From: Solirubrobacteraceae bacterium
GTDB taxonomy: Bacteria > Actinomycetota > Thermoleophilia > Solirubrobacterales > Solirubrobacteraceae
DNA length: 61,211 nucleotides
Assembly (NCBI GenBank): GCA_035604915.1
Contig: DATNHQ010000023.1
Coordinates: forward strand, 1-61,211
Reading direction: 5' to 3'
Shown: piece by piece, positions 1-61,211 of the stretch
Layout of the letters: the number at the start of each line of letters is the position of its first letter
Numbering within the stretch: position 1 is the stretch's first letter
Position numbers and translations under genes: made by a program
Notes under the pieces: generated by a model
What the model was told of the DNA's origin: nothing
Databases searched by the model: none
The model's input: the letters and a program-made list of their open reading frames with translations, nothing else

Positions 1-363
1 CTCGAGCGCGACCTCGCGGTTCAAGCAACCCTTCATCTCAGCGATGAGTCCGTCGTCGATGGTCAGCACGACGTAGCGGATTCCGTTGTCGAGCGGCCAG
101 CCCTCGGGGTCGGCTTGCGCCGGCCGGAACGCCACGACGACGCGCTCGCCGACCTCGAGAACCTCCTCGACGTCGCCGTCCAGGGCGCCGCGCGCACGGT
201 TGTCGCGCAACACGTCGAGGATCTGCACGCGGCTCTCGCAGTTCCAGGGCCCGTCCTCGACGGCCCGCCATTTCGCGTTCTCCGCGAACACCGACTCCAC
301 AGCTTCGAAGTCGCCGCCGGAAAGCGCCCGCCAGGCTTCGCGCACCTGCGGTTCGAGATCCAT
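1..363 (-). CDS. SnoaL-like / NTF2-fold small protein, 3' end cut by window edge
   Basis: There is a minus-strand ATG (cat at 361-363). My own translation, MDLEPQVREAWRALSGGDFEAVESVFAENAKWRAVEDGPWNCESRVQILDVL..., stays open to position 1. It is absent from the ORF track because no stop lies in the window. The pattern resembles SnoaL/ketosteroid-isomerase-like proteins. Confidence 0.5.
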   Translation of the reverse strand, partial: MDLEPQVREAWRALSGGDFEAVESVFAENAKWRAVEDGPWNCESRVQILDVLRDNRARGALDGDVEEVLEVGERVVVAFRPAQADPEGWPLDNGIRYVVLTIDDGLIAEMKGCLNREVALE

Positions 364-579
364 AGGCCGCAGCGTACCCCCGGATCCGAGCGTTGCGCAA
401 CCCGTTGTGGGGCGGGCGTCGGGTGGGCTCGAGATTTTTCGCTCCAGCCCACATCCGATTCGGGGTTTCGACCGTAACAAGGGCAAGCCCCGCGAAACAC
501 AACTGCCAGTCGCTTGCAATTGGCTAGCGTGCCGGGTGGGGTGGTTCGGATAATCGGCGACGGCCCACAGGGAGAGCAG

Positions 580-1713
580 GTGTCGAAATTGGGATCGGTC
601 AGCGCCAGCGCCCGCCGGCTGCGGTTGCGCGATCGCCTGAGCGCTCAGGAGTGGCGGGCGGTCGCGGCGATGGCGGCGGTCGTCCTGGGTTTGCACGCGA
701 TCGGTTTCTTTCTGCTGTTCGCGCTGGTGGCGCCGCATCACTACCGCCTGGGTGGCGGCGGCGCGTTCGCGATCGGGACGGGCGTGACGGCCTACACCCT
801 CGGCATGCGCCACGCCTTCGACGCCGATCACATCGCCGCGATCGACAACACCACGCGCAAGCTGATGTCCGAGGGCAAGCGCCCGATGAGCGTCGGATTC
901 TGGTTCTCGCTCGGGCACTCGACGGTGGTGTTCGTGCTGGCGTTTCTGTTCGCGGCCGGCGTCAGGGCGCTGGCCGGCCCCGTGACCCACGGCGGCTCGC
1001 AACTGCACAACGTGACCAACTGGATCGGGACCGGCGTCTCGGGCACGTTTCTGTACCTGATCGCAGCACTCAACGTGGTCATCCTGCTCGGCATCCTCAA
1101 GGTGTTCCGCGAGATGCGGGCCGGCCACTATGACGAGGCCGCGCTGGAGCAGCAGCTGAACGCGCGCGGGTTCATGAATCGGATCTTCGGTCGCTTCACG
1201 AAGACGATCTCCAAGCCGTGGCAGATGTATCCAGTGGGCGTGCTGTTCGGCTTGGGCTTCGACACCGCGACCGAGGTCGCGCTGCTCTTCCTCGCCGCCG
1301 GGGCTGCGGGCGCCGGGCTGCCGTTCTACGCGATTCTCTGCCTGCCGATCCTGTTCGCCGCCGGGATGTCGCTGCTCGACACGATCGACGGCTCCTTCAT
1401 GAACTTCGCCTACGGCTGGGCGTTCTCCAAGCCCGTCCGCAAGCTCTTCTACAACATCACGATCACGGGGCTCTCGGTTGCCGTCGCGCTCGTGATCGGC
1501 ACGATCGAGTTGGGCGGCATCATCGCGTCGCAGCTCAACGCGCAGGGACCGTTCTGGTCCGGCCTCGAGCACATCAACGTCAACACGCTCGGCTTCATCA
1601 TCGCCGGCATGTTCGTCGCAACCTGGCTGTTCGCGCTGGCGATCTGGCGCTTCGGCCGAATCGAGGAACGCTGGGGCGTGGATCCTGCGCCGCCCGGCGG
1701 CGAGGCGTCGTGA
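580..1713 (+). CDS. HoxN/HupN/NixA-family (NiCoT) nickel/cobalt permease
   Basis: The NiCoT signature HAFDADHIAAIDNTTRKL is present, together with GHSTVV and multiple TM helices. The longest ORF starts at TTG 514. I prefer GTG 580, which is preceded by agggagag, but the start is uncertain. Confidence 0.85.
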   Translation: MSKLGSVSASARRLRLRDRLSAQEWRAVAAMAAVVLGLHAIGFFLLFALVAPHHYRLGGGGAFAIGTGVTAYTLGMRHAFDADHIAAIDNTTRKLMSEGKRPMSVGFWFSLGHSTVVFVLAFLFAAGVRALAGPVTHGGSQLHNVTNWIGTGVSGTFLYLIAALNVVILLGILKVFREMRAGHYDEAALEQQLNARGFMNRIFGRFTKTISKPWQMYPVGVLFGLGFDTATEVALLFLAAGAAGAGLPFYAILCLPILFAAGMSLLDTIDGSFMNFAYGWAFSKPVRKLFYNITITGLSVAVALVIGTIELGGIIASQLNAQGPFWSGLEHINVNTLGFIIAGMFVATWLFALAIWRFGRIEERWGVDPAPPGGEAS

Positions 1714-2162
1714 CGCTCGCCCCGCAGACGCATCGTCTGCCGTTCGAGACGATCGACGATGCGATTGAGGCGCTTCGCCGGCGCGGCCTACGACTGTCGA
1801 TGACGCGGCAACTCGTGCTGGAGGCGCTGTTCGCCGCACGCGGACCGATTGCGGCCGAGGACATCGCATCGCGCCTGAGGCTCGTGGCCACCTCGGTGTA
1901 TCGCAACCTCGAACTGCTCGAACGCCATGGCCTGGTGCGCCACGTGCACCTCGGTCACGGTCCAGGGCTCTACGCGCTCGTCGGTCATGGCGAGCACGAG
2001 TACATCTATTGCCCGGGCTGCGGCACCGCTCGAACAGTCCGGCCCGAGTTGCTGGATCCCGTGCGCAGCCACATCAAGAAGCGCTTCGGCTACGAGGTCC
2101 GCTTCACGCACTTCGCGCTCGTGGGGCAGTGCCTGCGCTGCGCCACGCCCGCCGGGACCTGA
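1710..2162 (+). CDS. Fur-family metalloregulator (Nur-like by context)
   Basis: In-frame GTG at 1710 overlaps the permease stop (GTGA). The sequence shows a winged helix (SVYRNLELLERHGLV), HLGHGPG...HGEHE and CPGCG...CLRC metal-site motifs typical of Fur proteins. Confidence 0.8.
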   Translation: MTLAPQTHRLPFETIDDAIEALRRRGLRLSMTRQLVLEALFAARGPIAAEDIASRLRLVATSVYRNLELLERHGLVRHVHLGHGPGLYALVGHGEHEYIYCPGCGTARTVRPELLDPVRSHIKKRFGYEVRFTHFALVGQCLRCATPAGT

Positions 2163-2177
2163 GCGATACTGAGGGCG

Positions 2178-2567
2178 ATGAGCCCGCGCAATGTGCTTGG
2201 TGGGGAGCTCGAACCGTGCAGCGTTGAGCCGATGACCGGATTCTTCCGTGACGGCTGCTGTAACACGAGCGCGGAGGACCGCGGCAGTCACACCATCTGC
2301 GCGGTCGTCACCGCTGAGTTCCTCGAGCACCAGCGCGGGATCGGCAATGACCTCACGACGCCGATGCCGATGTACGACTTTCCAGGCCTCGTTCCCGGCG
2401 ACCGCTGGTGCGTTACGGCGGCGAACTGGCTGCGGGCGTTCGAGGACGGGGCTGCCGCCTTCGTCGTGCTTGCCTCGACGCACGAGCGGGCGCTCGACAT
2501 CGTTCCGCTGCGCGCGCTGCGCGAGCACGCAGTCGATGTGCCTGCGGACCCCGGAGCGCTCGCCTGA
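2178..2567 (+). CDS. DUF2237 family protein
   Basis: 129 aa protein with GFFRDGCCNT...HTICA...CVTAANW, the conserved Cys pattern of DUF2237. Confidence 0.7.
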   Translation: MSPRNVLGGELEPCSVEPMTGFFRDGCCNTSAEDRGSHTICAVVTAEFLEHQRGIGNDLTTPMPMYDFPGLVPGDRWCVTAANWLRAFEDGAAAFVVLASTHERALDIVPLRALREHAVDVPADPGALA

Positions 2568-2598
2568 GCCGGCCGTGCGATTGGCGTAAGCTCAGCCG

Positions 2599-3018
2599 AT
2601 GCCCGCGGCCGACGACGAGCTCTTTGGCGCCGAGCACGTCCGCGCCTACCGCGAGAGCGCCGGCGAGCACGGCTACAACTGGCGCGGGACGACGATCCTC
2701 CTGCTCACGACGACCGGGCGCTCGAGCGGGCAGCCGCGGACAACGCCGCTGATCCACCGCGCTGACGGCGGGAACTGGGTGGTTGTCGCCTCCAAGGGCG
2801 GCGCGCCCGAGCACCCGGCCTGGTACGAGAACCTGGTCGCGAACCCGGAGGCGACGATTCAGGTACGCGCCGAGGAGATCCCGGTGACGGCGTCCACCGC
2901 GGCCGGTGCCGAGCGCGACCGCCTGTGGGCACTGATGACCGAAGTCTGGCCTGGCTACGACGACTACCAGGCGAAGACCTCGCGCGAGATCCCGATCGTC
3001 GTGTTCGCGCGGCGCTGA
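2599..3018 (+). CDS. Deazaflavin (F420)-dependent nitroreductase family protein (DUF385/Ddn-like)
   Basis: The sequence LLLTTTGRSSGQPRTTPLIH...VVASKGGAPEHPAWYENL...IPIVVF is characteristic of the Ddn/DUF385 family. Confidence 0.8.
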   Translation: MPAADDELFGAEHVRAYRESAGEHGYNWRGTTILLLTTTGRSSGQPRTTPLIHRADGGNWVVVASKGGAPEHPAWYENLVANPEATIQVRAEEIPVTASTAAGAERDRLWALMTEVWPGYDDYQAKTSREIPIVVFARR

Positions 3019-3210
3019 GCTTCGCCTCCGTCCCCGCCCAGCCGGCGATGAGGATCGCGGGAGGCCGGCCGACCGGCGCCGGGTCAGCCAACCGGTGGCT
3101 GGTCGGTCTCGCTGATCCGAGCCGGGAGCAGTAGCGCACCAGCACATAGTCGGGCGAGCTGGGCCGAGCTTTGCGATGCTTGCGAGCGCGAGACCTCAGA
3201 CCGCAGGGGG

Positions 3211-4842
3211 ATGCAGATGCTGCCGGGCCTGATGCAGGACGACTTCCAGCTGACGCTGCAGCATGTGTTGGCGAGGATGCGCGCCTTCCCGACGGCGGGC
3301 GAGGTCGTGACGTTGACCGAAACGGGCGTCGTGCGTGAAGGCCACGGCGCGCTCGTCGCGCGGATCGACCGCCTCGCGCGCGCGCTCGTCACGCTGGGGG
3401 TCTCGCGCGGCGATCGCGTCGGCACATTCGCGTGGAACACGCAGCGCCACGTCGAGTGCTACCTCGCGATCCCCTGCCTCGGCGCGGTCCTCCACACGAT
3501 CAACCTGCGGCTCTTCCCCGAGCAGATCGCCTACGTCATCAACCACGCCGAGGATCGGATCGTGTTCGTCGAGGACTCGCTGGTGCCGCTGCTCGAGCCG
3601 CTAGCGGGCAAGCTCGAGCACGTCGAGCACTTCGTCGTGATGGGCGACGGGCCGACCGGGGCGCTCCCGCGCGTGCTCCGCTACGAGGAGCTGCTCGAGG
3701 CGGCCGATCCCGGCCCCGCGCCCTACCCCGAGCTTGACGAGCGCGAGGCCGCCGCCCTCTGTTACACCTCGGGCACCACGGGCAACCCCAAGGGCGTTCT
3801 CTACTCGCACCGCTCGAGCACACTGCACTCGGCGGGGGTGCTGATGAGCGGGTCGCTCGGGGTTAGCGGCGACGACCGGATCCTCGTGGTGGTGCCGATG
3901 TTCCACGTCAACGCCTGGGGGCTGCCCTACGCGGCGGCGCTCGCCGGCGCGACGCTCGTGCTGCCGGGTCGCCACCTCGGCCCGGAGTCACTCGCGAAGC
4001 TGATCGAGAGCGAGCGTTGCACCGTGATGGCGTGCGTGCCGACGATCTACGCGGCGTTGCTTCGCTACGCCGATGAGCACCAGCCGAACCTGCGCTCAAT
4101 CAAGGCTGCGATCTGCGGCGGCGCGACGATGCCGGTCTCACTCGCGCAGGCCTTCCAGGAACGCCACGGAATGCCGCTGATGCACGCCTGGGGAATGACC
4201 GAGACGAGCCCTATGTGCACGGTCGCGCGCGCGCCGGCCGACATCGGCGCGGAGGAGGAGTGGCGCGTCCGCGCGACCCAGGGACGGCCGGTGCCGTTCG
4301 TCGACCTGCGGCTCGTGGGGGAGTCGGGCGAAGAGGTCGCCTGGGACGGCGTCGCGACCGGCGAAATCGAGGTTCGCGGCCCCTGGATCGCGCGCGCCTA
4401 CTTCAAGGAGGATGTGCCCGAGAAGTTCGACGACGGCTGGCTGCGCACGGGCGACATCGCGAACGTCGACCCGGGCGGGTGGGTGACGATCACCGACCGC
4501 TCGAAGGACGTGATCAAGTCGGGCGGGGAGTGGATCTCATCGGTCGAGCTCGAGAATCAGCTGATGGCGCACCCGGCGGTGCGCGAGGCGGCTGTCATCG
4601 CCATGCCCGACGAGCGCTGGACCGAGCGGCCGCTGGCGTGCGTCGTGCTCGAGGACGACGCCAACGTGAGCGCGGCCGACCTGGTCGAGCACCTCCGCGG
4701 CAAGGTCGCCGCCTGGTGGCTGCCGGAGGAGTTCGCGTTCGTCGCCGAGGTGCCGAAGACGAGCGTCGGCAAGTTCGACAAGAAGGGGTTGCGGCAGGCG
4801 CTTGCGGAAGGAAGGCTCGAGGGTCGCGTGCGGGTGAAGTGA
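3211..4842 (+). CDS. Long-chain/medium-chain acyl-CoA ligase (AMP-dependent synthetase)
   Basis: The AMP-binding motif YTSGTTGNPKGV, plus GWLRTGD and KTSVGKFDKK, in a 543 aa protein. Confidence 0.9.
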   Translation: MQMLPGLMQDDFQLTLQHVLARMRAFPTAGEVVTLTETGVVREGHGALVARIDRLARALVTLGVSRGDRVGTFAWNTQRHVECYLAIPCLGAVLHTINLRLFPEQIAYVINHAEDRIVFVEDSLVPLLEPLAGKLEHVEHFVVMGDGPTGALPRVLRYEELLEAADPGPAPYPELDEREAAALCYTSGTTGNPKGVLYSHRSSTLHSAGVLMSGSLGVSGDDRILVVVPMFHVNAWGLPYAAALAGATLVLPGRHLGPESLAKLIESERCTVMACVPTIYAALLRYADEHQPNLRSIKAAICGGATMPVSLAQAFQERHGMPLMHAWGMTETSPMCTVARAPADIGAEEEWRVRATQGRPVPFVDLRLVGESGEEVAWDGVATGEIEVRGPWIARAYFKEDVPEKFDDGWLRTGDIANVDPGGWVTITDRSKDVIKSGGEWISSVELENQLMAHPAVREAAVIAMPDERWTERPLACVVLEDDANVSAADLVEHLRGKVAAWWLPEEFAFVAEVPKTSVGKFDKKGLRQALAEGRLEGRVRVK

Positions 4843-4862
4843 CGCGCGTCGACGCGCCGCTG

Positions 4863-4891
4863 CCGCTGGAAGCCGAGTTCGGCCTGGTCTG
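4863..4891 (+). repeat. Copy A of a quasi-palindromic ~20-30 nt motif (CCGCTSGAASCCGARTTCGGCCTG)
   Basis: ccgctggaagccgagttcggcctggtctg lies 20 nt downstream of the acyl-CoA ligase stop. It matches copy B at about 21 of 24 core positions. Confidence 0.6.
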
Positions 4892-5275
4892 ACTCGTCGT
4901 CGCAGTCGAAGCTGGCGCTGGCGTGGCTGCGCCCGCGGCCCGGGCGGTCGTGGGGCCGCCGTGATCTGCCAACGAGCAGGCTTACCCAGGCCGTCAGAAG
5001 CCGGGACAGTAAGGAGCTGGAGCGCCAGCGTGATACGCCGCTCGCTGGTCCCCCGACCCGGTCACCTGGCCGGCCAGCCTAATGCAAGCGACTGGCATTT
5101 GTGTCTACGTCGGAGTGTGGTTAGTACGCTCGCGACCCGGCAACGGATGAGTACGAGGAGACGAGATGTCGGCCGCGATCGGGGCACTTTCTTCCGCATC
5201 TGCGAGGCCGACTGATCCGCTCCCGCGGGTCGTCCGTATCGACCATATAGGTGAAAACTCCAAGAGGAGGACTCC

Positions 5276-5518
5276 GTGAGTGACCTCACGCGGCGTGATT
5301 TGGTCAAGAACTCTGTGGTGACCGCAGCCGGCATGACGGTGATCGGAGCGTTCGCTGCCGACGCTGCCAGTGCCGACAGTGGTGCAGCCGGATCCGAGCC
5401 CGTCGTCGCCTTTGTCAGCGATCCGAGCAAGGGCGAGATCTCGGTCATGAAGGGCGAGCGCGAGGTCAAGCTGCGTGATCGCAAGCTCGCGAGGGACATC
5501 TCCCGCGCGGTCCGCTGA
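5276..5518 (+). CDS. Small protein with twin-arginine (Tat) signal peptide
   Basis: A GTG start follows the RBS aagaggagg. The N-terminus MSDLTRRDLVKNSVVTAAGMTVIGAFAADAASA fits a Tat leader. The mature part is only about 47 aa. Confidence 0.6.
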   Translation: MSDLTRRDLVKNSVVTAAGMTVIGAFAADAASADSGAAGSEPVVAFVSDPSKGEISVMKGEREVKLRDRKLARDISRAVR

Positions 5519-5559
5519 CCCGAACCAGACCAACTTCTAAAGGAAGGACGGGGAACCGT

Positions 5560-6936
5560 ATGTCGTCTCACCGTGAGGCGCCGGCGATCAGCCAAGACGC
5601 AGTCGCCGACAGCACCGATCTATACGCGTTCGTGAGCCCGGACGATCCGAGCACGGTCACGATCATCGCGAACTACCTGCCGGGCGAGGCCCCGTTCGGC
5701 GGCCCGAACTTCTACGAGTTCGGCGACGACGTCCTCTACAGAATCAACATCGACAACGACGCCGACGGCAAGCCCGAGATCATCTACGAGTTCCAGTTCA
5801 GGACAGAGATCTCCAACAAGGCCACATTCCTCTACAACGTCGGCCCGATCTCGAGCCTCGGCAGCGCGAACTGGATCCGCAAGCAGTTCTACACGGTCAC
5901 GCGCGTCGTCGGCGGGAAGCAAACCGTCCTCGGTCGAAACCTCCCCTGCCCGCCGTGCAACATCGGCCCGGGCTCGACGTCCAACTACGAGTCGCTGGCG
6001 TCCGCGGCGATTCGCCAATTGGGTAATGGGCACACCGTGTTCGCGGGCCAGCGGCTCGACCCGTTCTACGTCGACCTCGGCTCGATCTTCGACCTCGGCG
6101 ACCTGAGGCCGCTGAACAAGGTCGGTCCGCTGAAGCTCGCGGCTACGCACGGGGTCGACTCGCTCAGCCAGATGAACGTCCAGTCGATCGCGCTCAAGGT
6201 CCCGAAGACCGCGCTCACGAGCAACGGCTCGAACCCGACCGACGTCACCAAGCCGACCTCGGTGATCGGTGTCTGGACCTCTGCCAGCCGCCGCAAGTCG
6301 GTGATCCACAACGGCGACGGCACGACCACGCAGACGGGTCCGTACGTGCAGGTCTCGCGCCTGGGCAACCCGCTCGTCAACGAGGCCGTGATCCCGATGG
6401 CTTTCAAAGACGGGTGGAACGCCGACGCGCCGGCAGGCGACTCGCAGTACGCGAAGTTCGTAGCCAACCCCGAGCTCCAGTCGCTGCTGAACGTGCTCTA
6501 CGCGGGCGCGTTCCCCCACCTCGCGGCGCTGGCGTCATCAGGCAAGCCTCGGGCCGACCTCGAGGCGGTGCTCCTGACGGGGCTCCCGTCCGGGATCGTG
6601 CCCGGGTTCCAGAACAACACCGGCAAGACGCTGGCCGACCAGCTGCGGCTGAACATGGCGATCCCGCCGGCCAAGAAGCCCAACGCGGGCGGGCTGGCAT
6701 TCGGCGACGCCGCCGGCTATCCGAATGGCCGCCGGCCGGCCGACGATGTTGTGACGATCATCCTGCGTGCGGTCGCCGGTCTGCTCTATCCGCTGATCGA
6801 CAAGACCTACAAGGTCGACGCGGCGGTGTCGCTCGTCAGCGACGGCCTCGGGCCGCAGAACAGCTCGTACCTTTCGGGCTTCCCCTACCTCGGAACGCCG
6901 TCGAGCGGGTACGACACGAAGGGGCTTGCGGCGTAG
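5560..6936 (+). CDS. DUF4331 domain protein (no signal peptide)
   Basis: The protein starts MSSHREAPAISQDAVADSTDLYAFVSP, the hallmark N-terminal block of mature DUF4331 proteins. RBS aaggaagg lies upstream. 458 aa. Confidence 0.8.
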   Translation: MSSHREAPAISQDAVADSTDLYAFVSPDDPSTVTIIANYLPGEAPFGGPNFYEFGDDVLYRINIDNDADGKPEIIYEFQFRTEISNKATFLYNVGPISSLGSANWIRKQFYTVTRVVGGKQTVLGRNLPCPPCNIGPGSTSNYESLASAAIRQLGNGHTVFAGQRLDPFYVDLGSIFDLGDLRPLNKVGPLKLAATHGVDSLSQMNVQSIALKVPKTALTSNGSNPTDVTKPTSVIGVWTSASRRKSVIHNGDGTTTQTGPYVQVSRLGNPLVNEAVIPMAFKDGWNADAPAGDSQYAKFVANPELQSLLNVLYAGAFPHLAALASSGKPRADLEAVLLTGLPSGIVPGFQNNTGKTLADQLRLNMAIPPAKKPNAGGLAFGDAAGYPNGRRPADDVVTIILRAVAGLLYPLIDKTYKVDAAVSLVSDGLGPQNSSYLSGFPYLGTPSSGYDTKGLAA

Positions 6937-6938
6937 AG

Positions 6939-7310
6939 ATGGAGCCTGCGATGCACACAGCAACCGTCGTGCACAGCCACGGAGGGCCGGCGCACAGCCA
7001 CGAAGTGGGCATCGGCACCCCGGCGTCGAGCGCGAGCGTCGCGCTCGACATCGGGGGCGGACGCGGCGCGCTGATCATCTATCCGAGCGAGCGTTATCGC
7101 GGGCTCGAGATCGAGATCAGCCCCGCGGACGGGAGCGGGCACCGAGTCCATACCGGTGTCCACGAGCGCAGCTCGGACGCTGGCTCCACGCTGACCGCGA
7201 TCTTCGGATCGCTCCCGGCCGGGCGGTACATCGTCTGGTGTGACGAAGCGACAGCCGGTGAAACCGTCACGGTGCCCGACGGAGCGATCGCGGAAGTCAA
7301 CCTCGCCTAG
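6939..7310 (+). CDS. Hypothetical small protein with His-rich N-terminus
   Basis: ATG 6939 lies 2 nt after the DUF4331 stop. The sequence is MEPAMHTATVVHSHGGPAHSHEV... followed by a beta-rich segment (GALIIYPSERYRGLEIEI...GRYIVWCDE). I recognise no family. Confidence 0.55.
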   Translation: MEPAMHTATVVHSHGGPAHSHEVGIGTPASSASVALDIGGGRGALIIYPSERYRGLEIEISPADGSGHRVHTGVHERSSDAGSTLTAIFGSLPAGRYIVWCDEATAGETVTVPDGAIAEVNLA

Positions 7311-7423
7311 CGGAGGAGGGTGGCGCGAGATCGAATGCCTCGCGATCGCCTCTAGACGCTACGGGCTATTTGCGCGCCTCCGGATGGCACACTGATGCTC
7401 ATCCGAATAGGCGGAGAGTGTGG

Positions 7424-8830
7424 CTACCGCTCGAACCCGAATTCGGCCTGCGTCTGGCGGGTCGTCGGAGTCGAGGCCGGCGCTGTCACCGCCGCGCTCG
7501 GAGACTGGGTGGCCGCCGTCGTCACCGGCGCTGTGGTGGCGATCGCGGTGGGGCTGGCCGCATGAGCTCGGGGCCTGGCGAACTCTCGGCTTATCTGCTG
7601 CACGGCGGTAACGCGCCGCGGCCTCGACTGAAGCGCTTTCGGTGACGGCGCGGCCGCGGTCGGTGACTGCGACCCCGATATGTGCGCCAGATCGGTCACG
7701 GTCCGCTTCGAACGAGCCCGCGCGACGTTCCGGTGGGGCGAGGTCGTCGTCGCGTCTGTGGCATACACGCGAGTGGGGTGAGGGGCGAAGCCCAAAGGCG
7801 GCACGATGCCAAGATGCGCGCACGCGGCGTAGCTTCCGGCGACGCTCGCAACGCAGACAACCGCGATGCCGACCTTGAGTGCGCCGAGGCCGGCCATCGA
7901 TCCGCCCGCGGCTCCGACGCCGCTGGATCCCGTTTCGGCGAGCGGGTGACGGGCGATCGCGAACGCGCGCCGCAGGCCCGCCCAGACGCCACCTAGCTTG
8001 AACCAGGCCGCGCCGCCGGCGAGCCCGGCCGGCAGCGGTAGGATCGCAGCGACGCGGCGCGCGGCGCGATCCACGTCGCCTGCTCTACGGGCACAGGATT
8101 GGCAGTTCGCGAGGTGCGCTCTTGCGCGGAGGAGCGGTTGGCCTTCGGCGACCCCCGCGCTCAAAGCGAGGATGTCTGGCTCGAGGCGCTGGCAGCGGTC
8201 ACCTCGTTCGTACTCCTCGACCAGCACCCGAAGTTTCGCGCGCGCCCGCTGGGCGACCTTGCGGTACTTCTCAACGGACCACCCGTAGCGCGAGCAGAAC
8301 TCGCCGGCGCCCATATCGACACACACCTGGCTCGCGAGCACTAGCTGCTGGTCGCGGCTCAGATCGGCGATGACCTCGCGCAACCGGCTCAGCTCGGTCC
8401 GCGCGATCACCTGCTGCTCGACCGCGGCGCGACGGTCCTCGAGATCGCGTGCACCGTGCTCGAAAGAGTCGACCGATACCGCACGGGCCATCGCCGCCTC
8501 GATCGAACTGCGCCCCCCGATTGCCCGACGTCTGTCCTCGATTCTGCTGACGAACTTCTGTTCGAGAGCGTTGAGGAGGTGGTCAAGTGAAACGAAGGGC
8601 GACCGCCGTGAGCGCGCGACGAGTTCGAGCGTCGCTTGGCTGTAGCAGTCCTCGAGGTCCTCCCGCCGCAGCTTGCGGCGGTAGACCCGAAGCATCCGGT
8701 CTCGCCTAGCGTCGGCGACCTGACCCACCGCCTCCGCCGGGTCATTGGCAGCATCGCGACTCGCAAACCCCATCCTGGGTTCTTCCGACGGCAGTCGAGG
8801 GATCGGGACAGCGTCCATCCGGCTTTCCAT
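7424..8830 (-). CDS. ECF sigma factor fused to a ZAS-type anti-sigma domain, a TM helix and a Ser/Thr/Pro/Ala-rich extracytoplasmic tail
   Basis: Sigma region 2-like (REDLEDCYSQATLELV) and region 4-like (LSRDQQLVLAS...GWSVEKYRKVAQRARAKLR) segments come first. The zf-HC2 motif HLANCQSC (H-x3-C-x2-C) follows, then the TM segment LGALKVGIAVVCVASVAGSYAACA and a low-complexity tail ending AEFGFER. Confidence 0.7.
   Translation of the reverse strand: MESRMDAVPIPRLPSEEPRMGFASRDAANDPAEAVGQVADARRDRMLRVYRRKLRREDLEDCYSQATLELVARSRRSPFVSLDHLLNALEQKFVSRIEDRRRAIGGRSSIEAAMARAVSVDSFEHGARDLEDRRAAVEQQVIARTELSRLREVIADLSRDQQLVLASQVCVDMGAGEFCSRYGWSVEKYRKVAQRARAKLRVLVEEYERGDRCQRLEPDILALSAGVAEGQPLLRARAHLANCQSCARRAGDVDRAARRVAAILPLPAGLAGGAAWFKLGGVWAGLRRAFAIARHPLAETGSSGVGAAGGSMAGLGALKVGIAVVCVASVAGSYAACAHLGIVPPLGFAPHPTRVYATDATTTSPHRNVARARSKRTVTDLAHISGSQSPTAAAPSPKALQSRPRRVTAVQQISREFARPRAHAASPTAIATTAPVTTAATQSPSAAVTAPASTPTTRQTQAEFGFER
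7427..7456 (+). repeat. Copy B of the quasi-palindromic motif (contains perfect CCGAATTCGG)
   Basis: ccgctcgaacccgaattcggcctgcgtctg. On the minus strand it encodes the last residues (AEFGFER-stop) of the sigma/anti-sigma fusion gene. Confidence 0.6.
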
Positions 8831-9179
8831 AACTGCGCGCGCAGTCTATGCGCAGGTGCCGGTGGCGCTTGGTGAATTACCTCCGCTCTCAACCTCGAGC
8901 GACGCTGTGGCGCGCGAGCCGCACCGGCCCCCGATAGCCGAAGCCAACACGCTCAGCCGCGACGAGTCGCGTGGCATCCGTCGCTTGTCCCGCGCGCGGC
9001 GCGGGGGTCGGAACAAACCGGCGAGTCCCCTTGGCCGCCATCGCTCAACCCGAATCCACCCTCGTCCGCGCAGCCAGCCGGGTGCTGGACGAGCGCCGGC
9101 GTGGCATCCGCCCGCCTTTCGGCGTCGCCCCCCAGGCGCTGCGCGGTGCGAGCCACGCCGGCGCCGGTGGGGGTTCGTG

Positions 9180-9764
9180 ATGCGGCGGAGACCGACCGCC
9201 GTGTACCGAGTGATCGACGAAGAGGAGCTGCTCGGGGGCGGGTCTGAGCTGATCGCAGAAGGCATGGCAACCCCGGTCGATCTCGAACGCGCAATCTCTG
9301 GGCGCGCGCGGCGGCGTCTGCGGTTCGACGGCGCTTGGGGCTCAACCGCCGCGGCGGTGGTCGGACTCTCCGGGATCGCTGCTCTTCTGCTCGCAACATC
9401 AACGCACGCGCCCGCCTCTCTCCGACCGCCGCGCCTCGCGACATCGTCACGCCAGCCTCCACCAAGCGGGTTTCGCCCCGCGGCACTCACTGCGACGACG
9501 CGCCCGCACACAAAGCTCCGCGAACACAGGCGTGGAAGGCCGCGCGTCACCGGCCGTTCTCAGCGGCGACGGCTGCACCGGCGGGTGCTCCATCGCGAGG
9601 ATCGCTCCCGGAACACGTCAGCGCAGTTGGCGCGGGCGCAATCCGTTAAGCCGCCCGTCGGCTCGGCGACGGAGGCTCGTCCCGTCCAGGCGCCCGAACC
9701 CGACGTGACGCCCGCAAGGGGCGGGAGCACCGGGCCGAGCGGCGAGTTCGGGTTCGAGCGGTGA
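9180..9764 (+). CDS. Single-pass membrane protein, Arg/Pro-rich, ends GEFGFER
   Basis: ATG 9180 (GTG 9177 is an alternative). The TM segment is AAAVVGLSGIAALLLATS. The stop overlaps the next gene's start (GTGA). I recognise no family. Confidence 0.5.
   Translation: MRRRPTAVYRVIDEEELLGGGSELIAEGMATPVDLERAISGRARRRLRFDGAWGSTAAAVVGLSGIAALLLATSTHAPASLRPPRLATSSRQPPPSGFRPAALTATTRPHTKLREHRRGRPRVTGRSQRRRLHRRVLHREDRSRNTSAQLARAQSVKPPVGSATEARPVQAPEPDVTPARGGSTGPSGEFGFER
9743..9761 (-). repeat. Copy C of the motif, inverted orientation
   Basis: cgagttcgggttcgagcgg is the reverse complement of ccgctcgaacccgaactcg and matches copy B at 18/19 positions. It encodes EFGFER at the C-terminus of the 9180-9764 gene. 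Confidence 0.6.
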
Positions 9765-10603
9765 GCGCACGGCCGTCCCGCGCCCGCGTGACGCTCCAAC
9801 CGCGCCGCCTATGGTCGCTGCGGGTCTCGCAGGGTGCCACTCGTTGGGTGCTCTACGCGGTCGCTGCCGTCGGCGTTGGAGCCACGGTTCGCAATGCCGT
9901 CGATCCTCCCGTCCGCCGCGCCGTCGCCGCGGTCGCAAGGCCGGTGTCAGATGCCGGCTCGGCATGGTTCGCCCTCAGCTTCGCCCGCGCGTACCTCACC
10001 TGGCCGGGCAACCCAACCGCACAGCAACGAGCTCTGTCCTCGTTCCTCGCGCCCACCGTCGACCCGGCGGCCGGGCTGAGCCTTGCACCGACCAGCACGG
10101 AGTCTGTGGGCTGGATGGCGATCGCAGCTGAGCAGGACGACGGCAACGGCGACCGCGACTACACGATCGCGGCCGACACGAAAGCCGGCCTTCGATACAT
10201 GGTGGTTGCTGTCGGTCGCGGCGCCGACGGTCGTCCGGTGCTGGCCCACTATCCGGCACTCGTCGGTCCACCGGCTAACGACCCGGCGAGCACGCTCGAC
10301 GGCGAATCGCTGCCGGTCGTGAGTAACGGAGCCGTCGAAGCGGTACTCGATCGCGCGCTTCGCAACTACATCAGCGATTCGAGCGAGAACCTGGCCGCCG
10401 ACCTCACGCCTGGAGCGCTTGTCGACCCGGTCGCTTCGGGTCTGATCCCGCGCGGCATCGAAAGGCTGGCGGCCGAGTCCTCGGGCTCTGTGCTCGCGAC
10501 GGTGCGCGCAGCCGACGCAAGCGGCGACGTCTTCACGCTCGCGTTCGAGGTTGCGCTCGTGGAATTGCACGGGCGCTGGGAGATAACGCGAATCGGGCCA
10601 TGA
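9761..10603 (+). CDS. TcpC-family conjugal-transfer-like protein (VirB8-like role)
   Basis: An N-terminal TM (WVLYAVAAVGVGATV) is followed by WFALSFARAYLTWPGN, typical of the first NTF2-like domain of TcpC/Orf13 proteins. A second similar module lies at the C-terminus. Confidence 0.65.
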   Translation: MSARPSRARVTLQPRRLWSLRVSQGATRWVLYAVAAVGVGATVRNAVDPPVRRAVAAVARPVSDAGSAWFALSFARAYLTWPGNPTAQQRALSSFLAPTVDPAAGLSLAPTSTESVGWMAIAAEQDDGNGDRDYTIAADTKAGLRYMVVAVGRGADGRPVLAHYPALVGPPANDPASTLDGESLPVVSNGAVEAVLDRALRNYISDSSENLAADLTPGALVDPVASGLIPRGIERLAAESSGSVLATVRAADASGDVFTLAFEVALVELHGRWEITRIGP

Positions 10604-10623
10604 CAACAGAGCGGAGGAACACG

Positions 10624-10947
10624 ATGAAGAGACTGATCGCGTGCGGAGTCGCGACCGCGTGGTTCTTGGTGGGGGCAGGCGCGGCGCTGGGCGCGAGCTC
10701 GTTGACGAATGCCAACGGCGCCTCGCTGGAAAGCGCAGCGAGCCAGGCGAGCGACACCGGCAGGACGGTCGCGCTCAGCCTGATCGGGCTCGCGCTCGCC
10801 GTCGCCGCTGTGGTGCTCGTGTTCAAGAGGGACTTCAAGGAAGCGGTCGGTGTGCTGGCGATTGGGATCATCGCCGTGCTCCTCGCCAGCCCGGCCGGTT
10901 TGAGCGTGCTGCAGAACACGGTGTCACTCCTGTTCGGCTCTCACTGA
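10624..10947 (+). CDS. Small secreted two-TM hairpin protein (VirB2/TrbC-like topology; TcpD/PrgF position)
   Basis: RBS ggagg lies 6 nt before ATG 10624. The signal peptide is MKRLIACGVATAWFLVGAGAALGA. Two hydrophobic helices are separated by KRDFKEA. An alternative ATG is at 10600. Confidence 0.6.
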   Translation: MKRLIACGVATAWFLVGAGAALGASSLTNANGASLESAASQASDTGRTVALSLIGLALAVAAVVLVFKRDFKEAVGVLAIGIIAVLLASPAGLSVLQNTVSLLFGSH

Positions 10948-10991
10948 CCAGTGGCGCCAGAACACAACCTGACACGTCCGTACGGACATGG

Positions 10992-11579
10992 GTGGTGACC
11001 GCGCAACTCGAGATCCGCTCGTTCCGCTCGGTCTTCGCGCTCGAGCGACGCGTGTACAGGATCGACACGCTGCGGCTAAATCCGGGTGGGGTGCCGCTGC
11101 GGGGCATCGCGTATGCAGTGGTGCTTGTGCTGCTGGCGTTGGTCGGCGGTGCGGTCCCTCCGACGGCATGGCTCGACGCCCTGGTCCCGTGGTACGTGCG
11201 CGACATCGCCATCCCAGTCGGCCTGGCGACGCTGCTCGGCGCGGTGCGGCTTGACGGGCGGCCGTTTCACATCGCCGCCCAAGCGATCGGTGGGTACGCA
11301 TTGGGTCCGCGCCGCTTGCACAGCCTCGCGGCTGCGCCGCGCACGCAGCGGTGGGACCCGCCGGAGCTGCTCCTGATACCCGATGGCTCCGACTCACGTT
11401 TTCGTTCGTTGCGTTTTCGCGGTCCGGGCGCCGTGCTCGTGCAACACCCGCATCTTCGCGCGGAGTGGCCCGCCCGCGCTCGCGCCTCCATCACGCTGCA
11501 CCCTCTCCGCGGGACAGCCGGACGCGCAAGCGTGGTCGAACTTGCTCCGGGCGTCGTGCTCGAGGTCCGCACGAGGTGA
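10992..11579 (+). CDS. TcpE-family (VirB3-like) conjugal-transfer membrane protein
   Basis: GTG 10992. The block FRSVFALERRVYRIDTLRLNPGGVPLRGIAYAVVLVLLAL plus a second TM matches the TcpE pattern. The stop overlaps the VirB4 start. Confidence 0.6.
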   Translation: MVTAQLEIRSFRSVFALERRVYRIDTLRLNPGGVPLRGIAYAVVLVLLALVGGAVPPTAWLDALVPWYVRDIAIPVGLATLLGAVRLDGRPFHIAAQAIGGYALGPRRLHSLAAAPRTQRWDPPELLLIPDGSDSRFRSLRFRGPGAVLVQHPHLRAEWPARARASITLHPLRGTAGRASVVELAPGVVLEVRTR

Positions 11580-14008
11580 ACCTGCGGCGACCGCTGACGT
11601 TCGTCTACGGCAACTGCGTTCACGGCGCCTGCGGTGCCTGGGCGCTGTTCGTGCTGGAGCCCTACAGCTACGCGACGCTCACGGCCGAACGCAAGCGCGA
11701 GCGCTTCGGCCGCCTGCTCACAGCAATCGAGTCGCTGGAAGCAGACCTTCAGATCCTGCGCGTGGATCGACGTTGGGATCCAGCCAGCGAGCTCGAACAG
11801 CTCGGCGCAACGTATGCCGGTCCGCACCCTCACGCGCACCGTGCCTACGTAGGGTCTCAGCTCGAGGCCCTCGGCGAGGAGCGCGCCGAGTTGCCGACGG
11901 TCTTTCTCGGAGTCAGTCTCGAACCGCCGCAGCGCGACGTCTCAACATTCCTCTCGGAACTCGCAAGCCGGTCGGCGCGCGACTCTTGGCGAGCGTTCGG
12001 ACGCGCGATGCGCGTGGGCCCGGCGGGCGAGTTGTCCGCCGCCGAGCTGGAGCGGCTGCGCATGCGCTCCGACGAGGTCCACGCCCGTCTCGCATCGAGC
12101 GTGCCGGCGCGGCCGGCGCGGACCGTAGAGGTGCAGTGGCTCGTCAGGCGAGCGTTCTGCCGCGCGCTCGGGGAGCCGGAAGTCGACGGTCTCCACGAGC
12201 CCCGGGCGCTGGTCTTCGAGCGCAACGGCGCGGCTGTGCTCGCGCCGCTGGAGGCGGACGTGATGCGGTGGAGCGAAAGCTACGTCGAGCACCGCGGCCG
12301 CCTGCTCCGAGTCGAGTCTGAGCTGGGATCGAGCTGGCAGGCGCAGCTCGTAGCCGGGGCCCTTCCGGAGAGCGCGGCTTTCCCAAGCTCACGGCTCGAG
12401 CTGATGTTCGCTCCCGCAGAGGCGCTCCAGTTCGGAATCGATCTAACCCTCTGCGCCCGATACCTCCCAAACGACCTCGCCATGCGGCTTGTGCGCCGCC
12501 GCGTCCAGGATGCGGACGAGATCATGAGAGCCGAGGCCGGCGGGGACCAGGGCGTCTCTGACCGCGGCTACGACCGCACGCAGGAGGCACGCGACCTCCT
12601 TTCCTACCTGCAATCGGCCAGCCATCCGCCGCTGTTGCGAGCAGTGCTGGCCGTATCCGTCGCCGCCAGCACCGAGGATGAGCTCGAGCGGCGCGTCGAA
12701 GCGGTTCGCCGCGCGTTCGGCGAGGTGCGGTTGCACCGCCCTCTGGGCGACCAGTTGCGGTTGTTCATCGCAGGCCTGCCGGGTCAGCGCTGCGCGGTCG
12801 CCGGGTATGACGATGTTCTGACCTGCGAACAGGTCGCGGCGATGATGCCGCTTGCGACCCACGCGGTGGGCTCCCCGCGTGGGTTCCACCTCGGCCACAC
12901 GCTGACCGCGACGCGCCATCCCGTTCGCCTCAACCTGCGAGAGGGCTCGGACGAGGATCGCAACGCCGCGATCCTTTCGATCGGCTCGCTCGGGTCGGGC
13001 AAGACCACGCTCGACCAGAAGCTTGCCTACGAGGCGTTCCTGCTCGGAGCGCGCGTGATCGATTGCGACCCAAAGGGCGACCACCGGATGCACGAGTTGC
13101 CCGAGGTCGCACCGCACGTCGAGACGATCGCACTGCGAGGCGACCGCGCATTGCGTGGCATGCTCGATCCGCTGCGGATCGCACCGGAGCACCTCCGCCA
13201 GGACGCCACCGTCTCGTTCCTGTGCGATCTGCTGCCGGCACGCTCCGAAGCTGCCTGGGAGACCGCGGTAGCGGGGGCGGTTGATGCCGTGCGCCGGCGC
13301 TCCAGGGAGCCGACTTGCTTCGAGGTGATCCGCGCGCTGGCGGCGGGCGACGCGGTCGACCAGCAGGTGGCGAAGACGCTCGCTGTCTACGCCGGTGCTG
13401 GACTAACCCAACTCGGCTTCGCGGACCCCGACGTCCGCCTCCCGAAGGTGGGGACGAGGCAGGTCACCTATGTGCCGATACGCGACCTACCGGCCCCGGC
13501 CCCTGGGAGCACGCGTTCGGAGTACTCGCCGCTCGAGCGGATCGGGGAGCAGATCGTTCGGCTGATCGCGATGTTCGCGATGGCGCTGTTGTCCGCGGAA
13601 CGCTCGCGCCTAAAGGTCTTCTCGTTTGACGAGGGCTGGCGTCTGCTCGGCGACCCGGTCGGGCGGATGCTGCTGGCGTCGCTCCAGAGGATGGGTCGGA
13701 GCGAGCTCGCCGTTCCAATCATCTCGACCCAATTGGTCAGCGATGCATTGCTGGACGGCCGCGAGACGCTCGAGAACCTCATCGGCGCGACCTTCGTTTT
13801 CGGGTTACGCTCGGAACGCGAGGCGGAGAGGGCGCTCGCGCTGCTCGACCTCGACCCGAATGACCGCGCGCTGCGCGACCGACTGCTCGGTTTCGATGCC
13901 GGTCGCTGTCTCATGCGTGACCACCGCGGACGCGTTGAGGCCGTGCAGGTGGAGGTGCTCGTTCCCAGGCTGCTCGCGGCGTTCTCGACGACACCGCCGC
14001 CACGATGA
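11576..14008 (+). CDS. VirB4/TcpF/TraE-family T4SS ATPase
   Basis: GTG 11576 (GTGA overlap). Walker A is GSLGSGKTT and Walker B is KVFSFDEGW. The size, about 810 aa, is typical of VirB4. Confidence 0.85.
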   Translation: MNLRRPLTFVYGNCVHGACGAWALFVLEPYSYATLTAERKRERFGRLLTAIESLEADLQILRVDRRWDPASELEQLGATYAGPHPHAHRAYVGSQLEALGEERAELPTVFLGVSLEPPQRDVSTFLSELASRSARDSWRAFGRAMRVGPAGELSAAELERLRMRSDEVHARLASSVPARPARTVEVQWLVRRAFCRALGEPEVDGLHEPRALVFERNGAAVLAPLEADVMRWSESYVEHRGRLLRVESELGSSWQAQLVAGALPESAAFPSSRLELMFAPAEALQFGIDLTLCARYLPNDLAMRLVRRRVQDADEIMRAEAGGDQGVSDRGYDRTQEARDLLSYLQSASHPPLLRAVLAVSVAASTEDELERRVEAVRRAFGEVRLHRPLGDQLRLFIAGLPGQRCAVAGYDDVLTCEQVAAMMPLATHAVGSPRGFHLGHTLTATRHPVRLNLREGSDEDRNAAILSIGSLGSGKTTLDQKLAYEAFLLGARVIDCDPKGDHRMHELPEVAPHVETIALRGDRALRGMLDPLRIAPEHLRQDATVSFLCDLLPARSEAAWETAVAGAVDAVRRRSREPTCFEVIRALAAGDAVDQQVAKTLAVYAGAGLTQLGFADPDVRLPKVGTRQVTYVPIRDLPAPAPGSTRSEYSPLERIGEQIVRLIAMFAMALLSAERSRLKVFSFDEGWRLLGDPVGRMLLASLQRMGRSELAVPIISTQLVSDALLDGRETLENLIGATFVFGLRSEREAERALALLDLDPNDRALRDRLLGFDAGRCLMRDHRGRVEAVQVEVLVPRLLAAFSTTPPPR

Positions 14009-16458
14009 GCCGATCGCGCTACCGGTGGCTCTCGCTGGTTCTGGTTGCAGGCGCGCTGTGCTGCAGCACCGGGATTGCGGCTGCGGCGGACGGGGTCACA
14101 TCGGTGGCCGCGAGTCCGCTCGCCGCGAACGGTTTCGAGAGCCCGTCGTGCTCGTCGGCGCAACTCGAGGCCCAGCTCTCGCAATCAGAGCAAGCCAACT
14201 GCGCGATTTCCGGAGTGGCCGTGGCACCGGTGCCGCTGTCCAACTACGCCGTCGACATCGAAATCCCGGCGGGCCTCAGCGCGAGCTTCAGCGAGGACAT
14301 CGACTCGATCGTCCAGGACCTTTTCGTGACCCCCGTCTGGACGGCGCTGGTGTGGCTGATCCACGTGGCGCTGATCGCGCTGGAGTGGTGTTACTCGCTC
14401 GACCTCCTTGCGCCGGCGACGTTGTCACGCGCCGCCTCGGCTCTTGGCGGTGCCCGGCGGGTCTTCACGGATCCGTGGCTCGGCCTCGCGCTGGCTGTCG
14501 CGGCTGTCGGGTTCGCCTGGCAGGGGCTCGTTCGTCGCCGCGTGCTCGACACGCTGGGACAGGCGGCGCTGCTGGCGGTGATGATGCTCGCCGGACTTTG
14601 GATCATCGCCGACCCATCGGGGACGGTCGGCGCCGTCGGAGGTCTGGCCGATCGTGCCGCGCTCGCCACGGTCGCGGCGAGCGCGACCGGCGATCCCGGC
14701 AGTCCCGTCGCGACGGTTGACGGCGCGTTCGCGACCGTCTTCGACAGCGCCATCAGCGGACCGTGGTGCTACCTGGAGTTCGGAGACGTCGACTGGTGCC
14801 GGGATCCAGCCTCGCTCGATCCTCACCTGCGCGCGACCGCGACGCGGCTGGAGACGCTGTATCGCGCGGAGGCCTCGTGTCGTGGGCCGACGGTAGGCCT
14901 CGTGCAATGCGCGCCCGGTGGCAGTGCGCTGCAGAGCCAACTGGACGGGGCGGCGGCAGCGTTGGCTGCCGCGCGCAGCAATGGCCAGTTGTTTCTGGCG
15001 CTTCCTGCGCAGGCGCTATCGCGCACGTCACTGTCAGCACAGTCGGTGACGCCGACGCTCTACGGCACGCTTTGCGGCTCCAATGACCCGTCAGCCTGCA
15101 CGGCGCCCACGGCCCCGCAGGCCGAGTTTCGCTCCGCGTCGGGCACCTGGCCAAGGGTCGGCGGGCTGCTGCTGATCGTCGCGGGCACGCTCGGGATGTT
15201 GTTGTTGCTTGGGTTCTTGGCCCTCCGGTTGCTCGGTGCGGCACTCGCAACTCTGCTGTACCTCCTCCTGGCTCCCCTGGCGGTGCTCGCTCCCGCCCTC
15301 GGCGAAGGTGGACGCGACGCGTTCCGCCTGTGGATCACGCGGCTCGTGGGGGCGACGCTGGCAAAGCTGGTGTACTCGGTCGCTCTAGGCGTCGTCCTGC
15401 TTATGGTGGCGTTGCTCGGTTCGCTCGACAACCTCGGCTGGTGGACGCAGTGGCTCCTCACCTCGGTGTTCTGGTGGACGGCGTTCGAGCAGCGCCACCG
15501 CTTGCTCTCGCTGGTGCTGCATGAGCGCTCGGAGCCAACACGTCGCGCACCGTTCGCGACGCGCGCCTGGCTCGCCGCACGCAGCGCCGGTGCGGGAGTC
15601 GGCGCGGCGCGCGCCTCGGGTCGCATAGCCGTAATCGCCGGACAGCGGGCGGTCGAGACGGCGAAGCGTTGGCGTGAGCTCCCGCGGGACGGCGTCCCGT
15701 CTACGGCGCAACGGCGGAACGCTGCTTCGGCGGAGACGGGCACTACGCGGCGCGAACAGCGCGCCGGGGTGCAACGCGAGCTCGATGAGCAGGTCGCGCG
15801 CTTCCAGGACGTCGCGTTTGGCCCGGGGGCGTTCGCCGTCTCAAGTCCCGACGCGTCGAGCACGGCGAGGATCGCTGCACGCGCCGACGTCGTCGCGCTC
15901 GAGGCCCGACAGAAACGCATCGCAACGAGCCTTCGCGACGCCCGAGCAACCGGCGATCGACGACGAGCGGTATCGCTGCAGTTGCGGGGCAGGCGTGTCG
16001 CCGAGGAGCTCAAGGCGCGCCAAACAGGCGATGGCCAGCGAGTGCCATTCGCGACGAGCGGTCGGGTGCCCGCGCGCCTGGTTCGTCTGGCGCCGACGGC
16101 GCTTCGGCAGAGGGTTGCGCAGCGCACGCTGACGCGCCAGCTCGACCTGGCGGCGCGGGCAGCACCCGGGCAGTCGCGCTCGAGCGGCATCCGCGGCGTG
16201 TCACTGGCCGGCCTTGCGGGCCTTTCTGAGGCGGAATACCTCCGTCGACCGCCGGCCGCGCAGCGCGTGGCCCGCATTGAGATCGAGCGCGAGCTCGCAA
16301 GGCGCCGCGAGTTGTTGGACGAGGTCAGTTCGGGGCGGCGCGCGCCCCTGATCCCCGGCCTGTCGGGACGCCACCGCCAGCCGGAGAAACCCAAGAGTGA
16401 ACGCCACACGTCGCCCGAGGCACGACGGGCGCGTCAGTTCGGGCGCGACACGCGGTGA
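14005..16458 (+). CDS. Polytopic membrane protein, VirB6/TcpH/TrbL-like, with Arg-rich cytoplasmic C-terminal region
   Basis: ATGA overlap with virB4. There is a signal/TM at the N-terminus and at least 6 further TM helices (e.g. LLLIVAGTLGMLLLLGFLALRLLGAALATLLYLLLAPLAVLAP). The position after VirB4 fits this role. Confidence 0.6.
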   Translation: MSRSRYRWLSLVLVAGALCCSTGIAAAADGVTSVAASPLAANGFESPSCSSAQLEAQLSQSEQANCAISGVAVAPVPLSNYAVDIEIPAGLSASFSEDIDSIVQDLFVTPVWTALVWLIHVALIALEWCYSLDLLAPATLSRAASALGGARRVFTDPWLGLALAVAAVGFAWQGLVRRRVLDTLGQAALLAVMMLAGLWIIADPSGTVGAVGGLADRAALATVAASATGDPGSPVATVDGAFATVFDSAISGPWCYLEFGDVDWCRDPASLDPHLRATATRLETLYRAEASCRGPTVGLVQCAPGGSALQSQLDGAAAALAAARSNGQLFLALPAQALSRTSLSAQSVTPTLYGTLCGSNDPSACTAPTAPQAEFRSASGTWPRVGGLLLIVAGTLGMLLLLGFLALRLLGAALATLLYLLLAPLAVLAPALGEGGRDAFRLWITRLVGATLAKLVYSVALGVVLLMVALLGSLDNLGWWTQWLLTSVFWWTAFEQRHRLLSLVLHERSEPTRRAPFATRAWLAARSAGAGVGAARASGRIAVIAGQRAVETAKRWRELPRDGVPSTAQRRNAASAETGTTRREQRAGVQRELDEQVARFQDVAFGPGAFAVSSPDASSTARIAARADVVALEARQKRIATSLRDARATGDRRRAVSLQLRGRRVAEELKARQTGDGQRVPFATSGRVPARLVRLAPTALRQRVAQRTLTRQLDLAARAAPGQSRSSGIRGVSLAGLAGLSEAEYLRRPPAAQRVARIEIERELARRRELLDEVSSGRRAPLIPGLSGRHRQPEKPKSERHTSPEARRARQFGRDTR

Positions 16459-16462
16459 ACCA

Positions 16463-17527
16463 ATGAGCGCCCGCGCCGTCGGCGGCGGTGCTCTTGTGAT
16501 CGGCGCGATGCTAGCCGGCCTGGCGGTACTCGGGGCTTGCAGCCTTCTCATGCTGCTCAGCCTCGCGCGCGGTGGCGCGAGCATCGACTCTGGAGCCGGT
16601 AGCCTCGGGCCAGAGAACGCCTACTCGCCGTCGGCGTTCGCGCGAGCCGACATCCCGCCGCTCTATCTCGAGTTGTACATGGCGGCGGCGGCGCGCTTCG
16701 GGCTCGACTGGACGATCCTCGCCGGGATCGGACGTGTCGAGTGCGACCACGGCCGAGACCCGGCGCCTTCCTGCACCGTTGAGGGTCAGTTCAATTCCGC
16801 CGGAGCGGGCGGCCCTGCGCAGTTCCTGCTCTCGACGTGGCAGCGCTACGGCATCACCGCGAGCGGCGAGGGCACGCCTGACATGTGGCATCCGTCAGAC
16901 GCGGTCTTCAGCATGGCGAACTACCTACGGGCATCCGGCGCACCCGCCGACTATTCGCAGGCGATTTGGGCCTACAACCACGCCTGGTGGTATGTGGCCG
17001 ACGTCCTCGCATTTGCCCGCCGCTACCGCGCAGCGACCGTCCCATCGGGGCTGACAGATGGCGCTCCGCGCAGCGTCGTACGCCTGGTCGCCGCCACGCC
17101 CTGGCTGGCGCCGCTTCCCGGAACAGATCTCCGCTGCGACGCGCGCATCATCCCCGATGTCGAATACATTCTCGCTCACTTCGGGCTGATCGCGACATCC
17201 TGCTACCGAAATGATGGCGCCGCCGACCACGGCGAGCATCCGCTGGGTCTAGCGCTCGACGCGGTTCCTGTCGACGGTGACTGGTCACGTGCCCTCAGTG
17301 CCGCCGAAGCGTTTGGCTGGAAGCCCGGGTGCGGGAACACGGGATGCGCCGGCCAGTTGCCGCCACCGATGCGGTTCATTGGCTACAACGGCTACCCGGG
17401 CCACGGCGACCCGGCTAACGCCGGTGCCAACGCCCACATCCATTTCTCTTGGCTCCATGCGCCGGCGGTGCCCGATAGCCAGGCGGCGTGGGTGGATGTC
17501 TTCAGCCTCGATGCCGCGATGCCCTAG
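16463..17527 (+). CDS. Bifunctional cell-wall hydrolase: lytic transglycosylase (SLT) + LAS/M15-type zinc peptidase
   Basis: ATG 16463 followed by a TM anchor. SLT motifs are GIGRVECDHG, GPAQFLLSTWQRYG and AYNHAWWY. The C-terminal EHPLGLALD (H-x2-G-x-A-x-D) plus HIHFSW (H-x-H) match the D-Ala-D-Ala carboxypeptidase fold. Confidence 0.75.
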   Translation: MSARAVGGGALVIGAMLAGLAVLGACSLLMLLSLARGGASIDSGAGSLGPENAYSPSAFARADIPPLYLELYMAAAARFGLDWTILAGIGRVECDHGRDPAPSCTVEGQFNSAGAGGPAQFLLSTWQRYGITASGEGTPDMWHPSDAVFSMANYLRASGAPADYSQAIWAYNHAWWYVADVLAFARRYRAATVPSGLTDGAPRSVVRLVAATPWLAPLPGTDLRCDARIIPDVEYILAHFGLIATSCYRNDGAADHGEHPLGLALDAVPVDGDWSRALSAAEAFGWKPGCGNTGCAGQLPPPMRFIGYNGYPGHGDPANAGANAHIHFSWLHAPAVPDSQAAWVDVFSLDAAMP

Positions 17528-17661
17528 ACCCTCATCGCCGCAACCTTTCCGCTCGCATTGGGTCTAATGGGCATCTCGGCGCATCCTGATGATCGGGGCG
17601 CCTGGCCGGCGGGCGTCCGAGGTGGCGTCTACACCTACCCGCGGAGATCAGCACAAACGAG

Positions 17662-19218
17662 ATGCGCCGAACCACCGTCACAGCCTTACTTTGCGCCGCC
17701 GCGCTCCTCGGCGCGGGTGCGCTGGCCGCCACCGCCGCCTTCGCCTCCCACAACGAGGCGGTGTTCTTCGAGGCGCCGGGCAACCTCCTCGGCGTTTCGC
17801 CGGCGCAGCGCACCAAGGCCCTGGAGCAACTGCAGTCGCTCGGGGTGCACGCGCTGCGGATCGTGCTGTATTGGCGCAACGTCGCGCCCAAGCCGAACCA
17901 CCGCCACCGGCCAAACTTCAACCAGGAGAACCCGGCGCGCTACCGCTGGGGCTCCTACGACCAGCTGATCGCCGCCGTGAGCGAGCTGCACTGGCAGATC
18001 CTGCTGACAGTCAGCGGACCGGTGCCGGACTGGGCGACCCCGCATGGCGAGGACCGGTTCACGAGCCCGAGCACCGGCGACTTCCACCAGTTCATGGTCG
18101 CGGTCGGACGCCACTACGGACGCGTCGTGAAGCTCTATTCGATCTGGAACGAGCCCAACCAGCCGGGCTTCCTGCGACCGCAGTACAGCGGCAAGCAGCT
18201 GGTCTCACCGCAGGTCTACCGCGGCCTCTTCCTCGCCGGGTACTCGGGGCTGAAGGCCTCGGGCAACTTCGCCGGGATGAAGGTGCTGATGGGGGAGACC
18301 TCGCCGATCGGCGTCGTCTCCCAGCACGTTCCCGCGCCGCTCGCGTTCCTGCGCGGCGTGCTCTGCCTCGACGCCAACTACAAACCGGTGGGCCACTGCG
18401 CGAAGCTGCCGGCCGACGGCTACGCGCAGCACCCCTACGACAACGCGAAGGGGCCGTTCGGCGACCCGCCCAAGGACGACGTCACGATCAACACGATCGG
18501 GCGCCTGGTCACGGCGCTCGACCGTGCGGCGTCGGCCGGCGCCATCCGCCATGGGCTGCCGGTCTATGTCACGGAGTTCGGCGTGCAGACCAAGCCGAAC
18601 CCCTACGTCGGTGTGACGCTCGCCCAGCAGGCCGAGTTCGGCGCGATCGCCGAGCACATCGCCTGGAGCAACCCCCGCATCGCCTCGTTCTCCCAGTATC
18701 TCCTCCGCGACGATCACCCGGTCAACGGACACGTCGTCGGCTCGCAGTCGGGGCTCGAGAACTACCGGGGCAGGCAGAAGCCGGGTTACAACGGCTTTCG
18801 CCTGCCGCTGACGGTGACGCGCACGCACAGCGGCGTCGCGCTGTGGGGACTCGTGCGCCCAGAGACCCTGCCGGGCGCAAAGGGCCCGACGGGCCCGACG
18901 GGCGCGACAGGGCCGACGGGGCGCACGGGCGCCTCCGGCGTCACCGGTGCCACCGGCACCACCGGCACGACCGGAGCGACGGGCACAACCGCGCCGATCC
19001 CGTCCCCATCGACAGTGCTCGTGCAGTACTCGACAAACGGCGGCAGGTCGTGGCACGACCTGCAGCGGGTGCACATCGGCGCGGGCGGGGTCTGGACGGC
19101 GAGTGGCCGCTATGCGACCTTCCGCTTTTGGCGGGTGGAGTGGACCTCGCCGTCCGGTCAGACGTTCGTCGGCGCGGCGATCCGCGCGTACTCGAGCTCC
19201 GGGAAGCTCGACTTCTGA
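17662..19218 (+). CDS. Secreted TIM-barrel glycoside-hydrolase-like protein with collagen-like repeat and C-terminal beta domain
   Basis: Signal peptide MRRTTVTALLCAAALLGAGALAATAAFA. GH clan-A style catalytic motifs are IWNEPN and VYVTEFG. Thirteen GXY triplets are followed by a domain of about 75 aa. Confidence 0.7.
   Translation: MRRTTVTALLCAAALLGAGALAATAAFASHNEAVFFEAPGNLLGVSPAQRTKALEQLQSLGVHALRIVLYWRNVAPKPNHRHRPNFNQENPARYRWGSYDQLIAAVSELHWQILLTVSGPVPDWATPHGEDRFTSPSTGDFHQFMVAVGRHYGRVVKLYSIWNEPNQPGFLRPQYSGKQLVSPQVYRGLFLAGYSGLKASGNFAGMKVLMGETSPIGVVSQHVPAPLAFLRGVLCLDANYKPVGHCAKLPADGYAQHPYDNAKGPFGDPPKDDVTINTIGRLVTALDRAASAGAIRHGLPVYVTEFGVQTKPNPYVGVTLAQQAEFGAIAEHIAWSNPRIASFSQYLLRDDHPVNGHVVGSQSGLENYRGRQKPGYNGFRLPLTVTRTHSGVALWGLVRPETLPGAKGPTGPTGATGPTGRTGASGVTGATGTTGTTGATGTTAPIPSPSTVLVQYSTNGGRSWHDLQRVHIGAGGVWTASGRYATFRFWRVEWTSPSGQTFVGAAIRAYSSSGKLDF
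18874..18990 (+). repeat. Collagen-like (Gly-X-Y)x13 coding repeat
   Basis: GAK GPT GPT GAT GPT GRT GAS GVT GAT GTT GTT GAT GTT, read directly in frame of the 17662 ORF. Confidence 0.9.
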
Positions 19219-19225
19219 GCGACGC

Positions 19226-19780
19226 TCAGCGGTTCTGGCCCGGCACCCACAACGGCTCCTCGCCGTGGTTGGCGTCGCGAGCGAGGATGAACAGCAGGTC
19301 GCTCAAGCGGTTGAGGTAGCGCAGCGTCTGGGGGCTCGCGGCCGGGCCGAGCGCGACGACGCGGCGCTCCGCGCGCCGGCAGACCGTGCGGCAGACGTGC
19401 AGCCACGCCGCCGCCGGCGTGCCGCCCGACAGCACGAACGAGCGCAGCGGCTCGAGCCCGGCGTTGACCTCGTCGCAGCGCTGCTCGAGCCACTCGACCT
19501 GCTCGGGCAACAGCCGCAGACGGTCGCGCGGGTCATCCTCGGGCACGGCCAGGTCGGCGCCGAGATCGAAGAGGTCGTTCTGGATCCGCCGCAGCCACTG
19601 CGCGGTTTGCGCCGGCATGTCGGCGAGCGTGAGCGCGAAGCCGATCTGCGCTCCGAGCTCATCCACCTGGCCGTATGCCTCGATCCGCGGGTCCGCCTTG
19701 GAAACGCGGCTGCGGTCGCCGAGATGAGTCTCGCCGCCGTCGCCGAGCTTGGTGTAGATGCGTGTGAGGTTGACGGTCAT
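19226..19780 (-). CDS. pduO: PduO-type ATP:cob(I)alamin adenosyltransferase
   Basis: The sequence IYTKLGDGGETHL...RIEAYGQVDELGAQIG...IQNDLFDLGADL and the 184 aa size are typical of MMAB/PduO-type enzymes. Confidence 0.9.
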   Translation of the reverse strand: MTVNLTRIYTKLGDGGETHLGDRSRVSKADPRIEAYGQVDELGAQIGFALTLADMPAQTAQWLRRIQNDLFDLGADLAVPEDDPRDRLRLLPEQVEWLEQRCDEVNAGLEPLRSFVLSGGTPAAAWLHVCRTVCRRAERRVVALGPAASPQTLRYLNRLSDLLFILARDANHGEEPLWVPGQNR

Positions 19781-19814
19781 GAGTGCTTGTCGCAGTGTCG
19801 CAGAGCGCTACGAT

Positions 19815-19990
19815 GCCCCCGTCATTGGTCGGTGGCATGGGAAGCCGGTGCAACGCCGGCGCGGACCCGCCACTGTGACCGGGGACGTCCGCCGCACGCG
19901 CGCAAGCGCAGGCCACTGGCTCGCCACAGCTAGCCGGGAAGGCGCGGCAGGATCGGCCCGGAAGCCAGGAGACCTGCGCCGACCGCAAGC
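19815..19990 (+). promoter_or_regulatory. Cobalamin (B12) riboswitch
   Basis: The core is GGTGGCATGGGAAGCCGGTGCAACGCCGGCGCGGACCCGCCACTGT. It is followed by GCCACTGG...CCGGGAAGGC and the B12 box GAAGCCAGGAGACCTGC. Candidate P1 is GGTCGG (19826) pairing with CCGACC (19978). It sits directly upstream of the transporter operon. Confidence 0.9.
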
Positions 19991-20025
19991 CCACATAGAC
20001 CCTCGTGGAAAGGGGTTGGCGAATC

Positions 20026-20778
20026 ATGCAACGAATCCTCGGCGTGCGCCCGGCGCTCGCTCTCCTCGCTACCGCTGCGCCGGCGCTCGCGCTCGCGATG
20101 ACGGCTGCGAACACCAGCGCCGCCGCGACCTCGGCGACCGCGATCACCGTGCGCGTCGAAGGCACGACCAAGACTCTCGTGCCAACGACGGCCGTCACAC
20201 TCGGCTCGCGCGCCGTCGTCAAGGACGGCAAAGCGACCGACAGCTGCAGCGGCCAGAGCGCCGCCGCGGCGCTCGAGCTCGCAAGCCGCGGGAACTGGAA
20301 GGGAACCTGGTCGGCGTCCTATCACGCCTACTTTCTGACCTCGATCGAGGGCCTCGGCTTCCCCTCGACCGGGGCGGAGTACTGGGCGTTCTGGGTCAAC
20401 GACAAGCCCTCGGCATCGGGGATCTGCGGCTACGACCCCAAGCCAGGCGACAGCCTGCTGTTCTTTCCCGACTGCTTCGGCAAGAAGTGCCCGAAGAGTG
20501 ACGGCGTGCTCGGCGTGAAGGCGGCCGCTTTCGCGACCGTCGGTCACCCCTACACGGTCTCCGTGACCGCTTACAGCGACGCCAAGGGGACGCCGTCGAG
20601 GGCGGCTGGAGCGACCGTCAGCGGCGGTGGTGCAACCGCCAAGACGGCCGCCAGCGGCACGGCGACGCTGGCCTTCGCCCACGCGGGCCACTTCACCCTC
20701 GATGTGACCAAGCCAAGCGCCGTGCGGACCGAGGCGTCCGTCTGCGTGCAGGCCGCCGCCGCGACGACGTGCGGATGA
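20026..20778 (+). CDS. Secreted DUF4430 domain protein
   Basis: RBS gaaagggg precedes ATG 20026. The signal peptide is MQRILGVRPALALLATAAPALALA. The DUF4430 core is AEYWAFWVNDKPSASGICGYDPKPGDSLLFF. Confidence 0.75.
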   Translation: MQRILGVRPALALLATAAPALALAMTAANTSAAATSATAITVRVEGTTKTLVPTTAVTLGSRAVVKDGKATDSCSGQSAAAALELASRGNWKGTWSASYHAYFLTSIEGLGFPSTGAEYWAFWVNDKPSASGICGYDPKPGDSLLFFPDCFGKKCPKSDGVLGVKAAAFATVGHPYTVSVTAYSDAKGTPSRAAGATVSGGGATAKTAASGTATLAFAHAGHFTLDVTKPSAVRTEASVCVQAAAATTCG

Positions 20779-21699
20779 GTGTCACGAACTGACGCGATCT
20801 GTGCGAGCGTCGCCGTCGTGGCGACGCTCGCGCTCGCGGGCTGCGGCCTCGGCGCCGGCAGCAGGCCCGTGCGCGTCTCGCTGCTCGTAACACAGGGCTT
20901 CGGCGCGCAGACCGTGCTCGCCAGGCAGGCGCCCAAGGTCGTCGGCGCCGACACGGTGATGCGCATGCTCGAGCGTAACGCCAGCGTGACGACGCGCTAC
21001 GGGGGCGGCTTCGTCGAGAGCATCCAGAAGCTCTCGGGCGGCGGCGCCAGCGACTGGTTCTACTACGTCAACGGCGTGCAGGCCGGGAAGGGCGCCGCCG
21101 ACACCAAGCTTCACAGTGGCGACCACGTCTGGTGGGACCGTCACGACTGGGCCGCGACGCAGACGATCCCGGCCGTCGTGGGCTCCTTCCCCGAGCCGTT
21201 CCTCGACGGTTACGGCGGCAAGCGCCTGCCGCTGCTGATCGAGTGCACACAGACCGCCTCGCCCTCGTGCCGGGCCGTCGAGGACGAGTTCACGAGCCTC
21301 AAGCTCGTCGCCTCGCTCAGCTGCCTGCTCTGCTCGCAGTACAACGAATCGCTGCCCGTGCTCGTCGGCCCCTACGCAACGCTGACGCCAGCCCCGGCCG
21401 CTGTGAAGCTGGCGGGGCCGGTCTCCTCGAGCGGCGTCTACGCCCGCTTCGAAGACGCCGGGCGCAAGCTCGTGCTGCTCGATCAGCGCGGGCGCGTCGT
21501 TCGCAGCGCCGGCGCCGGCGCCGGCCTGGTCGCGGCGACGCGCTACGCCGGGCAGCCGCCGACCTGGTTCGTCACCGGCACCGACGCCGCCGGCGTGGCT
21601 GCGGCGGTGCAGGCCTTCAATGCGCAGACGCTCGACGGCCACTTCGCTGTCGCCGTGATCGACGACGCCGCGATCCCCCTGCCCGACAGCGGGCCATGA
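20779..21699 (+). CDS. Lipoprotein with DUF4430 domain
   Basis: GTG immediately follows the previous stop. The lipobox is LALAGC. The DUF4430 core is DWFYYVNGVQAGKGAADTKLHSGDHVWWD. Confidence 0.7.
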   Translation: MSRTDAICASVAVVATLALAGCGLGAGSRPVRVSLLVTQGFGAQTVLARQAPKVVGADTVMRMLERNASVTTRYGGGFVESIQKLSGGGASDWFYYVNGVQAGKGAADTKLHSGDHVWWDRHDWAATQTIPAVVGSFPEPFLDGYGGKRLPLLIECTQTASPSCRAVEDEFTSLKLVASLSCLLCSQYNESLPVLVGPYATLTPAPAAVKLAGPVSSSGVYARFEDAGRKLVLLDQRGRVVRSAGAGAGLVAATRYAGQPPTWFVTGTDAAGVAAAVQAFNAQTLDGHFAVAVIDDAAIPLPDSGP

Positions 21700-22544
21700 C
21701 CTACCTGCGCCGCGCGAGCCCGCTGCACGCGGCGCGCGCCAGCGTCGCCGCGGCGTACTGCGCTGCGCTTGTGACAGCCGCGTTCCTGAGCTCGCACCCG
21801 CTCGTGCTCGCCGTGCTCGCGCTGGCCGTACTCGGCGCGGGCCTGGCCTGCGGCGTCGGCTCCCGCGTCGCCCGCTCGCTGTGGCTGTCGCTCCCGATGG
21901 GGCTCGCGATCGTGCTCGTCAACGCGCTCGTCACGCGCGAGGGGCTGACCGTGCTCGTGCGCCTGGGCGACGGCGGCCCGCTCGGGCAGCTCGACGTCAC
22001 GCTCGAGGCGCTCGCCTTCGGCGCCAAGGAGGCGCTACTGCTGGTCGTGGTCGTCGCGGTCGCCGCGCTCGCGAGCGCGGTCATCGATCCCGACGAGGTG
22101 CTGCGCTCGCTGAGGCGCGTCTCCTTTCGCTCGGCGCTGACGGCGACGATCGCGACGCGGATGCTGCCGCTGCTCGCGCTCGACGCTCGCCGCATCGGCG
22201 AGGCGCAGCGCTGCCGTCCGCAGCCGCCCGGCCGCCTTGCGGTGATGCGGGCAATCACCGCCAACGCCCTCGACCGCTCGCTCGACGTCGCCGCCACGCT
22301 CGAGGTGCGCGGCTACGGCTCGGCGCGACGGCCACCGCGCACGCGCCGGGCCGCCTCGCGCCACGACCTCGCCGTCGCCGCCTCCGCCGTCGCGCTGGTC
22401 GCGCTCGCGGCGGCTTGGCCCGCGCCGTTCTCCTACTACCCGACGATCGCCGGCTCCTTCGATGCCTCGGCCTTCGCGCACGCCGCCGCGCTCGCGCTGG
22501 TGGCGCTGGCTCCGTTCACGCAGCGACGCGGGATCTCACGGTGA
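21696..22544 (+). CDS. ECF transporter transmembrane (T) component, EcfT/CbiQ family
   Basis: ATGA overlap with the upstream gene. The protein is polytopic with the conserved Arg-rich coupling region (ATRMLPLLALDARRIGEAQRCR). Confidence 0.7.
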   Translation: MTYLRRASPLHAARASVAAAYCAALVTAAFLSSHPLVLAVLALAVLGAGLACGVGSRVARSLWLSLPMGLAIVLVNALVTREGLTVLVRLGDGGPLGQLDVTLEALAFGAKEALLLVVVVAVAALASAVIDPDEVLRSLRRVSFRSALTATIATRMLPLLALDARRIGEAQRCRPQPPGRLAVMRAITANALDRSLDVAATLEVRGYGSARRPPRTRRAASRHDLAVAASAVALVALAAAWPAPFSYYPTIAGSFDASAFAHAAALALVALAPFTQRRGISR

Positions 22545-24175
22545 ACGCGCTAGAGCTACACGCGGTCACCTACTCCTACCCGGCAGCGTCCGAGCCGGCG
22601 CTGCGCGACCTCACGCTCGAGATCGCCGAGGGGGAGTTCGTGGTGCTCGCCGGCGGCTCGGCTGCCGGCAAGTCGACGCTGCTCGGCGTCGCCAGCGGGC
22701 TCGTCCCGCATTTTCACGGCGGCCGCTTCGACGGCCGCGCGGAGGTGTGCGGCATGGACCTGCGTAGCCACGGGCCGGCGGCGCTGGCGGGCGAGGTCGG
22801 CACGCTGTTCCAGGATCCGGAGACGCAGGTCGTGATGGGCACGGTTCGCGCGGAGCTCGCCTTCCCGCTCGAGAACCGTGGCTACGAGGCGGTGGCGGTC
22901 GCGCGCGGGGTCGAGGAGGTCGCGCTCGCGCTCGGCATCGAGAGCCTGCTCGAGCGCACGACCGTCGATCTCTCGGGCGGCGAGCTTCAGCGCGTCGCGC
23001 TGGGGGCGGCGCTCGCCGGGCGCCCGCGCCTGCTCGTGCTCGACGAGCCGACCTCGCAGCTTGACCCGGTCGCGGGCGATGAGCTGTTGGCGCTGCTGCG
23101 ACGGCTGAACGAGGAGTGGGGGACGACGATCATGCTGGCCGAGCACCGCCTCGAGCGCTGCCTCGCCGCGGCCGATCGCGTGATTGCGCTCGAGCGGGGC
23201 GCCGTCGCCTGCGACGCGGCCCCGAGCGGCTTCCTCGAGTGGGCCCATCGGCGCGAGCCAGGGCTCGAAACGCCGGGCGCGGCCCTGATCGCCGGGCTCG
23301 GCCTGGGCCCGCCGCCGGCCGGCGTCAAGCAGGCCCGCGCGACGCTGCGAGCGGCCGGGCTGCTGCCCGACGTCGCGGCCGCGCCCGAACCGCCCGGCGA
23401 CCACAGCCGGTCGCCTGGCGGCTGGCGACGGCACCGGGCGGAGGGGGCGCCGGCTCTGCAGCCGACGCTTCGCCTGCGGCGCGTCTGGCATGAGCTGGCG
23501 GGCGGGCGGGCGATCCTGGCCGACGTCTCGCTGTCGGTTCGCCCGGGCGAGCGCGTCGTGCTGCTGGGTCGAAACGGCGCCGGCAAGTCGACGCTCCTGC
23601 GCCACGTCGGCGGGCTGATCGAGCCGACGCGCGGGCGGGTCGAGCGCTCGGGGCGCGTCGCGCTCCTGCTTCAGAACCCCGGGGACTACTTCGTCCATGA
23701 CCGCGTCGGCGATGAGCTCGACGCGGAGGCGCTGCGCGAGGCGGGCCTCGAAGCGCTCGCCGACCGCCATCCGCGCGACTGCTCGGGCGGTGAGCGCCAG
23801 CGCCTCGCGCTCGCGATAGTGACCGCGGGAGACCCGCCTGCGGCCGTGCTGTGCCTCGACGAGCCGACGCGCGGAATGGACCGCCTCGCCAAGCGTGCGC
23901 TCGCCGATCGGCTCGTCGAGCGCTCGGGGCTCGGCGGCGCCGTCGTCGTGGCGACGCACGACCCCGAGTTCGCGGCGTCGTTCGCGACGCGCGCTGTGCT
24001 GCTCGCCGACGGCCGTATCGTCGCCGACGCGAGCCCCGCCGAGCTGCTCTCCGGGGGCTGGTATTTCGCGACCGAGACGGCCCGCATCCTCGGCGGTCAC
24101 GCCGGCATCCTCACCGCGGTCGAGGCCATCGCCCGGCTCGGCGCCGGCGCGGGTGCGCTGGAGTCGCGCGCATGA
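22541..24175 (+). CDS. Fused tandem ABC ATPase (EcfA-EcfA'-like)
   Basis: GTGA overlap. There are two full NBDs: Walker A GGSAAGKST and GRNGAGKST, signature LSGGELQR and CSGGERQR, Walker B LLVLDEP and VLCLDEP. Confidence 0.9.
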   Translation: MNALELHAVTYSYPAASEPALRDLTLEIAEGEFVVLAGGSAAGKSTLLGVASGLVPHFHGGRFDGRAEVCGMDLRSHGPAALAGEVGTLFQDPETQVVMGTVRAELAFPLENRGYEAVAVARGVEEVALALGIESLLERTTVDLSGGELQRVALGAALAGRPRLLVLDEPTSQLDPVAGDELLALLRRLNEEWGTTIMLAEHRLERCLAAADRVIALERGAVACDAAPSGFLEWAHRREPGLETPGAALIAGLGLGPPPAGVKQARATLRAAGLLPDVAAAPEPPGDHSRSPGGWRRHRAEGAPALQPTLRLRRVWHELAGGRAILADVSLSVRPGERVVLLGRNGAGKSTLLRHVGGLIEPTRGRVERSGRVALLLQNPGDYFVHDRVGDELDAEALREAGLEALADRHPRDCSGGERQRLALAIVTAGDPPAAVLCLDEPTRGMDRLAKRALADRLVERSGLGGAVVVATHDPEFAASFATRAVLLADGRIVADASPAELLSGGWYFATETARILGGHAGILTAVEAIARLGAGAGALESRA

Positions 24176-25674
24176 GCTGGCCGCTCGCGTCCTTCGGCCT
24201 CCTCGCGCTCGCCCTGGCCGGCGGCTTCGCGTGGTACGAGCGCTCCAAGCCTTCTTCGCGGACGGTTGCCGTCGTCGCTTCGCTGGCGGCGCTTGCGACA
24301 CTCGGGCGGATCGCCTTCGCGCCGCTGCCCAACGTCAAGCCGACGACCGACATCGTCCTGATCGCCGGCTACGCGCTCGGGGGGGCTCCGGGCTTCGCCG
24401 TCGGCGCTGTCGCCGCGGTCGCCTCCAACATCGTCTTCGGTCAGGGCCCGTGGACGCCGTGGCAGATGCTCGCCTGGGGGCTGGTTGGGCTGCTCGGCGC
24501 GGCGATCGCGCGCCGCCGCCGCCGCCGCCCGCTGCCTCGGCTCGCGATGGCGCTGATCTGCGCGGCTGCGGGCTTCGGCTACGGGCTGGTCCTGAACTTC
24601 TCGACCTGGGTCACCTTCAGCGGCCAGCACACGCTGGCCCAGTTCCTCGTGATCGAGGGGGAGGCCTTCCCGTTCGATCTCGCTCACGCGGTCGGCAACC
24701 TCATCTTCTTCCTCGCCTTCGGCCCGGCGCTGATCCGCGTGCTCGGCCGCTTCAAAGCGCGGATGGACGTCAGCTGGGGGCTCGCGGGAGCAGCTTCGCT
24801 GGCGCTGCTGGCCTGCGTCGGCGCCGCCGCGCTCGGCGGCGGCGGGCGGATCGCGAGCGCGCAGGCGGCGGCGCCGGCGCTCGCGGCGCCGGTCGGCTAC
24901 CTCGAACGCGCTCAGAACCCAGACGGCGGCTTCGGGCTCAGCCCCGGCCAGCCCTCCTCGCAGCTCGCGAGCGCGTGGGTCGTGATCGGGCTCGCGGCGG
25001 CGGGCCGTGCACCGGGGTCGGTGCGCCGCGACGGGCATGACGCGGTCACCTGGATCCGCGCGCACCTCGGCCAGATCAGCGATGCCGGCGACGTCGAACG
25101 GACGCTGCTGGCGCTCGCCGCCGCGCACGCGCCGCTCGGCTCGCTGCCGGCGCGCCTCCGTGGCGACCAGCGCAGCGACGGCTCGGTCTTCGAGCAGGTC
25201 AACCTCACCGCGTTCGCGATCCTGGCGTGGCGCGCCGGCGCGGACTCGGGCGGCCTCGCGCGCGCCGCGGCGTGGCTGCGTCGCCAGCAGAACGCCGACG
25301 GCGGCTTCAGCTTCGCCGTGCTCGGCGACCCGAGCGACATCGACGACACGGCCGCCGCGCTCGAGGCGCTCGCAGCGACCTCCGCGCCCGCCCGTCCGCT
25401 GGCGCGGGCGCGAAGCTACCTCGAACGCCAGGAGAACCGCGACGGCGGCTTTCCCCTGCAGCCGGGCGACTCCTCGAACTCGCAGTCGACCGCCTGGGCC
25501 GTGCAGGCGCTCGTCGCGGCCGGGGCTCCGGTCCCACGCGCGCTCGGCTACCTGCGCGCCCGCACCGCCCGCTCCGGTGCCGTGCGCTACGCCGCGGGAC
25601 TGGACCAGACGCCCGTTTGGGTCACCGCCGAAGCGCTTGCCGCGCTCGCGCTGCGGCCCCTTCCGATCCGCTGA
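24172..25674 (+). CDS. ECF S-component-like membrane domain fused to extracytoplasmic prenyltransferase/squalene-cyclase-type repeats
   Basis: ATGA overlap. The N-terminal ~210 aa contain about 6 TM helices. An extra TM follows, then four repeats of the Q-x-x-DGGF type (QNPDGGFG, QRSDGSVF, QNADGGFS, ENRDGGFP). Confidence 0.65.
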   Translation: MSWPLASFGLLALALAGGFAWYERSKPSSRTVAVVASLAALATLGRIAFAPLPNVKPTTDIVLIAGYALGGAPGFAVGAVAAVASNIVFGQGPWTPWQMLAWGLVGLLGAAIARRRRRRPLPRLAMALICAAAGFGYGLVLNFSTWVTFSGQHTLAQFLVIEGEAFPFDLAHAVGNLIFFLAFGPALIRVLGRFKARMDVSWGLAGAASLALLACVGAAALGGGGRIASAQAAAPALAAPVGYLERAQNPDGGFGLSPGQPSSQLASAWVVIGLAAAGRAPGSVRRDGHDAVTWIRAHLGQISDAGDVERTLLALAAAHAPLGSLPARLRGDQRSDGSVFEQVNLTAFAILAWRAGADSGGLARAAAWLRRQQNADGGFSFAVLGDPSDIDDTAAALEALAATSAPARPLARARSYLERQENRDGGFPLQPGDSSNSQSTAWAVQALVAAGAPVPRALGYLRARTARSGAVRYAAGLDQTPVWVTAEALAALALRPLPIR

Positions 25675-25676
25675 AA

Positions 25677-25694
25677 GCGGGCCGGCGGGCCCGC
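25677..25694 (+). terminator. GC hairpin after transporter operon (candidate intrinsic terminator, no U-tract)
   Basis: GCGGGCC-GGCG-GGCCCGC forms a perfect 7-bp stem with a 4-nt loop, starting 3 nt after the stop at 25674. Confidence 0.35.
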
Positions 25695-25750
25695 GACGCT
25701 GCGGGAGACCCGGACGGTCCGCGCCAAGCGATCGCATATGGTTCCGCGCG

Positions 25751-26878
25751 ATGCAGATCGGGGTGCCCGCTGAATCAGCCGCCGCCGAGCGCCGAGTCGC
25801 GCTCGTTCCAGAGGTCGTGCGCAAGCTGACCGCGCGCGGCGTCGAGGTTGTGATCGCGGTGGGGGCCGGTGCCGCCGCGATGATCCCGGACTCGCTCTAT
25901 GAGCAGGCCGGCGCCCGGATCGGCGACGACGCGACGGCTTGGAGCGCGCCGCTGGTCGTCAAGGTCTCGCCTCCCAGTGACGAGGAGGCCTCGCAGATGC
26001 AGCGCGGCGCGGTGATCGTCGCGTTCCTGAACCCGCTCGGCAGCGCCCAGGCGACGCGTGCGCTCGCCGCGGCCGGCGTCACGGCGTTCGCGATGGAGGC
26101 GATTCCGCGGATCTCTCGCGCGCAGTCGATGGACGCGTTGTCGTCGCAGTCCAACGTCGCCGGCTACCGTGCGGCGCTGCTGGCGGCCGAGCACATCGGC
26201 CGTTTCTTCCCGATGCTGATGACGGCGGCCGGCACGATCCCGCCGGCCCGCGTGCTCGTGTTGGGGGCCGGCGTGGCTGGGCTTCAGGCGCTCGCGACGG
26301 CGCGTCGGCTGGGCGCCCAGACAACCGGTTACGACGTACGCCCCGAGGTCGCCGAACAGGTGCGCTCGCTCGGCTCCTCCTGGCTTGACCTCGGCATCGA
26401 GGCGGCTGGCGAGGGCGGTTACGCGCGCGAGCTGACCGACGAGGAGAAGGTCTCGCAGCAGCAGGCGCTGACCGACGCGATCAAGGCCTTCGACGTCGTC
26501 ATAACGACGGCGCTGGTGCCGGGACGCCCGGCGCCGAAGCTCGTCACCGCCGAGGCCGTGGCGGGCATGCGCCCCGGCAGCGTGATCATCGACCTGGCGG
26601 GGGAGAACGGAGGCAACTGCGAGCTGACCAAGCCCGGGCAGGTTGCGGTCGAGCACGACGTCACGATCGTCTCGCCGCTCAACCTCGCCGCCCAGATGCC
26701 CGAGCACGCATCGCAGCTGTACGCCCGCAACGTGCTCGCGCTGCTCGATCTGATGCTCGACGAGAGCGGCGAGCTCGCGCTCGACTGGGGCGATGAGATC
26801 ATCGCCGGAGCCTGTGTCGTGCGCGACGGTGAGATCGTCAACGAGGCCGCGCGGGCGCTCGCGCAGACGGGCGCCTGA
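25751..26878 (+). CDS. pntAA: NAD(P) transhydrogenase subunit alpha part 1
   Basis: MQIGVPAES...ERRVALVPE, RISRAQSMDALSSQSNVAGY and the Rossmann motif VLGAGVAGLQA. Confidence 0.9.
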   Translation: MQIGVPAESAAAERRVALVPEVVRKLTARGVEVVIAVGAGAAAMIPDSLYEQAGARIGDDATAWSAPLVVKVSPPSDEEASQMQRGAVIVAFLNPLGSAQATRALAAAGVTAFAMEAIPRISRAQSMDALSSQSNVAGYRAALLAAEHIGRFFPMLMTAAGTIPPARVLVLGAGVAGLQALATARRLGAQTTGYDVRPEVAEQVRSLGSSWLDLGIEAAGEGGYARELTDEEKVSQQQALTDAIKAFDVVITTALVPGRPAPKLVTAEAVAGMRPGSVIIDLAGENGGNCELTKPGQVAVEHDVTIVSPLNLAAQMPEHASQLYARNVLALLDLMLDESGELALDWGDEIIAGACVVRDGEIVNEAARALAQTGA

Positions 26879-27189
26879 TGTTCGTCACCAACCTGACGAT
26901 CCTCGTGCTGGCGGGCTTCGTTGGCTTTGCTGTCATCTCCAAGGTCCCGAACACGCTGCACACGCCGCTGATGAGCGGCACCAACGCGATCCACGGAATC
27001 GTCCTGCTCGGCGGCCTGCTCGTGATCGGCTTCGCCGGCAACAGCGTCTTCAACAAGGTGATCCTCGTGGTCGCGATCACTTTCGGCACGATCAACATCG
27101 TCGGCGGCTTCCTGGTCACCGACCGCATGCTCGAGATGTTCAAGCGCAAGCCCGCGCCGCCGCCGCCGCCCAAGGACGGCGACGGCTGA
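26878..27189 (+). CDS. pntAB: NAD(P) transhydrogenase subunit alpha part 2
   Basis: 103 aa membrane protein with HTPLMSGTNAIHGIV. The start shares one nt with the pntAA stop. Confidence 0.9.
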   Translation: MFVTNLTILVLAGFVGFAVISKVPNTLHTPLMSGTNAIHGIVLLGGLLVIGFAGNSVFNKVILVVAITFGTINIVGGFLVTDRMLEMFKRKPAPPPPPKDGDG

Positions 27190-28601
27190 TGCTCGCGGTC
27201 TTCCTGCAGAACCCGAACTTCATCCACATCCTCTACATCGTGGCGTTCGGGCTGTTCATCTACGGCCTGTCCGGGCTGACCGGGCCGCGCACGGCGGTCC
27301 GCGGCAACCGCATCGCCGCCGTCGGCATGGCGATCGCCGTGATCGCGACGCTGCTGTTGCGTTCGGAGGGCAACTGGGCGCTGATCGTGATCGGCATCGC
27401 GATCGGCACCGCCGTCGGCGTGCCCGCCGCGCGGCGCGTGCACATGACCGCGATGCCGCAGATGGTCGCGCTGTTCAACGGCGTCGGTGGCGGCGCCGTC
27501 TTCCTGATCGCGTGGGCCGAGTTCCGCAACACCCACGGCTACACGGCTCAGGCGACCTACATCACCGTCTTCTCGCTGTTCGCGGCGATCGTCGGCTCGG
27601 TCTCCTTCTGGGGCTCGAACATCGCCTTCGGCAAGCTCCAGGAGCTGCTCCCCGGCCGCCCGATCACGCTCGGGCGCGCGCAGCAGCCCGTCAACGGCCT
27701 GATCGCGGCGGCGGCCGTCGCCTGCGCGGTGGCGATCGCCGCCGGCTCGCACCAGGAGCTGCTGTTCGTCCTGATGCTGCTCGCCGCGGCCGTCCTGGGC
27801 AACCTCATGGTGCTGCCGATCGGCGGCGCCGACATGCCGGTCGTGATCTCGCTGCTGAACGCCTTCACCGGGCTCTCGGCCGCCGCGACCGGCGTCGCGC
27901 TCAACAACTCGGCGCTGATCGTCGCCGGCATGATCGTCGGAGCCTCCGGATCGATCCTGACCAACCTGATGGCCACGGCGATGAACCGCTCGATCCCGGC
28001 GATCATCGCCGGCGGTTTCGGTGGCGGCGGCGTGGTCGAAGGCGCGAGCGGCGCCGGCGAGTTCGCCGGAACCGTGCGCTCCACCAGCGCCGCGGACGTC
28101 GCGGTCCAGCTCGCCTACGCGCGCCAGGTGGTGATCGTGCCCGGCTACGGCATGGCCGTCGCGCAGGCCCAGCACACCGTCCGCGAGCTCGCGAAGGCGC
28201 TCGAGGCGCGCGGCGTCCAGATCAGCTACGCGATCCACCCGGTCGCCGGCCGCATGCCCGGTCACATGAACGTGCTGCTCGCCGAGGCCGACGTCCCCTA
28301 CGAACAGCTACGCGAGATGGACGACATCAACCCCGAGTTCCCGCGCACCGACGTGGCACTAGTGATCGGCGCCAACGACGTCACCAACCCGGCCGCGAAG
28401 ACCAATCCGGCCTCGCCGATCTACGGGATGCCGATCCTCGACGTCGAGAGCGCGCGCTCGGTGGTCGTGATCAAGCGCTCGATGAACCCGGGCTTCGCGG
28501 GCATCGACAACGAGCTCTATTTCCGGCCCAACACCGCGATGCTGTTCGGTGACGCCAAGACGGCCGTCGCCGAGATCATCGCCGAGCTCGCCAACATCTA
28601 G
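27189..28601 (+). CDS. pntB: NAD(P) transhydrogenase subunit beta
   Basis: An N-terminal polytopic domain is followed by the dIII motifs VPGYGMAVAQAQ, YAIHPVAGRMPGHMNVLLAEA and GANDVTNPAA. Confidence 0.9.
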   Translation: MLAVFLQNPNFIHILYIVAFGLFIYGLSGLTGPRTAVRGNRIAAVGMAIAVIATLLLRSEGNWALIVIGIAIGTAVGVPAARRVHMTAMPQMVALFNGVGGGAVFLIAWAEFRNTHGYTAQATYITVFSLFAAIVGSVSFWGSNIAFGKLQELLPGRPITLGRAQQPVNGLIAAAAVACAVAIAAGSHQELLFVLMLLAAAVLGNLMVLPIGGADMPVVISLLNAFTGLSAAATGVALNNSALIVAGMIVGASGSILTNLMATAMNRSIPAIIAGGFGGGGVVEGASGAGEFAGTVRSTSAADVAVQLAYARQVVIVPGYGMAVAQAQHTVRELAKALEARGVQISYAIHPVAGRMPGHMNVLLAEADVPYEQLREMDDINPEFPRTDVALVIGANDVTNPAAKTNPASPIYGMPILDVESARSVVVIKRSMNPGFAGIDNELYFRPNTAMLFGDAKTAVAEIIAELANI

Positions 28602-28641
28602 ACGCCGCGGACGCGCCGAGCCTCCTGCCAGACTGCGACTG

Positions 28642-30291
28642 GTGATCGCGCGGGCACAGGCAGTTGGGACGCTCGCCCGGGAGCGCTTCGATGTCGCAGT
28701 GATCGGTGGCGGTATCACGGGCGCCGGTGTCGCCTTCGACGCCGCCAGCCGCGGCTACAGCGTCGCGCTGCTCGAGCGCTCGGACTATTCGGCCGGCACC
28801 TCGAGTCGCTCGAGCAAGCTCGTGCACGGCGGCCTGCGCTACCTCCAGCACTTCGATCTCGGGCTCGTTCGCGAGGCGCTGCTCGAGCGTCAGCTGCTCG
28901 TCGCGCTCGCGCCTCACCTTGTCCGCCCGCTGCCGATCGTCGTGCCCGCCTTCGACGGCGCTCGGCTGGACCGCCTCGTCGGCGTGGGCCTCAACCTCTA
29001 CGACGTGATGTCGGTCGAGCGCCGCCGCGGCCGCCGGGCTGCGTCCGAGGGCTGGAGCCCGGACCGCCACCGCGTGATCTCCGGCGCCGAGGTGCTGGAG
29101 CTGCTGCCGGCGCTCGGCGCGCGCGAGCCAAGCGCCGGCTACCTCTTCTACGACTGCCAGACCGACGATTCGCGGCTGGTGCTGACGGTGCTCGGTGAGG
29201 CGGAGCGTTTCGGCGCCGTCTGCGCCAACGACCTCGGGGTCGAGGAGCTCGTGCTCGAGCACGGTCGCGCGGCCGGCGTACGTGCGCGTGACGGTGGCAG
29301 CGGCGAGGAGTTCGTCGTGCGCGCCACCCACGTCGTCAACGCGACCGGGGTCTGGGCGGACCGGCTTCGGCCGGAGGAGCTCCACGGCGAGGCCGAGGTG
29401 CCCCAGATCCGCCCGAGCCGCGGCACGCACCTGATCTTCTCCGAGCGCGACCTGCCGCTGCGCGCCGGGGCGATCGTGCCGGCCGGCGGCGGGCGCACGA
29501 TCTTCGCGCTGCCGTGGCTCGGCCAGACGCTGGTCGGCACCACCGACAACGACTACGACGGCGACCTCACGCACGTGCTGCCGGCTGCCGAGGATGTCGC
29601 CTACCTGCTGGCCGCGGTCAACGAGTTCTTCGGAACCGCGCTCGGCGTGGAGCGGATCGCCGGCGCGTTCGCGGGCGTGCGGCCGCTGATCTCGAGCACC
29701 GACTCCAAGTCGTCGGTCGACATCTCGCGCAAGGCCGAGCTCTATGAGACCTCGAGCGGCATGATCACGATCACCGGCGGCAAGCTGACGACGTGGCGGC
29801 GGATGGCCAAGATGACGGTCGATCGGATCGTCGAGCGCGAGGCGCGCGACGCGCCGTGCCGAACGCACGAGATCCCGCTCGGCCAGCAGATCGACCCGAG
29901 CGAGCTCGAACGCTCGGCCGGGGTTCCCGAGACGGCGTATGCCGCGCTGGCGGCGCGCTACGGGCACGAGGCGCAGGCCGTGCTTCGGATCGCCGCCGAG
30001 CAGCCCTACCTCGCGACGCCGATCGTCGAGGGCTTCCCGGACCTGCTCGCCGAGGTGGTCCAGGCCGCCCGCCACGAGCAGGCGCGCGGCATCGCCGACG
30101 TGCTGCTGCGCCGCACCCGCCTCGGGCTGCTGGCCGCACGCGCGGTTACGGCCGACGACACGCTCGAACGCGTCGGCGCCGTGCTCGCGCAGGAGCTGGG
30201 CTGGGACGCTGCGCGGCGGGCCGCGGAGGTCGCCCGCTTCCACGAGGAGGCCACCGCCGAGGGGATCGTCGTGGAGCCGGTGGCGGTGTGA
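28642..30291 (+). CDS. glpD: FAD-dependent glycerol-3-phosphate dehydrogenase
   Basis: FDVAVIGGGITGAGVAFDAASRGYSVALLE...TSSRSSKLVHGGLRYL. The longest ORF (28549) would overlap pntB, so I chose GTG 28642. Confidence 0.85.
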   Translation: MIARAQAVGTLARERFDVAVIGGGITGAGVAFDAASRGYSVALLERSDYSAGTSSRSSKLVHGGLRYLQHFDLGLVREALLERQLLVALAPHLVRPLPIVVPAFDGARLDRLVGVGLNLYDVMSVERRRGRRAASEGWSPDRHRVISGAEVLELLPALGAREPSAGYLFYDCQTDDSRLVLTVLGEAERFGAVCANDLGVEELVLEHGRAAGVRARDGGSGEEFVVRATHVVNATGVWADRLRPEELHGEAEVPQIRPSRGTHLIFSERDLPLRAGAIVPAGGGRTIFALPWLGQTLVGTTDNDYDGDLTHVLPAAEDVAYLLAAVNEFFGTALGVERIAGAFAGVRPLISSTDSKSSVDISRKAELYETSSGMITITGGKLTTWRRMAKMTVDRIVEREARDAPCRTHEIPLGQQIDPSELERSAGVPETAYAALAARYGHEAQAVLRIAAEQPYLATPIVEGFPDLLAEVVQAARHEQARGIADVLLRRTRLGLLAARAVTADDTLERVGAVLAQELGWDAARRAAEVARFHEEATAEGIVVEPVAV

Positions 30292-32144
30292 GCGTCGGCC
30301 GCGGCGCGCGGCTCTGCCTGACCGCCTGCGCGCTGGCGCTGCTCGCCGCGCAGAGCGCGCGCGCCGCGCTCGGACCGCCTGCGACGATCGACGGGCCGAG
30401 CCCCGACATCGTCGCGCTCGACGCCGTCGCGCTGGCACCCGATGGCGGCGGCGCGCTCGTCTACCGCAAGCTCGCGGGAGGCGCTCCGCACGTGTTCGTC
30501 TCACTCGAGAGCTCCGGCGTCTGGGCGGCGCCCCTCCAGGTCGACAACGGCGTTGCCCCCGGCGCCTCGGCCGCCGCGGTGGCGGTGGCCAGCGGCGGTC
30601 GCGTGGCGGTGGTCTGGGTTGCGGGCGGCATGCTCTACGGCGCCGTCCGCGACGTCGGTGCGAGCGCCTTCACGGCGCCACAGGCGATCGCCGCCGCCAG
30701 CGGCGTCCCGGCCCTCGGCATGGGCATCAGCGGCACCGCCTACGTCGCCTTCAGCGCAGCCGACGGCGCCGGCTCGGACATCGATGTCGCGCGGCTGGAC
30801 CGGACCGCGACGAGCTTCGCACCGCTGGCAGGGCCGCTCAACGCCGCACCGGTTGTCCTCGCGGGCGCAGGCGCCGGACCGAGCATCGTTGTCGCCGCGG
30901 ACGCCACCGCCGTTGTCGCGTGGGCGCAGCGTCAGCCGGACGGCAGCACTCACGTGTTCGTGCGCCGCGCCTCGGGGGCGGGGCCGAGCCCGGTGCTCGA
31001 CGATGCGACGGTGGCCAGCCTCGATGGCCTCCCCGGGGGGTCCGCCGACAGCCCCGCGCTGGGCGTCGAGTACGACGCGAGCGTCGCCTGGCTCGCCTTC
31101 CGCGAGACGCTCGGCGGCTTCTCGCGGCTGCTCGTGGCCGAGCTGCTCGGCGATGAGCTGCGCACGCCCGCGCTCGCCGACTCGCTTGGGAGCGCGGCCG
31201 GGCCCGGCTCGGCGCTGGCGCCGAGCCTCGCCGTCAACGGCAACGGCGGCGGGTTGCTCGCCGGTGAGATCGCGCCGGGCAACCAGGTCGTCGTCGCCGA
31301 GCTCGGCGCCGCCGCCAACCCCTTCGCCTGGAGCGCCGGCACGATCGGCTCAGCGGCCGTCGAGCCGGTCCCGCCGCAGCCGCTCGCCGCGCTGTCGGCG
31401 AGCGGCCGGGGCGCCGTCGTCGAGGTGCCGGCGGCGGGCGCGCTCGCGGCGTCGCTGTTCCAAGACGGCGCCGCCAGCGGCGCGCCGCTCGCCCTCTCGA
31501 CCGCCGCGCTCGGGCCGGTCGTCGCAGCGGACGGGCTCAGCGCGGGCGCCGACGACCGCGGCGATCTCGTGGTCGGCTTCGTCGCCGGCGCCCCCGGAGC
31601 GCTGTCGGTCGCCGCCCAGCCGATCGTCGTCGCCCCGGGGGTGCCGCGCGCGACCGGCACGCAGCTTTGGATCGCGCAGCGCCGACCAGCGCTGCACTGG
31701 CAGGCCGCCGCCGACTCGTGGGGGAAGCCGATGTACTCGGTCTACGTCGACGGTGCCCGTGTCGCGACGACCGCCGCGACCTCCTTCACGCCGCCGTCGG
31801 ACCTGCCGGACGGCCGCCACACCTGGCGGGTGGTCGCGACCGACGCGCTCGCCCAGAGCGCCGCCTCGCAAACGCGCCGGCTGCTGATCGACGCCGCGCC
31901 GCCGTCGATCCGTCTGCTCGTGGTGGGGCTGCGCACGGCCGGCACACCGATCGCCTTTCACATCGAGGCCGCCGCGATTTCGGGGGTCCGCCGCGTCTCA
32001 CTCGATTACGGTGACGGCAGTGGGAGCGCCGCCGCCGACTCCACCCACGCCTTCGCGAAGCCCGGCCGCTACACGGTCTCAGTCACCGTCGTCGACCGCG
32101 CCGGCGTGGACGCGGCCCTGCAGGAGCGCGTGACGATCTCGTGA
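30288..32144 (+). CDS. Secreted Ala/Gly-rich protein with C-terminal Ig-like and PKD domains
   Basis: GTG 30288 overlaps the glpD stop. The signal peptide is LCLTACALALLAAQSARA. The C-terminus VSLDYGDGSGSAAADSTHAFAKPGRYTVSVTVVD fits the PKD consensus. Confidence 0.6.
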   Translation: MSVGRGARLCLTACALALLAAQSARAALGPPATIDGPSPDIVALDAVALAPDGGGALVYRKLAGGAPHVFVSLESSGVWAAPLQVDNGVAPGASAAAVAVASGGRVAVVWVAGGMLYGAVRDVGASAFTAPQAIAAASGVPALGMGISGTAYVAFSAADGAGSDIDVARLDRTATSFAPLAGPLNAAPVVLAGAGAGPSIVVAADATAVVAWAQRQPDGSTHVFVRRASGAGPSPVLDDATVASLDGLPGGSADSPALGVEYDASVAWLAFRETLGGFSRLLVAELLGDELRTPALADSLGSAAGPGSALAPSLAVNGNGGGLLAGEIAPGNQVVVAELGAAANPFAWSAGTIGSAAVEPVPPQPLAALSASGRGAVVEVPAAGALAASLFQDGAASGAPLALSTAALGPVVAADGLSAGADDRGDLVVGFVAGAPGALSVAAQPIVVAPGVPRATGTQLWIAQRRPALHWQAAADSWGKPMYSVYVDGARVATTAATSFTPPSDLPDGRHTWRVVATDALAQSAASQTRRLLIDAAPPSIRLLVVGLRTAGTPIAFHIEAAAISGVRRVSLDYGDGSGSAAADSTHAFAKPGRYTVSVTVVDRAGVDAALQERVTIS

Positions 32145-33040
32145 GCACGCTGCTGCGCGCAGGAAGCCGCACCTACGACCTCGACGGCGCGCTCTGGCTG
32201 ATGGGCATCGTCAACGCCACGCCCGACAGCTTCTCCGACGGCGGCCTTCACCCGACCTTGCGGGCGCGCGTCGAGCTCGCCCGCGAGCTGCTTGCCCGCG
32301 GGGCGCGCGTGATCGACGTGGGCGGCGAGTCGGGCATCACCAACCGCCCGCCGGTCGAGGCGGCCGAGGAGATCGAGCGGGTTGTGCCGCTGATCGAGCG
32401 GATCGTTCTCGCGACCGACGCGATCGTTTCGATCGACACCTACAAACCGGCGGTGGCCGCCGCGGCGATCGCCGCAGGCGCAGCGATCGTCAACGACGTC
32501 AGCGGGCTGCGTGACGTCGAGCTGGCCAACGTCTGCGCCCAGACCGGCGCGGCCCTCGTCGTCATGCACACCGCGGCGGCGCCCAAGCAGCGACTCCAGG
32601 ACCCCGGGCTCTACGACGACGTGCTCGCGGAGGTCATGCGCTTCCTCGATCACCGGCTCGAGCTCGCGCGCTCGCGGGGCATCGCCGACGAGCAGCTGAT
32701 TGTCGATCCCGGACCCGACTTCGCCAAGACGCCGGCCCAGACGGTCGCGCTGCTGCGCGGCGCAGCCAGGCTGCACGAGTTCGGGCGCCCGGTCCTGATG
32801 GCCATCTCGCGCAAGGACTTCGTCGGCGCGCTGACCGGGCGCCCTCCGCGCGAGCGCGGCGCCGGCACGCTGGCGGCCCTGGCGCACGGGATCGATCTCG
32901 GGGCGCACATCTTTCGCGTCCACGACGTTGCCGCCGCGGCGGACTTCATCGCAGTGCGCGCGGCGCTCCGCGGCGAGGTCGACGTGCCGGCGACGCTCGC
33001 GCTCAGCGACGCGCTGCGCTGGGAGCCGCCGCGCGAGTAG
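32141..33040 (+). CDS. folP: Dihydropteroate synthase
   Basis: LMGIVNATPDSFSDGG, DVGGESG and a GTGA overlap with the upstream gene. Confidence 0.9.
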   Translation: MSTLLRAGSRTYDLDGALWLMGIVNATPDSFSDGGLHPTLRARVELARELLARGARVIDVGGESGITNRPPVEAAEEIERVVPLIERIVLATDAIVSIDTYKPAVAAAAIAAGAAIVNDVSGLRDVELANVCAQTGAALVVMHTAAAPKQRLQDPGLYDDVLAEVMRFLDHRLELARSRGIADEQLIVDPGPDFAKTPAQTVALLRGAARLHEFGRPVLMAISRKDFVGALTGRPPRERGAGTLAALAHGIDLGAHIFRVHDVAAAADFIAVRAALRGEVDVPATLALSDALRWEPPRE

Positions 33041-33116
33041 CTAGAGTAGGGAGACCGGGTGCCGGCGGCTGACATCAACGCCGCGGGACGCCTCCCACCC
33101 ATTCCAAAGGAAGACG

Positions 33117-34481
33117 ATGTCCATCATCAGCCCCGCTGATCTCGAGGCGAGTCCGCTCGCCGACCTGCATGCCCTCGCCTCCGCGCTCGGCATCGACGGT
33201 TTCCGCCGCCTGCGCAAGGACGACCTGATCGACGCGATCCTGGCTCGCCAGGGCGCCGCCGCTCCACGACGGCCGCGTGCGCGCCGCTCCGCCGCAGCTG
33301 CACCCGACACCACTGACACCGCCGGCGTCGCGGACGTTGCCGAGGCCGAGGAGGAGGAGGGTGCAGCCGGACCTGCCGACGAGCGCCCCGCCCGCTCGAG
33401 CCGCTCGCGCCGGCGCCGCGGCGGCGGCCGTTCCCGTGACGGTGACGAGGAGTCGCCGGTCGGCGCCCCGCAGGCCTCACGCGAGGAGAGCGAGGCCCCG
33501 AGCGAGCGCATTGCCGAGGGCGTGGTCGAGCTGCTGGCCAACGGGTCCGGCTTCCTGCGCGTCAACGCCGACGAGGTCTCAGACGACGACGTCTACATCT
33601 CGGCGGCGCAGGCGCGCCGCTGCGAGCTCGTCGCCGGCGACCGCATCAGCGGCCCGGTGCGCGCCGCGCGGCGCTCGGAGCGCCACGCGTCGCTGATCCG
33701 CATCGACACGATCAACGGCGTCCCCGCGGACGAGGCGGTCGTCGGCACGCGGATCGACGACATCGACGTCGACTTCCCCAGCGAGCTGTTCGTGTTCGCC
33801 GACGACGCCGCGCTCGCGGCGCTGCCGCCGTTCGGGCGGGGTTCGCGCGTGGCGGTCGTCGGTCCGCCGCGCTCGGGGCGAAGCGCGCTGCTGGGGCTCA
33901 TCGCCGCGGCGCTCGCGGGCACCGACGGGCTCGACGTCGAGCTGCTCGCCGTCGGCGTGCGCCCGGAGGAGCTCTCGGAGTACAAGCTCCTCGAGCACGC
34001 GGTCTCGAGCGGGTTGTCGTTCGCGGCCTCGGCTGAGACGCAGGAGTCGGCCGTGGAGCAGGCTGCGGAGCGCGGCCGCCGGATCGCCCTGCGCGGGGGT
34101 AACGCGGTGCTGCTGATCGACACCCTCGACGGGCTCGGCCACGGCGCGGCCCGCCGCGCGATGGCGGCGGCGCGCAACCTCCGCGGCGCCGGCTCGCTGA
34201 CCGTGATCGCCACTGCCCGGGCTCCGCTCGGAGGGGAGACGACGCTGATCACGCTGCTAACCACCGGTGAGTTCCCCTCGCTCGACGAGTCGGCGTCCGG
34301 CACGCTGCGCCCGGAGCTCCTGGTCGCCGCCGCCCCCGCCAAGCCGGCCCGCGTCCGCAAGCCTCGCGCCCCCCGCAAGAAGGTCGAGGCCGAGCCGCCG
34401 ACCGGCGCCGAGCTGCCGTCCGACGCCGCGTCGGCGACCGACTCAGGGTCCGTCGACGGCGAAGACCACCTAGACCTCTAG
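33117..34481 (+). CDS. Rho-like protein (Rho N-terminal + CSD RNA-binding domains; divergent ATPase motifs)
   Basis: Rho_N (LADLHALASALGIDGFRRLRKDDLIDAIL). A charged insert follows, then the CSD (GVVELLANGSGFLRV...DVYISAAQARRCELVAGDRISGPVR) and a RecA-like region with GPPRSGRS and LLAVGVRPEEL. Confidence 0.65.
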   Translation: MSIISPADLEASPLADLHALASALGIDGFRRLRKDDLIDAILARQGAAAPRRPRARRSAAAAPDTTDTAGVADVAEAEEEEGAAGPADERPARSSRSRRRRGGGRSRDGDEESPVGAPQASREESEAPSERIAEGVVELLANGSGFLRVNADEVSDDDVYISAAQARRCELVAGDRISGPVRAARRSERHASLIRIDTINGVPADEAVVGTRIDDIDVDFPSELFVFADDAALAALPPFGRGSRVAVVGPPRSGRSALLGLIAAALAGTDGLDVELLAVGVRPEELSEYKLLEHAVSSGLSFAASAETQESAVEQAAERGRRIALRGGNAVLLIDTLDGLGHGAARRAMAAARNLRGAGSLTVIATARAPLGGETTLITLLTTGEFPSLDESASGTLRPELLVAAAPAKPARVRKPRAPRKKVEAEPPTGAELPSDAASATDSGSVDGEDHLDL

Positions 34482-34564
34482 CAATCGAGCCGGCCACGAA
34501 CGCCGAGCAACGCGCGTCCGCAGAGGCGAGCGTGCCGCAGCCGGCGCAGCAGCCGCTGTCGCGA

Positions 34565-35026
34565 TCAGTGGCGGTAGGCGACCCGGCCCCAGGAGGGCTC
34601 GGGCGCCAGATCGATCGGCTCGCCGCCTCGATCCGGCTGCACGTAGGAGAACGAGTGCGTCTCCTCGCAGTAGGCGACGTCGAGCTCGCCCTCGCGCACG
34701 CGCTGGTCGAGCCAGGCGCCGCGGAAGACGAGCCGGCGCAGCCAGTGGACCAGCGAGCGCTCGGCCGGGCCGATGATCTCCGGCCAGCAGTCGTTGACGT
34801 GAAGCCCGAGCGCCGAGGCCGGGTCGATGATCTCGCCGTTCACGGCGAGGTTGACGAGGTCCTCGAGCTCATGTGCATCGAGGCGGTCGCCGATGAAACC
34901 CAGGCGCAGCGCGGCTTGTTCGCAGCGCTCGCGGAAATCCAACTCGTTGAAAGTGAAGCGAAGCTCACCGTACTCGAGCACGAAGTCTTCGCCGGAGTTG
35001 TAGTTTCCACGTCGCGCAGTGTCCAT
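34565..35026 (-). CDS. Hypothetical protein (153 aa)
   Basis: This is the only compositionally protein-like part of the 1099-aa antisense ORF: MDTARRGNYNSGEDFVLEYGELRFTFNELDFRERCEQAAL... The start is ATG 35026. I recognise no family. Confidence 0.45.
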   Translation of the reverse strand: MDTARRGNYNSGEDFVLEYGELRFTFNELDFRERCEQAALRLGFIGDRLDAHELEDLVNLAVNGEIIDPASALGLHVNDCWPEIIGPAERSLVHWLRRLVFRGAWLDQRVREGELDVAYCEETHSFSYVQPDRGGEPIDLAPEPSWGRVAYRH

Positions 35027-35197
35027 GAACGAGCCCTTTGCGGAGGCGTCGGCATCATAAGCGGCTTTCCTGCATCGACACTCGCGGTGCACGCTTTCTT
35101 TCAGGCCGAGCAAGGACGAGTGCGAGTTACACATGGACGCTGATCGGAGGCCGCCATCGCGCGCCTGAGTGAGCACGGGCTGCGGCGCACGGTCGGC

Positions 35198-37075
35198 GTG
35201 CCCGGGCTCTTCGCGACGGCCTACGGCAACGTCGGCTCCTCGATCTATTACGCGCTCGGCCTGGTCGCCGCGCACGCGCTGGGGCTGACGCCGCTCGTAT
35301 TCCTGTTCGCGGGCGGCCTCTTCGCGTTGACCGCGAAGACCTACGCGGAGGGTGCCTCGATGTTCCCCGAGGCGGGAGGCTCCTCGTCGTTCGCGCGCCA
35401 CGCCTTCAACGACTCGATCTCCTTCTTCGCCGGCTGGGCGCTGTCGCTCGACTACATCCTCACGATCGCGATCTCGGCCTACTTCGTGCCGTTCTACGCG
35501 AGCGCGCTGCCGGGCCTCTCCGCGCTCGGCCACGCCCCCGGCAACATCATCGCCGCGCTGGTGGTGCTCGTCATCCTCGTCGTCCTCAACATCCGCGGCC
35601 TGGGCGAGTCGGCGAAGGTCAACTTCTTCCTGGCGGTCACCGACCTCGGCACCCAGGTCCTGGTCGTTCTGCTCGGTGCGGTGCTCGTGCTGAACCCCTC
35701 GCTGCTGGTCAACCAGGTGCACCTGGGGACCGCGCCGAGCGTCTCGCAGCTGATCTTCGCGCTGTCGATCGCGATGCTCGCCTACACCGGCATCGAGACG
35801 GTGTCGAACATGGCCGAGGAGGCCAAGGACCCGGGCCACGACGTGCCGCGCGCCGTCAACCTCGTGCTGATCGCCGTACTGACGGTGTACATGGGCATCT
35901 CCGTGATCGCGCTGTCCGCGCTGCCGGTGACCCACCACGTCGACGCGCACCACCACCTCGTCTACCAGACGCTGCTTGGCGAGAACGGCAAGCACGGCTT
36001 CGAGTCCGAGCCGGTGCTCGGGATCGTGCAGCACCTGCAGCTCGGCCACGGCGTACTGCTTCACATCGCCGAGTACTACGTCGGCCTGCTCGCGACGACG
36101 ATTCTCTTCATCGCCACCAATGCCGGCCTGATCGGCATCTCGCGGCTGTCGTGGTCGCTCTCGGAGCACCGCCAGCTCCCCGGCATCTTCTCCAAGCTGC
36201 ACCCGACCTATCGCACGCCGTGGTTCACGATCGTCTTCTTCTCGGCCTTCGCGGTGGCGCTGATCACCTTCGCGAACATCAACGTGCTCGGCAACCTCTA
36301 CTCCTTCGGCGCGATGCTGTCGTTCACGACGGCGCACGCAGCGGTCGTCGCGCTGCGGATCAAGCAGCCCGATCGCGAGCGACCGTACCGGATGCCGGGG
36401 AACGTGATGATCCGCGGCCGCTCGATCCCGATCACCGCGGTTGTGGGGGGGATTGGCACCTTCGCCGCCTGGATCGCCGTCGTGGCATTGCACCCGGAGG
36501 CCAAGTTCGTCGGCATCCCTTGGATGGTCGTGGGCATGGGCGGCTACGTCATCTACCGAAAGCGCTCGGGGCTGAGCCTGGTCCACAGCGTCGAGCCGAA
36601 CCGCCCCGAGCGCCCGCCGGACTTTCATGAGCTCGGCTACCGCACGGCGCTCGTGCCGATCTTCGGCGCCGACGTCTCCGCCCAGACGCTCGGCAGCGCA
36701 GCCAAGCTGATCGGCAAGAACGGCATCGTCTACGCGGTCTTCGTGCTGCCGGTGCCGCGCCAGCTCTCGCTGGACGCCGGGCTGGAGGCCGAGGAAGCGC
36801 TCGGCCGCTCGATCCTCGAGGGCGCGCAGATCCAGGGCCGCCGCCTCGGCATCAAGGTTCGCACCGGCCTGATCCGAGCCCGCAACCCGGGGGCTGCGCT
36901 GGCGGACGAGGCCCAGCGTATCGGTGCCGACGTGATCTACCTCTCGACGCTGCACGCTCCCGCGAGTGAGCAGCGCATCGGCCTGACGGCCTCCTACCTG
37001 CTCGATCGCCGGCCCTGCCGGATCGTGATCGAGACCGACAGCGCCGCGGCTGCGTCGTCGGTCGCGCTCGCCTGA
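35198..37075 (+). CDS. APC-superfamily amino acid/polyamine permease with C-terminal universal stress protein (Usp) domain
   Basis: GNVGSSIYYALG, FPEAGGSSSFARHAF and about 12 TM helices. The C-terminal ~140 aa are Usp-like (ALVPIFG...ADVIYLS). Confidence 0.8.
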   Translation: MPGLFATAYGNVGSSIYYALGLVAAHALGLTPLVFLFAGGLFALTAKTYAEGASMFPEAGGSSSFARHAFNDSISFFAGWALSLDYILTIAISAYFVPFYASALPGLSALGHAPGNIIAALVVLVILVVLNIRGLGESAKVNFFLAVTDLGTQVLVVLLGAVLVLNPSLLVNQVHLGTAPSVSQLIFALSIAMLAYTGIETVSNMAEEAKDPGHDVPRAVNLVLIAVLTVYMGISVIALSALPVTHHVDAHHHLVYQTLLGENGKHGFESEPVLGIVQHLQLGHGVLLHIAEYYVGLLATTILFIATNAGLIGISRLSWSLSEHRQLPGIFSKLHPTYRTPWFTIVFFSAFAVALITFANINVLGNLYSFGAMLSFTTAHAAVVALRIKQPDRERPYRMPGNVMIRGRSIPITAVVGGIGTFAAWIAVVALHPEAKFVGIPWMVVGMGGYVIYRKRSGLSLVHSVEPNRPERPPDFHELGYRTALVPIFGADVSAQTLGSAAKLIGKNGIVYAVFVLPVPRQLSLDAGLEAEEALGRSILEGAQIQGRRLGIKVRTGLIRARNPGAALADEAQRIGADVIYLSTLHAPASEQRIGLTASYLLDRRPCRIVIETDSAAAASSVALA

Positions 37076-37180
37076 GTCCCGCGGGCAGGCGCGCTGCCGG
37101 CGCGACGGCGCAGCTTCGTCGGCCGCGTGCCCGCGGTCGGCTCGGAGCGGGCCCCAACCGGCATCCCGCGGCATGCGCCG

Positions 37181-37240
37181 TGATGGGAAAGTGGATGCAA
37201 GTGGGGCGAAAGGAAGGAATTGTGTTGCAAAGTGGGAGGG
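37181..37240 (+). promoter_or_regulatory. Candidate MraZ operator / dcw promoter region (GTGG(G) repeats, 10-nt phasing)
   Basis: tgATGGGaaa GTGGAtgcaa GTGGGgcgaa ... aaaGTGGGaggg lies about 100 nt upstream of mraZ in a locally AT-richer stretch. Confidence 0.4.
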
Positions 37241-37330
37241 ATCTGCTACGTTGCCCGCAGCGAACCGGGGTGGAGTGGTTCCTCCCGCCTTCTCCAGCCC
37301 GGTTCGACCTTCTTCACGCAGCACCTTCCG

Positions 37331-37777
37331 ATGGCGTTCCGCGGCTCTTTCGACCACACACTCGATGCAAAGAACCGGCTCACGATCCCGGCGCGGCTGC
37401 GCAAGCCGCTTGCGGACGGCGTGGTCGTCGCTTTGCAGCGAGACGCCGACCGCTGCGTCGCGATCTGGTGCGCCAAGGACTTCGACGCGTTCGTCGACGG
37501 CCAGCTCCAGGGAATCCGTCCGCTCTCGGACGAGTACTCCATGCTGGAGCGCTTCTTCAACGCCTACTCGGCCGAGCTCGAGCTCGACGCCGCCGGACGC
37601 GTGATGGTGCCCGCCAAGCTGCTCGAGAAGGCCCGGCTCACCAAGGATGTTGTCGTGATCGGCGCCGGCAACCGCCTCGAGGTCTGGGACCGCGAGGCGT
37701 GGGAGCAAGAGGAAGACGGGCTCGCCACCGCCGTCAAGGAGATCGGACAGGGACCGCCGGGTGGCCACACTTCTTGA
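37331..37777 (+). CDS. mraZ: Transcriptional regulator MraZ
   Basis: MAFRGSFDHTLDAKNRLTIPARLR and a second DxxxR repeat (LELDAAGRVMVPAKL). Confidence 0.9.
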   Translation: MAFRGSFDHTLDAKNRLTIPARLRKPLADGVVVALQRDADRCVAIWCAKDFDAFVDGQLQGIRPLSDEYSMLERFFNAYSAELELDAAGRVMVPAKLLEKARLTKDVVVIGAGNRLEVWDREAWEQEEDGLATAVKEIGQGPPGGHTS

Positions 37778-37778
37778 A

Positions 37779-38723
37779 ATGACAGTCACACACGTCCCCG
37801 TGCTGGCCGGCGAGTTGATCGAGCTGCTCGACCCGCAGCCCGGGGCGGTGGTCGTCGACTGCACGGTCGGCGGCTGCGGTCATGCGCGCCTGATCGCCGA
37901 GCGGATCGGCTCGAGTGGCACGCTGATCGGGATCGACCGCGACCCGACCGCGCAGGAGCGCTTCGAGGAGCTCGCTCGCGACGTCAGCTGCAGCACGCGC
38001 TTCATCCGCGCGAGCTTCGCCGACGGTCTCGCGCTGCTGCTCGACGAGGGCGTCTCCGCCGACTGCGTCTACTTCGACCTCGGTACCTCGTCGATGCAGA
38101 TCGACACCTGGGAGCGCGGTTTCGCCTACTCCTACGACGCGCCGCTCGACATGCGCATGGACCCCGACCAGCAGCTCACCGCCGGCGAGATCGTGGGGAC
38201 GTGGGACGAGCGCCGGCTCGCGCGCCTATTGCGGGAGTTCGGCGAGGAGCGCTTCGCCGCCCAGATCGCCCGCGCGATCGTCGCCGAGCGCGAGCGTGCG
38301 CCCATCGTCACCACACTCGAGCTCGTCGAGGTGGTCAAGGCCGCGGTGCCGGTGCCCGCCCGCTTCGCCGGCGGGCACCCGGCGAAGCGGACCTTCCAGG
38401 CGCTCCGGATTGCGGTCAACGACGAGCTCGACCAGCTCGACGCCGCACTGCCGCTCGCGTGGGAGCTCCTGCACGCAGGCGGCTCGCTGGCCGCAATCTC
38501 GTTCCACTCGCTCGAGGATCGGCGCGTCAAGCAGTTTCTCGCCGCGCGCACGCGCGGCTGCATCTGCCCGCCCGACCTTCCGGTCTGCGGATGCGGGCGC
38601 ACGCCCGAGGGCGAGCTCTCCCACCGCCGCGCGATCGCGCCCACCGCCGGAGAGATCGCCGCCAACCCGCGCGCCGCGAGCGCACACCTGCGCGTCGCGC
38701 GCAAGCTCGGAGCCGGCGCGTGA
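37779..38723 (+). CDS. rsmH: 16S rRNA (cytosine1402-N4)-methyltransferase
   Basis: HVPVLAGELIELL...DCTVGGCGHA...FDLGTSSMQID...SFHSLEDRRVK. Confidence 0.9.
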   Translation: MTVTHVPVLAGELIELLDPQPGAVVVDCTVGGCGHARLIAERIGSSGTLIGIDRDPTAQERFEELARDVSCSTRFIRASFADGLALLLDEGVSADCVYFDLGTSSMQIDTWERGFAYSYDAPLDMRMDPDQQLTAGEIVGTWDERRLARLLREFGEERFAAQIARAIVAERERAPIVTTLELVEVVKAAVPVPARFAGGHPAKRTFQALRIAVNDELDQLDAALPLAWELLHAGGSLAAISFHSLEDRRVKQFLAARTRGCICPPDLPVCGCGRTPEGELSHRRAIAPTAGEIAANPRAASAHLRVARKLGAGA

Positions 38724-39691
38724 CGCCGCCCCCAGCGAGCGCAGCACGCCTTCGCGCCGGCGTCGCCGCGCCGGCGCCGCTGCGGCTGCCCCCCGCGCCG
38801 CGCCGCGTCTCCGGCCCGGCCCGGCGCGCGCGCGCCGCCGAGCGCCCGGCCACCGGCTTCAGCGGGGCCGTCGTGGCGCTGATCGACCACCCCTGGCTCG
38901 AGCGCCTCGTGCGCGGCCGCGCCTGGATCGCGATCGTCGCGACGGCGCTGCTCGGCATCGTCGCCATGCAGGTCGCGTTGCTGCGCCTCGGCGCCCAGGT
39001 TGGCGCGCAGACGGCAGCCGTGAACGCGTTGATCCTGCACAACGAGGCGATCGTGGCGACGATCGGCGGGCTCGAGGCGAGCCGCGGCCTGGGCGCTCCG
39101 GCGAGTTCGCTGGGAATGCTCTACCCGCCGCCCGGCGCCGTCACCTACCTGCAGGCCAATCCGGGCGACGCGCGCCGTGCCGCCGACCGCATGCAGCCGC
39201 CGAGCGCGGCCGCAAGCGCGGCCGCCGCCGCCCATCCGCTCTCGACGACGCCTAACGGCGCCGGTACGCACGCCGCGAAGTCGCCGGCGGGCAATGCGGC
39301 CGGCAAGCAGGCGGGCACGACGGCAGCTTCGACGGCCTCCGGCGGCGCCACGGGCGCCGCCGGCGCCGCGGCGACGGCGGGCGCAGCGACCGGGACGGGC
39401 TCGGCCGCCGGCGGCAGCGCCGCCAACACGGCCGGCACGGCAACGACGAGCGCTGGCGCCGCCAGCGGCACCCAGGCGACAGCGCCGAGCACCACCGGCA
39501 CGCCCAACCCGGCCACCACCAACACCACGGCGACGACGCCGGGCACCGCGGCGACCAGCACGCCGCCGGCCACGACCGCGGCCGGCGGTGCTGTCGTGAC
39601 GAGCGCCGCAGGCGGTGCGACCGCCGCCGCGACGACGGGGGCAAATTCCGGGGCCACCGTGGCCCCGGGTGCCACCGCGGCCGGCGGCTAG
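38720..39691 (+). CDS. FtsL-position single-pass membrane protein with long Ala/Thr/Gly-rich tail
   Basis: GTGA overlap with rsmH. The TM is AWIAIVATALLGIVAMQVALL, followed by a short coiled segment. About 180 aa of low complexity follow. Confidence 0.55.
   Translation: MTPPPASAARLRAGVAAPAPLRLPPAPRRVSGPARRARAAERPATGFSGAVVALIDHPWLERLVRGRAWIAIVATALLGIVAMQVALLRLGAQVGAQTAAVNALILHNEAIVATIGGLEASRGLGAPASSLGMLYPPPGAVTYLQANPGDARRAADRMQPPSAAASAAAAAHPLSTTPNGAGTHAAKSPAGNAAGKQAGTTAASTASGGATGAAGAAATAGAATGTGSAAGGSAANTAGTATTSAGAASGTQATAPSTTGTPNPATTNTTATTPGTAATSTPPATTAAGGAVVTSAAGGATAAATTGANSGATVAPGATAAGG
39240..39690 (+). repeat. Low-complexity GCN/ACN/GGN coding tract (A/T/G-rich peptide)
   Basis: Seen directly: ...AGKQAGTTAASTASGGATGAAGAAATAGAATGTGSAAGGSAANTAGTATTSAGAASG... 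Confidence 0.8.
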
Positions 39692-39693
39692 GT

Positions 39694-41352
39694 TTGGCGC
39701 TCCGCCAGGGCAGAATCGGCGTTCTGCTGGGCGTGTTCGCCCTGCTTCTGGCGGTGGCCGCTGTCCGTACGCTGCAGCTGACCACGCTGAACGCCGGGTC
39801 GCTCTCCAGCGCGGCCAACCGCGAGCACGCGGCGACGGTCACGATTCCTGCCCCGCGCGGCGCGATCGTCGACCGAAACGGCGTCATGCTCGCCGTCACG
39901 CAGGCGGCGTACGACGTGACCGCTGCACCGAATCTCGTGAGCGACCCGACGGCGTTCGCGCTCGAGCTCGCGCCGCTGCTCCGCGAGAGCGCCGCGACGA
40001 TCGAGCACGACCTCACCCACCCGACCTCCTCGGCCAGCTACACGGTGCTGGCGCGGCAGATCCCACCGGTGACCGCTCAGTACATCAGCTCGCTGAAGCT
40101 GACGGGGCTCGAGGTCAGCTCCGACCCGCTGCGCTTCTACCCGGAGGACCACGGGTACCTCGCCGCGCAGGTGCTGGGCGGCGTCGGCGCCGAGGGTGGC
40201 GGGCTCGGCGGAATCGAACAGCAGTACAACACCGCGCTGAGCGGACAACCGGGGATCCAGCCCGTGATCTACGACGGCCAGGGCAGGGTCATCAACGTCT
40301 CCGGGACGACGCCGGTGACCGGCGCGACCGTGCAGCTGACGCTCGACGTCGCCGTGCAGCACTACACCGACAGCGTTGCCGCGGCCACCGGCGAGAGCTT
40401 CGCCGCACAGCACGTCATTGCGATCGTGCTCTCCCCGCGCACGGGCGCGATCCTCGCGATGTCGAGCTGGCCGCGCGTCAATGCCAACGTCCCGGCCAAA
40501 GTCGGGCTCGCGGCCAACAACGCGGTGGGGCTCGACTACGAGCCTGGGTCGGCCTTCAAGGTCGTCACCGTCGCCGGCGCGCTCTCGGACGGCATCATCT
40601 CGCCGAGCTCGCAGCTCGTCGTCCCCGACTCGATCCGGGTCGCCGACCGCACCATCCATGACGCGGAGTTCCATCCGACCGAGTCGCTGAAGATCGGCCA
40701 GATCCTCGCCCGGTCGAGCAACGTCGGCGCGATCAAGATCGCCGAAAAGCTCGGCCCCTCGCGGCTCTACTACTGGATCCGCCGCTTCGGCTTCGGCTCA
40801 CCCACCGGCGTCGGCCTGCCCAACGACGAGCAGGGGATCGTGCCAGCGGTCGGCAACTGGTCGGGCTCCTCGATCGGCAACATCCCGATCGGCCAGGGCA
40901 TCGACGTGACGGCGCTGCAGCTCGCCACCGCCTACGCCGCGATCGCCGACGGCGGCGTGCTGCGCCCGCCGCACATCGTCTCGAGCGTGGGCGGCGTGGC
41001 CGTTCACGTGCCCGCCGGCACGCGGATCGTCAGCACGACCGTCGCCCACCAGCTCAGCGGCATGCTCGAGGAGGTCACCAGCGCCGGCGGCACGGCCGCC
41101 GAGATCCAGATCCACGGCTACCGGCTCGCGGGCAAGACCGGCACGGCCAACAAGGTCGTCAACGGGGTCTATTCCACGAGGGACTACTTCGCAACGTTCG
41201 TCGGCTTCGCGCCGGCCCAGGACCCCCAGCTCGAGGCGATCGTGATGGTCGACCAGCCGCAGGGCGCGGTGTCCGGCGCCCAGGTCGCGGCACCGGCCTG
41301 GCAGAAGATCATGGATTTCGCGCTGCCCTACCTAAAGATCTCGCCGCATTAG
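39694..41352 (+). CDS. ftsI: Penicillin-binding protein, FtsI/PBP2-type transpeptidase
   Basis: TTG start. An N-terminal TM is followed by the dimerisation domain. The active-site motifs are SAFKV (SxxK), SSN and KTGTA. Confidence 0.85.
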   Translation: MALRQGRIGVLLGVFALLLAVAAVRTLQLTTLNAGSLSSAANREHAATVTIPAPRGAIVDRNGVMLAVTQAAYDVTAAPNLVSDPTAFALELAPLLRESAATIEHDLTHPTSSASYTVLARQIPPVTAQYISSLKLTGLEVSSDPLRFYPEDHGYLAAQVLGGVGAEGGGLGGIEQQYNTALSGQPGIQPVIYDGQGRVINVSGTTPVTGATVQLTLDVAVQHYTDSVAAATGESFAAQHVIAIVLSPRTGAILAMSSWPRVNANVPAKVGLAANNAVGLDYEPGSAFKVVTVAGALSDGIISPSSQLVVPDSIRVADRTIHDAEFHPTESLKIGQILARSSNVGAIKIAEKLGPSRLYYWIRRFGFGSPTGVGLPNDEQGIVPAVGNWSGSSIGNIPIGQGIDVTALQLATAYAAIADGGVLRPPHIVSSVGGVAVHVPAGTRIVSTTVAHQLSGMLEEVTSAGGTAAEIQIHGYRLAGKTGTANKVVNGVYSTRDYFATFVGFAPAQDPQLEAIVMVDQPQGAVSGAQVAAPAWQKIMDFALPYLKISPH

Positions 41353-41435
41353 CACCCCGCGTGGAGCTGGCGCTCTCGCCGCACGCCAGGACGCTCGCCG
41401 AGAGCCCTCGGCGGGGCGTCATACACTGCGGCGCG

Positions 41436-42854
41436 ATGCTCCTCTCCGAGCTGACCCCGGGCGGGGCCGACGTCGAGATCGCCGCTCTCGCCTATGACAG
41501 CCGCGCGGTGAGCGCGGGAACGCTCTTCTTTTGCGTCCCCGGCCAGCGCATCGACGGCCACGATCTCGCCCCCGATGCGATCGCGGCCGGCGCCGCAGCG
41601 CTCGTCGTCGAGCGCCCGCTCTCACTCGGCGTGCCGGAGCTCGTGGTGCGGTCCGTGCGCGAGGCGATGGCGCCGCTGGCCGTGCGCTTCTACGGTGACC
41701 CGAGCGCGACGCTCCGCGTGGTGGGGGTGACCGGAACCAACGGCAAGACCACCAGCGCGTTCCTGCTCGCCGCGCTGCTCGAGGCCTCGGGCGCGCGCTG
41801 CGGACTGCTCGGCACGGTCAAGTCGGTGATCGGCGGGCACGAGCAGCCGGTGATCCACACCACGCCCGAGGCGATCGATCTGCAGGCGAGCTTCCGCGCG
41901 ATGCTCGACGCCGGCGACAGCGCCTGCGCGATGGAGGTCTCCTCACACGCGCTCGCGCTGCACCGGGTGGACGGCACCCACTTCGCCGCTGCGCTCTTCA
42001 CCAACCTGACCCAGGACCACCTCGACTTCCACGCCACGATGGAGGAGTACTTCGCCGCAAAGCGGCGGCTGTTTGCGAGCGGCCCGGCGCTCAGCGCGGT
42101 GAACGTCGATGACCCGTACGGGCGGCGCCTCGCTGAGGAGATCCCGCGCGCCGTGACCTACGGCCTCGCGCGGCCAGCCGACTACGGCGCCCGCGAGCTC
42201 GAGTTCGAGGTCGCAGGCGCGCGGTTCATCGCGACGACGCCCGACGGCGAGCTCGAGCTGCGAACCCGCCTGCCGGGCCGCTTCAACGTGCTCAACGTGC
42301 TGGGCGCGCTGGCAACCGCGCACGGCCTCGACATCCCGCTCGAGCTGATCGCGGCGACCTTGCCGGATGTCGCCCCCGCGCCCGGGCGCTTCCAGGCGCT
42401 CGACGAAGGCCAGCCCTTCACCGTCCTCGTCGACTACGCGCACACGCCCGACTCGCTCGAGAACGTGCTGCGCGCCGCGCGGACGCTGGGCGAGGGGCGC
42501 CTGCTGTCGGTGTTCGGCTGCGGCGGCGATCGCGACCGCGGCAAGCGGCCGCAGATGGGGCGAATCTCAGCAGAGCTCGCGGACCTGACGATCGTGACGT
42601 CCGACAACCCTCGCTCGGAGGAGCCCGCCGCGATCGTCGATGAGATCCTCGCCGGCATCGACGGCTCGAGCGCCGTCGAGGCGATCGTCGAGCGCGCCGC
42701 CGCGATCGAGCACGCACTCGCGCTTGCGTCGGCCGGCGACGTCGTCGTGATCGCAGGCAAGGGCCACGAGCAGGGACAGGAGTTCGCCGCGGGTCGCAAG
42801 GTCCCCTTCGACGACGCGCAGGTCGCCCGCGCCGCGCTGCGCGCCCGCCCATGA
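41436..42854 (+). CDS. murE: UDP-N-acetylmuramoyl-L-alanyl-D-glutamate--2,6-diaminopimelate ligase
   Basis: GVTGTNGKTT, DSRAVSAGTLFFCVPGQRIDGHD, DYAHTPDS and GCGGDRDRGKRP. The longest ORF starts at 41361. Confidence 0.85.
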   Translation: MLLSELTPGGADVEIAALAYDSRAVSAGTLFFCVPGQRIDGHDLAPDAIAAGAAALVVERPLSLGVPELVVRSVREAMAPLAVRFYGDPSATLRVVGVTGTNGKTTSAFLLAALLEASGARCGLLGTVKSVIGGHEQPVIHTTPEAIDLQASFRAMLDAGDSACAMEVSSHALALHRVDGTHFAAALFTNLTQDHLDFHATMEEYFAAKRRLFASGPALSAVNVDDPYGRRLAEEIPRAVTYGLARPADYGARELEFEVAGARFIATTPDGELELRTRLPGRFNVLNVLGALATAHGLDIPLELIAATLPDVAPAPGRFQALDEGQPFTVLVDYAHTPDSLENVLRAARTLGEGRLLSVFGCGGDRDRGKRPQMGRISAELADLTIVTSDNPRSEEPAAIVDEILAGIDGSSAVEAIVERAAAIEHALALASAGDVVVIAGKGHEQGQEFAAGRKVPFDDAQVARAALRARP

Positions 42855-44200
42855 AGTCCTGGAGCGCGGCGGCGCTCGCACAAGCAGCGCACGTGCGGCT
42901 GCTCGCAGACCCGCGCGCTGACGGCGGCCCCAAGCGGATCGTGATCGACTCGCGCGCCGCCGGCCCGGGCGATCTCTTCGTCGGGCTCACGGGCGCCAAC
43001 ACGGACGGCGGTCGCTTTGCCGCCGACGCTCTCGCGGCGGGGGCCTGGGGCGTGCTGGCGGCCAGCGCCCACCTCGAGCCCCTCGTCGAGGGGGCCGGCG
43101 GCGCGCTGCTCGCCGCCGAGGACCCGCTCGTCGCGCTCGGCCTGCTGGCGCGCGCCTGGCGGCGCGAGCTCGCCGCCAAGGTGGTGGCGATCACCGGCTC
43201 GACCGGCAAGACCTCGACCAAGGACATCCTCGCCGCGCTGCTGGCGCCGACGCTCTCGACCGTCGCCAGCGCCCAGAACCGCAACACCGAGATCGGCCTG
43301 CCGCTCGCGATCCTCGAAGCGCCCGCGGGCACACAGGCGCTCGTGCTCGAGCTGGCGATGCGCGCGCCCGGACAGATCGCAGAGCTGACCGCCATCTGCG
43401 AGCCCGACGTCGGCGTGATCGTCAACGTTGGACCGGCTCACCTCGAGCGGCTCGGCTCGGTCGAGGCGATCGCCGCCGCGAAGGCGGAGCTCATCGCCGG
43501 CCTGCGCGCCGGCGCCTGCGCGGTGCTGCCGGCCAGCGAGCGGCTGCTCGAGCCGCACCTGCGCGAGGACATCGAGGTGATCCGCTTTGGTGACGGCGGC
43601 GACGTGTCGGTGCTCGAGGCCCGGGGTGACGGCGTTGCGATCGCGCTGCGTGGCCGGCGGGTGGTGCTCGAGCCGGGCTTTCGCTCGGTGCACCTGCTCG
43701 AAGACCTATGCGCGGCGCTCGCGGCGAGCTCGGCGCTCGGCGTCGAGGTTTCGGACCGCCAGCCGCTGGAGGTGGCCTTCTCAGCACTGCGCGGCGAGCG
43801 CCTCGCGCTGCCCGGCGGGGTGCTCGTCATCAACGACTGCTACAACGCCAACCCGATGTCGATGCGCGCAGCGCTGCAGGAGCTCGCCACGACCGCCACC
43901 GCGCGACGCGTCGCCGTCCTCGGCGACATGCTCGAGCTCGGTCGCGCCGACGAGGAGCGCTACCACCGCGAGCTCGGCGAGCAGGCGAGCGTCGCGGGGG
44001 TCGAACTGCTGGTCACCGTCGGGCCGCGCGCCGCGTGGGCCGGCGATACCTTCGCCGGCGGCGAGCACGTTCACGCAGCCGACGCCGACGGCGCCGTGGA
44101 GCTTCTCGCGAAGCGGCTGCGCCCGGGCGACACTGTCCTCGTGAAGGGCTCGCGCGGCGTCGCGCTCGAGCGTGTCGCCGAGCGCCTCGCCCCCGGCTGA
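42851..44200 (+). CDS. murF: UDP-N-acetylmuramoyl-tripeptide--D-alanyl-D-alanine ligase
   Basis: ITGSTGKTSTKD, NDCYNANPMSM and the position after murE (ATGA overlap). Confidence 0.9.
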   Translation: MKSWSAAALAQAAHVRLLADPRADGGPKRIVIDSRAAGPGDLFVGLTGANTDGGRFAADALAAGAWGVLAASAHLEPLVEGAGGALLAAEDPLVALGLLARAWRRELAAKVVAITGSTGKTSTKDILAALLAPTLSTVASAQNRNTEIGLPLAILEAPAGTQALVLELAMRAPGQIAELTAICEPDVGVIVNVGPAHLERLGSVEAIAAAKAELIAGLRAGACAVLPASERLLEPHLREDIEVIRFGDGGDVSVLEARGDGVAIALRGRRVVLEPGFRSVHLLEDLCAALAASSALGVEVSDRQPLEVAFSALRGERLALPGGVLVINDCYNANPMSMRAALQELATTATARRVAVLGDMLELGRADEERYHRELGEQASVAGVELLVTVGPRAAWAGDTFAGGEHVHAADADGAVELLAKRLRPGDTVLVKGSRGVALERVAERLAPG

Positions 44201-45264
44201 TGGCACGCGTCCTGATCGGCGGCACCGCCGCCCTGCTGATCTGCATCTTCCTCTCGCCGAAGTTCATCGAGTTCCTGCGCCAGCGCGAGTTCGGTCAGCA
44301 CGTGCGCGATGACGGTCCCCAGGGGCACCTGGCGAAGGCGGGGACGCCGACGATGGGCGGCATCATCATGATGATCGCGATCGTCGTGCCGTTCGCGATC
44401 CTCTCCAACTGGGACGACACGCGCACGGTCGGCGTCTTCGGCGCGATGCTCGCCTGCGCCCTGCTGGGCTTCGTCGACGATTACATGAAGATCGTCAAGC
44501 GCCGCTCGCTCGGTCTGCGCGCGCGCACCAAATTGATCCTGCTGGCCGCCATCTCGGTCGGGCTGTGGCTGCTCCAGCGTCACGCGCTCGGCAGCTCCGA
44601 GCTGCACCTGCGGATCATCGACGGCACCGTCGACCTCGGCGTCTTCTACCTCGTCCTGATCTACCTCGTGGTGGCCGGCACGACCAGCGGCGTCAACCTG
44701 ACCGACGGGCTCGACGGTCTCGCGGCGGGCTGCGCCGCGATCGTGCTGATGGCCTATGTCGGCATCACCTTCCTGAGCGGCTTCCCGGGGGGCAGCCAGG
44801 ACCTCGAGCTGGCGCTGCTGGCGGCCTGCATGGTCGGCGCGTGCGTCGGCTTCCTCTGGTTCAACGCATTCCCGGCGACGATCTTCATGGGCGACACCGG
44901 CTCGCTCGGTCTCGGCGGGGCGATCGCCGGCCTCGCCGTGATGACGCAGACCGAGACGCTGCTGCTGTTGATCGGCGGGATCTTCGTGATCGAGGCGCTG
45001 TCGGTGCTGATCCAGATCGTCGCCTTCCAGTTCTTCCGCAAACGGGTCTTCCTGATGGCGCCGATCCATCACCACTTCGAGTTGAAGGCCTGGTCTGAGA
45101 CGAAGATCATCCTGCGCTTCTGGATCATCACCGCGATCGGCGCGGCGATTGGCTTCACGATCTACGCGCACACGGTGAGAGGCTCAACTCCGGCCTCGCA
45201 ACACTCGTCGTCGGCGACGGCAGCCCACTCGGTCGCGCTGAGGCGATCGTCGGGTTTGCCGTGA
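44200..45264 (+). CDS. mraY: Phospho-N-acetylmuramoyl-pentapeptide transferase
   Basis: GTPTMGGI, NLTDGLDGLA, FMGDTGSL and APIHHHFE. There is an unusual ~30 aa hydrophilic C-terminal extension. Confidence 0.9.
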   Translation: MARVLIGGTAALLICIFLSPKFIEFLRQREFGQHVRDDGPQGHLAKAGTPTMGGIIMMIAIVVPFAILSNWDDTRTVGVFGAMLACALLGFVDDYMKIVKRRSLGLRARTKLILLAAISVGLWLLQRHALGSSELHLRIIDGTVDLGVFYLVLIYLVVAGTTSGVNLTDGLDGLAAGCAAIVLMAYVGITFLSGFPGGSQDLELALLAACMVGACVGFLWFNAFPATIFMGDTGSLGLGGAIAGLAVMTQTETLLLLIGGIFVIEALSVLIQIVAFQFFRKRVFLMAPIHHHFELKAWSETKIILRFWIITAIGAAIGFTIYAHTVRGSTPASQHSSSATAAHSVALRRSSGLP

Positions 45265-45346
45265 TCACGCCGCCCGCCCCGCGCTTGGGGATCGCCGCGA
45301 CGATCGGCGCCGCGATCGCCTTCACGACCGGCGCGCAGATGGTGAG

Positions 45347-46693
45347 ATGACGCGACCGCCTCTGCCGGCGGGTCCCTACCTCGTCATCGGGCTCGCTCGC
45401 TCGGGCGTCGCCGCCGCGCTGGCGTTGCGCTCGCGCGGACTGGAGGTGCTCGGCAGCGACCGCGCGGGCCTCGCGCCCCCCGCGCTCGCGGACGCCGGCG
45501 TCGAGATCGTCGAGCACTCAAGCGCCGCGCTCGAGCGGGCCGGCTGCGTCGTCAAGAGCCCCGGCGTGCGCGCGTCGGAGCCGCTGATCGCGGCCGCGCG
45601 CGCGCGGGGCCTACCGGTGATCGGCGAGCTCGAGCTTGCCTGGCGGATGTTGCCGAACGAGTTCGTCGCGGTCACGGGCACCAACGGCAAGACGACGACG
45701 GTCGAGCTGCTCGGCGCCATCTACCGGGCCAGCGGCCGCGAAGTCGCCGTCGCCGGCAACGTCGGCCGCGCGCTCAGCCTGCTCGCGGTGCCGCCGCCGC
45801 ATGGCGAGGCGCCGCTTGACCCGCGCACAACGATCGTCTGCGAGGCCTCCTCGTTCCAGCTTGAGGACACCGAAGCCTTCGCACCGCACGCCGCCGTACT
45901 CCTCAACATCGCCCCCGACCACCTCGACCGCCACGGAGACATGGCGGCCTACATCGCGGCCAAGCTGCGGGCGTTCGCCAACCAGGGCGCCGAGGACATC
46001 GCGGTCCTGCCGGCCGGCGAGCTGGCGGCGCTCGAGCTCGGCGGCGCGCCACGACGGGTCACCTTCGGCAACGTCGCGGAGGCCGATATGCGCGGCGACG
46101 AGCGCTGGCTGTGGTGGCATGGTGAGCGCTTCATCGCGCGCTCCGAGATCCGCCTGCGCGGACCGCACAACGCCGAGAACGCGATGGCGGCCGCAGCGGC
46201 CGCGCTCGAATGCGGCCTGCCGGGGGACGGCGTCCGCGCGGGGCTTGCGAGCTTCGCCGGCGTTGCCCACCGCCTCGAAGAGGTCGCGACACGCGACGGC
46301 GTGTCGTTCGTCAACGACTCGAAGGGAACCAACGTCGCCAGCACGCGGGTCGCGCTGCGTTCATTCGCGCCTCGGAGCGTGCGGCTGATCCTCGGCGGGA
46401 GGAGCAAGGGCGAGGACTTCGCCGAGCTCGCCGACGACGTCGCCGTAGCGGCGCGAGCCGTATACCTGATCGGCGAGGCCGCCGAGGAGATCGCCGCCGC
46501 GCTGGCGACGGCGTCCGCGCTGGCCGGTTTCGAGCTGGCCGACTGCGGCACGCTCGAGCGGGCGCTCGCGGCCGCGCGGGCGCAGGCCGTCGCCGGCGAG
46601 GTCGTGCTGCTCAGTCCGGCCTGCACGAGCTTCGACCAGTTCACCGACTACGAGCAGCGCGGGGAGGAGTTCCGCCGCCTCGTTCTCGCCTGA
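45347..46693 (+). CDS. murD: UDP-N-acetylmuramoylalanine--D-glutamate ligase
   Basis: GLARSGVAAA, VTGTNGKTTT, NDSKGTN and SPACTSFDQF. Confidence 0.9.
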   Translation: MTRPPLPAGPYLVIGLARSGVAAALALRSRGLEVLGSDRAGLAPPALADAGVEIVEHSSAALERAGCVVKSPGVRASEPLIAAARARGLPVIGELELAWRMLPNEFVAVTGTNGKTTTVELLGAIYRASGREVAVAGNVGRALSLLAVPPPHGEAPLDPRTTIVCEASSFQLEDTEAFAPHAAVLLNIAPDHLDRHGDMAAYIAAKLRAFANQGAEDIAVLPAGELAALELGGAPRRVTFGNVAEADMRGDERWLWWHGERFIARSEIRLRGPHNAENAMAAAAAALECGLPGDGVRAGLASFAGVAHRLEEVATRDGVSFVNDSKGTNVASTRVALRSFAPRSVRLILGGRSKGEDFAELADDVAVAARAVYLIGEAAEEIAAALATASALAGFELADCGTLERALAAARAQAVAGEVVLLSPACTSFDQFTDYEQRGEEFRRLVLA

Positions 46694-46768
46694 GCGCGCG
46701 CCGTTGCGGCCGCGTGCGCGACCGCGTCCGCGGGAAGGTTTTTGGCCGCTTTCATCGAAGGCTCCTTG

Positions 46769-48085
46769 ATGGCTTCGGTTGCCGCCACGCCGGGGCGCGC
46801 CGAGCGCACCCCCGAGATCACCGCCACAACGCGGGCGCCACGGCTCCCGATCGAGCACAGCGCGCTGCTGACGGCCACGCTGTGCCTGCTCGCGGGAGGC
46901 GCGGTGATGGTCTACAGCGCCTCGGCGCCGGCAGCACTGAGCGGCGGCAGTACCGGCGGCGCAAGCGCGCTGATCCGCTTCGTCGCCTACGGCACGGTCG
47001 GGCTGGTGCTGTTGCGCTTCGCAGCGCGCGCCGAGCTCGAGCGCGTTCGCCGCCTGACCGGCCCGCTGCTCGCCCTGTCGTTCGTGCTGGTGGCCGCCGT
47101 CAGAATTCCCGGCCTCGGCCATGGCACCCTCGGCTCCCAGCGCTGGCTGGGCGCGGGGCCGGTCCAGTTCGAGCCCTCGGAGCTGATGAAGCTGGCGCTC
47201 GTGCTCTACGCGGCGCACGTCCTCTCGCGCGGTCGCCCCGGCGGGCGCGCGCTGAGAACAGCGTTCAAGCGCCTGACGCTCGTCGGTGGCGCCGCCATCC
47301 TGCTGGTCGGCTCACAGCCGGACATCGGCACCGCCGCGGTGATCGCGTTCGCGCTGTTCGCGATCCTCCTGGCGGCCGGCGTGTCGCTCCGGATGCTCTC
47401 GCTCGGCGCCATCATCGCGATCGCGGCAGTGATCGCCTTCGCCGTCGCGGTGCCCTACGCCGGGGCGCGCCTGACATCGTTCATCGACCCGCAGGCACAC
47501 GCCACGACGACCGGCTATCAGGCCTACCAGAGCCAGATCGCGATCGGCTCTGGTGGCTTCTTCGGACGCGGGCCGGGCGCGTCGCTGCAGAAGGACTTCT
47601 ACCTGCCGGAGGCCCCGACCGACTTCATCCTGGCGGTGATCGGCGAGGAGCTCGGCTTCGTCGGGATCGCGGTGCTGCTCGCGCTCTACGGGCTGATCGC
47701 CTACGCCGGCCTGCGCACCGCGTATCGAGCCAAGGGCGCCTACGCGATGCTGATCGCCGTCGGCGTCACCTCGCTCTGCGTCCTGCAGGCCTCGCTCAAC
47801 GTGTTCGCGGTGCTCGGCATCGCGCCGGTCACCGGTGTGCCGCTGCCGTTCGTCTCCTACGGTGCCAGCAACCTGCTCGTGATGCTCGCCGCGATGGGGC
47901 TGCTGCTCAACGTGGCCGGCGGCGGCGCCGGCCACCTGCGCGCTGTGCGCGGCACCAAGCGGCGAAAAGCGACACGATCCGTGGATGAGCGCATGCCCTC
48001 GGATCGCGATCGCAGCAGGCGGGACCGCTGGCCACGTCGTGCCGGCGCTCGCCGTCGCGGACGCGCTGAGGGAGCGGGGGGCTGA
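46769..48085 (+). CDS. ftsW: SEDS-family peptidoglycan glycosyltransferase FtsW
   Basis: QRWLGAGPVQFEPSELMKL, PDIGTA, LPEAPTDFI and PLPFVSYGASN. The Arg-rich tail runs into murG. Confidence 0.85.
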   Translation: MASVAATPGRAERTPEITATTRAPRLPIEHSALLTATLCLLAGGAVMVYSASAPAALSGGSTGGASALIRFVAYGTVGLVLLRFAARAELERVRRLTGPLLALSFVLVAAVRIPGLGHGTLGSQRWLGAGPVQFEPSELMKLALVLYAAHVLSRGRPGGRALRTAFKRLTLVGGAAILLVGSQPDIGTAAVIAFALFAILLAAGVSLRMLSLGAIIAIAAVIAFAVAVPYAGARLTSFIDPQAHATTTGYQAYQSQIAIGSGGFFGRGPGASLQKDFYLPEAPTDFILAVIGEELGFVGIAVLLALYGLIAYAGLRTAYRAKGAYAMLIAVGVTSLCVLQASLNVFAVLGIAPVTGVPLPFVSYGASNLLVMLAAMGLLLNVAGGGAGHLRAVRGTKRRKATRSVDERMPSDRDRSRRDRWPRRAGARRRGRAEGAGG

Positions 48086-49046
48086 GGTCCTCTTCATCGG
48101 CGGGCACCGCGCTGAGAGCTCGCTCGTACCGGCCGCCGGCTACAGCTTTGAGCAGATCTCGGTCTCGGGACTCGACCGCCGCAACCCGCTGCGGGCGCTG
48201 CGCGCGCTGGCCCAGGCGGCGCTGGCGCTGCGACGCGCACGGGCGCTGCTTGCGGCGGCCCGCATCGACGTCGTGATCGGTGCCGGCGGCTACGTCGCGG
48301 CTCCGGTGGCTCTCGCCGCCTGGACGCGGCGCATCCCGATCGTCCTGACCGAGGCCGACAGCCATCTCGGCCTCGCCAACCGCGCGCTGGCGCCGCTCGC
48401 GCGGCGCGTCTGCCTCGCCTTTCCTATCGCCGGCCGCCGCGGCAAGCGCTACCGCGTGACGGGGCGCCCCGTGGCGCCGCCGACGGCCGACCGCGACGCT
48501 GCGCGCGCGAGCTTCGCGATCGAGGCCGGCGAGCAGCTGGTGCTCGTCTTCGGGGGCTCGCTCGGCTCGCGCACGATCAACCACGCCGCACTCGAGGGCC
48601 TCGTCGGCGCGAGCTTCCGCGTGCTGCACGTCTGCGGGGCGCGGGACTGGCCGGAGCTGCGCGAGCGCCCGCGCGGCCCGCGCTACGACCTGCGCGAGTA
48701 CCTGGAGCGGAGCCAGTTCGCGCAGGCGCTGGCGGCCAGTGACCTGGTCGTCGCACGCGCCGGCGGCTCGATCTTCGAGATCGCCGCCTACGGGCGCCCG
48801 TCGATCCTGGTGCCGTTCCCGGCCGCCAGCGCCGACCACCAGACCGCCAACGCCGCCTGGATGGAGCACGCCGGCGCCGCGGTGGTGCTCGCCGATTCGG
48901 AGTGCGACGGGCCGCGGCTCGCCGCCGAGGTCGGGCGGCTGATCGGCGACAGCGCGAAGCTGCAGGCGATGGGCAGCGCGGCTCGGGCGCTGGCGCGGCC
49001 GCAGGCCGCGGCGGAGGTCGCCACGATCGTGCTGGCGGCGGCCTAG
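47985..49046 (+). CDS. murG: UDP-N-acetylglucosamine--N-acetylmuramyl-(pentapeptide) pyrophosphoryl-undecaprenol GlcNAc transferase
   Basis: IAIAAGGTAGHVVPALAVA, the GGSLG motif (VFGGSLGS) and ARAGGSIFEIAAYGRPSILVPFP. Confidence 0.9.
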   Translation: MSACPRIAIAAGGTAGHVVPALAVADALRERGAEVLFIGGHRAESSLVPAAGYSFEQISVSGLDRRNPLRALRALAQAALALRRARALLAAARIDVVIGAGGYVAAPVALAAWTRRIPIVLTEADSHLGLANRALAPLARRVCLAFPIAGRRGKRYRVTGRPVAPPTADRDAARASFAIEAGEQLVLVFGGSLGSRTINHAALEGLVGASFRVLHVCGARDWPELRERPRGPRYDLREYLERSQFAQALAASDLVVARAGGSIFEIAAYGRPSILVPFPAASADHQTANAAWMEHAGAAVVLADSECDGPRLAAEVGRLIGDSAKLQAMGSAARALARPQAAAEVATIVLAAA

Positions 49047-49048
49047 CG

Positions 49049-50398
49049 GTGGGCGGGCACGGTCCCTGGGCCGGACGCCGCCTTCACTTCGTCGGCGCCG
49101 GCGGCGCCGGCCTCAGCGCCTACGCGCGCGCGGCTCACGCGCTCGGCGCGAGCGTCACCGGATCCGACCAGGCCGGCTCGGCGTTCTCGCGGGCGCTCGC
49201 CGCCGACGGCGTGCTCGAGGTCGCGATCGGCCACAGCGCGGAGAACCTGCCGCCGGGGGACGGCATCGAGGTCGTCTGCTCCGCGGCGATCCCCGCCGAC
49301 AACGCCGAGCGCGTCGCCGCCGTCGAACGCGGCCTGGCGCTGCTGCCGCGCGCCGCGCTGCTCGGCGAGCTGAGCGCGCTGCGGCGGACGATCGCCGTCG
49401 CCGGCGCGCACGGCAAGACCACGACGTCGAGCATGATCGCGAGCGTGCTGCGCGCCGGCGGCCTCGACCCCGGCTATCTGATCGGCGGCATCCTGCGCGA
49501 AACCGGGCGAAACGGCGACTGGGGCAGCGGCGAATGGCTGATCGTCGAGGCGGACGAGTCGGATCGCTCGCTGCTGTCGCTCGAGGTCGAGATCGCGGTG
49601 CTGACCAACGTCGAGCTCGACCACCACGACGCCTTCGGCTCGCTCGCCGAGCTCGAAGCGGTCTACCGCGAGTTCCTGGCCGGTCCGCGCGCGGCGGTGA
49701 TCTGGGATCGACCCGAGCTGCTCGCCCTGCGCGAGGGGCCGCTGGTGGCCTACGACGTCGCCGCAGCCACGCTCGAAGGTGGACACGCGAGCTTCGCCTG
49801 GGACGGCGTTGCGGTGAGGCTCGCTTTGCCCGGGATCCACAACGCGCGCAATGCCGCGGCCGCCCTCAGCGTCGCCCGGCTCCTCGGCGTCTCGGCCGCC
49901 GACGCCGCGAGCGCCCTGGCTGGCTTCCGCGGCGCGGCGCGGCGCTTCGAACGGCTCGGCGCCACCGCCACCGGCGCCGAGGTCTACGACGACTACGCCC
50001 ACCACCCGACGGAGATCGCCGCGACGCTCGCGGGCGCGCGCACACTCGCGCAAGGGCGCCTGATCGCCGTCTTCCAACCGCACCTGTATTCGCGCACGCG
50101 TGCTCTCGCGCGGGAGTTCGGCACCGCGCTCGCCACGGCCGACGCGGCCGTCGTGCTCGATGTCTACCCGGCTCGCGAGCGCGCTTGCGACTTTCCCGGC
50201 GTCAGCGGGCTGCTCGTCGCCGAGGCCACCGCCGATGCCTCGGCCGGCCGGGCGATCTACTGGATGCCGGACCGGGCTGCGGCCGAGCAGCTGTTGCGCC
50301 AGCAAGCTGCCGCAGGCGATCTCCTCGTCGTGATGGGCGCCGGCGACGTCGACGAGCTCGGCAGGCGCCTGGTCGCCGGGGGAGAGCGGCAGCGGTGA
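49049..50398 (+). CDS. murC: UDP-N-acetylmuramate--L-alanine ligase
   Basis: GTG 49049. HFVGAGGAGLSAYA, VAGAHGKTTTSSM, DDYAHHPTEI and FQPHLYSRT. Confidence 0.9.
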   Translation: MGGHGPWAGRRLHFVGAGGAGLSAYARAAHALGASVTGSDQAGSAFSRALAADGVLEVAIGHSAENLPPGDGIEVVCSAAIPADNAERVAAVERGLALLPRAALLGELSALRRTIAVAGAHGKTTTSSMIASVLRAGGLDPGYLIGGILRETGRNGDWGSGEWLIVEADESDRSLLSLEVEIAVLTNVELDHHDAFGSLAELEAVYREFLAGPRAAVIWDRPELLALREGPLVAYDVAAATLEGGHASFAWDGVAVRLALPGIHNARNAAAALSVARLLGVSAADAASALAGFRGAARRFERLGATATGAEVYDDYAHHPTEIAATLAGARTLAQGRLIAVFQPHLYSRTRALAREFGTALATADAAVVLDVYPARERACDFPGVSGLLVAEATADASAGRAIYWMPDRAAAEQLLRQQAAAGDLLVVMGAGDVDELGRRLVAGGERQR

Positions 50399-51270
50399 TC
50401 GATCCCCAGCCAGACGTCCCGCTCGCGCGGCTGACGACCGTCCGCACCGGCGGCGCCGCCGACCACTTCGTCGCGGCAGGCTCGCGGCGCGAGCTCGGGG
50501 AGGCACTCGCGTGGGCCTCGGAGCGCGGCCTCGAGGTCAATGTCGTCGGGTCGGGCTCGAACCTGCTCGTGGCGGATGCCGGCGTCCGCGGCCTCGTGAT
50601 CAAGCTCGAGCGCGAGCTGGCGCGGATCGAACCCGACGGCCAGGGTATGCGCTGCGGCGGCGGCGCAAGGCTGCCGGCGGTCGCCGCGCGTGCGGCCGCG
50701 CTCGGGCTGGGAGGCATCGAGTTCGCGGTCAACATCCCGGGCACCGTCGGCGGCGCCGTGCGGATGAACGCCAACGCCTACGACGGGGCGCTCGCCGGCG
50801 TGCTCGACTGGGTCGAGCTCGTCACCGCCGAGGGCGTCTCAAAGCGCGGCCCCGACGAGCTCGGCTTCGCCTATCGCAGCTCGGCGCTGGGCCCGGCGGA
50901 GATCGTCGCGCGGGTGCGCTTCGCGCTCGCGCCTGCGAGCCCCGAATCGATTCGCGCGACGCTCCAGTCGATGCGCGAGCGCCGCCATGCCGCCCAGCCG
51001 AAGGGCATCCGCACGTTCGGCTCGACCTTCAAGAACCCGCCGGGTCGTACCGCCGGGGAGCTGCTCGCGGCCGCGGGCGTCGCCGACCTCGCCGTCGGGG
51101 GTGCGCGCTTCTCGCGCAAGCACGCCAATTTCGTCGAGAACGCCGGCGCCGCCAGTACCGCCGATATCGTCGAGCTGATCGCTGCCGGGCGCCGTCGCGT
51201 CAAGGAGCGCTTCGGAATCGAGCTGGAGCCCGAGGTGCAGTTGCTCGGAGACGTTCGTTTTCCCTGGTAG
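50395..51270 (+). CDS. murB: UDP-N-acetylenolpyruvoylglucosamine reductase
   Basis: GTGA overlap. LTTVRTGGAADHF, GSGSNLLV and GSTFKNP. Confidence 0.9.
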   Translation: MIDPQPDVPLARLTTVRTGGAADHFVAAGSRRELGEALAWASERGLEVNVVGSGSNLLVADAGVRGLVIKLERELARIEPDGQGMRCGGGARLPAVAARAAALGLGGIEFAVNIPGTVGGAVRMNANAYDGALAGVLDWVELVTAEGVSKRGPDELGFAYRSSALGPAEIVARVRFALAPASPESIRATLQSMRERRHAAQPKGIRTFGSTFKNPPGRTAGELLAAAGVADLAVGGARFSRKHANFVENAGAASTADIVELIAAGRRRVKERFGIELEPEVQLLGDVRFPW

Positions 51271-51302
51271 GGGAACGCGCGCCGACGGCGAAGCAGTCCC
51301 CG

Positions 51303-52277
51303 ATGATCCGCGCTGGATCGACGCGCCTGCCGCCGCGCCTGCTGCGCTCGCTGCGCCCGCCGCTCGGGGCCGACGTGGTGGCCCGCCTGCCGCCGCGGCT
51401 GCGCTCGCTGCGGCTGCCACCGCTCCCTGGCCGCTTGGAGCACCTCCTCGCGCGTGCGCGCGCGACGCGGCTGCGGACCAGGCTGACGGTGTTGGCGGCG
51501 GTGCCGGTGATCGTGATCGGAGGCTGGCTGCTGCTGCGCGACAGCGCCCTCTTCTCCGTCGATCAGGTCGCGATCAGCGGCCTTGGCGCCGACGCCCTGC
51601 CGGTCGTCTCCGATGACCTGCTCGCCGCCGCCCGCCACGAGACCACCACGGACTTCTCGCTCGGCGCGCTGCGCGCCGCAGTCGCCCCCTACACGGTGGT
51701 CGCCGCCATCAGCGCCAAGACCCACTTCCCGCACGGGCTCACCATCGAGGTGGTCGAGCGCCATCCGATCGCTCACCTGCAGGTCGGAAGCCACTGGTTC
51801 CTGCTCGACGCCGGCGGCGTGCTCGTCACCGGCGCGAGCGGTCGCATCCTCACCGTGCTGCGCTCCCGCTCGCTGCCCTCCGGCGGGCGCACGCACGACG
51901 CCTTCGTGCTGCTCGCGCTGCGGGTGCTTGGCGACGCGCCGGCTCCGCTGCGCCGTCGCGTCGCGGCGGTGACCGTGGCCGACGGCCTGCTGATGATCTA
52001 CCTCCACCACGGTCCGCGGCTGATCTTCGGCAACGCAGCGCTGCCGCACGCCAAGTGGGACGCCGCCGCCGCCGTGCTCGCCGACGCAAGCTCGCGGGGC
52101 GCCAGCTACATCGACGTGCAGGTGCCGTCGCGTCCGGCCGCCCAGATCGCCGACCCGTCGACGAGCGCCGCGAGCCCGTCCGCCGGCGCGGGCGCCGATG
52201 CGCCGAGCGGCGCGGCGAGCGTCTCGACGCTGCTCGATCCGGCGCTGATCCAACCCTCAAGCTATACCTCAGGCTGA
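51303..52277 (+). CDS. ftsQ: Cell division protein FtsQ/DivIB (POTRA domain)
   Basis: An Arg-rich cytoplasmic N-terminus is followed by the TM VLAAVPVIVIGGWLLL and a POTRA-like block (FSVDQVAISGL...). It sits just upstream of ftsZ. Confidence 0.75.
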   Translation: MIRAGSTRLPPRLLRSLRPPLGADVVARLPPRLRSLRLPPLPGRLEHLLARARATRLRTRLTVLAAVPVIVIGGWLLLRDSALFSVDQVAISGLGADALPVVSDDLLAAARHETTTDFSLGALRAAVAPYTVVAAISAKTHFPHGLTIEVVERHPIAHLQVGSHWFLLDAGGVLVTGASGRILTVLRSRSLPSGGRTHDAFVLLALRVLGDAPAPLRRRVAAVTVADGLLMIYLHHGPRLIFGNAALPHAKWDAAAAVLADASSRGASYIDVQVPSRPAAQIADPSTSAASPSAGAGADAPSGAASVSTLLDPALIQPSSYTSG

Positions 52278-52355
52278 TAGCCCATCCGGGCCTGATTTCA
52301 GGTCCGGGTCGAGGGTTCGGCGATCTGCAACGAAAGTTGCGATGATGGGGTCCCA

Positions 52356-52383
52356 TTGACAATCGCCCGAAGCCCTGCATAAC
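52356..52383 (+). promoter_or_regulatory. Candidate sigma-70-type promoter for ftsZ
   Basis: TTGACA (52356-52361), a 16 nt spacer, then CATAAC (52378-52383), about 70 nt upstream of the ftsZ ATG in a lower-GC spacer. Confidence 0.35.
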
Positions 52384-52451
52384 GTGGCTTTTACGGCGCC
52401 GTCGGAGTGCCGGCGAAAAACCCTTCATTCTGAGTCGAGGTTCGGATAGAC

Positions 52452-53534
52452 ATGGAAGGCGGCAGCTATCTCGCAGTGATCAAGGTCGTCGGCGTCGGCG
52501 GCGGCGGTACCAACGCCGTCAGCCGGATGGTCGACGCGGGGCTGCGCGGGGTCGAGTTCGTCGCCGCGAACACCGACGCGCAGGCGCTCGCGATGAGCGA
52601 CGCCGACGTCAAGCTCCACATCGGCACCGAACTGACCAAGGGACTCGGCGCGGGCGCCAATCCCGACGTCGGCTTCGGCGCCGCGGCCGAGTCGCGCGAT
52701 GAGATCAAGGAGGCGCTGAAGGGCGCTGACATGGTCTTCGTCACCGCCGGCGAGGGCGGCGGCACCGGCACCGGCGCCGCGCCCGTGATCGCCGAGATCG
52801 CCAAGAGCGAGATCGGCGCGCTGACGGTCGGCGTGGTCACGCGCCCCTTCGACTTCGAGGGCGCGACGCGCGCACGCCAGGCCGAGGAGGGCATCCGCAA
52901 GCTGCGCGAGGTCGTCGACACCCTGCTCGTGATCCCCAACGAGCGGCTGCTCACGGTCGTCGAGCGGCGCACCACGATCCTCGACGCCTTCAAGGAGGCC
53001 GACAACGTCCTGCGCCAGGGCGTCCAGGGCATCACCGACCTGATCACCATCCCCGGCCTGATCAACCTCGACTTCGCCGACGTGCGCACGATCATGACCG
53101 ACGCGGGCACGGCCGTGATGGGCGTCGGCGTCGGCTCCGGTGAGAACCGCGCTGCCGATGCGGCCCGCCTCGCGATCGCCTCGCCTCTGCTCGAGGAGGC
53201 GATCGACGGCGCGACCGGGATCCTGCTGAACATCACCGGCGGACGCAACCTGGGGCTGTTCGAGGTCAACGAGGCGGCCGAGATCGTCCAGAACGCGGCC
53301 GACCGCGATGCCAACATCATCTTCGGTGCCGTGATCGACGAGGGGCAGGAGGACGAGGTCTCGGTGACAGTGATCGGCACCGGCTTCCAGCACCACGGCC
53401 GCTTCCGCGGCGACCGCGGCCAGGGCGACGAGGAGCGCGACCGCTCCCGCCGCCGCGGCTCCGACCGTCCGAGCGCGCGCGCGCCGCTGGAGATCCGCGA
53501 CGAGGACATCGACGTACCGCCGTTCCTGCGCTAG
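52452..53534 (+). CDS. ftsZ: Cell division GTPase FtsZ
   Basis: [12 protein letters not shown] and the tubulin signature [11 protein letters not shown]. The C-terminal peptide is DIDVPPFLR. Confidence 0.95.
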
Positions 53535-53615
53535 CTCTCGATCGCTGAGCCCACGGCCAATCGACCCAGCAGGCTGCCATGTGGTGGCCCGCTCGTCCGT
53601 GCTAGCTTCGCGGCC

Positions 53616-54119
53616 GTGAGCGCCGTGCCGCCCAACGTCTTCGCTGATAGCTGGGAGCGCGAGGTCTCGCACGGGCCGTTCTCGGTGCGAGGTACGCGCG
53701 TGGGGGCCGCCGCGGGAGCGCAGCGGCTTGGAGCCGGCGTTTTCGAGTTGGCCGTCGGCAAGCGCAACCTGCCCTATCACGCGCACTACGGCATCGAGGA
53801 GCTCGTGGTCGTGCTGAGCGGGCAGCCGACGCTGCGGACGCCGGCCGGCGAGCGGGACCTGGTCCCCGGAGACGTCGTGGCGTTCCCGGCGGGGCTCGAT
53901 GGCGCGCACCAGCTGATCAACCGGACGAGCGCGGCGGTGCGCTATCTGATGGTCAGCACAAATGCGACCGCGGATCTGATCGAGTACCCCGACAGCGGCA
54001 AGGTCGGCGCGCTCGGCGGCGTCTGGGGCACGCCGGGGGCGGTTGCGCACATGTTCTCGGCGTCCCAGCAGCTCGGCTACTTCGACGGCGAAGGCGACGC
54101 GGAGGACGCGACCCGCTAG
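53616..54119 (+). CDS. Cupin domain protein
   Basis: The block PYHAHYGIEELVVVLSGQPTLRTPAGERDLVPGDVVAFPAGLDGAHQL fits the two cupin motifs. Confidence 0.7.
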   Translation: MSAVPPNVFADSWEREVSHGPFSVRGTRVGAAAGAQRLGAGVFELAVGKRNLPYHAHYGIEELVVVLSGQPTLRTPAGERDLVPGDVVAFPAGLDGAHQLINRTSAAVRYLMVSTNATADLIEYPDSGKVGALGGVWGTPGAVAHMFSASQQLGYFDGEGDAEDATR

Positions 54120-54135
54120 CGTTGCGTAGGCGCAT

Positions 54136-55197
54136 TTGCCCGCCTCGCTTCGACACACGCCGCTGTACGAAGCCCACGTCGAACTGGGGGCGCGGATGTC
54201 GCCGTTCGCGGGCTGGGAGATGCCGCTGCGCTACGAGGGAGTCATCGCCGAGCACCTCGCCGTGCGCACCACGGCGGGCGTCTTCGACGTCTCCCACATG
54301 GGCCAGATCGAGACCGCCGGCCCGGACGCGCTCGCGCTGCTCGCGCGCGTCTGCTCCAACGACGTCGCCGCGATCGCGATCGGCGGCGCTCAATACGGCC
54401 TGCTGCTCGCCGCTGACGGCGGCGTCCTCGACGACGTCTTCAACTACCGCCTCGAGGCAGGCCGCTACCTCACGATCACCAACGCCGCCAACCACGAGCG
54501 CGATCTCGCCTGGTTCCGCGAGCACTCGGGCGGCCTCGACGTCGAGGTGTCAGACCGCGCCTCCGACTACGCGATGATCGCGGTGCAGGGCCCGCTCGCA
54601 CGCGAGATGGTGCAGGCGATCGCGAGCGCGCCGCTGCCGGAGCGGATGACGATCGCCACGCGCACGCTCGACGGCGCGACCGCGCTCGTCGCCGGTACCG
54701 GCTACACCGGCGAAGACGGGGTCGAACTGCTGGTCGACCCGGCCGCCGCCGTCGGCCTCTGGCACGCGCTGCTTCGCCGCGGCGCCACACCGGCGGGACT
54801 GGCGGCGCGCGACACGCTGCGCACCGAGGCCTGCTACCACCTCTACGGCAACGACCTCTCGACCGAGCGCGGGCCGATCGAAGCCGGTCTCGGCTGGTGC
54901 TGCCGAAGCGGCGACGGCTACGTCGGGGCCGAAGCGGTGGCGGCGGCGCGGGCCGCTGCGCCCGAGGAGAAGCTCGTGCCTTTCATCGTGCTCGATCGCG
55001 GCCCGGCGCGCGCCGGCGACCACGTCGTCGGCGGCGGCGTGGTCACGAGCGGAACCTTCTCTCCGAGCCTGCAGACCGGGATCGGGCTGGCCTACCTGCC
55101 GGCGGCGCGGGCGACGGTGGGCCACGAGTTCGAGATCGACGTCCGCGGCAAGCTGCGGCGCGCGCAGGTCGAGCGGCGCCCGCTCTTGAAGGTGTGA
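54136..55197 (+). CDS. gcvT: Glycine cleavage system aminomethyltransferase (T protein)
   Basis: [37 protein letters not shown] and [10 protein letters not shown]. The TTG start is uncertain. Confidence 0.85.
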
Positions 55198-55254
55198 GAC
55201 TCAAACCAATAGAGTCAGCGGCGGTGCAAGCGATCGACGGAGGTGGCGAGCAAG

Positions 55255-55641
55255 ATGCCTGAGGCCTCATATCCGGACGACCTCCTCTACCACCCCGATC
55301 ACGACTGGGCGCGTGTCGAGGGGGATGTCGCGACATTCGGCATCACCTGGTATGCGCAGGACTCGCTCGGCGACGTGGTCTTCTTCGAGCCGCCGGCCGT
55401 CGGCACGCAGGTGACCCGCGATGAGCCCTACACCGAGGTCGAGTCCGTCAAGGCCGTCTCCGACGTGATCGCGCCGCTCTCGGGCGAGGTGATCGAGGCG
55501 AACGTGGCACTCGGCGATGCGCCCGAGGCGATCAACGAGGACCCCTACGGGGCCGGCTGGATGGTCAAGGTCCGCCTCTCGGATCCCGGCCAGGCGTCGA
55601 CGCTGCTGGCGGCGGACGCATACGTGGCGCTGCTCGCCTGA
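55255..55641 (+). CDS. gcvH: Glycine cleavage system H protein
   Basis: RBS ggaggtgg precedes ATG 55255. The lipoyl-lysine motif is VESVKAVSDV. Confidence 0.9.
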   Translation: MPEASYPDDLLYHPDHDWARVEGDVATFGITWYAQDSLGDVVFFEPPAVGTQVTRDEPYTEVESVKAVSDVIAPLSGEVIEANVALGDAPEAINEDPYGAGWMVKVRLSDPGQASTLLAADAYVALLA

Positions 55642-55649
55642 GCGCTGCG

Positions 55650-57047
55650 ATGACCCGCTACACACCGGTCACCGACAGCGATCGCGAGGCGATGCTCGCA
55701 GCGATCGGCGTCGCCAGCCTGGCCGAGCTGTTCGGCGAGATCCCCGAGTCGGTGCGGCTGGGCCGGCCGCTCGAGCTGCCGGCTTCACTCGGCGAAGCCG
55801 AGGTCTACGAGCACCTGCGCGCGCTCGCCTCGCGCAACAGCTCGACCGAGGAGTCGCTGTGCTTTTTGGGCGCCGGGATGTATGACAACTACGTCCCCGC
55901 GGTCGTCGACATGCTGATGGGGCGCTCGGAGTTCCTGACGCCCTACACGCCCTACCAGCCGGAGATCTCCCAGGGCGGCCTGCAGGTGATGTTCGAATAC
56001 CAGACGGCGATCTGCGAGCTGACGGGCATGGACGTCTCCAACGCATCGGTCTACGAGGGGCCCTCGGCGCTGGCCGCAGCCGGCTACCTCGCCAAGTTGA
56101 CCAACGGGCGGCCGCGCTTCGTCGTCTCGCGCGGCGTGCACCCGCACGCGCGCGAGACGCTGCGCACGCTGTCGGTCGGCTACGGCACGAGCGTGGAGGA
56201 GGTCGAGCTGCGCGACGGCGCAACCGATCCGCGGGCGTGGGCGGCGGCGATCGGCGACGACGTCAGCGCCGTGTTCCTCGCGCAGCCGAACTTCCTGGGC
56301 GCCGTCGAGGACCTCGCACCGCTGATCGCGGCCGCGCGCGAGCATGGCGCGCTCGTCGTTTGCAGCGCCGACCCGATCGCGCTCGGCATCGTCGAGGCGC
56401 CGGGCCGCCTCGGCGTCGATGTCTGCGTCGGCGAGGGCCAGACGCTCGGCAACCGCCTCGACTTCGGCGGCCCCTCGTTCGGCTTCTTCGCCGCGCGCGA
56501 GGAGCACCTGCGGCGAATGCCCGGACGGATCGCCGGCGAGACCCGCGACGTCGACGGGCGTCGTGGCTTCGTGCTGACGCTGCAGACGCGCGAGCAGCAC
56601 ATCCGCCGCGAGAAGGCGACCTCCAACATCTGCACGGCGCAGGCGCTGAACGCGCTCGCCGGCGTCGTCTACCTGTCCTGGCTCGGACGCGAGGGCTTCG
56701 TCGAGCTCGCCGAGTTGCTCGCGCGCCGCACCGCGTATGCGCGCGAGCGGCTGTGCTCGCTCGACGGCGTCAGCGCCCTGCACGAGCAGCCGGTCGTGCG
56801 CGAGTTCGCGCTCTCACTCGGCCTGGCGGACGTCGACAGCGTGCGGCGCGTGATCGCGCGCTGCGCCGGCGAGCGCGTCGAGCCGGGCTACGCGCTCGGG
56901 CGCGACTACCCGGAACACCCTGACGCGCTGCTGGTGGCGCTCAGCGAGCGGCGCTCGCGCGAGGACATCGACCGCCTCGTCGATGTGCTCGGCCGCGCGC
57001 TCGCCGCGGAGCGTGCCGCGGCGGCGGCCGGGGGGGCGGCGGCATGA
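55650..57047 (+). CDS. gcvPA: Glycine dehydrogenase (decarboxylating) subunit 1
   Basis: FLGAGMYDNYVPAVV, YTPYQPEISQGGLQ and NICTAQAL. This is the split P-protein arrangement. Confidence 0.9.
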   Translation: MTRYTPVTDSDREAMLAAIGVASLAELFGEIPESVRLGRPLELPASLGEAEVYEHLRALASRNSSTEESLCFLGAGMYDNYVPAVVDMLMGRSEFLTPYTPYQPEISQGGLQVMFEYQTAICELTGMDVSNASVYEGPSALAAAGYLAKLTNGRPRFVVSRGVHPHARETLRTLSVGYGTSVEEVELRDGATDPRAWAAAIGDDVSAVFLAQPNFLGAVEDLAPLIAAAREHGALVVCSADPIALGIVEAPGRLGVDVCVGEGQTLGNRLDFGGPSFGFFAAREEHLRRMPGRIAGETRDVDGRRGFVLTLQTREQHIRREKATSNICTAQALNALAGVVYLSWLGREGFVELAELLARRTAYARERLCSLDGVSALHEQPVVREFALSLGLADVDSVRRVIARCAGERVEPGYALGRDYPEHPDALLVALSERRSREDIDRLVDVLGRALAAERAAAAAGGAAA

Positions 57048-58558
57048 GCGTTCAGACCGGCGCAACCGCCGACGCCGCGCTGACGATCTTCGAGAAGGGC
57101 CAGCGCGGCCGCCGCGCCTTCCAGGCGCCCGCGGTCGACGTGCCCGAGCGGCCGCTTGACGAGCTGATCCCCAGGCGGCTGCGTCGCAGCGAGCCGGCAC
57201 GCTTGCCCGAGGTGACCGAGCCGGAGCTGGTGCGCCACTACGTGCGCCTGTCGCGGCGCAACTTCGACCTGGACTCCGGCTTCTACCCGCTGGGCTCGTG
57301 CACGATGAAGCACAACCCGCGTCTGCACGAGCGCGTCGCGGCGCTGCCCGGGCACGCCCGCCTGCACCCGCTGACGGACCCGGCTCGAGCGCAGGGCGCG
57401 CTCGAGCTGATGTGGGGGCTCGAGCGCGCGCTCGCGGAGCTCGCCGGCCTGCCGCACGTCTCGCTGCAGCCCTCGGCCGGGTCGCACGGCGAGCTCACCG
57501 GCGTGCTCTTGACCCGCGCCTACCATGCCGATCGCGGCGAGCGCCGTGGCAAGGTGCTGACGCCGGACACCGCGCACGGCACCAACCCGGCGACCGTGAC
57601 GATGGCCGGCTACGAGGTCGTCAAGCTCGGCACCGATGCGCGCGGCGGCGTCGATCTCGACGACCTGCGCGCGAAGGCCGACTCCGACGTCGCCTGCCTG
57701 ATGCTGACCAACCCCAACACGCTCGGCCTGTTCGACGCCAACATCGAGGAGATCGCGCGGATCGTCCACGGCGTGGGCGGAGTCCTCTACTACGACGGAG
57801 CCAACCTGAACGCGGTGATGGGGATATCGCGTCCCGGCGACATGGGTTTCGACATCGTCCACTTCAACCTGCACAAGTCCTTCACGCAGCCCCACGGCGG
57901 TGGCGGCCCGGGCTCCGGCCCGATCGCCGTGTCTGAGGCGATCGAGCCCTACCTGCCGCGGCCGGTGCTGGTGCGCCGCGGTGGCGCGCAGGGCAACGGC
58001 TCCAAGGTCGAGTTCGACCTCGACTACGACCGCCCCCGCTCGATCGGGCGCGTGCGCGGCTTCCAGGGCAACTACGGCTGTTTCGTGCGCTCCTACGCCT
58101 ACATCTGCTCGCTCGGCGCGGCCGGCCTGCGCGACGTCTCTGAGACCGCGGTCCTCAACGCCAACTACCTGCTCGCGCGGCTGCGCGCGCTCGGCGTCTG
58201 CGAGCTGTTGCCGCCCGCCTACGAGCGCCTGTGCATGCACGAGTTCGTGCTCAGCGGCGCGCCGATGAAGCGCGAGCTCGGGATCCGCACGCTCGACCTC
58301 GCCAAGCGGCTGCTCGACTACGGCTACCACCCGCCGACCGTCTACTTCCCGCTGCTCGTCGAGGAGGCGCTGCTGGTCGAGCCGACCGAGACCGAGACCA
58401 AGCAGACGCTCGACGAGTTCGCGGCGGCGGTTGCCGAGATCCTGCGCGAGGCCCGCGAGGATCCGGAACTGGTGCGCAATGCTCCCTACTCGACGCCGGT
58501 CCGCAGGCTCGACGAGGCCGGCGCCGCCAAGCACCCGCTTCTGCGCCAGCCGCTGTAG
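57044..58558 (+). CDS. gcvPB: Glycine dehydrogenase (decarboxylating) subunit 2
   Basis: ATGA overlap. YPLGSCTMKHNP and the PLP-lysine motif NLHKSF. Confidence 0.9.
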   Translation: MSVQTGATADAALTIFEKGQRGRRAFQAPAVDVPERPLDELIPRRLRRSEPARLPEVTEPELVRHYVRLSRRNFDLDSGFYPLGSCTMKHNPRLHERVAALPGHARLHPLTDPARAQGALELMWGLERALAELAGLPHVSLQPSAGSHGELTGVLLTRAYHADRGERRGKVLTPDTAHGTNPATVTMAGYEVVKLGTDARGGVDLDDLRAKADSDVACLMLTNPNTLGLFDANIEEIARIVHGVGGVLYYDGANLNAVMGISRPGDMGFDIVHFNLHKSFTQPHGGGGPGSGPIAVSEAIEPYLPRPVLVRRGGAQGNGSKVEFDLDYDRPRSIGRVRGFQGNYGCFVRSYAYICSLGAAGLRDVSETAVLNANYLLARLRALGVCELLPPAYERLCMHEFVLSGAPMKRELGIRTLDLAKRLLDYGYHPPTVYFPLLVEEALLVEPTETETKQTLDEFAAAVAEILREAREDPELVRNAPYSTPVRRLDEAGAAKHPLLRQPL

Positions 58559-58716
58559 GGCGCTCAGCGTGCCGGGCCGCGGCTCCGGTTCGCGGCGCTG
58601 CCGGCGCTGCCGGCCACGATGCGGCGCTCCGCCTTCGATGCGTTGGCTCGGGGACGCCGGCACAGGCGGGCGCACCGGCACGGCCTGTCCGGCGCAGCCA
58701 GATACGCTCCCGGCCC

Positions 58717-59703
58717 ATGCGCATCTTCTCGGGTATCCAGCCGACCGGGCGCAAGCACCTCGGCAACTACATCGGCGCGATCACCCAATACGTCGCCGGG
58801 CAGGACCGCGGCGACGCCGTGTACTGCATCGTCGACCTGCACGCGACGACGGTCGAGTTCGACCCGGCGGAGCTGCGCGAGCGGACCTATGACACGGCGG
58901 CGATCCTGCTCGCGGCGGGGCTCGACCCCAAGCGCTGCATCCTCTTCCGCCAGAGCGACGTCGTCGAGCACACCGAGCTCGCGTGGCTGCTCACATCGGT
59001 CACCGCCTACGGCGACCTACAGCGCATGACCCAGTTCAAGGAGAAGTCGAGCGCCCAGCGCAAGCTGGTCACGGCCGGGCTGTTCGTCTATCCCGTCCTG
59101 ATGGCGGCCGACGTGCTCGCCTACCGCACCAACGAGGTGCCGGTCGGCGACGACCAGCGCCAGCACGTCGAGCTGATGCGCGACGTCGCGCTGCGCTTCA
59201 ACGCCCACTTCGGCGAGCACCTGGTCGTGCCGGAGGCCCGGATTCCGCAGGTCGGCGCGCGCATCATGGACCTGCAGAACCCGGAGACGAAGATGTCGAC
59301 GACGACGGGCGGCGAGGAGGGGACGCTGTACGTGCTCGACGAGCCGGCGCTGATCGAGCGCAAGCTGAAGCGCGCCGTGACCGACTCCGGCGAGGGCATC
59401 CACCGCTCGCCGCAGAAGCCGGGGATCACGAACCTGATCGACATCCTCGCCGTCGTGCGCGGCGTCGCGACCGAGGCGATCGAGCGCGACTTCGCGACGC
59501 TGCGCTACGGCGACTTGAAGACCGCCCTCGGCGCTGAGGTGGCCGCCTACCTCGCGCCGACGCGTGAGCGCTATGCGCAGCTGCGCCCCGACGTCGCGGG
59601 CCTCGAGGCGACGCTCGCCGACGGCGCGGCGCGCGCGCGTGCGATCGCCGCGGCGACGCTCGCCGACGTGCGTGAGGCGATGGGCGTGGGGCCGCCGCGC
59701 TGA
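58717..59703 (+). CDS. trpS: Tryptophan--tRNA ligase
   Basis: MRIFSGIQPTGRKHLGNYIGA (HIGH-type) and KMSTT (KMSKS-type). Confidence 0.9.
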   Translation: MRIFSGIQPTGRKHLGNYIGAITQYVAGQDRGDAVYCIVDLHATTVEFDPAELRERTYDTAAILLAAGLDPKRCILFRQSDVVEHTELAWLLTSVTAYGDLQRMTQFKEKSSAQRKLVTAGLFVYPVLMAADVLAYRTNEVPVGDDQRQHVELMRDVALRFNAHFGEHLVVPEARIPQVGARIMDLQNPETKMSTTTGGEEGTLYVLDEPALIERKLKRAVTDSGEGIHRSPQKPGITNLIDILAVVRGVATEAIERDFATLRYGDLKTALGAEVAAYLAPTRERYAQLRPDVAGLEATLADGAARARAIAAATLADVREAMGVGPPR

Positions 59704-59742
59704 GCAGGCGCGGCGTCGGCGGCCCGGTGTAGCTTTCGCCGC

Positions 59743-60522
59743 GTGTACCTCGCCGAGCTCGAGCTGGACCTCGACGTCTTCAGCGGTCCGTTCGATCTGC
59801 TGCTGACGCTGGTGCTGCGCGAGGAGGTCGACCTGCGCGAGCTGTCGCTGGCGGAGGTGGTCGTCACCTACCTCGACCACCTCGACGCCCGCGGCGAGCT
59901 GGACCTCGAGGTCACCACCGAGTTCATCGTGCTCGTCGCGGCGCTGCTGGAGCTCAAGTCGCGCCTGCTGCTGCCCGGTGAGGAGCTGGACGAACTGCTC
60001 GAGCTCGAGCCGGGCGAGGCCGCGGAGGAGCTGCTCGCGCGGATGCTCGACGCCCGCCGCTACCGCGCCGCCGCGGCCTACCTCGGCGACCTGCTCGCCG
60101 GGCAGCCGGTCGTCCGCTACCGCGAGGCGCCGCTGCCCGTGGCGCTGCGCCGCGGATCGCACCAGGACCTCGACGGGGTGCGCTGGGATCCGGCGTCGCT
60201 CGGTCGCGCGCTCGGCGGTCTGCTCGCGCTGCCGGCCAAGCTCGACTTCAGCCACATCAGTGTGATGCGCGTCTCGGTCGCCGAACGCGTTGCGCACCTG
60301 CGCGGCCTGCTGCGCTCCGCCGCGGCGCTCAACTTCGACGACGCCGTGCGCGACGCCGACCGGATGACCGTCGCCGTCACCCTGTGGGCGCTGCTCGAGC
60401 TCTACAAGCGGGGCGAGGCGATCTGGGAGCAGGTCGAGCCGTTCGGTGAGATCACGGTGCGCCGCGGCGCCGGCGAGCGCGCCGCACCGGGGGCGCCGGA
60501 CCGCGAGGCGGGTACGCGTTGA
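59743..60522 (+). CDS. scpA: Segregation and condensation protein A
   Basis: GTG start. FSGPFDLLLTLVLREEVDL is typical of the ScpA N-terminus. Confidence 0.8.
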   Translation: MYLAELELDLDVFSGPFDLLLTLVLREEVDLRELSLAEVVVTYLDHLDARGELDLEVTTEFIVLVAALLELKSRLLLPGEELDELLELEPGEAAEELLARMLDARRYRAAAAYLGDLLAGQPVVRYREAPLPVALRRGSHQDLDGVRWDPASLGRALGGLLALPAKLDFSHISVMRVSVAERVAHLRGLLRSAAALNFDDAVRDADRMTVAVTLWALLELYKRGEAIWEQVEPFGEITVRRGAGERAAPGAPDREAGTR

Positions 60523-61100
60523 GCGAGCTCGCGCGCATCCTCGAGGCGCTGCTCTTCCTCGCGAACGACCCGCTTGGCATCGACGAGTTGGCGGAGGTGA
60601 CCGGCGCCCCGCCGACGGCGGTGAGCGCCGCGCTGGGCGAGCTTGCGGCGGCCTACGCGCCCGGCCTTCGCGGACTGCTGCTGCGCGAGGTCGCCGGCGG
60701 CCACACGCTCGCGAGCGATCCGCTCGCTGAGCCCGCGGCGCGTGCCCTGCTCGCCAAGCCGCGGCTCGCCGCACTGACGCCCGCGCAGCTCGAGACGCTC
60801 GCGATCGTCGCCTACCTGACGCCCGTATCGCGCCCCGAGATCGCGCGGATCCGCGGCGTCAACGCCGACTCCCCCGTCGCCTCGCTGCTCGACCGCGGCC
60901 TGATCGAGGAGAGCGGGCGCTCGCAGTTCGGCGCGGTGACCTACCGCACGACGACGCTCTTCCTGAAGGTCTTCGGGTTGCAGAGCGCCGGCGAGCTGCC
61001 CGACGTCGCGCAGTGGGACCCGACGCCGGCGGAGCAGAGCGCGCTGCGCGACCGGCTGCTCGCCGCCGGCGAAGCGCGGGCCGGGATCGCGCCGGACTAG
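60519..61100 (+). CDS. scpB: Segregation and condensation protein B
   Basis: TTGA overlap with scpA. ILEALLFLANDPL, LETLAIVAYLTPVSRPEIARIRGV and TTLFLKVFGL. Confidence 0.85.
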   Translation: MSELARILEALLFLANDPLGIDELAEVTGAPPTAVSAALGELAAAYAPGLRGLLLREVAGGHTLASDPLAEPAARALLAKPRLAALTPAQLETLAIVAYLTPVSRPEIARIRGVNADSPVASLLDRGLIEESGRSQFGAVTYRTTTLFLKVFGLQSAGELPDVAQWDPTPAEQSALRDRLLAAGEARAGIAPD

Positions 61101-61211
61101 ATGGTTGATTTCACGACCCCTGCGCCGTCGGGCGGCGTCTCGCGGCGTCGGATCGCCACGTCCCGGCCGGGTCCGTGCATCCGCACTGTCGGTGTCCGTG
61201 CCGCGACGCCC

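What the first reader, a model, noticed from the sequence alone, without database searches (positions are those of the whole stretch)
7424..17527. Orphan Gram-positive-type T4SS module with no coupling protein, relaxase or integrase, embedded between core genes
Positions 9761-17527 encode a TcpC-like protein, a small 2-TM protein, a TcpE/VirB3-like protein, a VirB4 ATPase (GSLGSGKTT / FSFDEGW), a VirB6-like polytopic protein and an SLT+peptidase hydrolase. The genes are tightly packed, with GTGA overlaps at 9761 and 11576 and an ATGA overlap at 14005. The order mirrors tcpC-D-E-F-(G/H) of Clostridium pCW3 and Tn916 orf13-17. Nothing in the window resembles a VirD4/TcpA/FtsK coupling ATPase, a relaxase, a replication gene, an integrase or a transposase. 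The flanks are ordinary metabolic genes on one side (acyl-CoA ligase, DUF4331 cassette) and a glycosidase-like gene plus a B12 uptake operon on the other. The module is instead paired divergently with a membrane-bound sigma/anti-sigma fusion. A channel and ATPase set without DNA-processing functions recalls the Helicobacter ComB DNA-uptake T4SS. It could therefore be a domesticated, signal-regulated T4SS used for DNA uptake, protein export or a cell-surface structure in a monoderm or actinobacterial lineage. I am not aware of a characterised example.
Basis: partly seen in the sequence, partly recalled or inferred. Interest (0 to 1): 0.85.

Follow-up and report, generated by a model that had tools for sequence, protein, structure and literature searches.

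The report
Chromosomally fixed Gram-positive-type secretion channel operon
A soil actinobacterial family (Solirubrobacteraceae) keeps the channel half of a plasmid-style DNA-transfer machine as a permanent, sigma-factor-controlled chromosomal operon. The matching DNA-processing genes sit at a second fixed chromosomal site in this family, so the machine probably still moves DNA rather than being a true orphan.

Summary
Window 7424-17527 encodes an ECF-type sigma/ZAS anti-sigma fusion, then a translationally coupled operon. The operon holds a 1-TM protein ending in EFGFER, TcpC/VirB8-like, a VirB2/TrbC-like 2-TM protein, TcpE/VirB3-like, a TcpF-type VirB4, a VirB6-like protein and an SLT hydrolase.

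No coupling protein, relaxase, integrase or tRNA lies anywhere in the 61 kb. The rest is core genes (B12 uptake, dcw cluster, glycine cleavage).

The module is not an ICE fragment. It recurs in the same order in 78 species-level Solirubrobacterales genomes, including complete chromosomes. It sits at a syntenic site, has dN/dS 0.1-0.36, and its divergence tracks that of a flanking housekeeping gene (r=0.93).

The "no DNA-processing functions" inference does not extend beyond the window. A Conexibacter relative has the module next to a T4CP+Replic_Relax fusion. Homologues of that fusion, with a VirD4-like T4CP and SSB, occupy a second conserved site beside hrcA-dnaJ, with hrcA adjacent in 38 loci. 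I could not show that both loci occur in one genome.

Best reading: this is the channel half of a split, domesticated, sigma-gated conjugation-like system. It is a new variant of a known kind. Interest 0.7.

The parts
7424..8830 (-). ECF-type sigma factor (about residues 30-205) fused to a ZAS anti-sigma motif (HLANCQSC, 8093-8116), one TM helix (residues 309-327) and a variable outer region ending in EFGFER
   Evidence: The AF2 model has pLDDT above 90 over roughly residues 30-270, and all top 50 Foldseek PDB hits are sigma factors. The orthologue profile hits ECF sigma CnrH and 9isn_F in PDB. TIGR02937 sigma70-ECF gives E 1.5e-4. JGI names homologues 'sigma24 family', and one homologue carries PF13490 zf-HC2. 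All scores are below the curated cut-offs. The public gene call starts at 8695 (423 aa).
8843..8884 (-). Promoter-like motif GGAGGTAATTCACC-N-CATAGACT upstream of the sigma fusion gene
   Evidence: Found once per locus, directly upstream of the fusion-type sigma gene whichever way that gene points, in the window and nine loci from seven related genomes. Its function is inferred.
8985..9034 (+). Conserved TGTCCC-N14-GGTCGGAAC-N15-18-C(G/T)TG element about 170 nt upstream of the operon's first gene; it resembles an ECF promoter (GGAAC...CGT)
   Evidence: Alignment of the regions upstream of the p194 gene in ten loci of the window's clade. Inference only.
9180..9764 (+). p194: single-pass membrane protein with an N-terminal RRRPxAVYRV(I/Y)xEEE(L/F)L motif, a variable low-complexity region and an invariant C-terminal EFGFER; translationally coupled to TcpC (GTGA)
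   Evidence: An ORF ending on the TcpC start codon carries an EFGFE(R/Q/...)-type tail in 54 of 64 loci. No Pfam or NCBIfam family matches.
9761..10603 (+). TcpC / VirB8-like cell-wall-spanning component
   Evidence: PF12642 gives 26.6 bits in the window and hits 35 of 37 orthologues, best E 3e-11.
10600..10947 (+). p115: signal peptide plus a two-helix hairpin with an RRDFKE loop; VirB2/TrbC-pilin-like, in the position of ConC/TcpD
   Evidence: PF04956 TrbC gives E 0.014 in the window and hits 17 of 37 orthologues, best E 2.9e-5. The mature ~70-aa part is the best conserved stretch of the alignment. dN/dS is 0.14-0.21. A profile search of PDB was uninformative.
10992..11579 (+). TcpE / VirB3-like membrane protein
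   Evidence: PF12648 gives E 0.003 in the window and hits 29 of 37 orthologues, best E 4e-7.
11576..14008 (+). VirB4-family ATPase of the TcpF/ConE/Orf16 type, with intact Walker A and B motifs
   Evidence: AAA_10 scores 160 bits. NCBIfam ATPase_TcpF aligns end to end, E 7.9e-56. There are 1448 homologues; 119 of the 120 listed are 67-91% identical and the other is the window's own protein. dN/dS is 0.10-0.12.
14005..16458 (+). VirB6-like polytopic membrane protein with a signal peptide, at least 6 TM helices and a long Arg-rich C-terminal tail
   Evidence: NCBIfam CD3337/EF1877 mobilome membrane protein, E 1e-10. TrbL hits 11 of 33 orthologues, best E 1e-6. Hydrophobic segments.
16463..17527 (+). 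Membrane-anchored peptidoglycan hydrolase: SLT/MltB-like lytic transglycosylase plus a C-terminal M15-like (LAS) domain
   Evidence: SLT_2 scores 40 bits in the window and hits 33 of 33 orthologues. MltB gives E 1e-9. The M15 assignment rests on a motif and one weak precomputed hit. PDB phmmer on the C-terminal half found nothing.
7426..7445 (.). Left arm of a 20-nt inverted repeat (95% complementary) whose right arm is at 9743-9762; the arms are the EFGFER-stop codons of the sigma fusion and of p194
   Evidence: the repeat finder pair I2.

Best explanation
What it is: the mating-pair-formation (channel) half of an MPF_FA-class type IV secretion system, of the kind found in Tn916, ICEBs1, pCW3 and Streptomyces plasmids. 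Here it has become a fixed, vertically inherited chromosomal operon in Solirubrobacteraceae.

Shown:
- The gene set is VirB8-like, VirB2-like, VirB3-like, VirB4, VirB6-like and a cell-wall hydrolase.
- The genes are translationally coupled.
- The module is conserved at one chromosomal site under purifying selection.
- A dedicated ECF-type sigma factor heads the operon. In this clade it is fused to a ZAS anti-sigma domain and a membrane anchor.
- T4CP, relaxase and integrase are absent locally.

Inferred mechanism:
1. A signal releases the tethered sigma factor, which turns the operon on.
2. The hydrolase opens the wall. TcpC spans it. VirB3, VirB4 and VirB6 form the ATP-driven membrane translocon. 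p115 may form a short VirB2-like fibre.
3. Substrate is delivered in trans by coupling proteins and a relaxase encoded elsewhere. The candidates are the family's conserved T4CP-Replic_Relax fusion, VirD4-like T4CP and SSB beside hrcA-dnaJ, and small T4CP-bearing integrative elements.

On this reading the apparatus works as a signal-gated DNA-transfer channel. It would move chromosomal DNA, mobilisable elements or both, rather than being a coupling-protein-less secretion or uptake machine.
For: Identity of the parts.

Same gene order, with T4CP and replication-relaxation genes, in Bacillus and Streptomyces plasmids.

Fixed chromosomal status:
- 78 distinct loci, nearly all Solirubrobacterales, including six complete chromosomes.
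- The order is conserved in about 67-79 of 82 loci.
- Shared flanks: Cob adenosyltransferase, DUF4430, CbiQ and AlaDH downstream.
- VirB4 identity tracks Cob adenosyltransferase identity, r=0.93.
- dN/dS is 0.10-0.36.
- No tRNA or integrase in the window.

Sigma factor. One conserved promoter-like motif per locus lies in front of the sigma gene.

Links to DNA processing:
- Conexibacter L067 has the module followed by a 1415-aa T4CP+Replic_Relax fusion.
- That fusion has 663 homologues. Many are named Solirubrobacteraceae and lie on contigs of 2-3.6 Mb.
- The context TetR, fusion, T4CP, SSB, MaoC, HrcA, DnaJ is conserved in 4 of 4 Mb-size contigs, and hrcA is adjacent in 38 loci in all.
- None of the 84 fusion loci contains a VirB4.
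- In complete chromosome OY970379.1 (L059), virB4 is split by a 7.8-kb serine-recombinase element. The element carries a bona fide T4CP behind a copy of the operon's own promoter motif, with a PWM score of 31.7, equal to the median of true sites.
Against: - Co-residence of the two loci in one genome was not demonstrated.
- The promoter motif of the module is not found at the T4CP-relaxase loci scanned, L089, L090, L091 and L093.
- No oriT is known.
- The T4CP-relaxase locus could serve another T4SS, or be an inert remnant.
- Module genes have lower GC3 than flanking genes (0.75-0.86 against 0.91-0.93, one flank gene at 0.82) and about twice the dS. This could reflect lateral allele exchange rather than strict vertical descent.
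- Pfam and NCBIfam scores for TcpE, TrbC, TrbL and the sigma factor are all below the curated cut-offs.
Confidence: 0.5

Rival explanations
1. Truly coupling-protein-independent, exapted T4SS. The module works without any T4CP or relaxase. It would export a protein, build a VirB2-like surface fibre or adhesin, or take up DNA as ComB does. It would be under sigma/anti-sigma control.
For: - No T4CP or relaxase lies within 10 kb in any of the Solirubrobacteraceae-type loci except the L059 insert, and none within 47 kb downstream in the window.
- The VirB2-like p115 is strongly conserved.
- The two EFGFER-tailed membrane proteins could be substrates or partners.
- There is a precedent in Patescibacteria: a chromosomal T4SS without a relaxase but with VirB2-like pilins (PMC12102498; PMC12857230 section 22).
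- The module's promoter motif is absent from the T4CP-relaxase loci scanned.
Against: - Cognate T4CP and relaxase genes are abundant and chromosomally fixed in the same family.
- The nearest mobile relatives of this module all pair with exactly that T4CP and relaxase type.
- A T4CP-bearing element targets virB4 and shares its promoter motif.
- No candidate effector is conserved in the locus.
- For DNA uptake specifically, there is no comEC or comEA link, and no known monoderm precedent.
Confidence: 0.3
2. The two loci are unrelated. The module is a public channel used only by small mobilisable elements that bring their own T4CP and relaxase. The hrcA-adjacent locus is a separate fossil element.
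For: - The L059 element carries its own T4CP and the operon's promoter motif.
- L031 has a second serine-recombinase insert between virB4 and the VirB6-like gene.
- Integrase-bearing elements sit at tRNA genes next to the T4CP-relaxase locus in L090.
Against: - Only 2 of 82 T4SS loci carry such inserts.
- Selection on host genes is hard to explain solely by benefit to the elements.
- The hrcA-adjacent locus is itself conserved: two fusions share 68% identity and there are many invariant columns.
Confidence: 0.12
3. Decaying remnant or fragment of a conventional ICE whose integrase, T4CP and relaxase lie outside the window.
For: - Module GC3 is lower than that of the flanks.
- A PemK toxin-antitoxin pair is inserted in the locus in some relatives.
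- The Conexibacter relative looks like a complete conjugative set.
Against: - The ORFs are intact with dN/dS 0.1-0.36.
- The same chromosomal site and order recur in 78 species-level genomes.
- There is no integrase, tRNA or direct-repeat border.
- Divergence of the module tracks that of a flanking gene.
Confidence: 0.04

Closest known systems
MPF_FA conjugation modules of Tn916 (orf13-16), ICEBs1 (ConB-ConC-ConD-ConE-ConG-CwlT) and pCW3 (TcpC-D-E-F-H-G)
   Same: Same components in the same order: VirB8-like, a small 2-TM protein, VirB3-like, a TcpF-type VirB4, a VirB6-like protein and a bifunctional wall hydrolase, with translational coupling.
   Different: - At most about 27% VirB4 identity to any plasmid copy.
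- No adjacent TcpA-type T4CP, relaxase or integrase.
- Fixed in the chromosome and vertically inherited.
- Headed by its own sigma factor and an EFGFER-tailed membrane protein.
- Hydrolase is SLT plus M15-like rather than muramidase plus NlpC/P60.
Streptomyces linear-plasmid T4SS clusters (e.g. NZ_CP109398) and the Conexibacter sp. CPCC 205762 element (L067)
   Same: Actinobacterial versions with the same order. They use a DUF87/TcpA-like T4CP and a Replic_Relax relaxase, fused in Conexibacter. Conexibacter also carries two copies of a promoter-like motif related to the one in front of the sigma gene.
   Different: - In those elements the T4CP and relaxase lie within 2-12 kb of the module.
- The Streptomyces plasmid region also carries two site-specific integrases.
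- Here the module is separated from any such genes and sits among core genes.
Patescibacteria (Saccharibacteria) chromosomal T4SS
   Same: A monoderm-type T4SS of MPF_FATA/FA ancestry. It is chromosomal, widely conserved in the lineage, has no relaxase in the cluster, and has VirB2-like pilins (PMC12102498; PMC12857230 section 22).
   Different: - The Patescibacteria loci include a VirD4-like T4CP and arrays of pilin genes, and serve an epibiotic lifestyle.
- Here the host is a free-living soil actinobacterium with a single pilin-like gene, no local T4CP and sigma/anti-sigma control.
- A relaxase exists elsewhere in the family.
T4CP-less T4SSs of Gram-negative bacteria (Helicobacter ComB, Bordetella Ptl, Brucella VirB)
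   Same: A channel plus VirB4 without a VirD4 in the locus.
   Different: - Those are diderm systems with VirB7, VirB9 and VirB10.
- Their genomes lack a cognate relaxase and T4CP for the system.
- No homology beyond the core VirB parts. This is a resemblance in logic only.
ECF sigma factors with fused C-terminal anti-sigma or TM extensions (ZAS-type, zf-HC2)
   Same: Sigma-2 and sigma-4 fold, an HxxxCxxC motif and a TM helix in one polypeptide.
   Different: - Too divergent to reach the Pfam or TIGRFAM thresholds.
- In most relatives the sigma is a separate 210-256-aa protein.
- The outer region ends in the EFGFER motif shared with the operon's first protein.

Membership tests
Gram-positive (MPF_FA) type IV secretion system | VirB4-family ATPase with Walker A and B motifs | tested here: met
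   AAA_10 scores 160 bits. ATPase_TcpF aligns end to end, E 7.9e-56. Motif positions.
Gram-positive (MPF_FA) type IV secretion system | VirB8-like TcpC component | tested here: met
   PF12642 hits 35 of 37 orthologues, best E 3e-11. The window copy scores 26.6 bits against a cut-off of 27.
Gram-positive (MPF_FA) type IV secretion system | VirB3-like TcpE component | tested here: inconclusive
   PF12648 hits 29 of 37 orthologues at E<0.1, best E 4e-7. The window copy gives E 0.003, below the gathering score.
Gram-positive (MPF_FA) type IV secretion system | VirB6-like polytopic membrane protein | tested here: inconclusive
   CD3337/EF1877 family, E 1e-10, 40.9 bits against a cut-off of 120. TrbL hits 11 of 33 orthologues. 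At least 6 hydrophobic helices.
Gram-positive (MPF_FA) type IV secretion system | Dedicated peptidoglycan hydrolase (VirB1 analogue) | tested here: met
   SLT_2 is above its cut-off in the window and hits 33 of 33 orthologues.
Gram-positive (MPF_FA) type IV secretion system | Type IV coupling protein (VirD4 or TcpA) encoded with the system | tested here: not met
   None in the 61-kb window. Among the 82 related loci, the only T4CP-like hits within 10 kb are in Conexibacter L067 and in the L059 insert. Candidates exist at a distant conserved locus in the family.
Integrative and conjugative element (ICE) | Integrase or recombinase, and att or tRNA borders flanking the module | tested here: not met
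   No integrase domain or tRNA in the window. No tRNA in 8 related loci. No direct repeats bound the block. The flanks are syntenic core genes.
Integrative and conjugative element (ICE) | Relaxase and oriT within the element | tested here: not met
   No relaxase homologue in the window, nor in any related locus except Conexibacter L067. oriT is not testable here.
ComB-type DNA-uptake T4SS | T4SS without T4CP or relaxase in the genome, functionally tied to ComEC-dependent transformation | not testable with these tools
   The whole genome is not available. At family level a T4CP and relaxase do exist, which argues against this reading. No competence genes lie in the window.
VirB2/TrbC pilin | Cleavable leader, two hydrophobic helices with a short charged loop, and sequence match to PF04956 | tested here: inconclusive
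   The topology fits. PF04956 hits 17 of 37 orthologues at E<0.1, best E 2.9e-5, and the window copy scores 16.1 bits against a cut-off of 27.9. The PDB profile search gave no pilin hit.
ECF (group 4) sigma factor with ZAS anti-sigma domain | Sigma-2 and sigma-4 domains | tested here: met
   All top 50 Foldseek hits are sigma factors. The SigD region-4 structure 3vfz matches with TM 0.87 and rmsd 1.1. The profile hits ECF sigma CnrH. TIGR02937 covers residues 48-202 at E 1.5e-4, below its cut-off.
ECF (group 4) sigma factor with ZAS anti-sigma domain | HxxxCxxC zinc motif followed by a TM helix | tested here: met
   H239, C243 and C246 are invariant in 46 homologues. PF13490 is present in homologue P0207. 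The TM helix is at residues 309-327. Zinc binding and sigma inhibition are not testable here.

The most novel reading that the evidence does not exclude
An entire actinobacterial family has domesticated a conjugation machine and split it into two fixed chromosomal loci. One is a sigma/anti-sigma-gated channel operon with a VirB2-like fibre protein. The other is a T4CP-relaxase-SSB locus beside hrcA-dnaJ. The host would use them for regulated transfer or release of chromosomal DNA, a T4SS-based form of bacterial 'sex' in a monoderm, and the system would also be parasitised by T4CP-bearing elements that insert into virB4.
Probability: 0.3. Interest if true: 0.88.

Novelty: new variant of a known kind. 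Interest (0 to 1): 0.7.

Why it matters
A 2025 review (PMC12857230) says nearly all known Gram-positive T4SSs are conjugation systems carried on mobile elements. It calls the question of whether monoderm T4SSs have been recruited for host functions a long-standing one.

Here a T4SS module is conserved at one chromosomal site across at least 78 species-level genomes of an abundant soil lineage. It is under purifying selection and has its own sigma factor. It may also include a VirB2-like protein, a component otherwise reported in monoderm-type T4SSs only for Patescibacteria.

If the distant T4CP-relaxase locus is its partner, this would be a host-owned, signal-gated DNA-transfer system. That has consequences for gene flow in soil Actinomycetota. 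If it is not the partner, this would be, as far as I know, the first coupling-protein-independent T4SS described in a monoderm.

Either outcome can be tested directly from existing complete MAG chromosomes.

Tried and rejected
- Exact look-up of window proteins in the contig index gave nothing. The window is itself a 61,211-bp contig (P0121).
- Conserved k-mers 150-250 nt upstream of the sigma gene looked like a regulatory element. They turned out to be the coding start of the divergent BrkB-like gene.
- I suspected a tRNA integration site upstream of the module. None was found.
- I tested whether the 232/249-aa proteins next to the T4CPs are sigma paralogues. hhalign probability was 0.1%.
- A profile of p115 against PDB hit only a designed coiled coil.
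- PDB phmmer with the hydrolase C-terminal half gave no hit.
- I tried to show that the T4SS and T4CP-relaxase loci share a genome, using contig lengths and NCBI accession blocks. There was no overlap, which is uninformative given the truncated lists.
- The module's promoter motif was not found at the T4CP-relaxase loci scanned, L089, L090, L091 and L093.
- Recent horizontal acquisition was suggested by the low GC3. I rejected it as the main story, because the same offset is seen across genomes and the synteny and co-divergence are strong.

Full report
**1. What is in the window**

The window is about 70% G+C. Between 7424 and 17527 lie one minus-strand gene and eight plus-strand genes.

The plus-strand genes are packed with start/stop overlaps: GTGA at 9761, ATGA at 10600, GTGA at 11576 and ATGA at 14005.

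Pfam on the window proteins:
- TcpC: 26.6 bits, cut-off 27
- TrbC/VirB2: E 0.014
- TcpE: E 0.003
- AAA_10 for the VirB4: 160 bits
- SLT_2: 40 bits
- No hit for the 468-aa, 194-aa and 817-aa proteins

Several of these scores are marginal, so I scanned orthologues one by one:
- TcpC: 35 of 37
- TcpE: 29 of 37
- TrbC/VirB2: 17 of 37, best E 2.9e-5
- TrbL/VirB6: 11 of 33, best E 1e-6
- SLT_2: 33 of 33

NCBIfam aligns the VirB4 end to end with the TcpF conjugal ATPase model (E 7.9e-56). It places the 817-aa protein in the CD3337/EF1877 'mobilome membrane protein' family (E 1e-10). Both scores are below the curated cut-offs.

The Walker A and B motifs are intact. The hydrolase most likely starts at ATG 16463.

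**2. The rest of the window**

I called genes from codon statistics. I then scanned 40 of the genes outside the module, all those of at least 180 aa and several shorter, against Pfam.
- Upstream: NicO, a Fur-like regulator, an F420H2-dependent quinone reductase, an acyl-CoA ligase and DUF4331.
- Downstream: Cob adenosyltransferase; DUF4430, CbiQ, ABC and ECF-S (B12-type uptake); AlaDH/PntB; GlpD; FolP; Rho; RsmH and the whole dcw cluster through FtsZ; glycine cleavage; an aminoacyl-tRNA synthetase; ScpA/B.

No coupling ATPase, relaxase, replication protein, integrase or transposase was found. There is no tRNA gene. No direct repeats bound the block.

**3. It is a fixed chromosomal module, not an ICE fragment**

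- The VirB4 has 1448 homologues. Of the 120 listed, 119 are 67-91% identical and the other is the window's own protein. The only organism name given is Solirubrobacteraceae.
- A scan of one genome per species returned 78 distinct loci. Nearly all are Solirubrobacterales MAGs, including six complete chromosomes. One is Conexibacter, at 46% identity.
- tblastn with the window proteins recovers the same order in about 67-79 of 82 loci: sigma, TcpC, p115, TcpE, VirB4, VirB6-like, SLT. The small EFGFER-tailed protein diverges too fast for tblastn. It was found separately in 54 of 64 loci.
- Gene tables with precomputed Pfam for six independent contexts show core neighbours and shared downstream synteny: Pyr_redox/PAP2 or directly Cob adenosyltransferase, then DUF4430, CbiQ and AlaDH. 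None shows a mobility gene other than a PemK toxin pair in one lineage.
- VirB4 identity to the window co-varies with that of the flanking Cob adenosyltransferase (r=0.93, n=16).
- dN/dS against four relatives is 0.10-0.12 for VirB4 and 0.14-0.36 for the other genes.

One caveat remains. Module genes have lower GC3 than most flanking genes (0.75-0.86 against 0.91-0.93) and about twice the dS. The GC3 offset recurs in other genomes. It may reflect weak codon bias, or allele exchange between lineages.

**4. The regulator**

The 468-aa protein has no Pfam hit, but several lines identify it as a sigma factor:
- A profile of 46 orthologues hits two ECF sigma factors in PDB.
- TIGR02937 covers residues 48-202.
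- JGI names homologues 'sigma24 family', and one homologue carries zf-HC2.
- An AlphaFold model built on 46 homologues is confident over roughly residues 30-270.
- All 50 best Foldseek matches to that model are sigma factors. The SigD region-4 structure matches at TM 0.87.
- H239, C243 and C246 (HxxxCxxC) are invariant. A TM helix follows.

The fusion is special to the window's clade. Most genomes have a separate 210-256-aa sigma as the first, co-directional gene of the operon. The gene is inverted only in the window and three relatives.

Conserved promoter-like motifs:
- A bipartite motif, GGAGGGGGGTC-N16-17-CGACAT, lies 7 nt before the GTG start. This suggests a leaderless transcript. It occurs once per locus in about 60 genomes.
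- The window's clade has GGAGGTTATTCC...CATACACT instead (window 8884-8843, minus strand).
- The window's clade also has a GGAAC...CGT-like element upstream of the operon (8985-9034).

Which promoters the sigma reads is inference.

**5. Two further conserved parts**

- The first operon gene (p194) encodes a single-pass membrane protein. It has an N-terminal AVYRVxxEEELL motif and an invariant C-terminal EFGFER, seen in 54 of 64 loci. The sigma fusion ends in the same six residues. This gives a 20-nt inverted repeat at 7426-7445 and 9743-9762. Its role is unknown.
- p115 has a variable leader. Its mature two-helix part is the best conserved stretch of the alignment, and it gives the TrbC/VirB2 signal noted above.

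**6. Where are the coupling protein and relaxase?**

The nearest plasmid-borne relatives have at most about 27% VirB4 identity. They show the same gene order plus a DUF87/TcpA-like T4CP and a 'replication-relaxation' relaxase.

In Conexibacter L067 the module is followed by a 1415-aa protein. Its N-terminal part hits the Bacillus plasmid's DUF87/TcpA-like T4CP and its C-terminal part is a Replic_Relax domain. This is a positive control for the searches.

That protein, other T4CP, relaxase and integrase references, and an HMM built from 60 homologues find nothing in the window. In the other loci they find nothing except in L059.

A database search with the Conexibacter fusion gave a different picture at family level:
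- It returned 663 homologues of 1200-1400 aa. Many are named Solirubrobacteraceae and lie on 2-3.6-Mb contigs.
- All four Mb-size contexts I looked up share one arrangement: TetR, fusion, a 317-aa protein, a response-regulator-like protein, a VirD4-like T4CP (TrwB_AAD_bind, TraG-D_C), a ~240-aa protein, SSB, MaoC x2, HrcA, DnaJ, PrmA. Two of them have no integrase.
- In L090 the upstream integrase is separated from this block by tRNA-Glu and tRNA-Leu. It therefore belongs to another element.
- Two fusions from different chromosomes are 68% identical. That is the same range as VirB4 divergence across the family.
- A JGI metagenome scan added 80 loci. hrcA adjacency is seen in 38 loci. Five loci with at least 10 kb of flank lack it, and the rest are too short to tell. 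The p317-to-SSB block is inverted in about 9 loci. None of the 84 loci contains VirB4, TcpC, p115 or the VirB6-like gene.

Each locus alone is therefore 'orphan'. Together they make a complete MPF_FA-type set.

**7. A physical link**

In complete chromosome OY970379.1 (L059), virB4 is split. Residues 2-686 are encoded at 10001-12166 and residues 681-809 at 19947-20333. The 7.8-kb insert carries:
- a large serine recombinase
- a nucleotidyltransferase
- a bona fide T4CP, above the Pfam thresholds
- a copy of the operon's promoter motif directly upstream of the T4CP operon, scoring as high as the median true site

L031 has a second serine-recombinase insert between virB4 and the VirB6-like gene.

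T4CP-bearing elements thus target, and appear co-regulated with, this T4SS.

**8. Interpretation**

Shown: this is a complete Gram-positive-type channel module. It is fixed in the chromosome, under purifying selection and headed by a dedicated ECF-type sigma factor. It has no local T4CP, relaxase or integrase.

Inferred: it works in trans with the family's conserved T4CP-relaxase locus, with small T4CP-bearing elements, or with both. It would then act as a signal-gated DNA-transfer channel.

The main gap is that I could not show both loci in one genome.

It remains possible at about 0.3, with DNA uptake the least likely variant. An ICE remnant is essentially excluded.

**9. Literature and novelty**

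I found no paper on T4SSs in Solirubrobacterales or Thermoleophilia.

The 2025 review states that nearly all Gram-positive T4SSs known are conjugative. The exceptions it gives are S. suis 89K and Patescibacteria. It also says VirB2 homologues are otherwise absent from monoderm systems (section 22).

This locus is a new variant of a known kind: an MPF_FA module that is host-fixed, sigma-controlled and physically separated from its probable DNA-processing partners. A search of 1.84 billion cluster representatives shows a continuum of relatives from 50% down to 27% identity. It is therefore not an isolated family.

Noticed in passing
L059 12166-19947 (OY970379.1, complete chromosome): virB4 is interrupted by a 7.8-kb element. 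The element carries a large serine recombinase (18502-19956, minus strand), a VirD4-like T4CP (16056-17684), a nucleotidyltransferase and a copy of the T4SS operon's promoter motif at 15354. It resembles 'skin'-type intervening elements that split and restore a host gene.
   Followed up: partly
L031, about 12430-16390: A second serine-recombinase gene (14956-16419, minus strand; E 7e-90 to the L059 enzyme) lies in a ~4-kb insert between virB4 and the VirB6-like gene.
   Followed up: no
window 7426-7445 and 9743-9762; proteins 7424-8830(-) and 9180-9764(+): Both membrane proteins end in EFGFER, which creates a 20-nt inverted repeat. The motif is the invariant C-terminus of the protein upstream of TcpC in 54 of 64 loci. 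No known family or function.
   Followed up: partly
window 7424-8830 compared with L002, L005, L013, L050: The sigma fusion gene points either way among close relatives. It is on the minus strand in the window, L005, L013 and L050, and on the plus strand in L002, L006 and L008-L010. It keeps its own promoter-like motif in both orientations. No recombinase lies nearby.
   Followed up: partly
L089-L173 (T4CP-relaxase loci beside hrcA-dnaJ): The block from the 317-aa gene to SSB is inverted relative to the relaxase fusion in about 9 loci (for example L100, L105, L110, L161). In a few loci the fusion itself is inverted (L129, L134, L171). This points to recurrent local inversions.
   Followed up: no
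L001-L003, about 6740-7310: An antitoxin and PemK toxin pair is inserted between the sigma fusion gene and the first operon gene in one lineage.
   Followed up: no
window 17662-19218: A secreted 518-aa protein with a weak GH5-like N-terminal part, a collagen-like G-x-T repeat (residues 404-441) and a C-terminal BNR/Reelin-like segment lies directly after the hydrolase. It is conserved only in the window's subclade (10 loci), so it is not a core part of the module.
   Followed up: partly
window 24172-25674: An ECF-transporter S-component is fused to a prenyltransferase/squalene-hopene-cyclase-like alpha-toroid domain, inside the B12-type uptake operon (DUF4430 x2, CbiQ, ABC).
   Followed up: no
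window 9761-17527 compared with 3211-6936 and 17662-21699: Module genes have GC3 of 0.75-0.86 and dS of about 0.8-1.4 against relatives. Most flanking genes have GC3 of 0.91-0.93, and the three flank genes compared have dS of 0.37-0.72. The GC3 offset recurs in other genomes.
   Followed up: partly
L067 3416 and 5984 (Conexibacter sp. CPCC 205762): Two copies of a related promoter-like motif (GGGGGGTACA...TTCCGACAT) precede genes upstream of TcpC in the complete conjugative-type element. tblastn finds no sigma homologue in that locus.
   Followed up: no

Follow-up and report, generated by a model that had tools for sequence, protein, structure and literature searches.

A cobalamin riboswitch-headed ECF operon in Solirubrobacterales encodes two transcobalamin-beta-type proteins and a CbrT-like S-component fused to an alpha/alpha toroid

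ECF transporters, by definition, operate without a soluble binding protein. The closest described corrinoid importer of this type is ECF-CbrT of Lactobacillus delbrueckii, a bare six-TM S-component with a group II, shared ECF module; its gene adjoins pduO, its import of Cbl and Cbi was shown experimentally, and it needs no accessory protein (6FNP; Santos et al. 2018, PMC5997447). Mammalian transcobalamin (TC), intrinsic factor (IF) and haptocorrin (HC) are single soluble chains in which an N-terminal alpha6/alpha6 toroid, the alpha domain, is joined to a beta-grasp SLBB (DUF4430) domain. When the TC alpha and beta domains are expressed separately, they co-elute only with CNCbl, as is also the case for intrinsic factor, and the TC beta domain alone suffices for the binding of Cbl and Cbi (PMC5599065). 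Bacterial counterparts have been proposed: in 2007, Burroughs, Balaji, Iyer and Aravind predicted a B12-scavenging role for the bacterial SLBB (DUF4430) and toroid proteins that CbiO/CbiQ operons encode (PMC1796856), and a 2019 preprint models a split alpha/beta heterodimer from the L. sakei Lsa1836-1840 ECF operon (bioRxiv 10.1101/864751). Given these two sources, the preliminary description of the present locus overstated the novelty of such a capture mechanism for ECF transporters.

We analysed a window of 61,211 nucleotides, positions 1 to 61,211 of the forward strand of contig DATNHQ010000023.1 (GCA_035604915.1) from a Solirubrobacteraceae bacterium. The locus is that of a peat soil actinobacterium. 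It contains a five-gene operon headed by a cobalamin riboswitch directly upstream of ORF1. Every part named in the preliminary description lies at its given position, with matches well beyond chance, and the features are as follows.

19226-19780, minus strand: divergent gene for a PduO-type ATP:cob(I)alamin adenosyltransferase (TIGR00636, 183 bits against a cutoff of 108)
19778-19996, plus strand: cobalamin riboswitch aptamer (Rfam RF00174, 70.9 bits, E 1.7e-15, full model 1-189)
20026-20778, plus strand: ORF1, predicted secreted DUF4430/SLBB protein, 250 aa (Pfam DUF4430, 30.6 bits)
20779-21699, plus strand: ORF2, lipoprotein, 306 aa (lipobox LAGC; Pfam DUF4430, 51.5 bits)
20866-21153, plus strand: N-terminal DUF4430/SLBB domain of ORF2, about residues 30-125
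21211-21696, plus strand: conserved C-terminal alpha/beta domain of ORF2, about residues 145-306
21696-22544, plus strand: ORF3, EcfT, the CbiQ-type transmembrane coupling component (Pfam CbiQ, 42 bits)
22541-24175, plus strand: ORF4, fused EcfA-EcfA' double ATPase (two ABC_tran stretches, 144.9 bits)
24172-25674, plus strand: ORF5, 500 aa (ECF S-component models; SQHop_cyclase, Prenyltrans and TED_complement models)
24172-24762, plus strand: CbrT-like ECF S-component with six TM helices, ORF5 residues 1-197 (phmmer, 6fnp_A)
24784-24831, plus strand: extra seventh TM helix, ORF5 residues 205-220 (AF2 helix; hydropathy peak at 198-228)
24883-25647, plus strand: extracytoplasmic 12-helix alpha/alpha toroid, ORF5 residues 238-492, with six QxxDGGF-type repeats (AF2)
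25336-25353, plus strand: DxDDTA motif, on the loop joining helices 7 and 8 of the toroid

Downstream of the riboswitch, the genes for the two DUF4430 proteins, EcfT, the fused double ATPase and ORF5 follow one another in translationally coupled order, the junctions from ORF1 to ORF5 being TGA|GTG, ATGA (by which ORF3 overlaps ORF2), GTGA and ATGA. These coupled junctions support a single transcription unit, so the five genes are probably co-transcribed, as the preliminary description had assumed. ORF3 scored 30 bits with TIGR02454, under the cutoff of that model, and ORF4 reached 256 bits with ECF_ATPase_1 and 249 bits with ECF_ATPase_2, both under the equivalog cutoffs. The PduO gene, absent from the preliminary description, lies outside the operon and adds functional context.

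Conservation was assessed in species-level loci of a single order, the Solirubrobacterales. Among 74 loci, an ORF1-like gene was present in 71 and ORF2, EcfT and EcfA in 73 each; PduO was encoded within the locus in 70, and an Rfam Cobalamin element preceded the first gene in 18 of the 19 related loci tested. Co-occurrence of the gene set with B12 riboswitches had been put forward earlier as a check, and it is what we observed: all parts are co-inherited under a cobalamin riboswitch.

The two DUF4430 proteins were recognised beforehand, one as secreted and one as a lipoprotein, and both assignments hold. In ORF1, the DUF4430 match covers residues 99-146 (Pfam cutoff 23.8), the N-terminus MQRILGVRPALALLATAAPALALA is hydrophobic, contains an ALA motif and looks like a signal peptide, and the C-terminal part is Ig-like (CarboxypepD_reg-like). 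In ORF2, the lipobox cysteine, Cys22, is conserved at a level of at least 90%. The AF2 model of ORF2 (pLDDT 74.7) had as its 19 best Foldseek matches only beta domains of TC, haptocorrin or intrinsic factor (TMt 0.70, rmsd 2.8 A against 5no0) or a bacterial DUF4430 structure, and for its C-terminal domain Foldseek gave weak BcsB and flavodoxin-like matches and no others. Residues 334-406 of human TC match the Pfam DUF4430 model above its cutoff. By this match and the predicted fold of ORF2, DUF4430 is the transcobalamin beta-domain family, to which it had earlier been said to be related. ORF1, predicted to be secreted, and ORF2, lipid-anchored, carry one transcobalamin-beta-type SLBB/DUF4430 domain apiece.

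Pfam placed S-component models on ORF5 residues ~28-183 (ECF-ribofla_trS at 28.1 and DUF6580 at 29.2, both above cutoff; ECF_trnsprt at 30.6, slightly under 30.7) and the SQHop_cyclase, Prenyltrans and TED_complement models on ~340-455. For the S-component part, 6fnp_A was the sole phmmer match in the PDB (E 5e-14), aligning ORF5 32-197 with residues 12-175 of this 182-aa membrane chain of ECF-CbrT, and in profile searches CbrT of 6FNP was again the sole PDB S-component matched (E 9.8e-17). The alignment with CbrT stops at RFK, immediately ahead of TM7. The AF2 model has seven TM helices, a disordered stretch at 222-234 (pLDDT < 50) within a flexible linker of residues 222-237, and the 12-helix domain at 238-492; together with the K/R residues between TM6 and TM7 (RFKAR), it puts the toroid on the extracytoplasmic side. 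The S-component is homologous to CbrT, and TM7 and the ~15-residue linker hold the toroid at the outer face of the membrane.

That the ectodomain is covalently fused to the S-component-like domain was part of the preliminary description, which also named mis-assembly as a possible source of the fusion. At two loci (L021 and L059) S-component and toroid are neighbours encoded in different frames, as an assembly or gene-calling artefact would predict. However, a single ORF encodes both parts in 77 of 80 Solirubrobacterales species-level loci, the best 120 database relatives of ORF5 are all full-length fusions, 56 of the top 150 clusters (50% identity) have a fused representative, and contigs from independent peat runs cross the junction (X1, 24336-25311; X5, 24409-25102). 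An artefact is thereby refuted, and the fusion is genuine.

A minority sister clade joins the parts differently. In L044 (=P0407) and about 20 more protein clusters, signal peptide, SLBB, Ig and toroid form a single chain; in these L044/P0258-type proteins an ORF1-type DUF4430 protein is fused to a toroid. The one locus of this kind that was inspected, L044, additionally encodes a six-TM S-component that is bare and lacks the seventh helix, behind the same cobalamin riboswitch. Judged from these protein sequences, the fusion of an ORF1-type DUF4430 protein to the toroid is a Rosetta-stone functional link, and ORF1 is a candidate for the beta-half partner of the toroid.

The ectodomain had been read as an alpha/alpha barrel of terpene-cyclase/prenyltransferase repeats, and the structural model agrees. 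Its 12 helices were predicted with pLDDT > 95, and the top Foldseek matches were the monodomain class II cyclases 8pak and 8paj (TMt 0.6), drimenyl diphosphate synthase (SsDMS), squalene-hopene cyclase (SHC) and prenyltransferase beta subunits, with MstE also among the best. Profile searches against the PDB returned SHC at 5e-42 and SsDMS at 4e-40. In alignments, the DxDDTA motif (D389-I-D391-D392-T393-A394) falls on the catalytic motif D374-V-D376-D377-T-A of SHC and on SDVDDT of SsDMS. Across 62 diverse relatives, D389 is kept in 46, D391 in 59, D392 in 38 and T393 in 59; D391, the best-conserved toroid residue, sits where class II cyclases have their general acid, so catalysis rather than binding could be indicated. 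In every repeat, conserved polar residues of the toroid cluster where the second helix, presumed to be the inner one, begins. The toroid sequence lacks cysteine and shows nothing else indicative of the zinc site of prenyltransferases.

Likeness of the toroid to the TC alpha domain is confined to the shared fold. The toroid had no PF01122 match in Pfam and no TC, IF or HC match at E<=10 in PDB profile searches; the Foldseek comparison with TC, suggested earlier, turned out negative, with no TC, IF or HC among the top 50 matches; and hhalign against the TC alpha domain gave P of only 0.05-0.12. A weak hhalign alignment (P=0.046) placed DxDDT in consistent register on the TC stretch H173-S-V-D176-T177, in the alpha7/alpha8 loop and the start of alpha8, which cover the upper face of Cbl. 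In TC, this loop bears the cobalt-binding His (PMC11107200). Of the transcobalamin analogue first suggested, the beta half stands, but the toroid is not specifically TC-alpha-like; class II terpene cyclases stand nearest to it.

We consider it very probable that the locus encodes an ECF importer for corrinoids that is regulated by B12 and assisted by accessory B12-binding proteins outside the cytoplasm. For the whole, a group I ECF corrinoid importer with an extracytoplasmic capture module is the best explanation, one to which we lean slightly; the specific transcobalamin-like sandwich formed in trans, drawn by analogy, is an even call. B12 would shut off the dedicated (group I) ECF importer operon through the riboswitch. 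An SLBB protein would capture corrinoid in the cell-wall zone, and ORF1 is the likelier one because the ORF1 type is fused to the toroid in the sister clade. The loaded SLBB domain would then close over the toroid's conserved polar face (E309/R310, N344, D389/D391/D392/T393 and N436/Q438/S439) in a ligand-dependent manner, like the isolated TC alpha and beta domains. Supply of the two halves in trans appears feasible, since the separate TC domains assemble only with cobalamin added (PMC5599065), and the tether between toroid and S-component would place the sandwich at the transporter mouth. The corrinoid would be handed to the CbrT-like pocket, the EcfT/EcfAA' module would power import, and PduO would then adenosylate the imported corrinoid. 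The capture module would not be mechanistically required, as L. delbrueckii ECF-CbrT works without such accessory proteins (PMC5997447).

The SLBB/DUF4430 proteins may instead be self-sufficient corrinoid binders that act as a reservoir or relay, like Bacteroides BtuG/BtuH/BtuJ, with the toroid off the ligand, as a docking platform or spacer recruiting the loaded SLBB protein or as an envelope anchor for the S-component. The TC beta domain on its own is enough to bind Cbl and Cbi (PMC5599065), so SLBB proteins might do without the toroid, for which no specific resemblance to the TC alpha domain could be detected. Relatives with as many as three SLBB paralogues in one operon suggest a relay, surface complexes of several extracellular SLBB proteins were proposed by Burroughs et al. 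(PMC1796856), and the alternate fusion of the toroid to an SLBB protein or an S-component fits docking equally well. Nevertheless, high affinity in TC needs both domains (PMC5599065), and polar residues conserved at the starts of the second (presumed inner) helices are typical of a ligand site, not of a scaffold. We regard self-sufficient SLBB proteins as unlikely, with a toroid in either of these roles, though deserving serious attention.

It is improbable that the toroid is an extracytoplasmic enzyme with a class II cyclase-type DxDD acid, serving corrinoid release or remodelling before uptake or acting on an isoprenoid or other envelope compound. The exact alignment of DxDDT with the SHC and SsDMS catalytic motifs, the retention of the general-acid position, the cyclase-like best fold matches and the C-terminal PAP2 phosphatase domain added in the relative P0280 would suit an enzyme, but D392 is far from invariant, the non-enzyme TC has a V-D-T remnant at the aligned site, and there are no terpenoid pathway genes in the operon or its flanks. 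Nor is there an obvious substrate for acid-catalysed cyclisation outside the membrane, and the context is B12 throughout, from the riboswitch and the CbrT-like S-component to PduO and the SLBB proteins. The same context weighs on the idea that another tetrapyrrole, such as haem, is imported and the B12 elements are regulatory context only. ECF haem uptake reportedly occurs in Staphylococcus lugdunensis, which counts in its favour. Verplaetse et al. credit an ECF operon that encodes transcobalamin-like alpha and beta proteins with the uptake of haem (bioRxiv 10.1101/864751). However, with the operon under a cobalamin riboswitch in nearly all loci tested, PduO linked in most, an S-component that matches CbrT and no other PDB S-component, and a corrinoid binder in every solved SLBB/DUF4430 case with ligand, haem import is very improbable.

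The corrinoid importer with a capture module, which we prefer, can be set beside several known systems. Its S-component is homologous to CbrT over nearly the whole 182-aa chain, with the shared motifs PNV(K/Q)PxTDI, SNIxxGxGxWT and FDLxHAxGNL, and both systems combine EcfT with two ATPase domains and are linked to pduO. Unlike CbrT, the present system has a dedicated in-operon ECF module, fused ATPases, an extra TM helix, a 265-aa toroid and two co-encoded SLBB proteins. The two building blocks are those of the mammalian proteins, but here the halves lie on separate membrane-associated polypeptides; the TC alpha domain is PF01122, which the toroid does not match, and the toroid has the cyclase DxDDT where TC has H-S-V-D-T. 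In the single-chain bacterial relatives, the order SLBB-Ig-toroid is reversed with respect to the mammalian proteins.

Class II terpene cyclases (SHC 1GSZ, SsDMS 7XQ4, monodomain 8PAK/8PAJ and MstE 6SBC) match the toroid best in both sequence and fold and share its repeat architecture, with DxDDT in the homologous repeat, whereas the toroid is a single ~265-aa domain, predicted to be exported, tethered to a transporter and outside any isoprenoid gene context. Bacteroides BtuG/BtuH/BtuJ with BtuB, and BtuF with BtuCD, follow the same logic, in that high-affinity outside binders pass corrinoids to a membrane transporter, but their folds (beta-propeller and others; class III SBP) and transporters (TonB-dependent, type II ABC) are unrelated. 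With the systems of PMC1796856 and bioRxiv 10.1101/864751, the present one shares extracytoplasmic SLBB proteins, often as paralogous pairs, toroids and ECF-type genes. There, the bacterial proteins are known as predictions or models and the toroid is SLBB-fused or a separate protein; in the L. sakei operon, the alpha-like Lsa1840 and the beta-like Lsa1839 are separate and haem uptake is claimed. We found no description of a covalent S-component-toroid fusion in the accessible parts of these two sources. Relative to them, the concept of B12 capture was already predicted in 2007 and modelled in 2019, and the S-component-toroid fusion is a new variant of it.

The transporter genes lie directly behind a cobalamin riboswitch, and their arrangement is as follows.

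Features of the operon and its upstream flank
19226-19780, minus strand: PduO-type cob(I)alamin adenosyltransferase, divergent, upstream of the operon (TIGR00636, 183 bits)
19778-19996, plus strand: cobalamin riboswitch (RF00174, 70.9 bits, E 1.7e-15)
20026-20778, plus strand: ORF1, DUF4430 protein with a signal-peptide-like N-terminus
20779-21699, plus strand: ORF2, DUF4430 protein with a lipobox, LAGC
21696-22544, plus strand: ORF3, EcfT/CbiQ (CbiQ, 42 bits)
22541-24175, plus strand: ORF4, fused double ABC ATPase (double ABC_tran, 144.9 bits)
24172-25674, plus strand: ORF5, ECF S-component, seventh helix and toroid

Stops and starts of the five genes touch or overlap at every junction (TGA abutting GTG, ATGA, GTGA, ATGA), so that ORF1-ORF5 are presumably co-transcribed. 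A terminator scan 3' of ORF5 gave nothing convincing, and the peat metatranscriptome runs listed contained none of the window sequence. The downstream neighbours, pntAA/AB/B and glpD, are unrelated to the operon. The window, from a peat metagenome, has 71% G+C, and its closest relatives are Solirubrobacteraceae MAGs. Two neighbours belong to the cell envelope: an SLT_2 lytic transglycosylase-domain protein (16397-17527, plus strand) and a large protein that ends in Big_13 and PKD domains (30297-32144, plus strand). In a predicted secreted protein of 518 aa (17662-19218, plus strand), a collagen-like Gly-X-Y run (39 letters, not shown; Pfam Collagen, 27.4 bits) separates two regions that have no other assignment. 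In two related genomes a c-di-AMP (ydaO/yuaA) riboswitch lies ~4 kb 3' of the transporter operon (L019, 11410-11552; L066, 11498-11666).

The N-terminal part of ORF5 is an integral-membrane S-component by Pfam (PF07155, 28.1 bits, cutoff 26.7; DUF6580, 29.2 bits, cutoff 27), with PF12822 marginally under its cutoff (30.6 against 30.7 bits). When residues 1-197 were compared with all PDB sequences, the sole significant chain was the S-component of 6FNP (E 5e-14), the next match having an E-value of at least 0.09. ORF5 32-197 aligns with positions 12-175 of the 182 residues of CbrT (E 5e-14 for the single sequence, 9.8e-17 for the profile), stopping at RFK, the CbrT C-terminus; at E<=10 the PDB yielded no further S-component. 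By sequence, residues 1-197 are thus assigned to the CbrT type, and the family's B12 context is present in the riboswitch and the adjacent PduO gene. EcfT and two ATPase domains are encoded in the S-component's own operon, as in group I. These features mark the operon as a very probable dedicated ECF importer, repressed by B12, whose S-component is of the CbrT type. ECF transporters work without a substrate-binding protein by definition. The operon departs from this rule for group I in co-encoding a pair of exported SLBB proteins together with an exported toroid, which presumably bind substrate.

Beyond residue 197 of ORF5 lie a seventh hydrophobic helix (205-220), a low-confidence linker (222-234) and, at 238-492, a 12-helix domain with pLDDT above 95 (AF2). 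The 12 modelled helices of this domain and its Foldseek matches to alpha/alpha toroids agree with the alpha/alpha fold proposed for this ectodomain in the preliminary description. Basic residues separate TM6 from TM7, which would place the toroid outside the membrane, on the side of exported ORF1 and lipoprotein ORF2; a flexible linker, some 15 residues long, would hold it there. Of the best 120 relatives of ORF5 in the database, all are full-length fusions (54-100% identity), and all carry generic names. With the ectodomain as query and domain content scored by purpose-built HMMs, an S-component precedes the ectodomain in 56 of the best 150 cluster representatives. S-component and toroid share one ORF in 77 of 80 species-level loci (best 80 of 590 matches); two exceptions, L021 and L059, have adjacent parts in different frames, and L044 has an alternative architecture. 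Contigs from independent peat runs also span the junction. These 120 relatives, 77 loci and junction-spanning contigs rule out the assembly artefact that would have undone the original observation. In a separate variant, the 816-aa protein P0280 is a triple fusion of S-component, toroid and C-terminal PAP2-superfamily phosphatase domain (47 bits). The nearest curated family is the NF053823 SCO2321 family membrane protein, of which ORF5 is not a member (78.5 bits against a cutoff of 300); standalone toroid relatives score 72-116 bits.

We compared both candidate halves with transcobalamin (TC). ORF1 and ORF2 match DUF4430 at 30.6 and 51.5 bits (cutoff 23.8); ORF1 has a predicted signal peptide, and Cys22 of the ORF2 lipobox is conserved. 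The relationship of DUF4430 to the TC beta domain, stated in the preliminary description, was recovered directly: the Pfam model matches residues 334-406 of human TC above cutoff (25 bits; the sequence used is identical to PDB 7QBF over 409 residues). The 19 best PDB fold matches of the ORF2 model (AF2, pLDDT 74.7) are beta domains of TC, haptocorrin and intrinsic factor together with a bacterial DUF4430 structure, and the isolated TC beta domain 5NO0 aligns at TMt 0.70 and rmsd 2.8 A. The ORF2 profile matched no PDB sequence, so that its likeness to TC beta is visible only by fold search. Both proteins are therefore exported SLBB proteins of the transcobalamin-beta type, ORF1 by Pfam and ORF2 by Pfam and modelled fold. 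[quoted passage not shown]

The toroid behaved differently from the beta half. Its profile found squalene-hopene cyclase (SHC, 5e-42) and drimenyl diphosphate synthase (SsDMS, 4e-40) in the PDB, and the top Foldseek matches were the monodomain class II cyclases 8PAK/8PAJ, SsDMS, the beta subunits of FTase and GGTase, and SHC. TC, intrinsic factor and haptocorrin were absent from the PDB profile searches, one run at E<=10 and another at E<=1e-3, and PF01122 gave no match at E<=0.01. Nor is any of these carriers among the 50 Foldseek matches listed. Nor did hhalign against the alpha domains of human and rat TC reach significance (probability ~1% or less; P ~0.05-0.6 depending on mode, local ~0.05-0.12). 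Since no significant sequence match or listed fold match to TC exists, the analogy for the alpha half is one of fold class and not of specific homology. Of the proposed pair of TC-like halves, the beta half thus stands, whereas the toroid shows no specific likeness to TC alpha.

The toroid's best-conserved motif, S-D389-I-D391-D392-T393-A (residues 389-394, window 25336-25353), lies in the loop that joins helices 7 and 8 of the 12. It aligns exactly with P-D374-V-D376-D377-T-A of SHC and S-D-V-D-D-T of SsDMS, which puts D391 at the general-acid position of class II cyclases. Among 62 diverse relatives, D391 and T393 are conserved in 59 each, D389 in 46 and D392 in 38. In TC, the sequence next to the alpha7/alpha8 loop reads H172-H173-S-V-D176-T177-A-A, where His173 is, we take it, the cobalt-binding residue. 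This loop carries the cobalt-binding histidine (PMC11107200). An extended hhalign alignment (P 0.046) paired D389 with H173, D392 with D176 and T393 with T177, keeping register through helices 9-12. The correspondence between DxDDT and the TC alpha7/alpha8 loop is a weak, register-consistent lead, suggestive and no more.

DUF4430, toroid, ECF genes and B12 riboswitch were found to co-occur. The sample consisted of the best 80 of 590 matches, all from Solirubrobacterales and related actinobacterial MAGs, and the counts therefore apply to Solirubrobacterales. In the 74 loci with enough upstream sequence, ORF1-like genes are present in 71 and ORF2-like, EcfT and EcfA genes in 73 each, gene order being constant wherever the genes occur; a PduO gene lies within 70 loci. 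A cobalamin riboswitch precedes the first gene in 18 of the 19 loci scanned. This shows that the operon parts are strictly co-inherited. The sole locus without a riboswitch at the Rfam gathering score, L028 (1222-1368), has a PduO-ORF1 spacer of only ~146 nt. Many related operons insert one or two genes between the ORF1-like and ORF2-like genes (L016 719-1903 and 1869-2708; L003 924-2093 and 2083-2748); these encode further proteins that combine a weak DUF4430 match with a CarboxypepD_reg/Ig-like part, so that one operon may hold as many as three SLBB paralogues. The same operon, with 49% toroid identity, occurs in L051 (contig CAJCHW010000106.1), labelled 'Chlamydiae bacterium' and probably mis-binned or mislabelled.

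The alternative architecture connects the toroid to the beta half. In L044 (P0407), a Solirubrobacteraceae MAG, a 530-aa protein encoded directly 3' of the riboswitch (6189-7781) joins signal peptide, DUF4430 (35 bits), CarboxypepD_reg-like Ig domain and toroid in one chain. The S-component of this locus (11517-12368) is a plain six-TM protein that stops where CbrT stops, without TM7 or toroid; an ORF2-like lipoprotein, EcfT, EcfA and PduO are also present. The locus also encodes an additional exported protein of 330 aa (7709-8701), anchored by a C-terminal TM segment and without a match in Pfam. About 21 protein clusters, a minority clade of Solirubrobacteraceae, have the SLBB-Ig-toroid chain (P0258, P0391-P0410), with toroids ~50% identical to that of the window; L044 is the one such locus inspected. 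Since the toroid's fusion partner is in some cases the S-component and in others an ORF1-type SLBB protein, Rosetta-stone logic implies that all three cooperate physically, and it makes ORF1 the likelier beta-half partner. Taken together, this is strong genomic evidence that S-component, toroid and SLBB protein work together.

As to how they might do so, we tentatively favour the following mechanism. A corrinoid would be bound by an SLBB protein in the wall zone, and the loaded SLBB domain would close over the toroid's conserved polar face, which carries E309/R310, D389/D391/D392 and N436/Q438/S439. Formed beside the S-component pocket, the sandwich would hand the ligand on; import would be driven by ATP hydrolysis, and PduO would adenosylate the imported corrinoid. 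A bolder reading, which we hold to be less likely than not, is that one lineage of ECF transporters does use a binding protein, made of two pieces that assemble on the ligand, with one of them joined to the S-component for capture and hand-over at the transporter mouth. On this reading the toroid would descend from a class II cyclase and re-use the DxDDT acid loop to cover the corrin, and these bacterial modules would form an evolutionary bridge from terpene cyclases to the animal TC alpha domain. Separately expressed alpha and beta domains of TC co-elute only with cyanocobalamin, as do those of intrinsic factor (PMC5599065), and a split, ligand-assembled version therefore has biochemical precedent.

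That the SLBB proteins bind alone, the toroid being only a dock, seems to us rather unlikely. It is improbable that the toroid works as an enzyme by means of its DxDD acid. It has the class II DxDD(T) motif; however, it departs from the beta-gamma didomain architecture and isoprenoid context of these cyclases in being a single toroid of ~265 aa, exported and transporter-tethered, and no terpenoid genes were found near the operon. Protein prenyltransferases use Asp/Cys/His ligands at their zinc site; residues 235-500 contain no cysteine, and the locus has no alpha-subunit gene, as a prenyltransferase beta subunit would have. Less probable still is another tetrapyrrole as substrate. For the ECF operon lsa1836-1840 of L. 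sakei, Verplaetse et al. (bioRxiv 10.1101/864751) described separate alpha-like and beta-like proteins, built a heterodimer model of them and attributed haem uptake to them; the riboswitch and PduO gene here point to B12.

Competition of Gram-positive and other outer-membrane-less bacteria for scarce corrinoids is, to our knowledge, poorly understood, and the sole characterised ECF B12 importer that we know of works without accessory binders. Should toroid and SLBB protein form a sandwich that depends on cobalamin, the operon would encode the first ECF transporter to have a true capture device outside the cytoplasm. It would also be a natural split transcobalamin and a simple system for work on ligand-induced assembly and hand-over. 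The S-component-toroid and SLBB-toroid fusions also delimit clean constructs on which binding, pull-down and complementation could be studied. Since they make the capture hypothesis directly testable, we regard the system as of moderate interest.

The initial observation was thus confirmed and its transcobalamin interpretation partly supported. The capture mechanism had been considered uncharacterised. Literature searches turned up no experiment on whether bacterial DUF4430 or toroid proteins bind corrinoids; the outline, however, was predicted in 2007, and the split pair has been modelled (bioRxiv 10.1101/864751). Burroughs, Balaji, Iyer and Aravind (PMC1796856) defined the SLBB superfamily and described bacterial TC-type SLBB domains fused on either side to alpha/alpha toroids, operons with a second SLBB paralogue, and linkage to CbiO/CbiQ. 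They suggested that such proteins scavenge B12 and that animal transcobalamin has a bacterial origin, a proposal on which the present system bears. The covalent S-component-toroid fusion appeared neither in the available parts of these two sources nor in our literature searches. The system, in an uncultured peat actinobacterium, is an S-component-toroid variation on a predicted capture system and opens no new category. It resembles L. sakei lsa1836-1840 in having separate candidate alpha and beta halves within an ECF operon, with haem assigned there and a B12 context here. Animal TC carries both domains on one chain, whereas in the window toroid and SLBB domains lie on separate polypeptides; single-chain relatives have the order SLBB-Ig-toroid.
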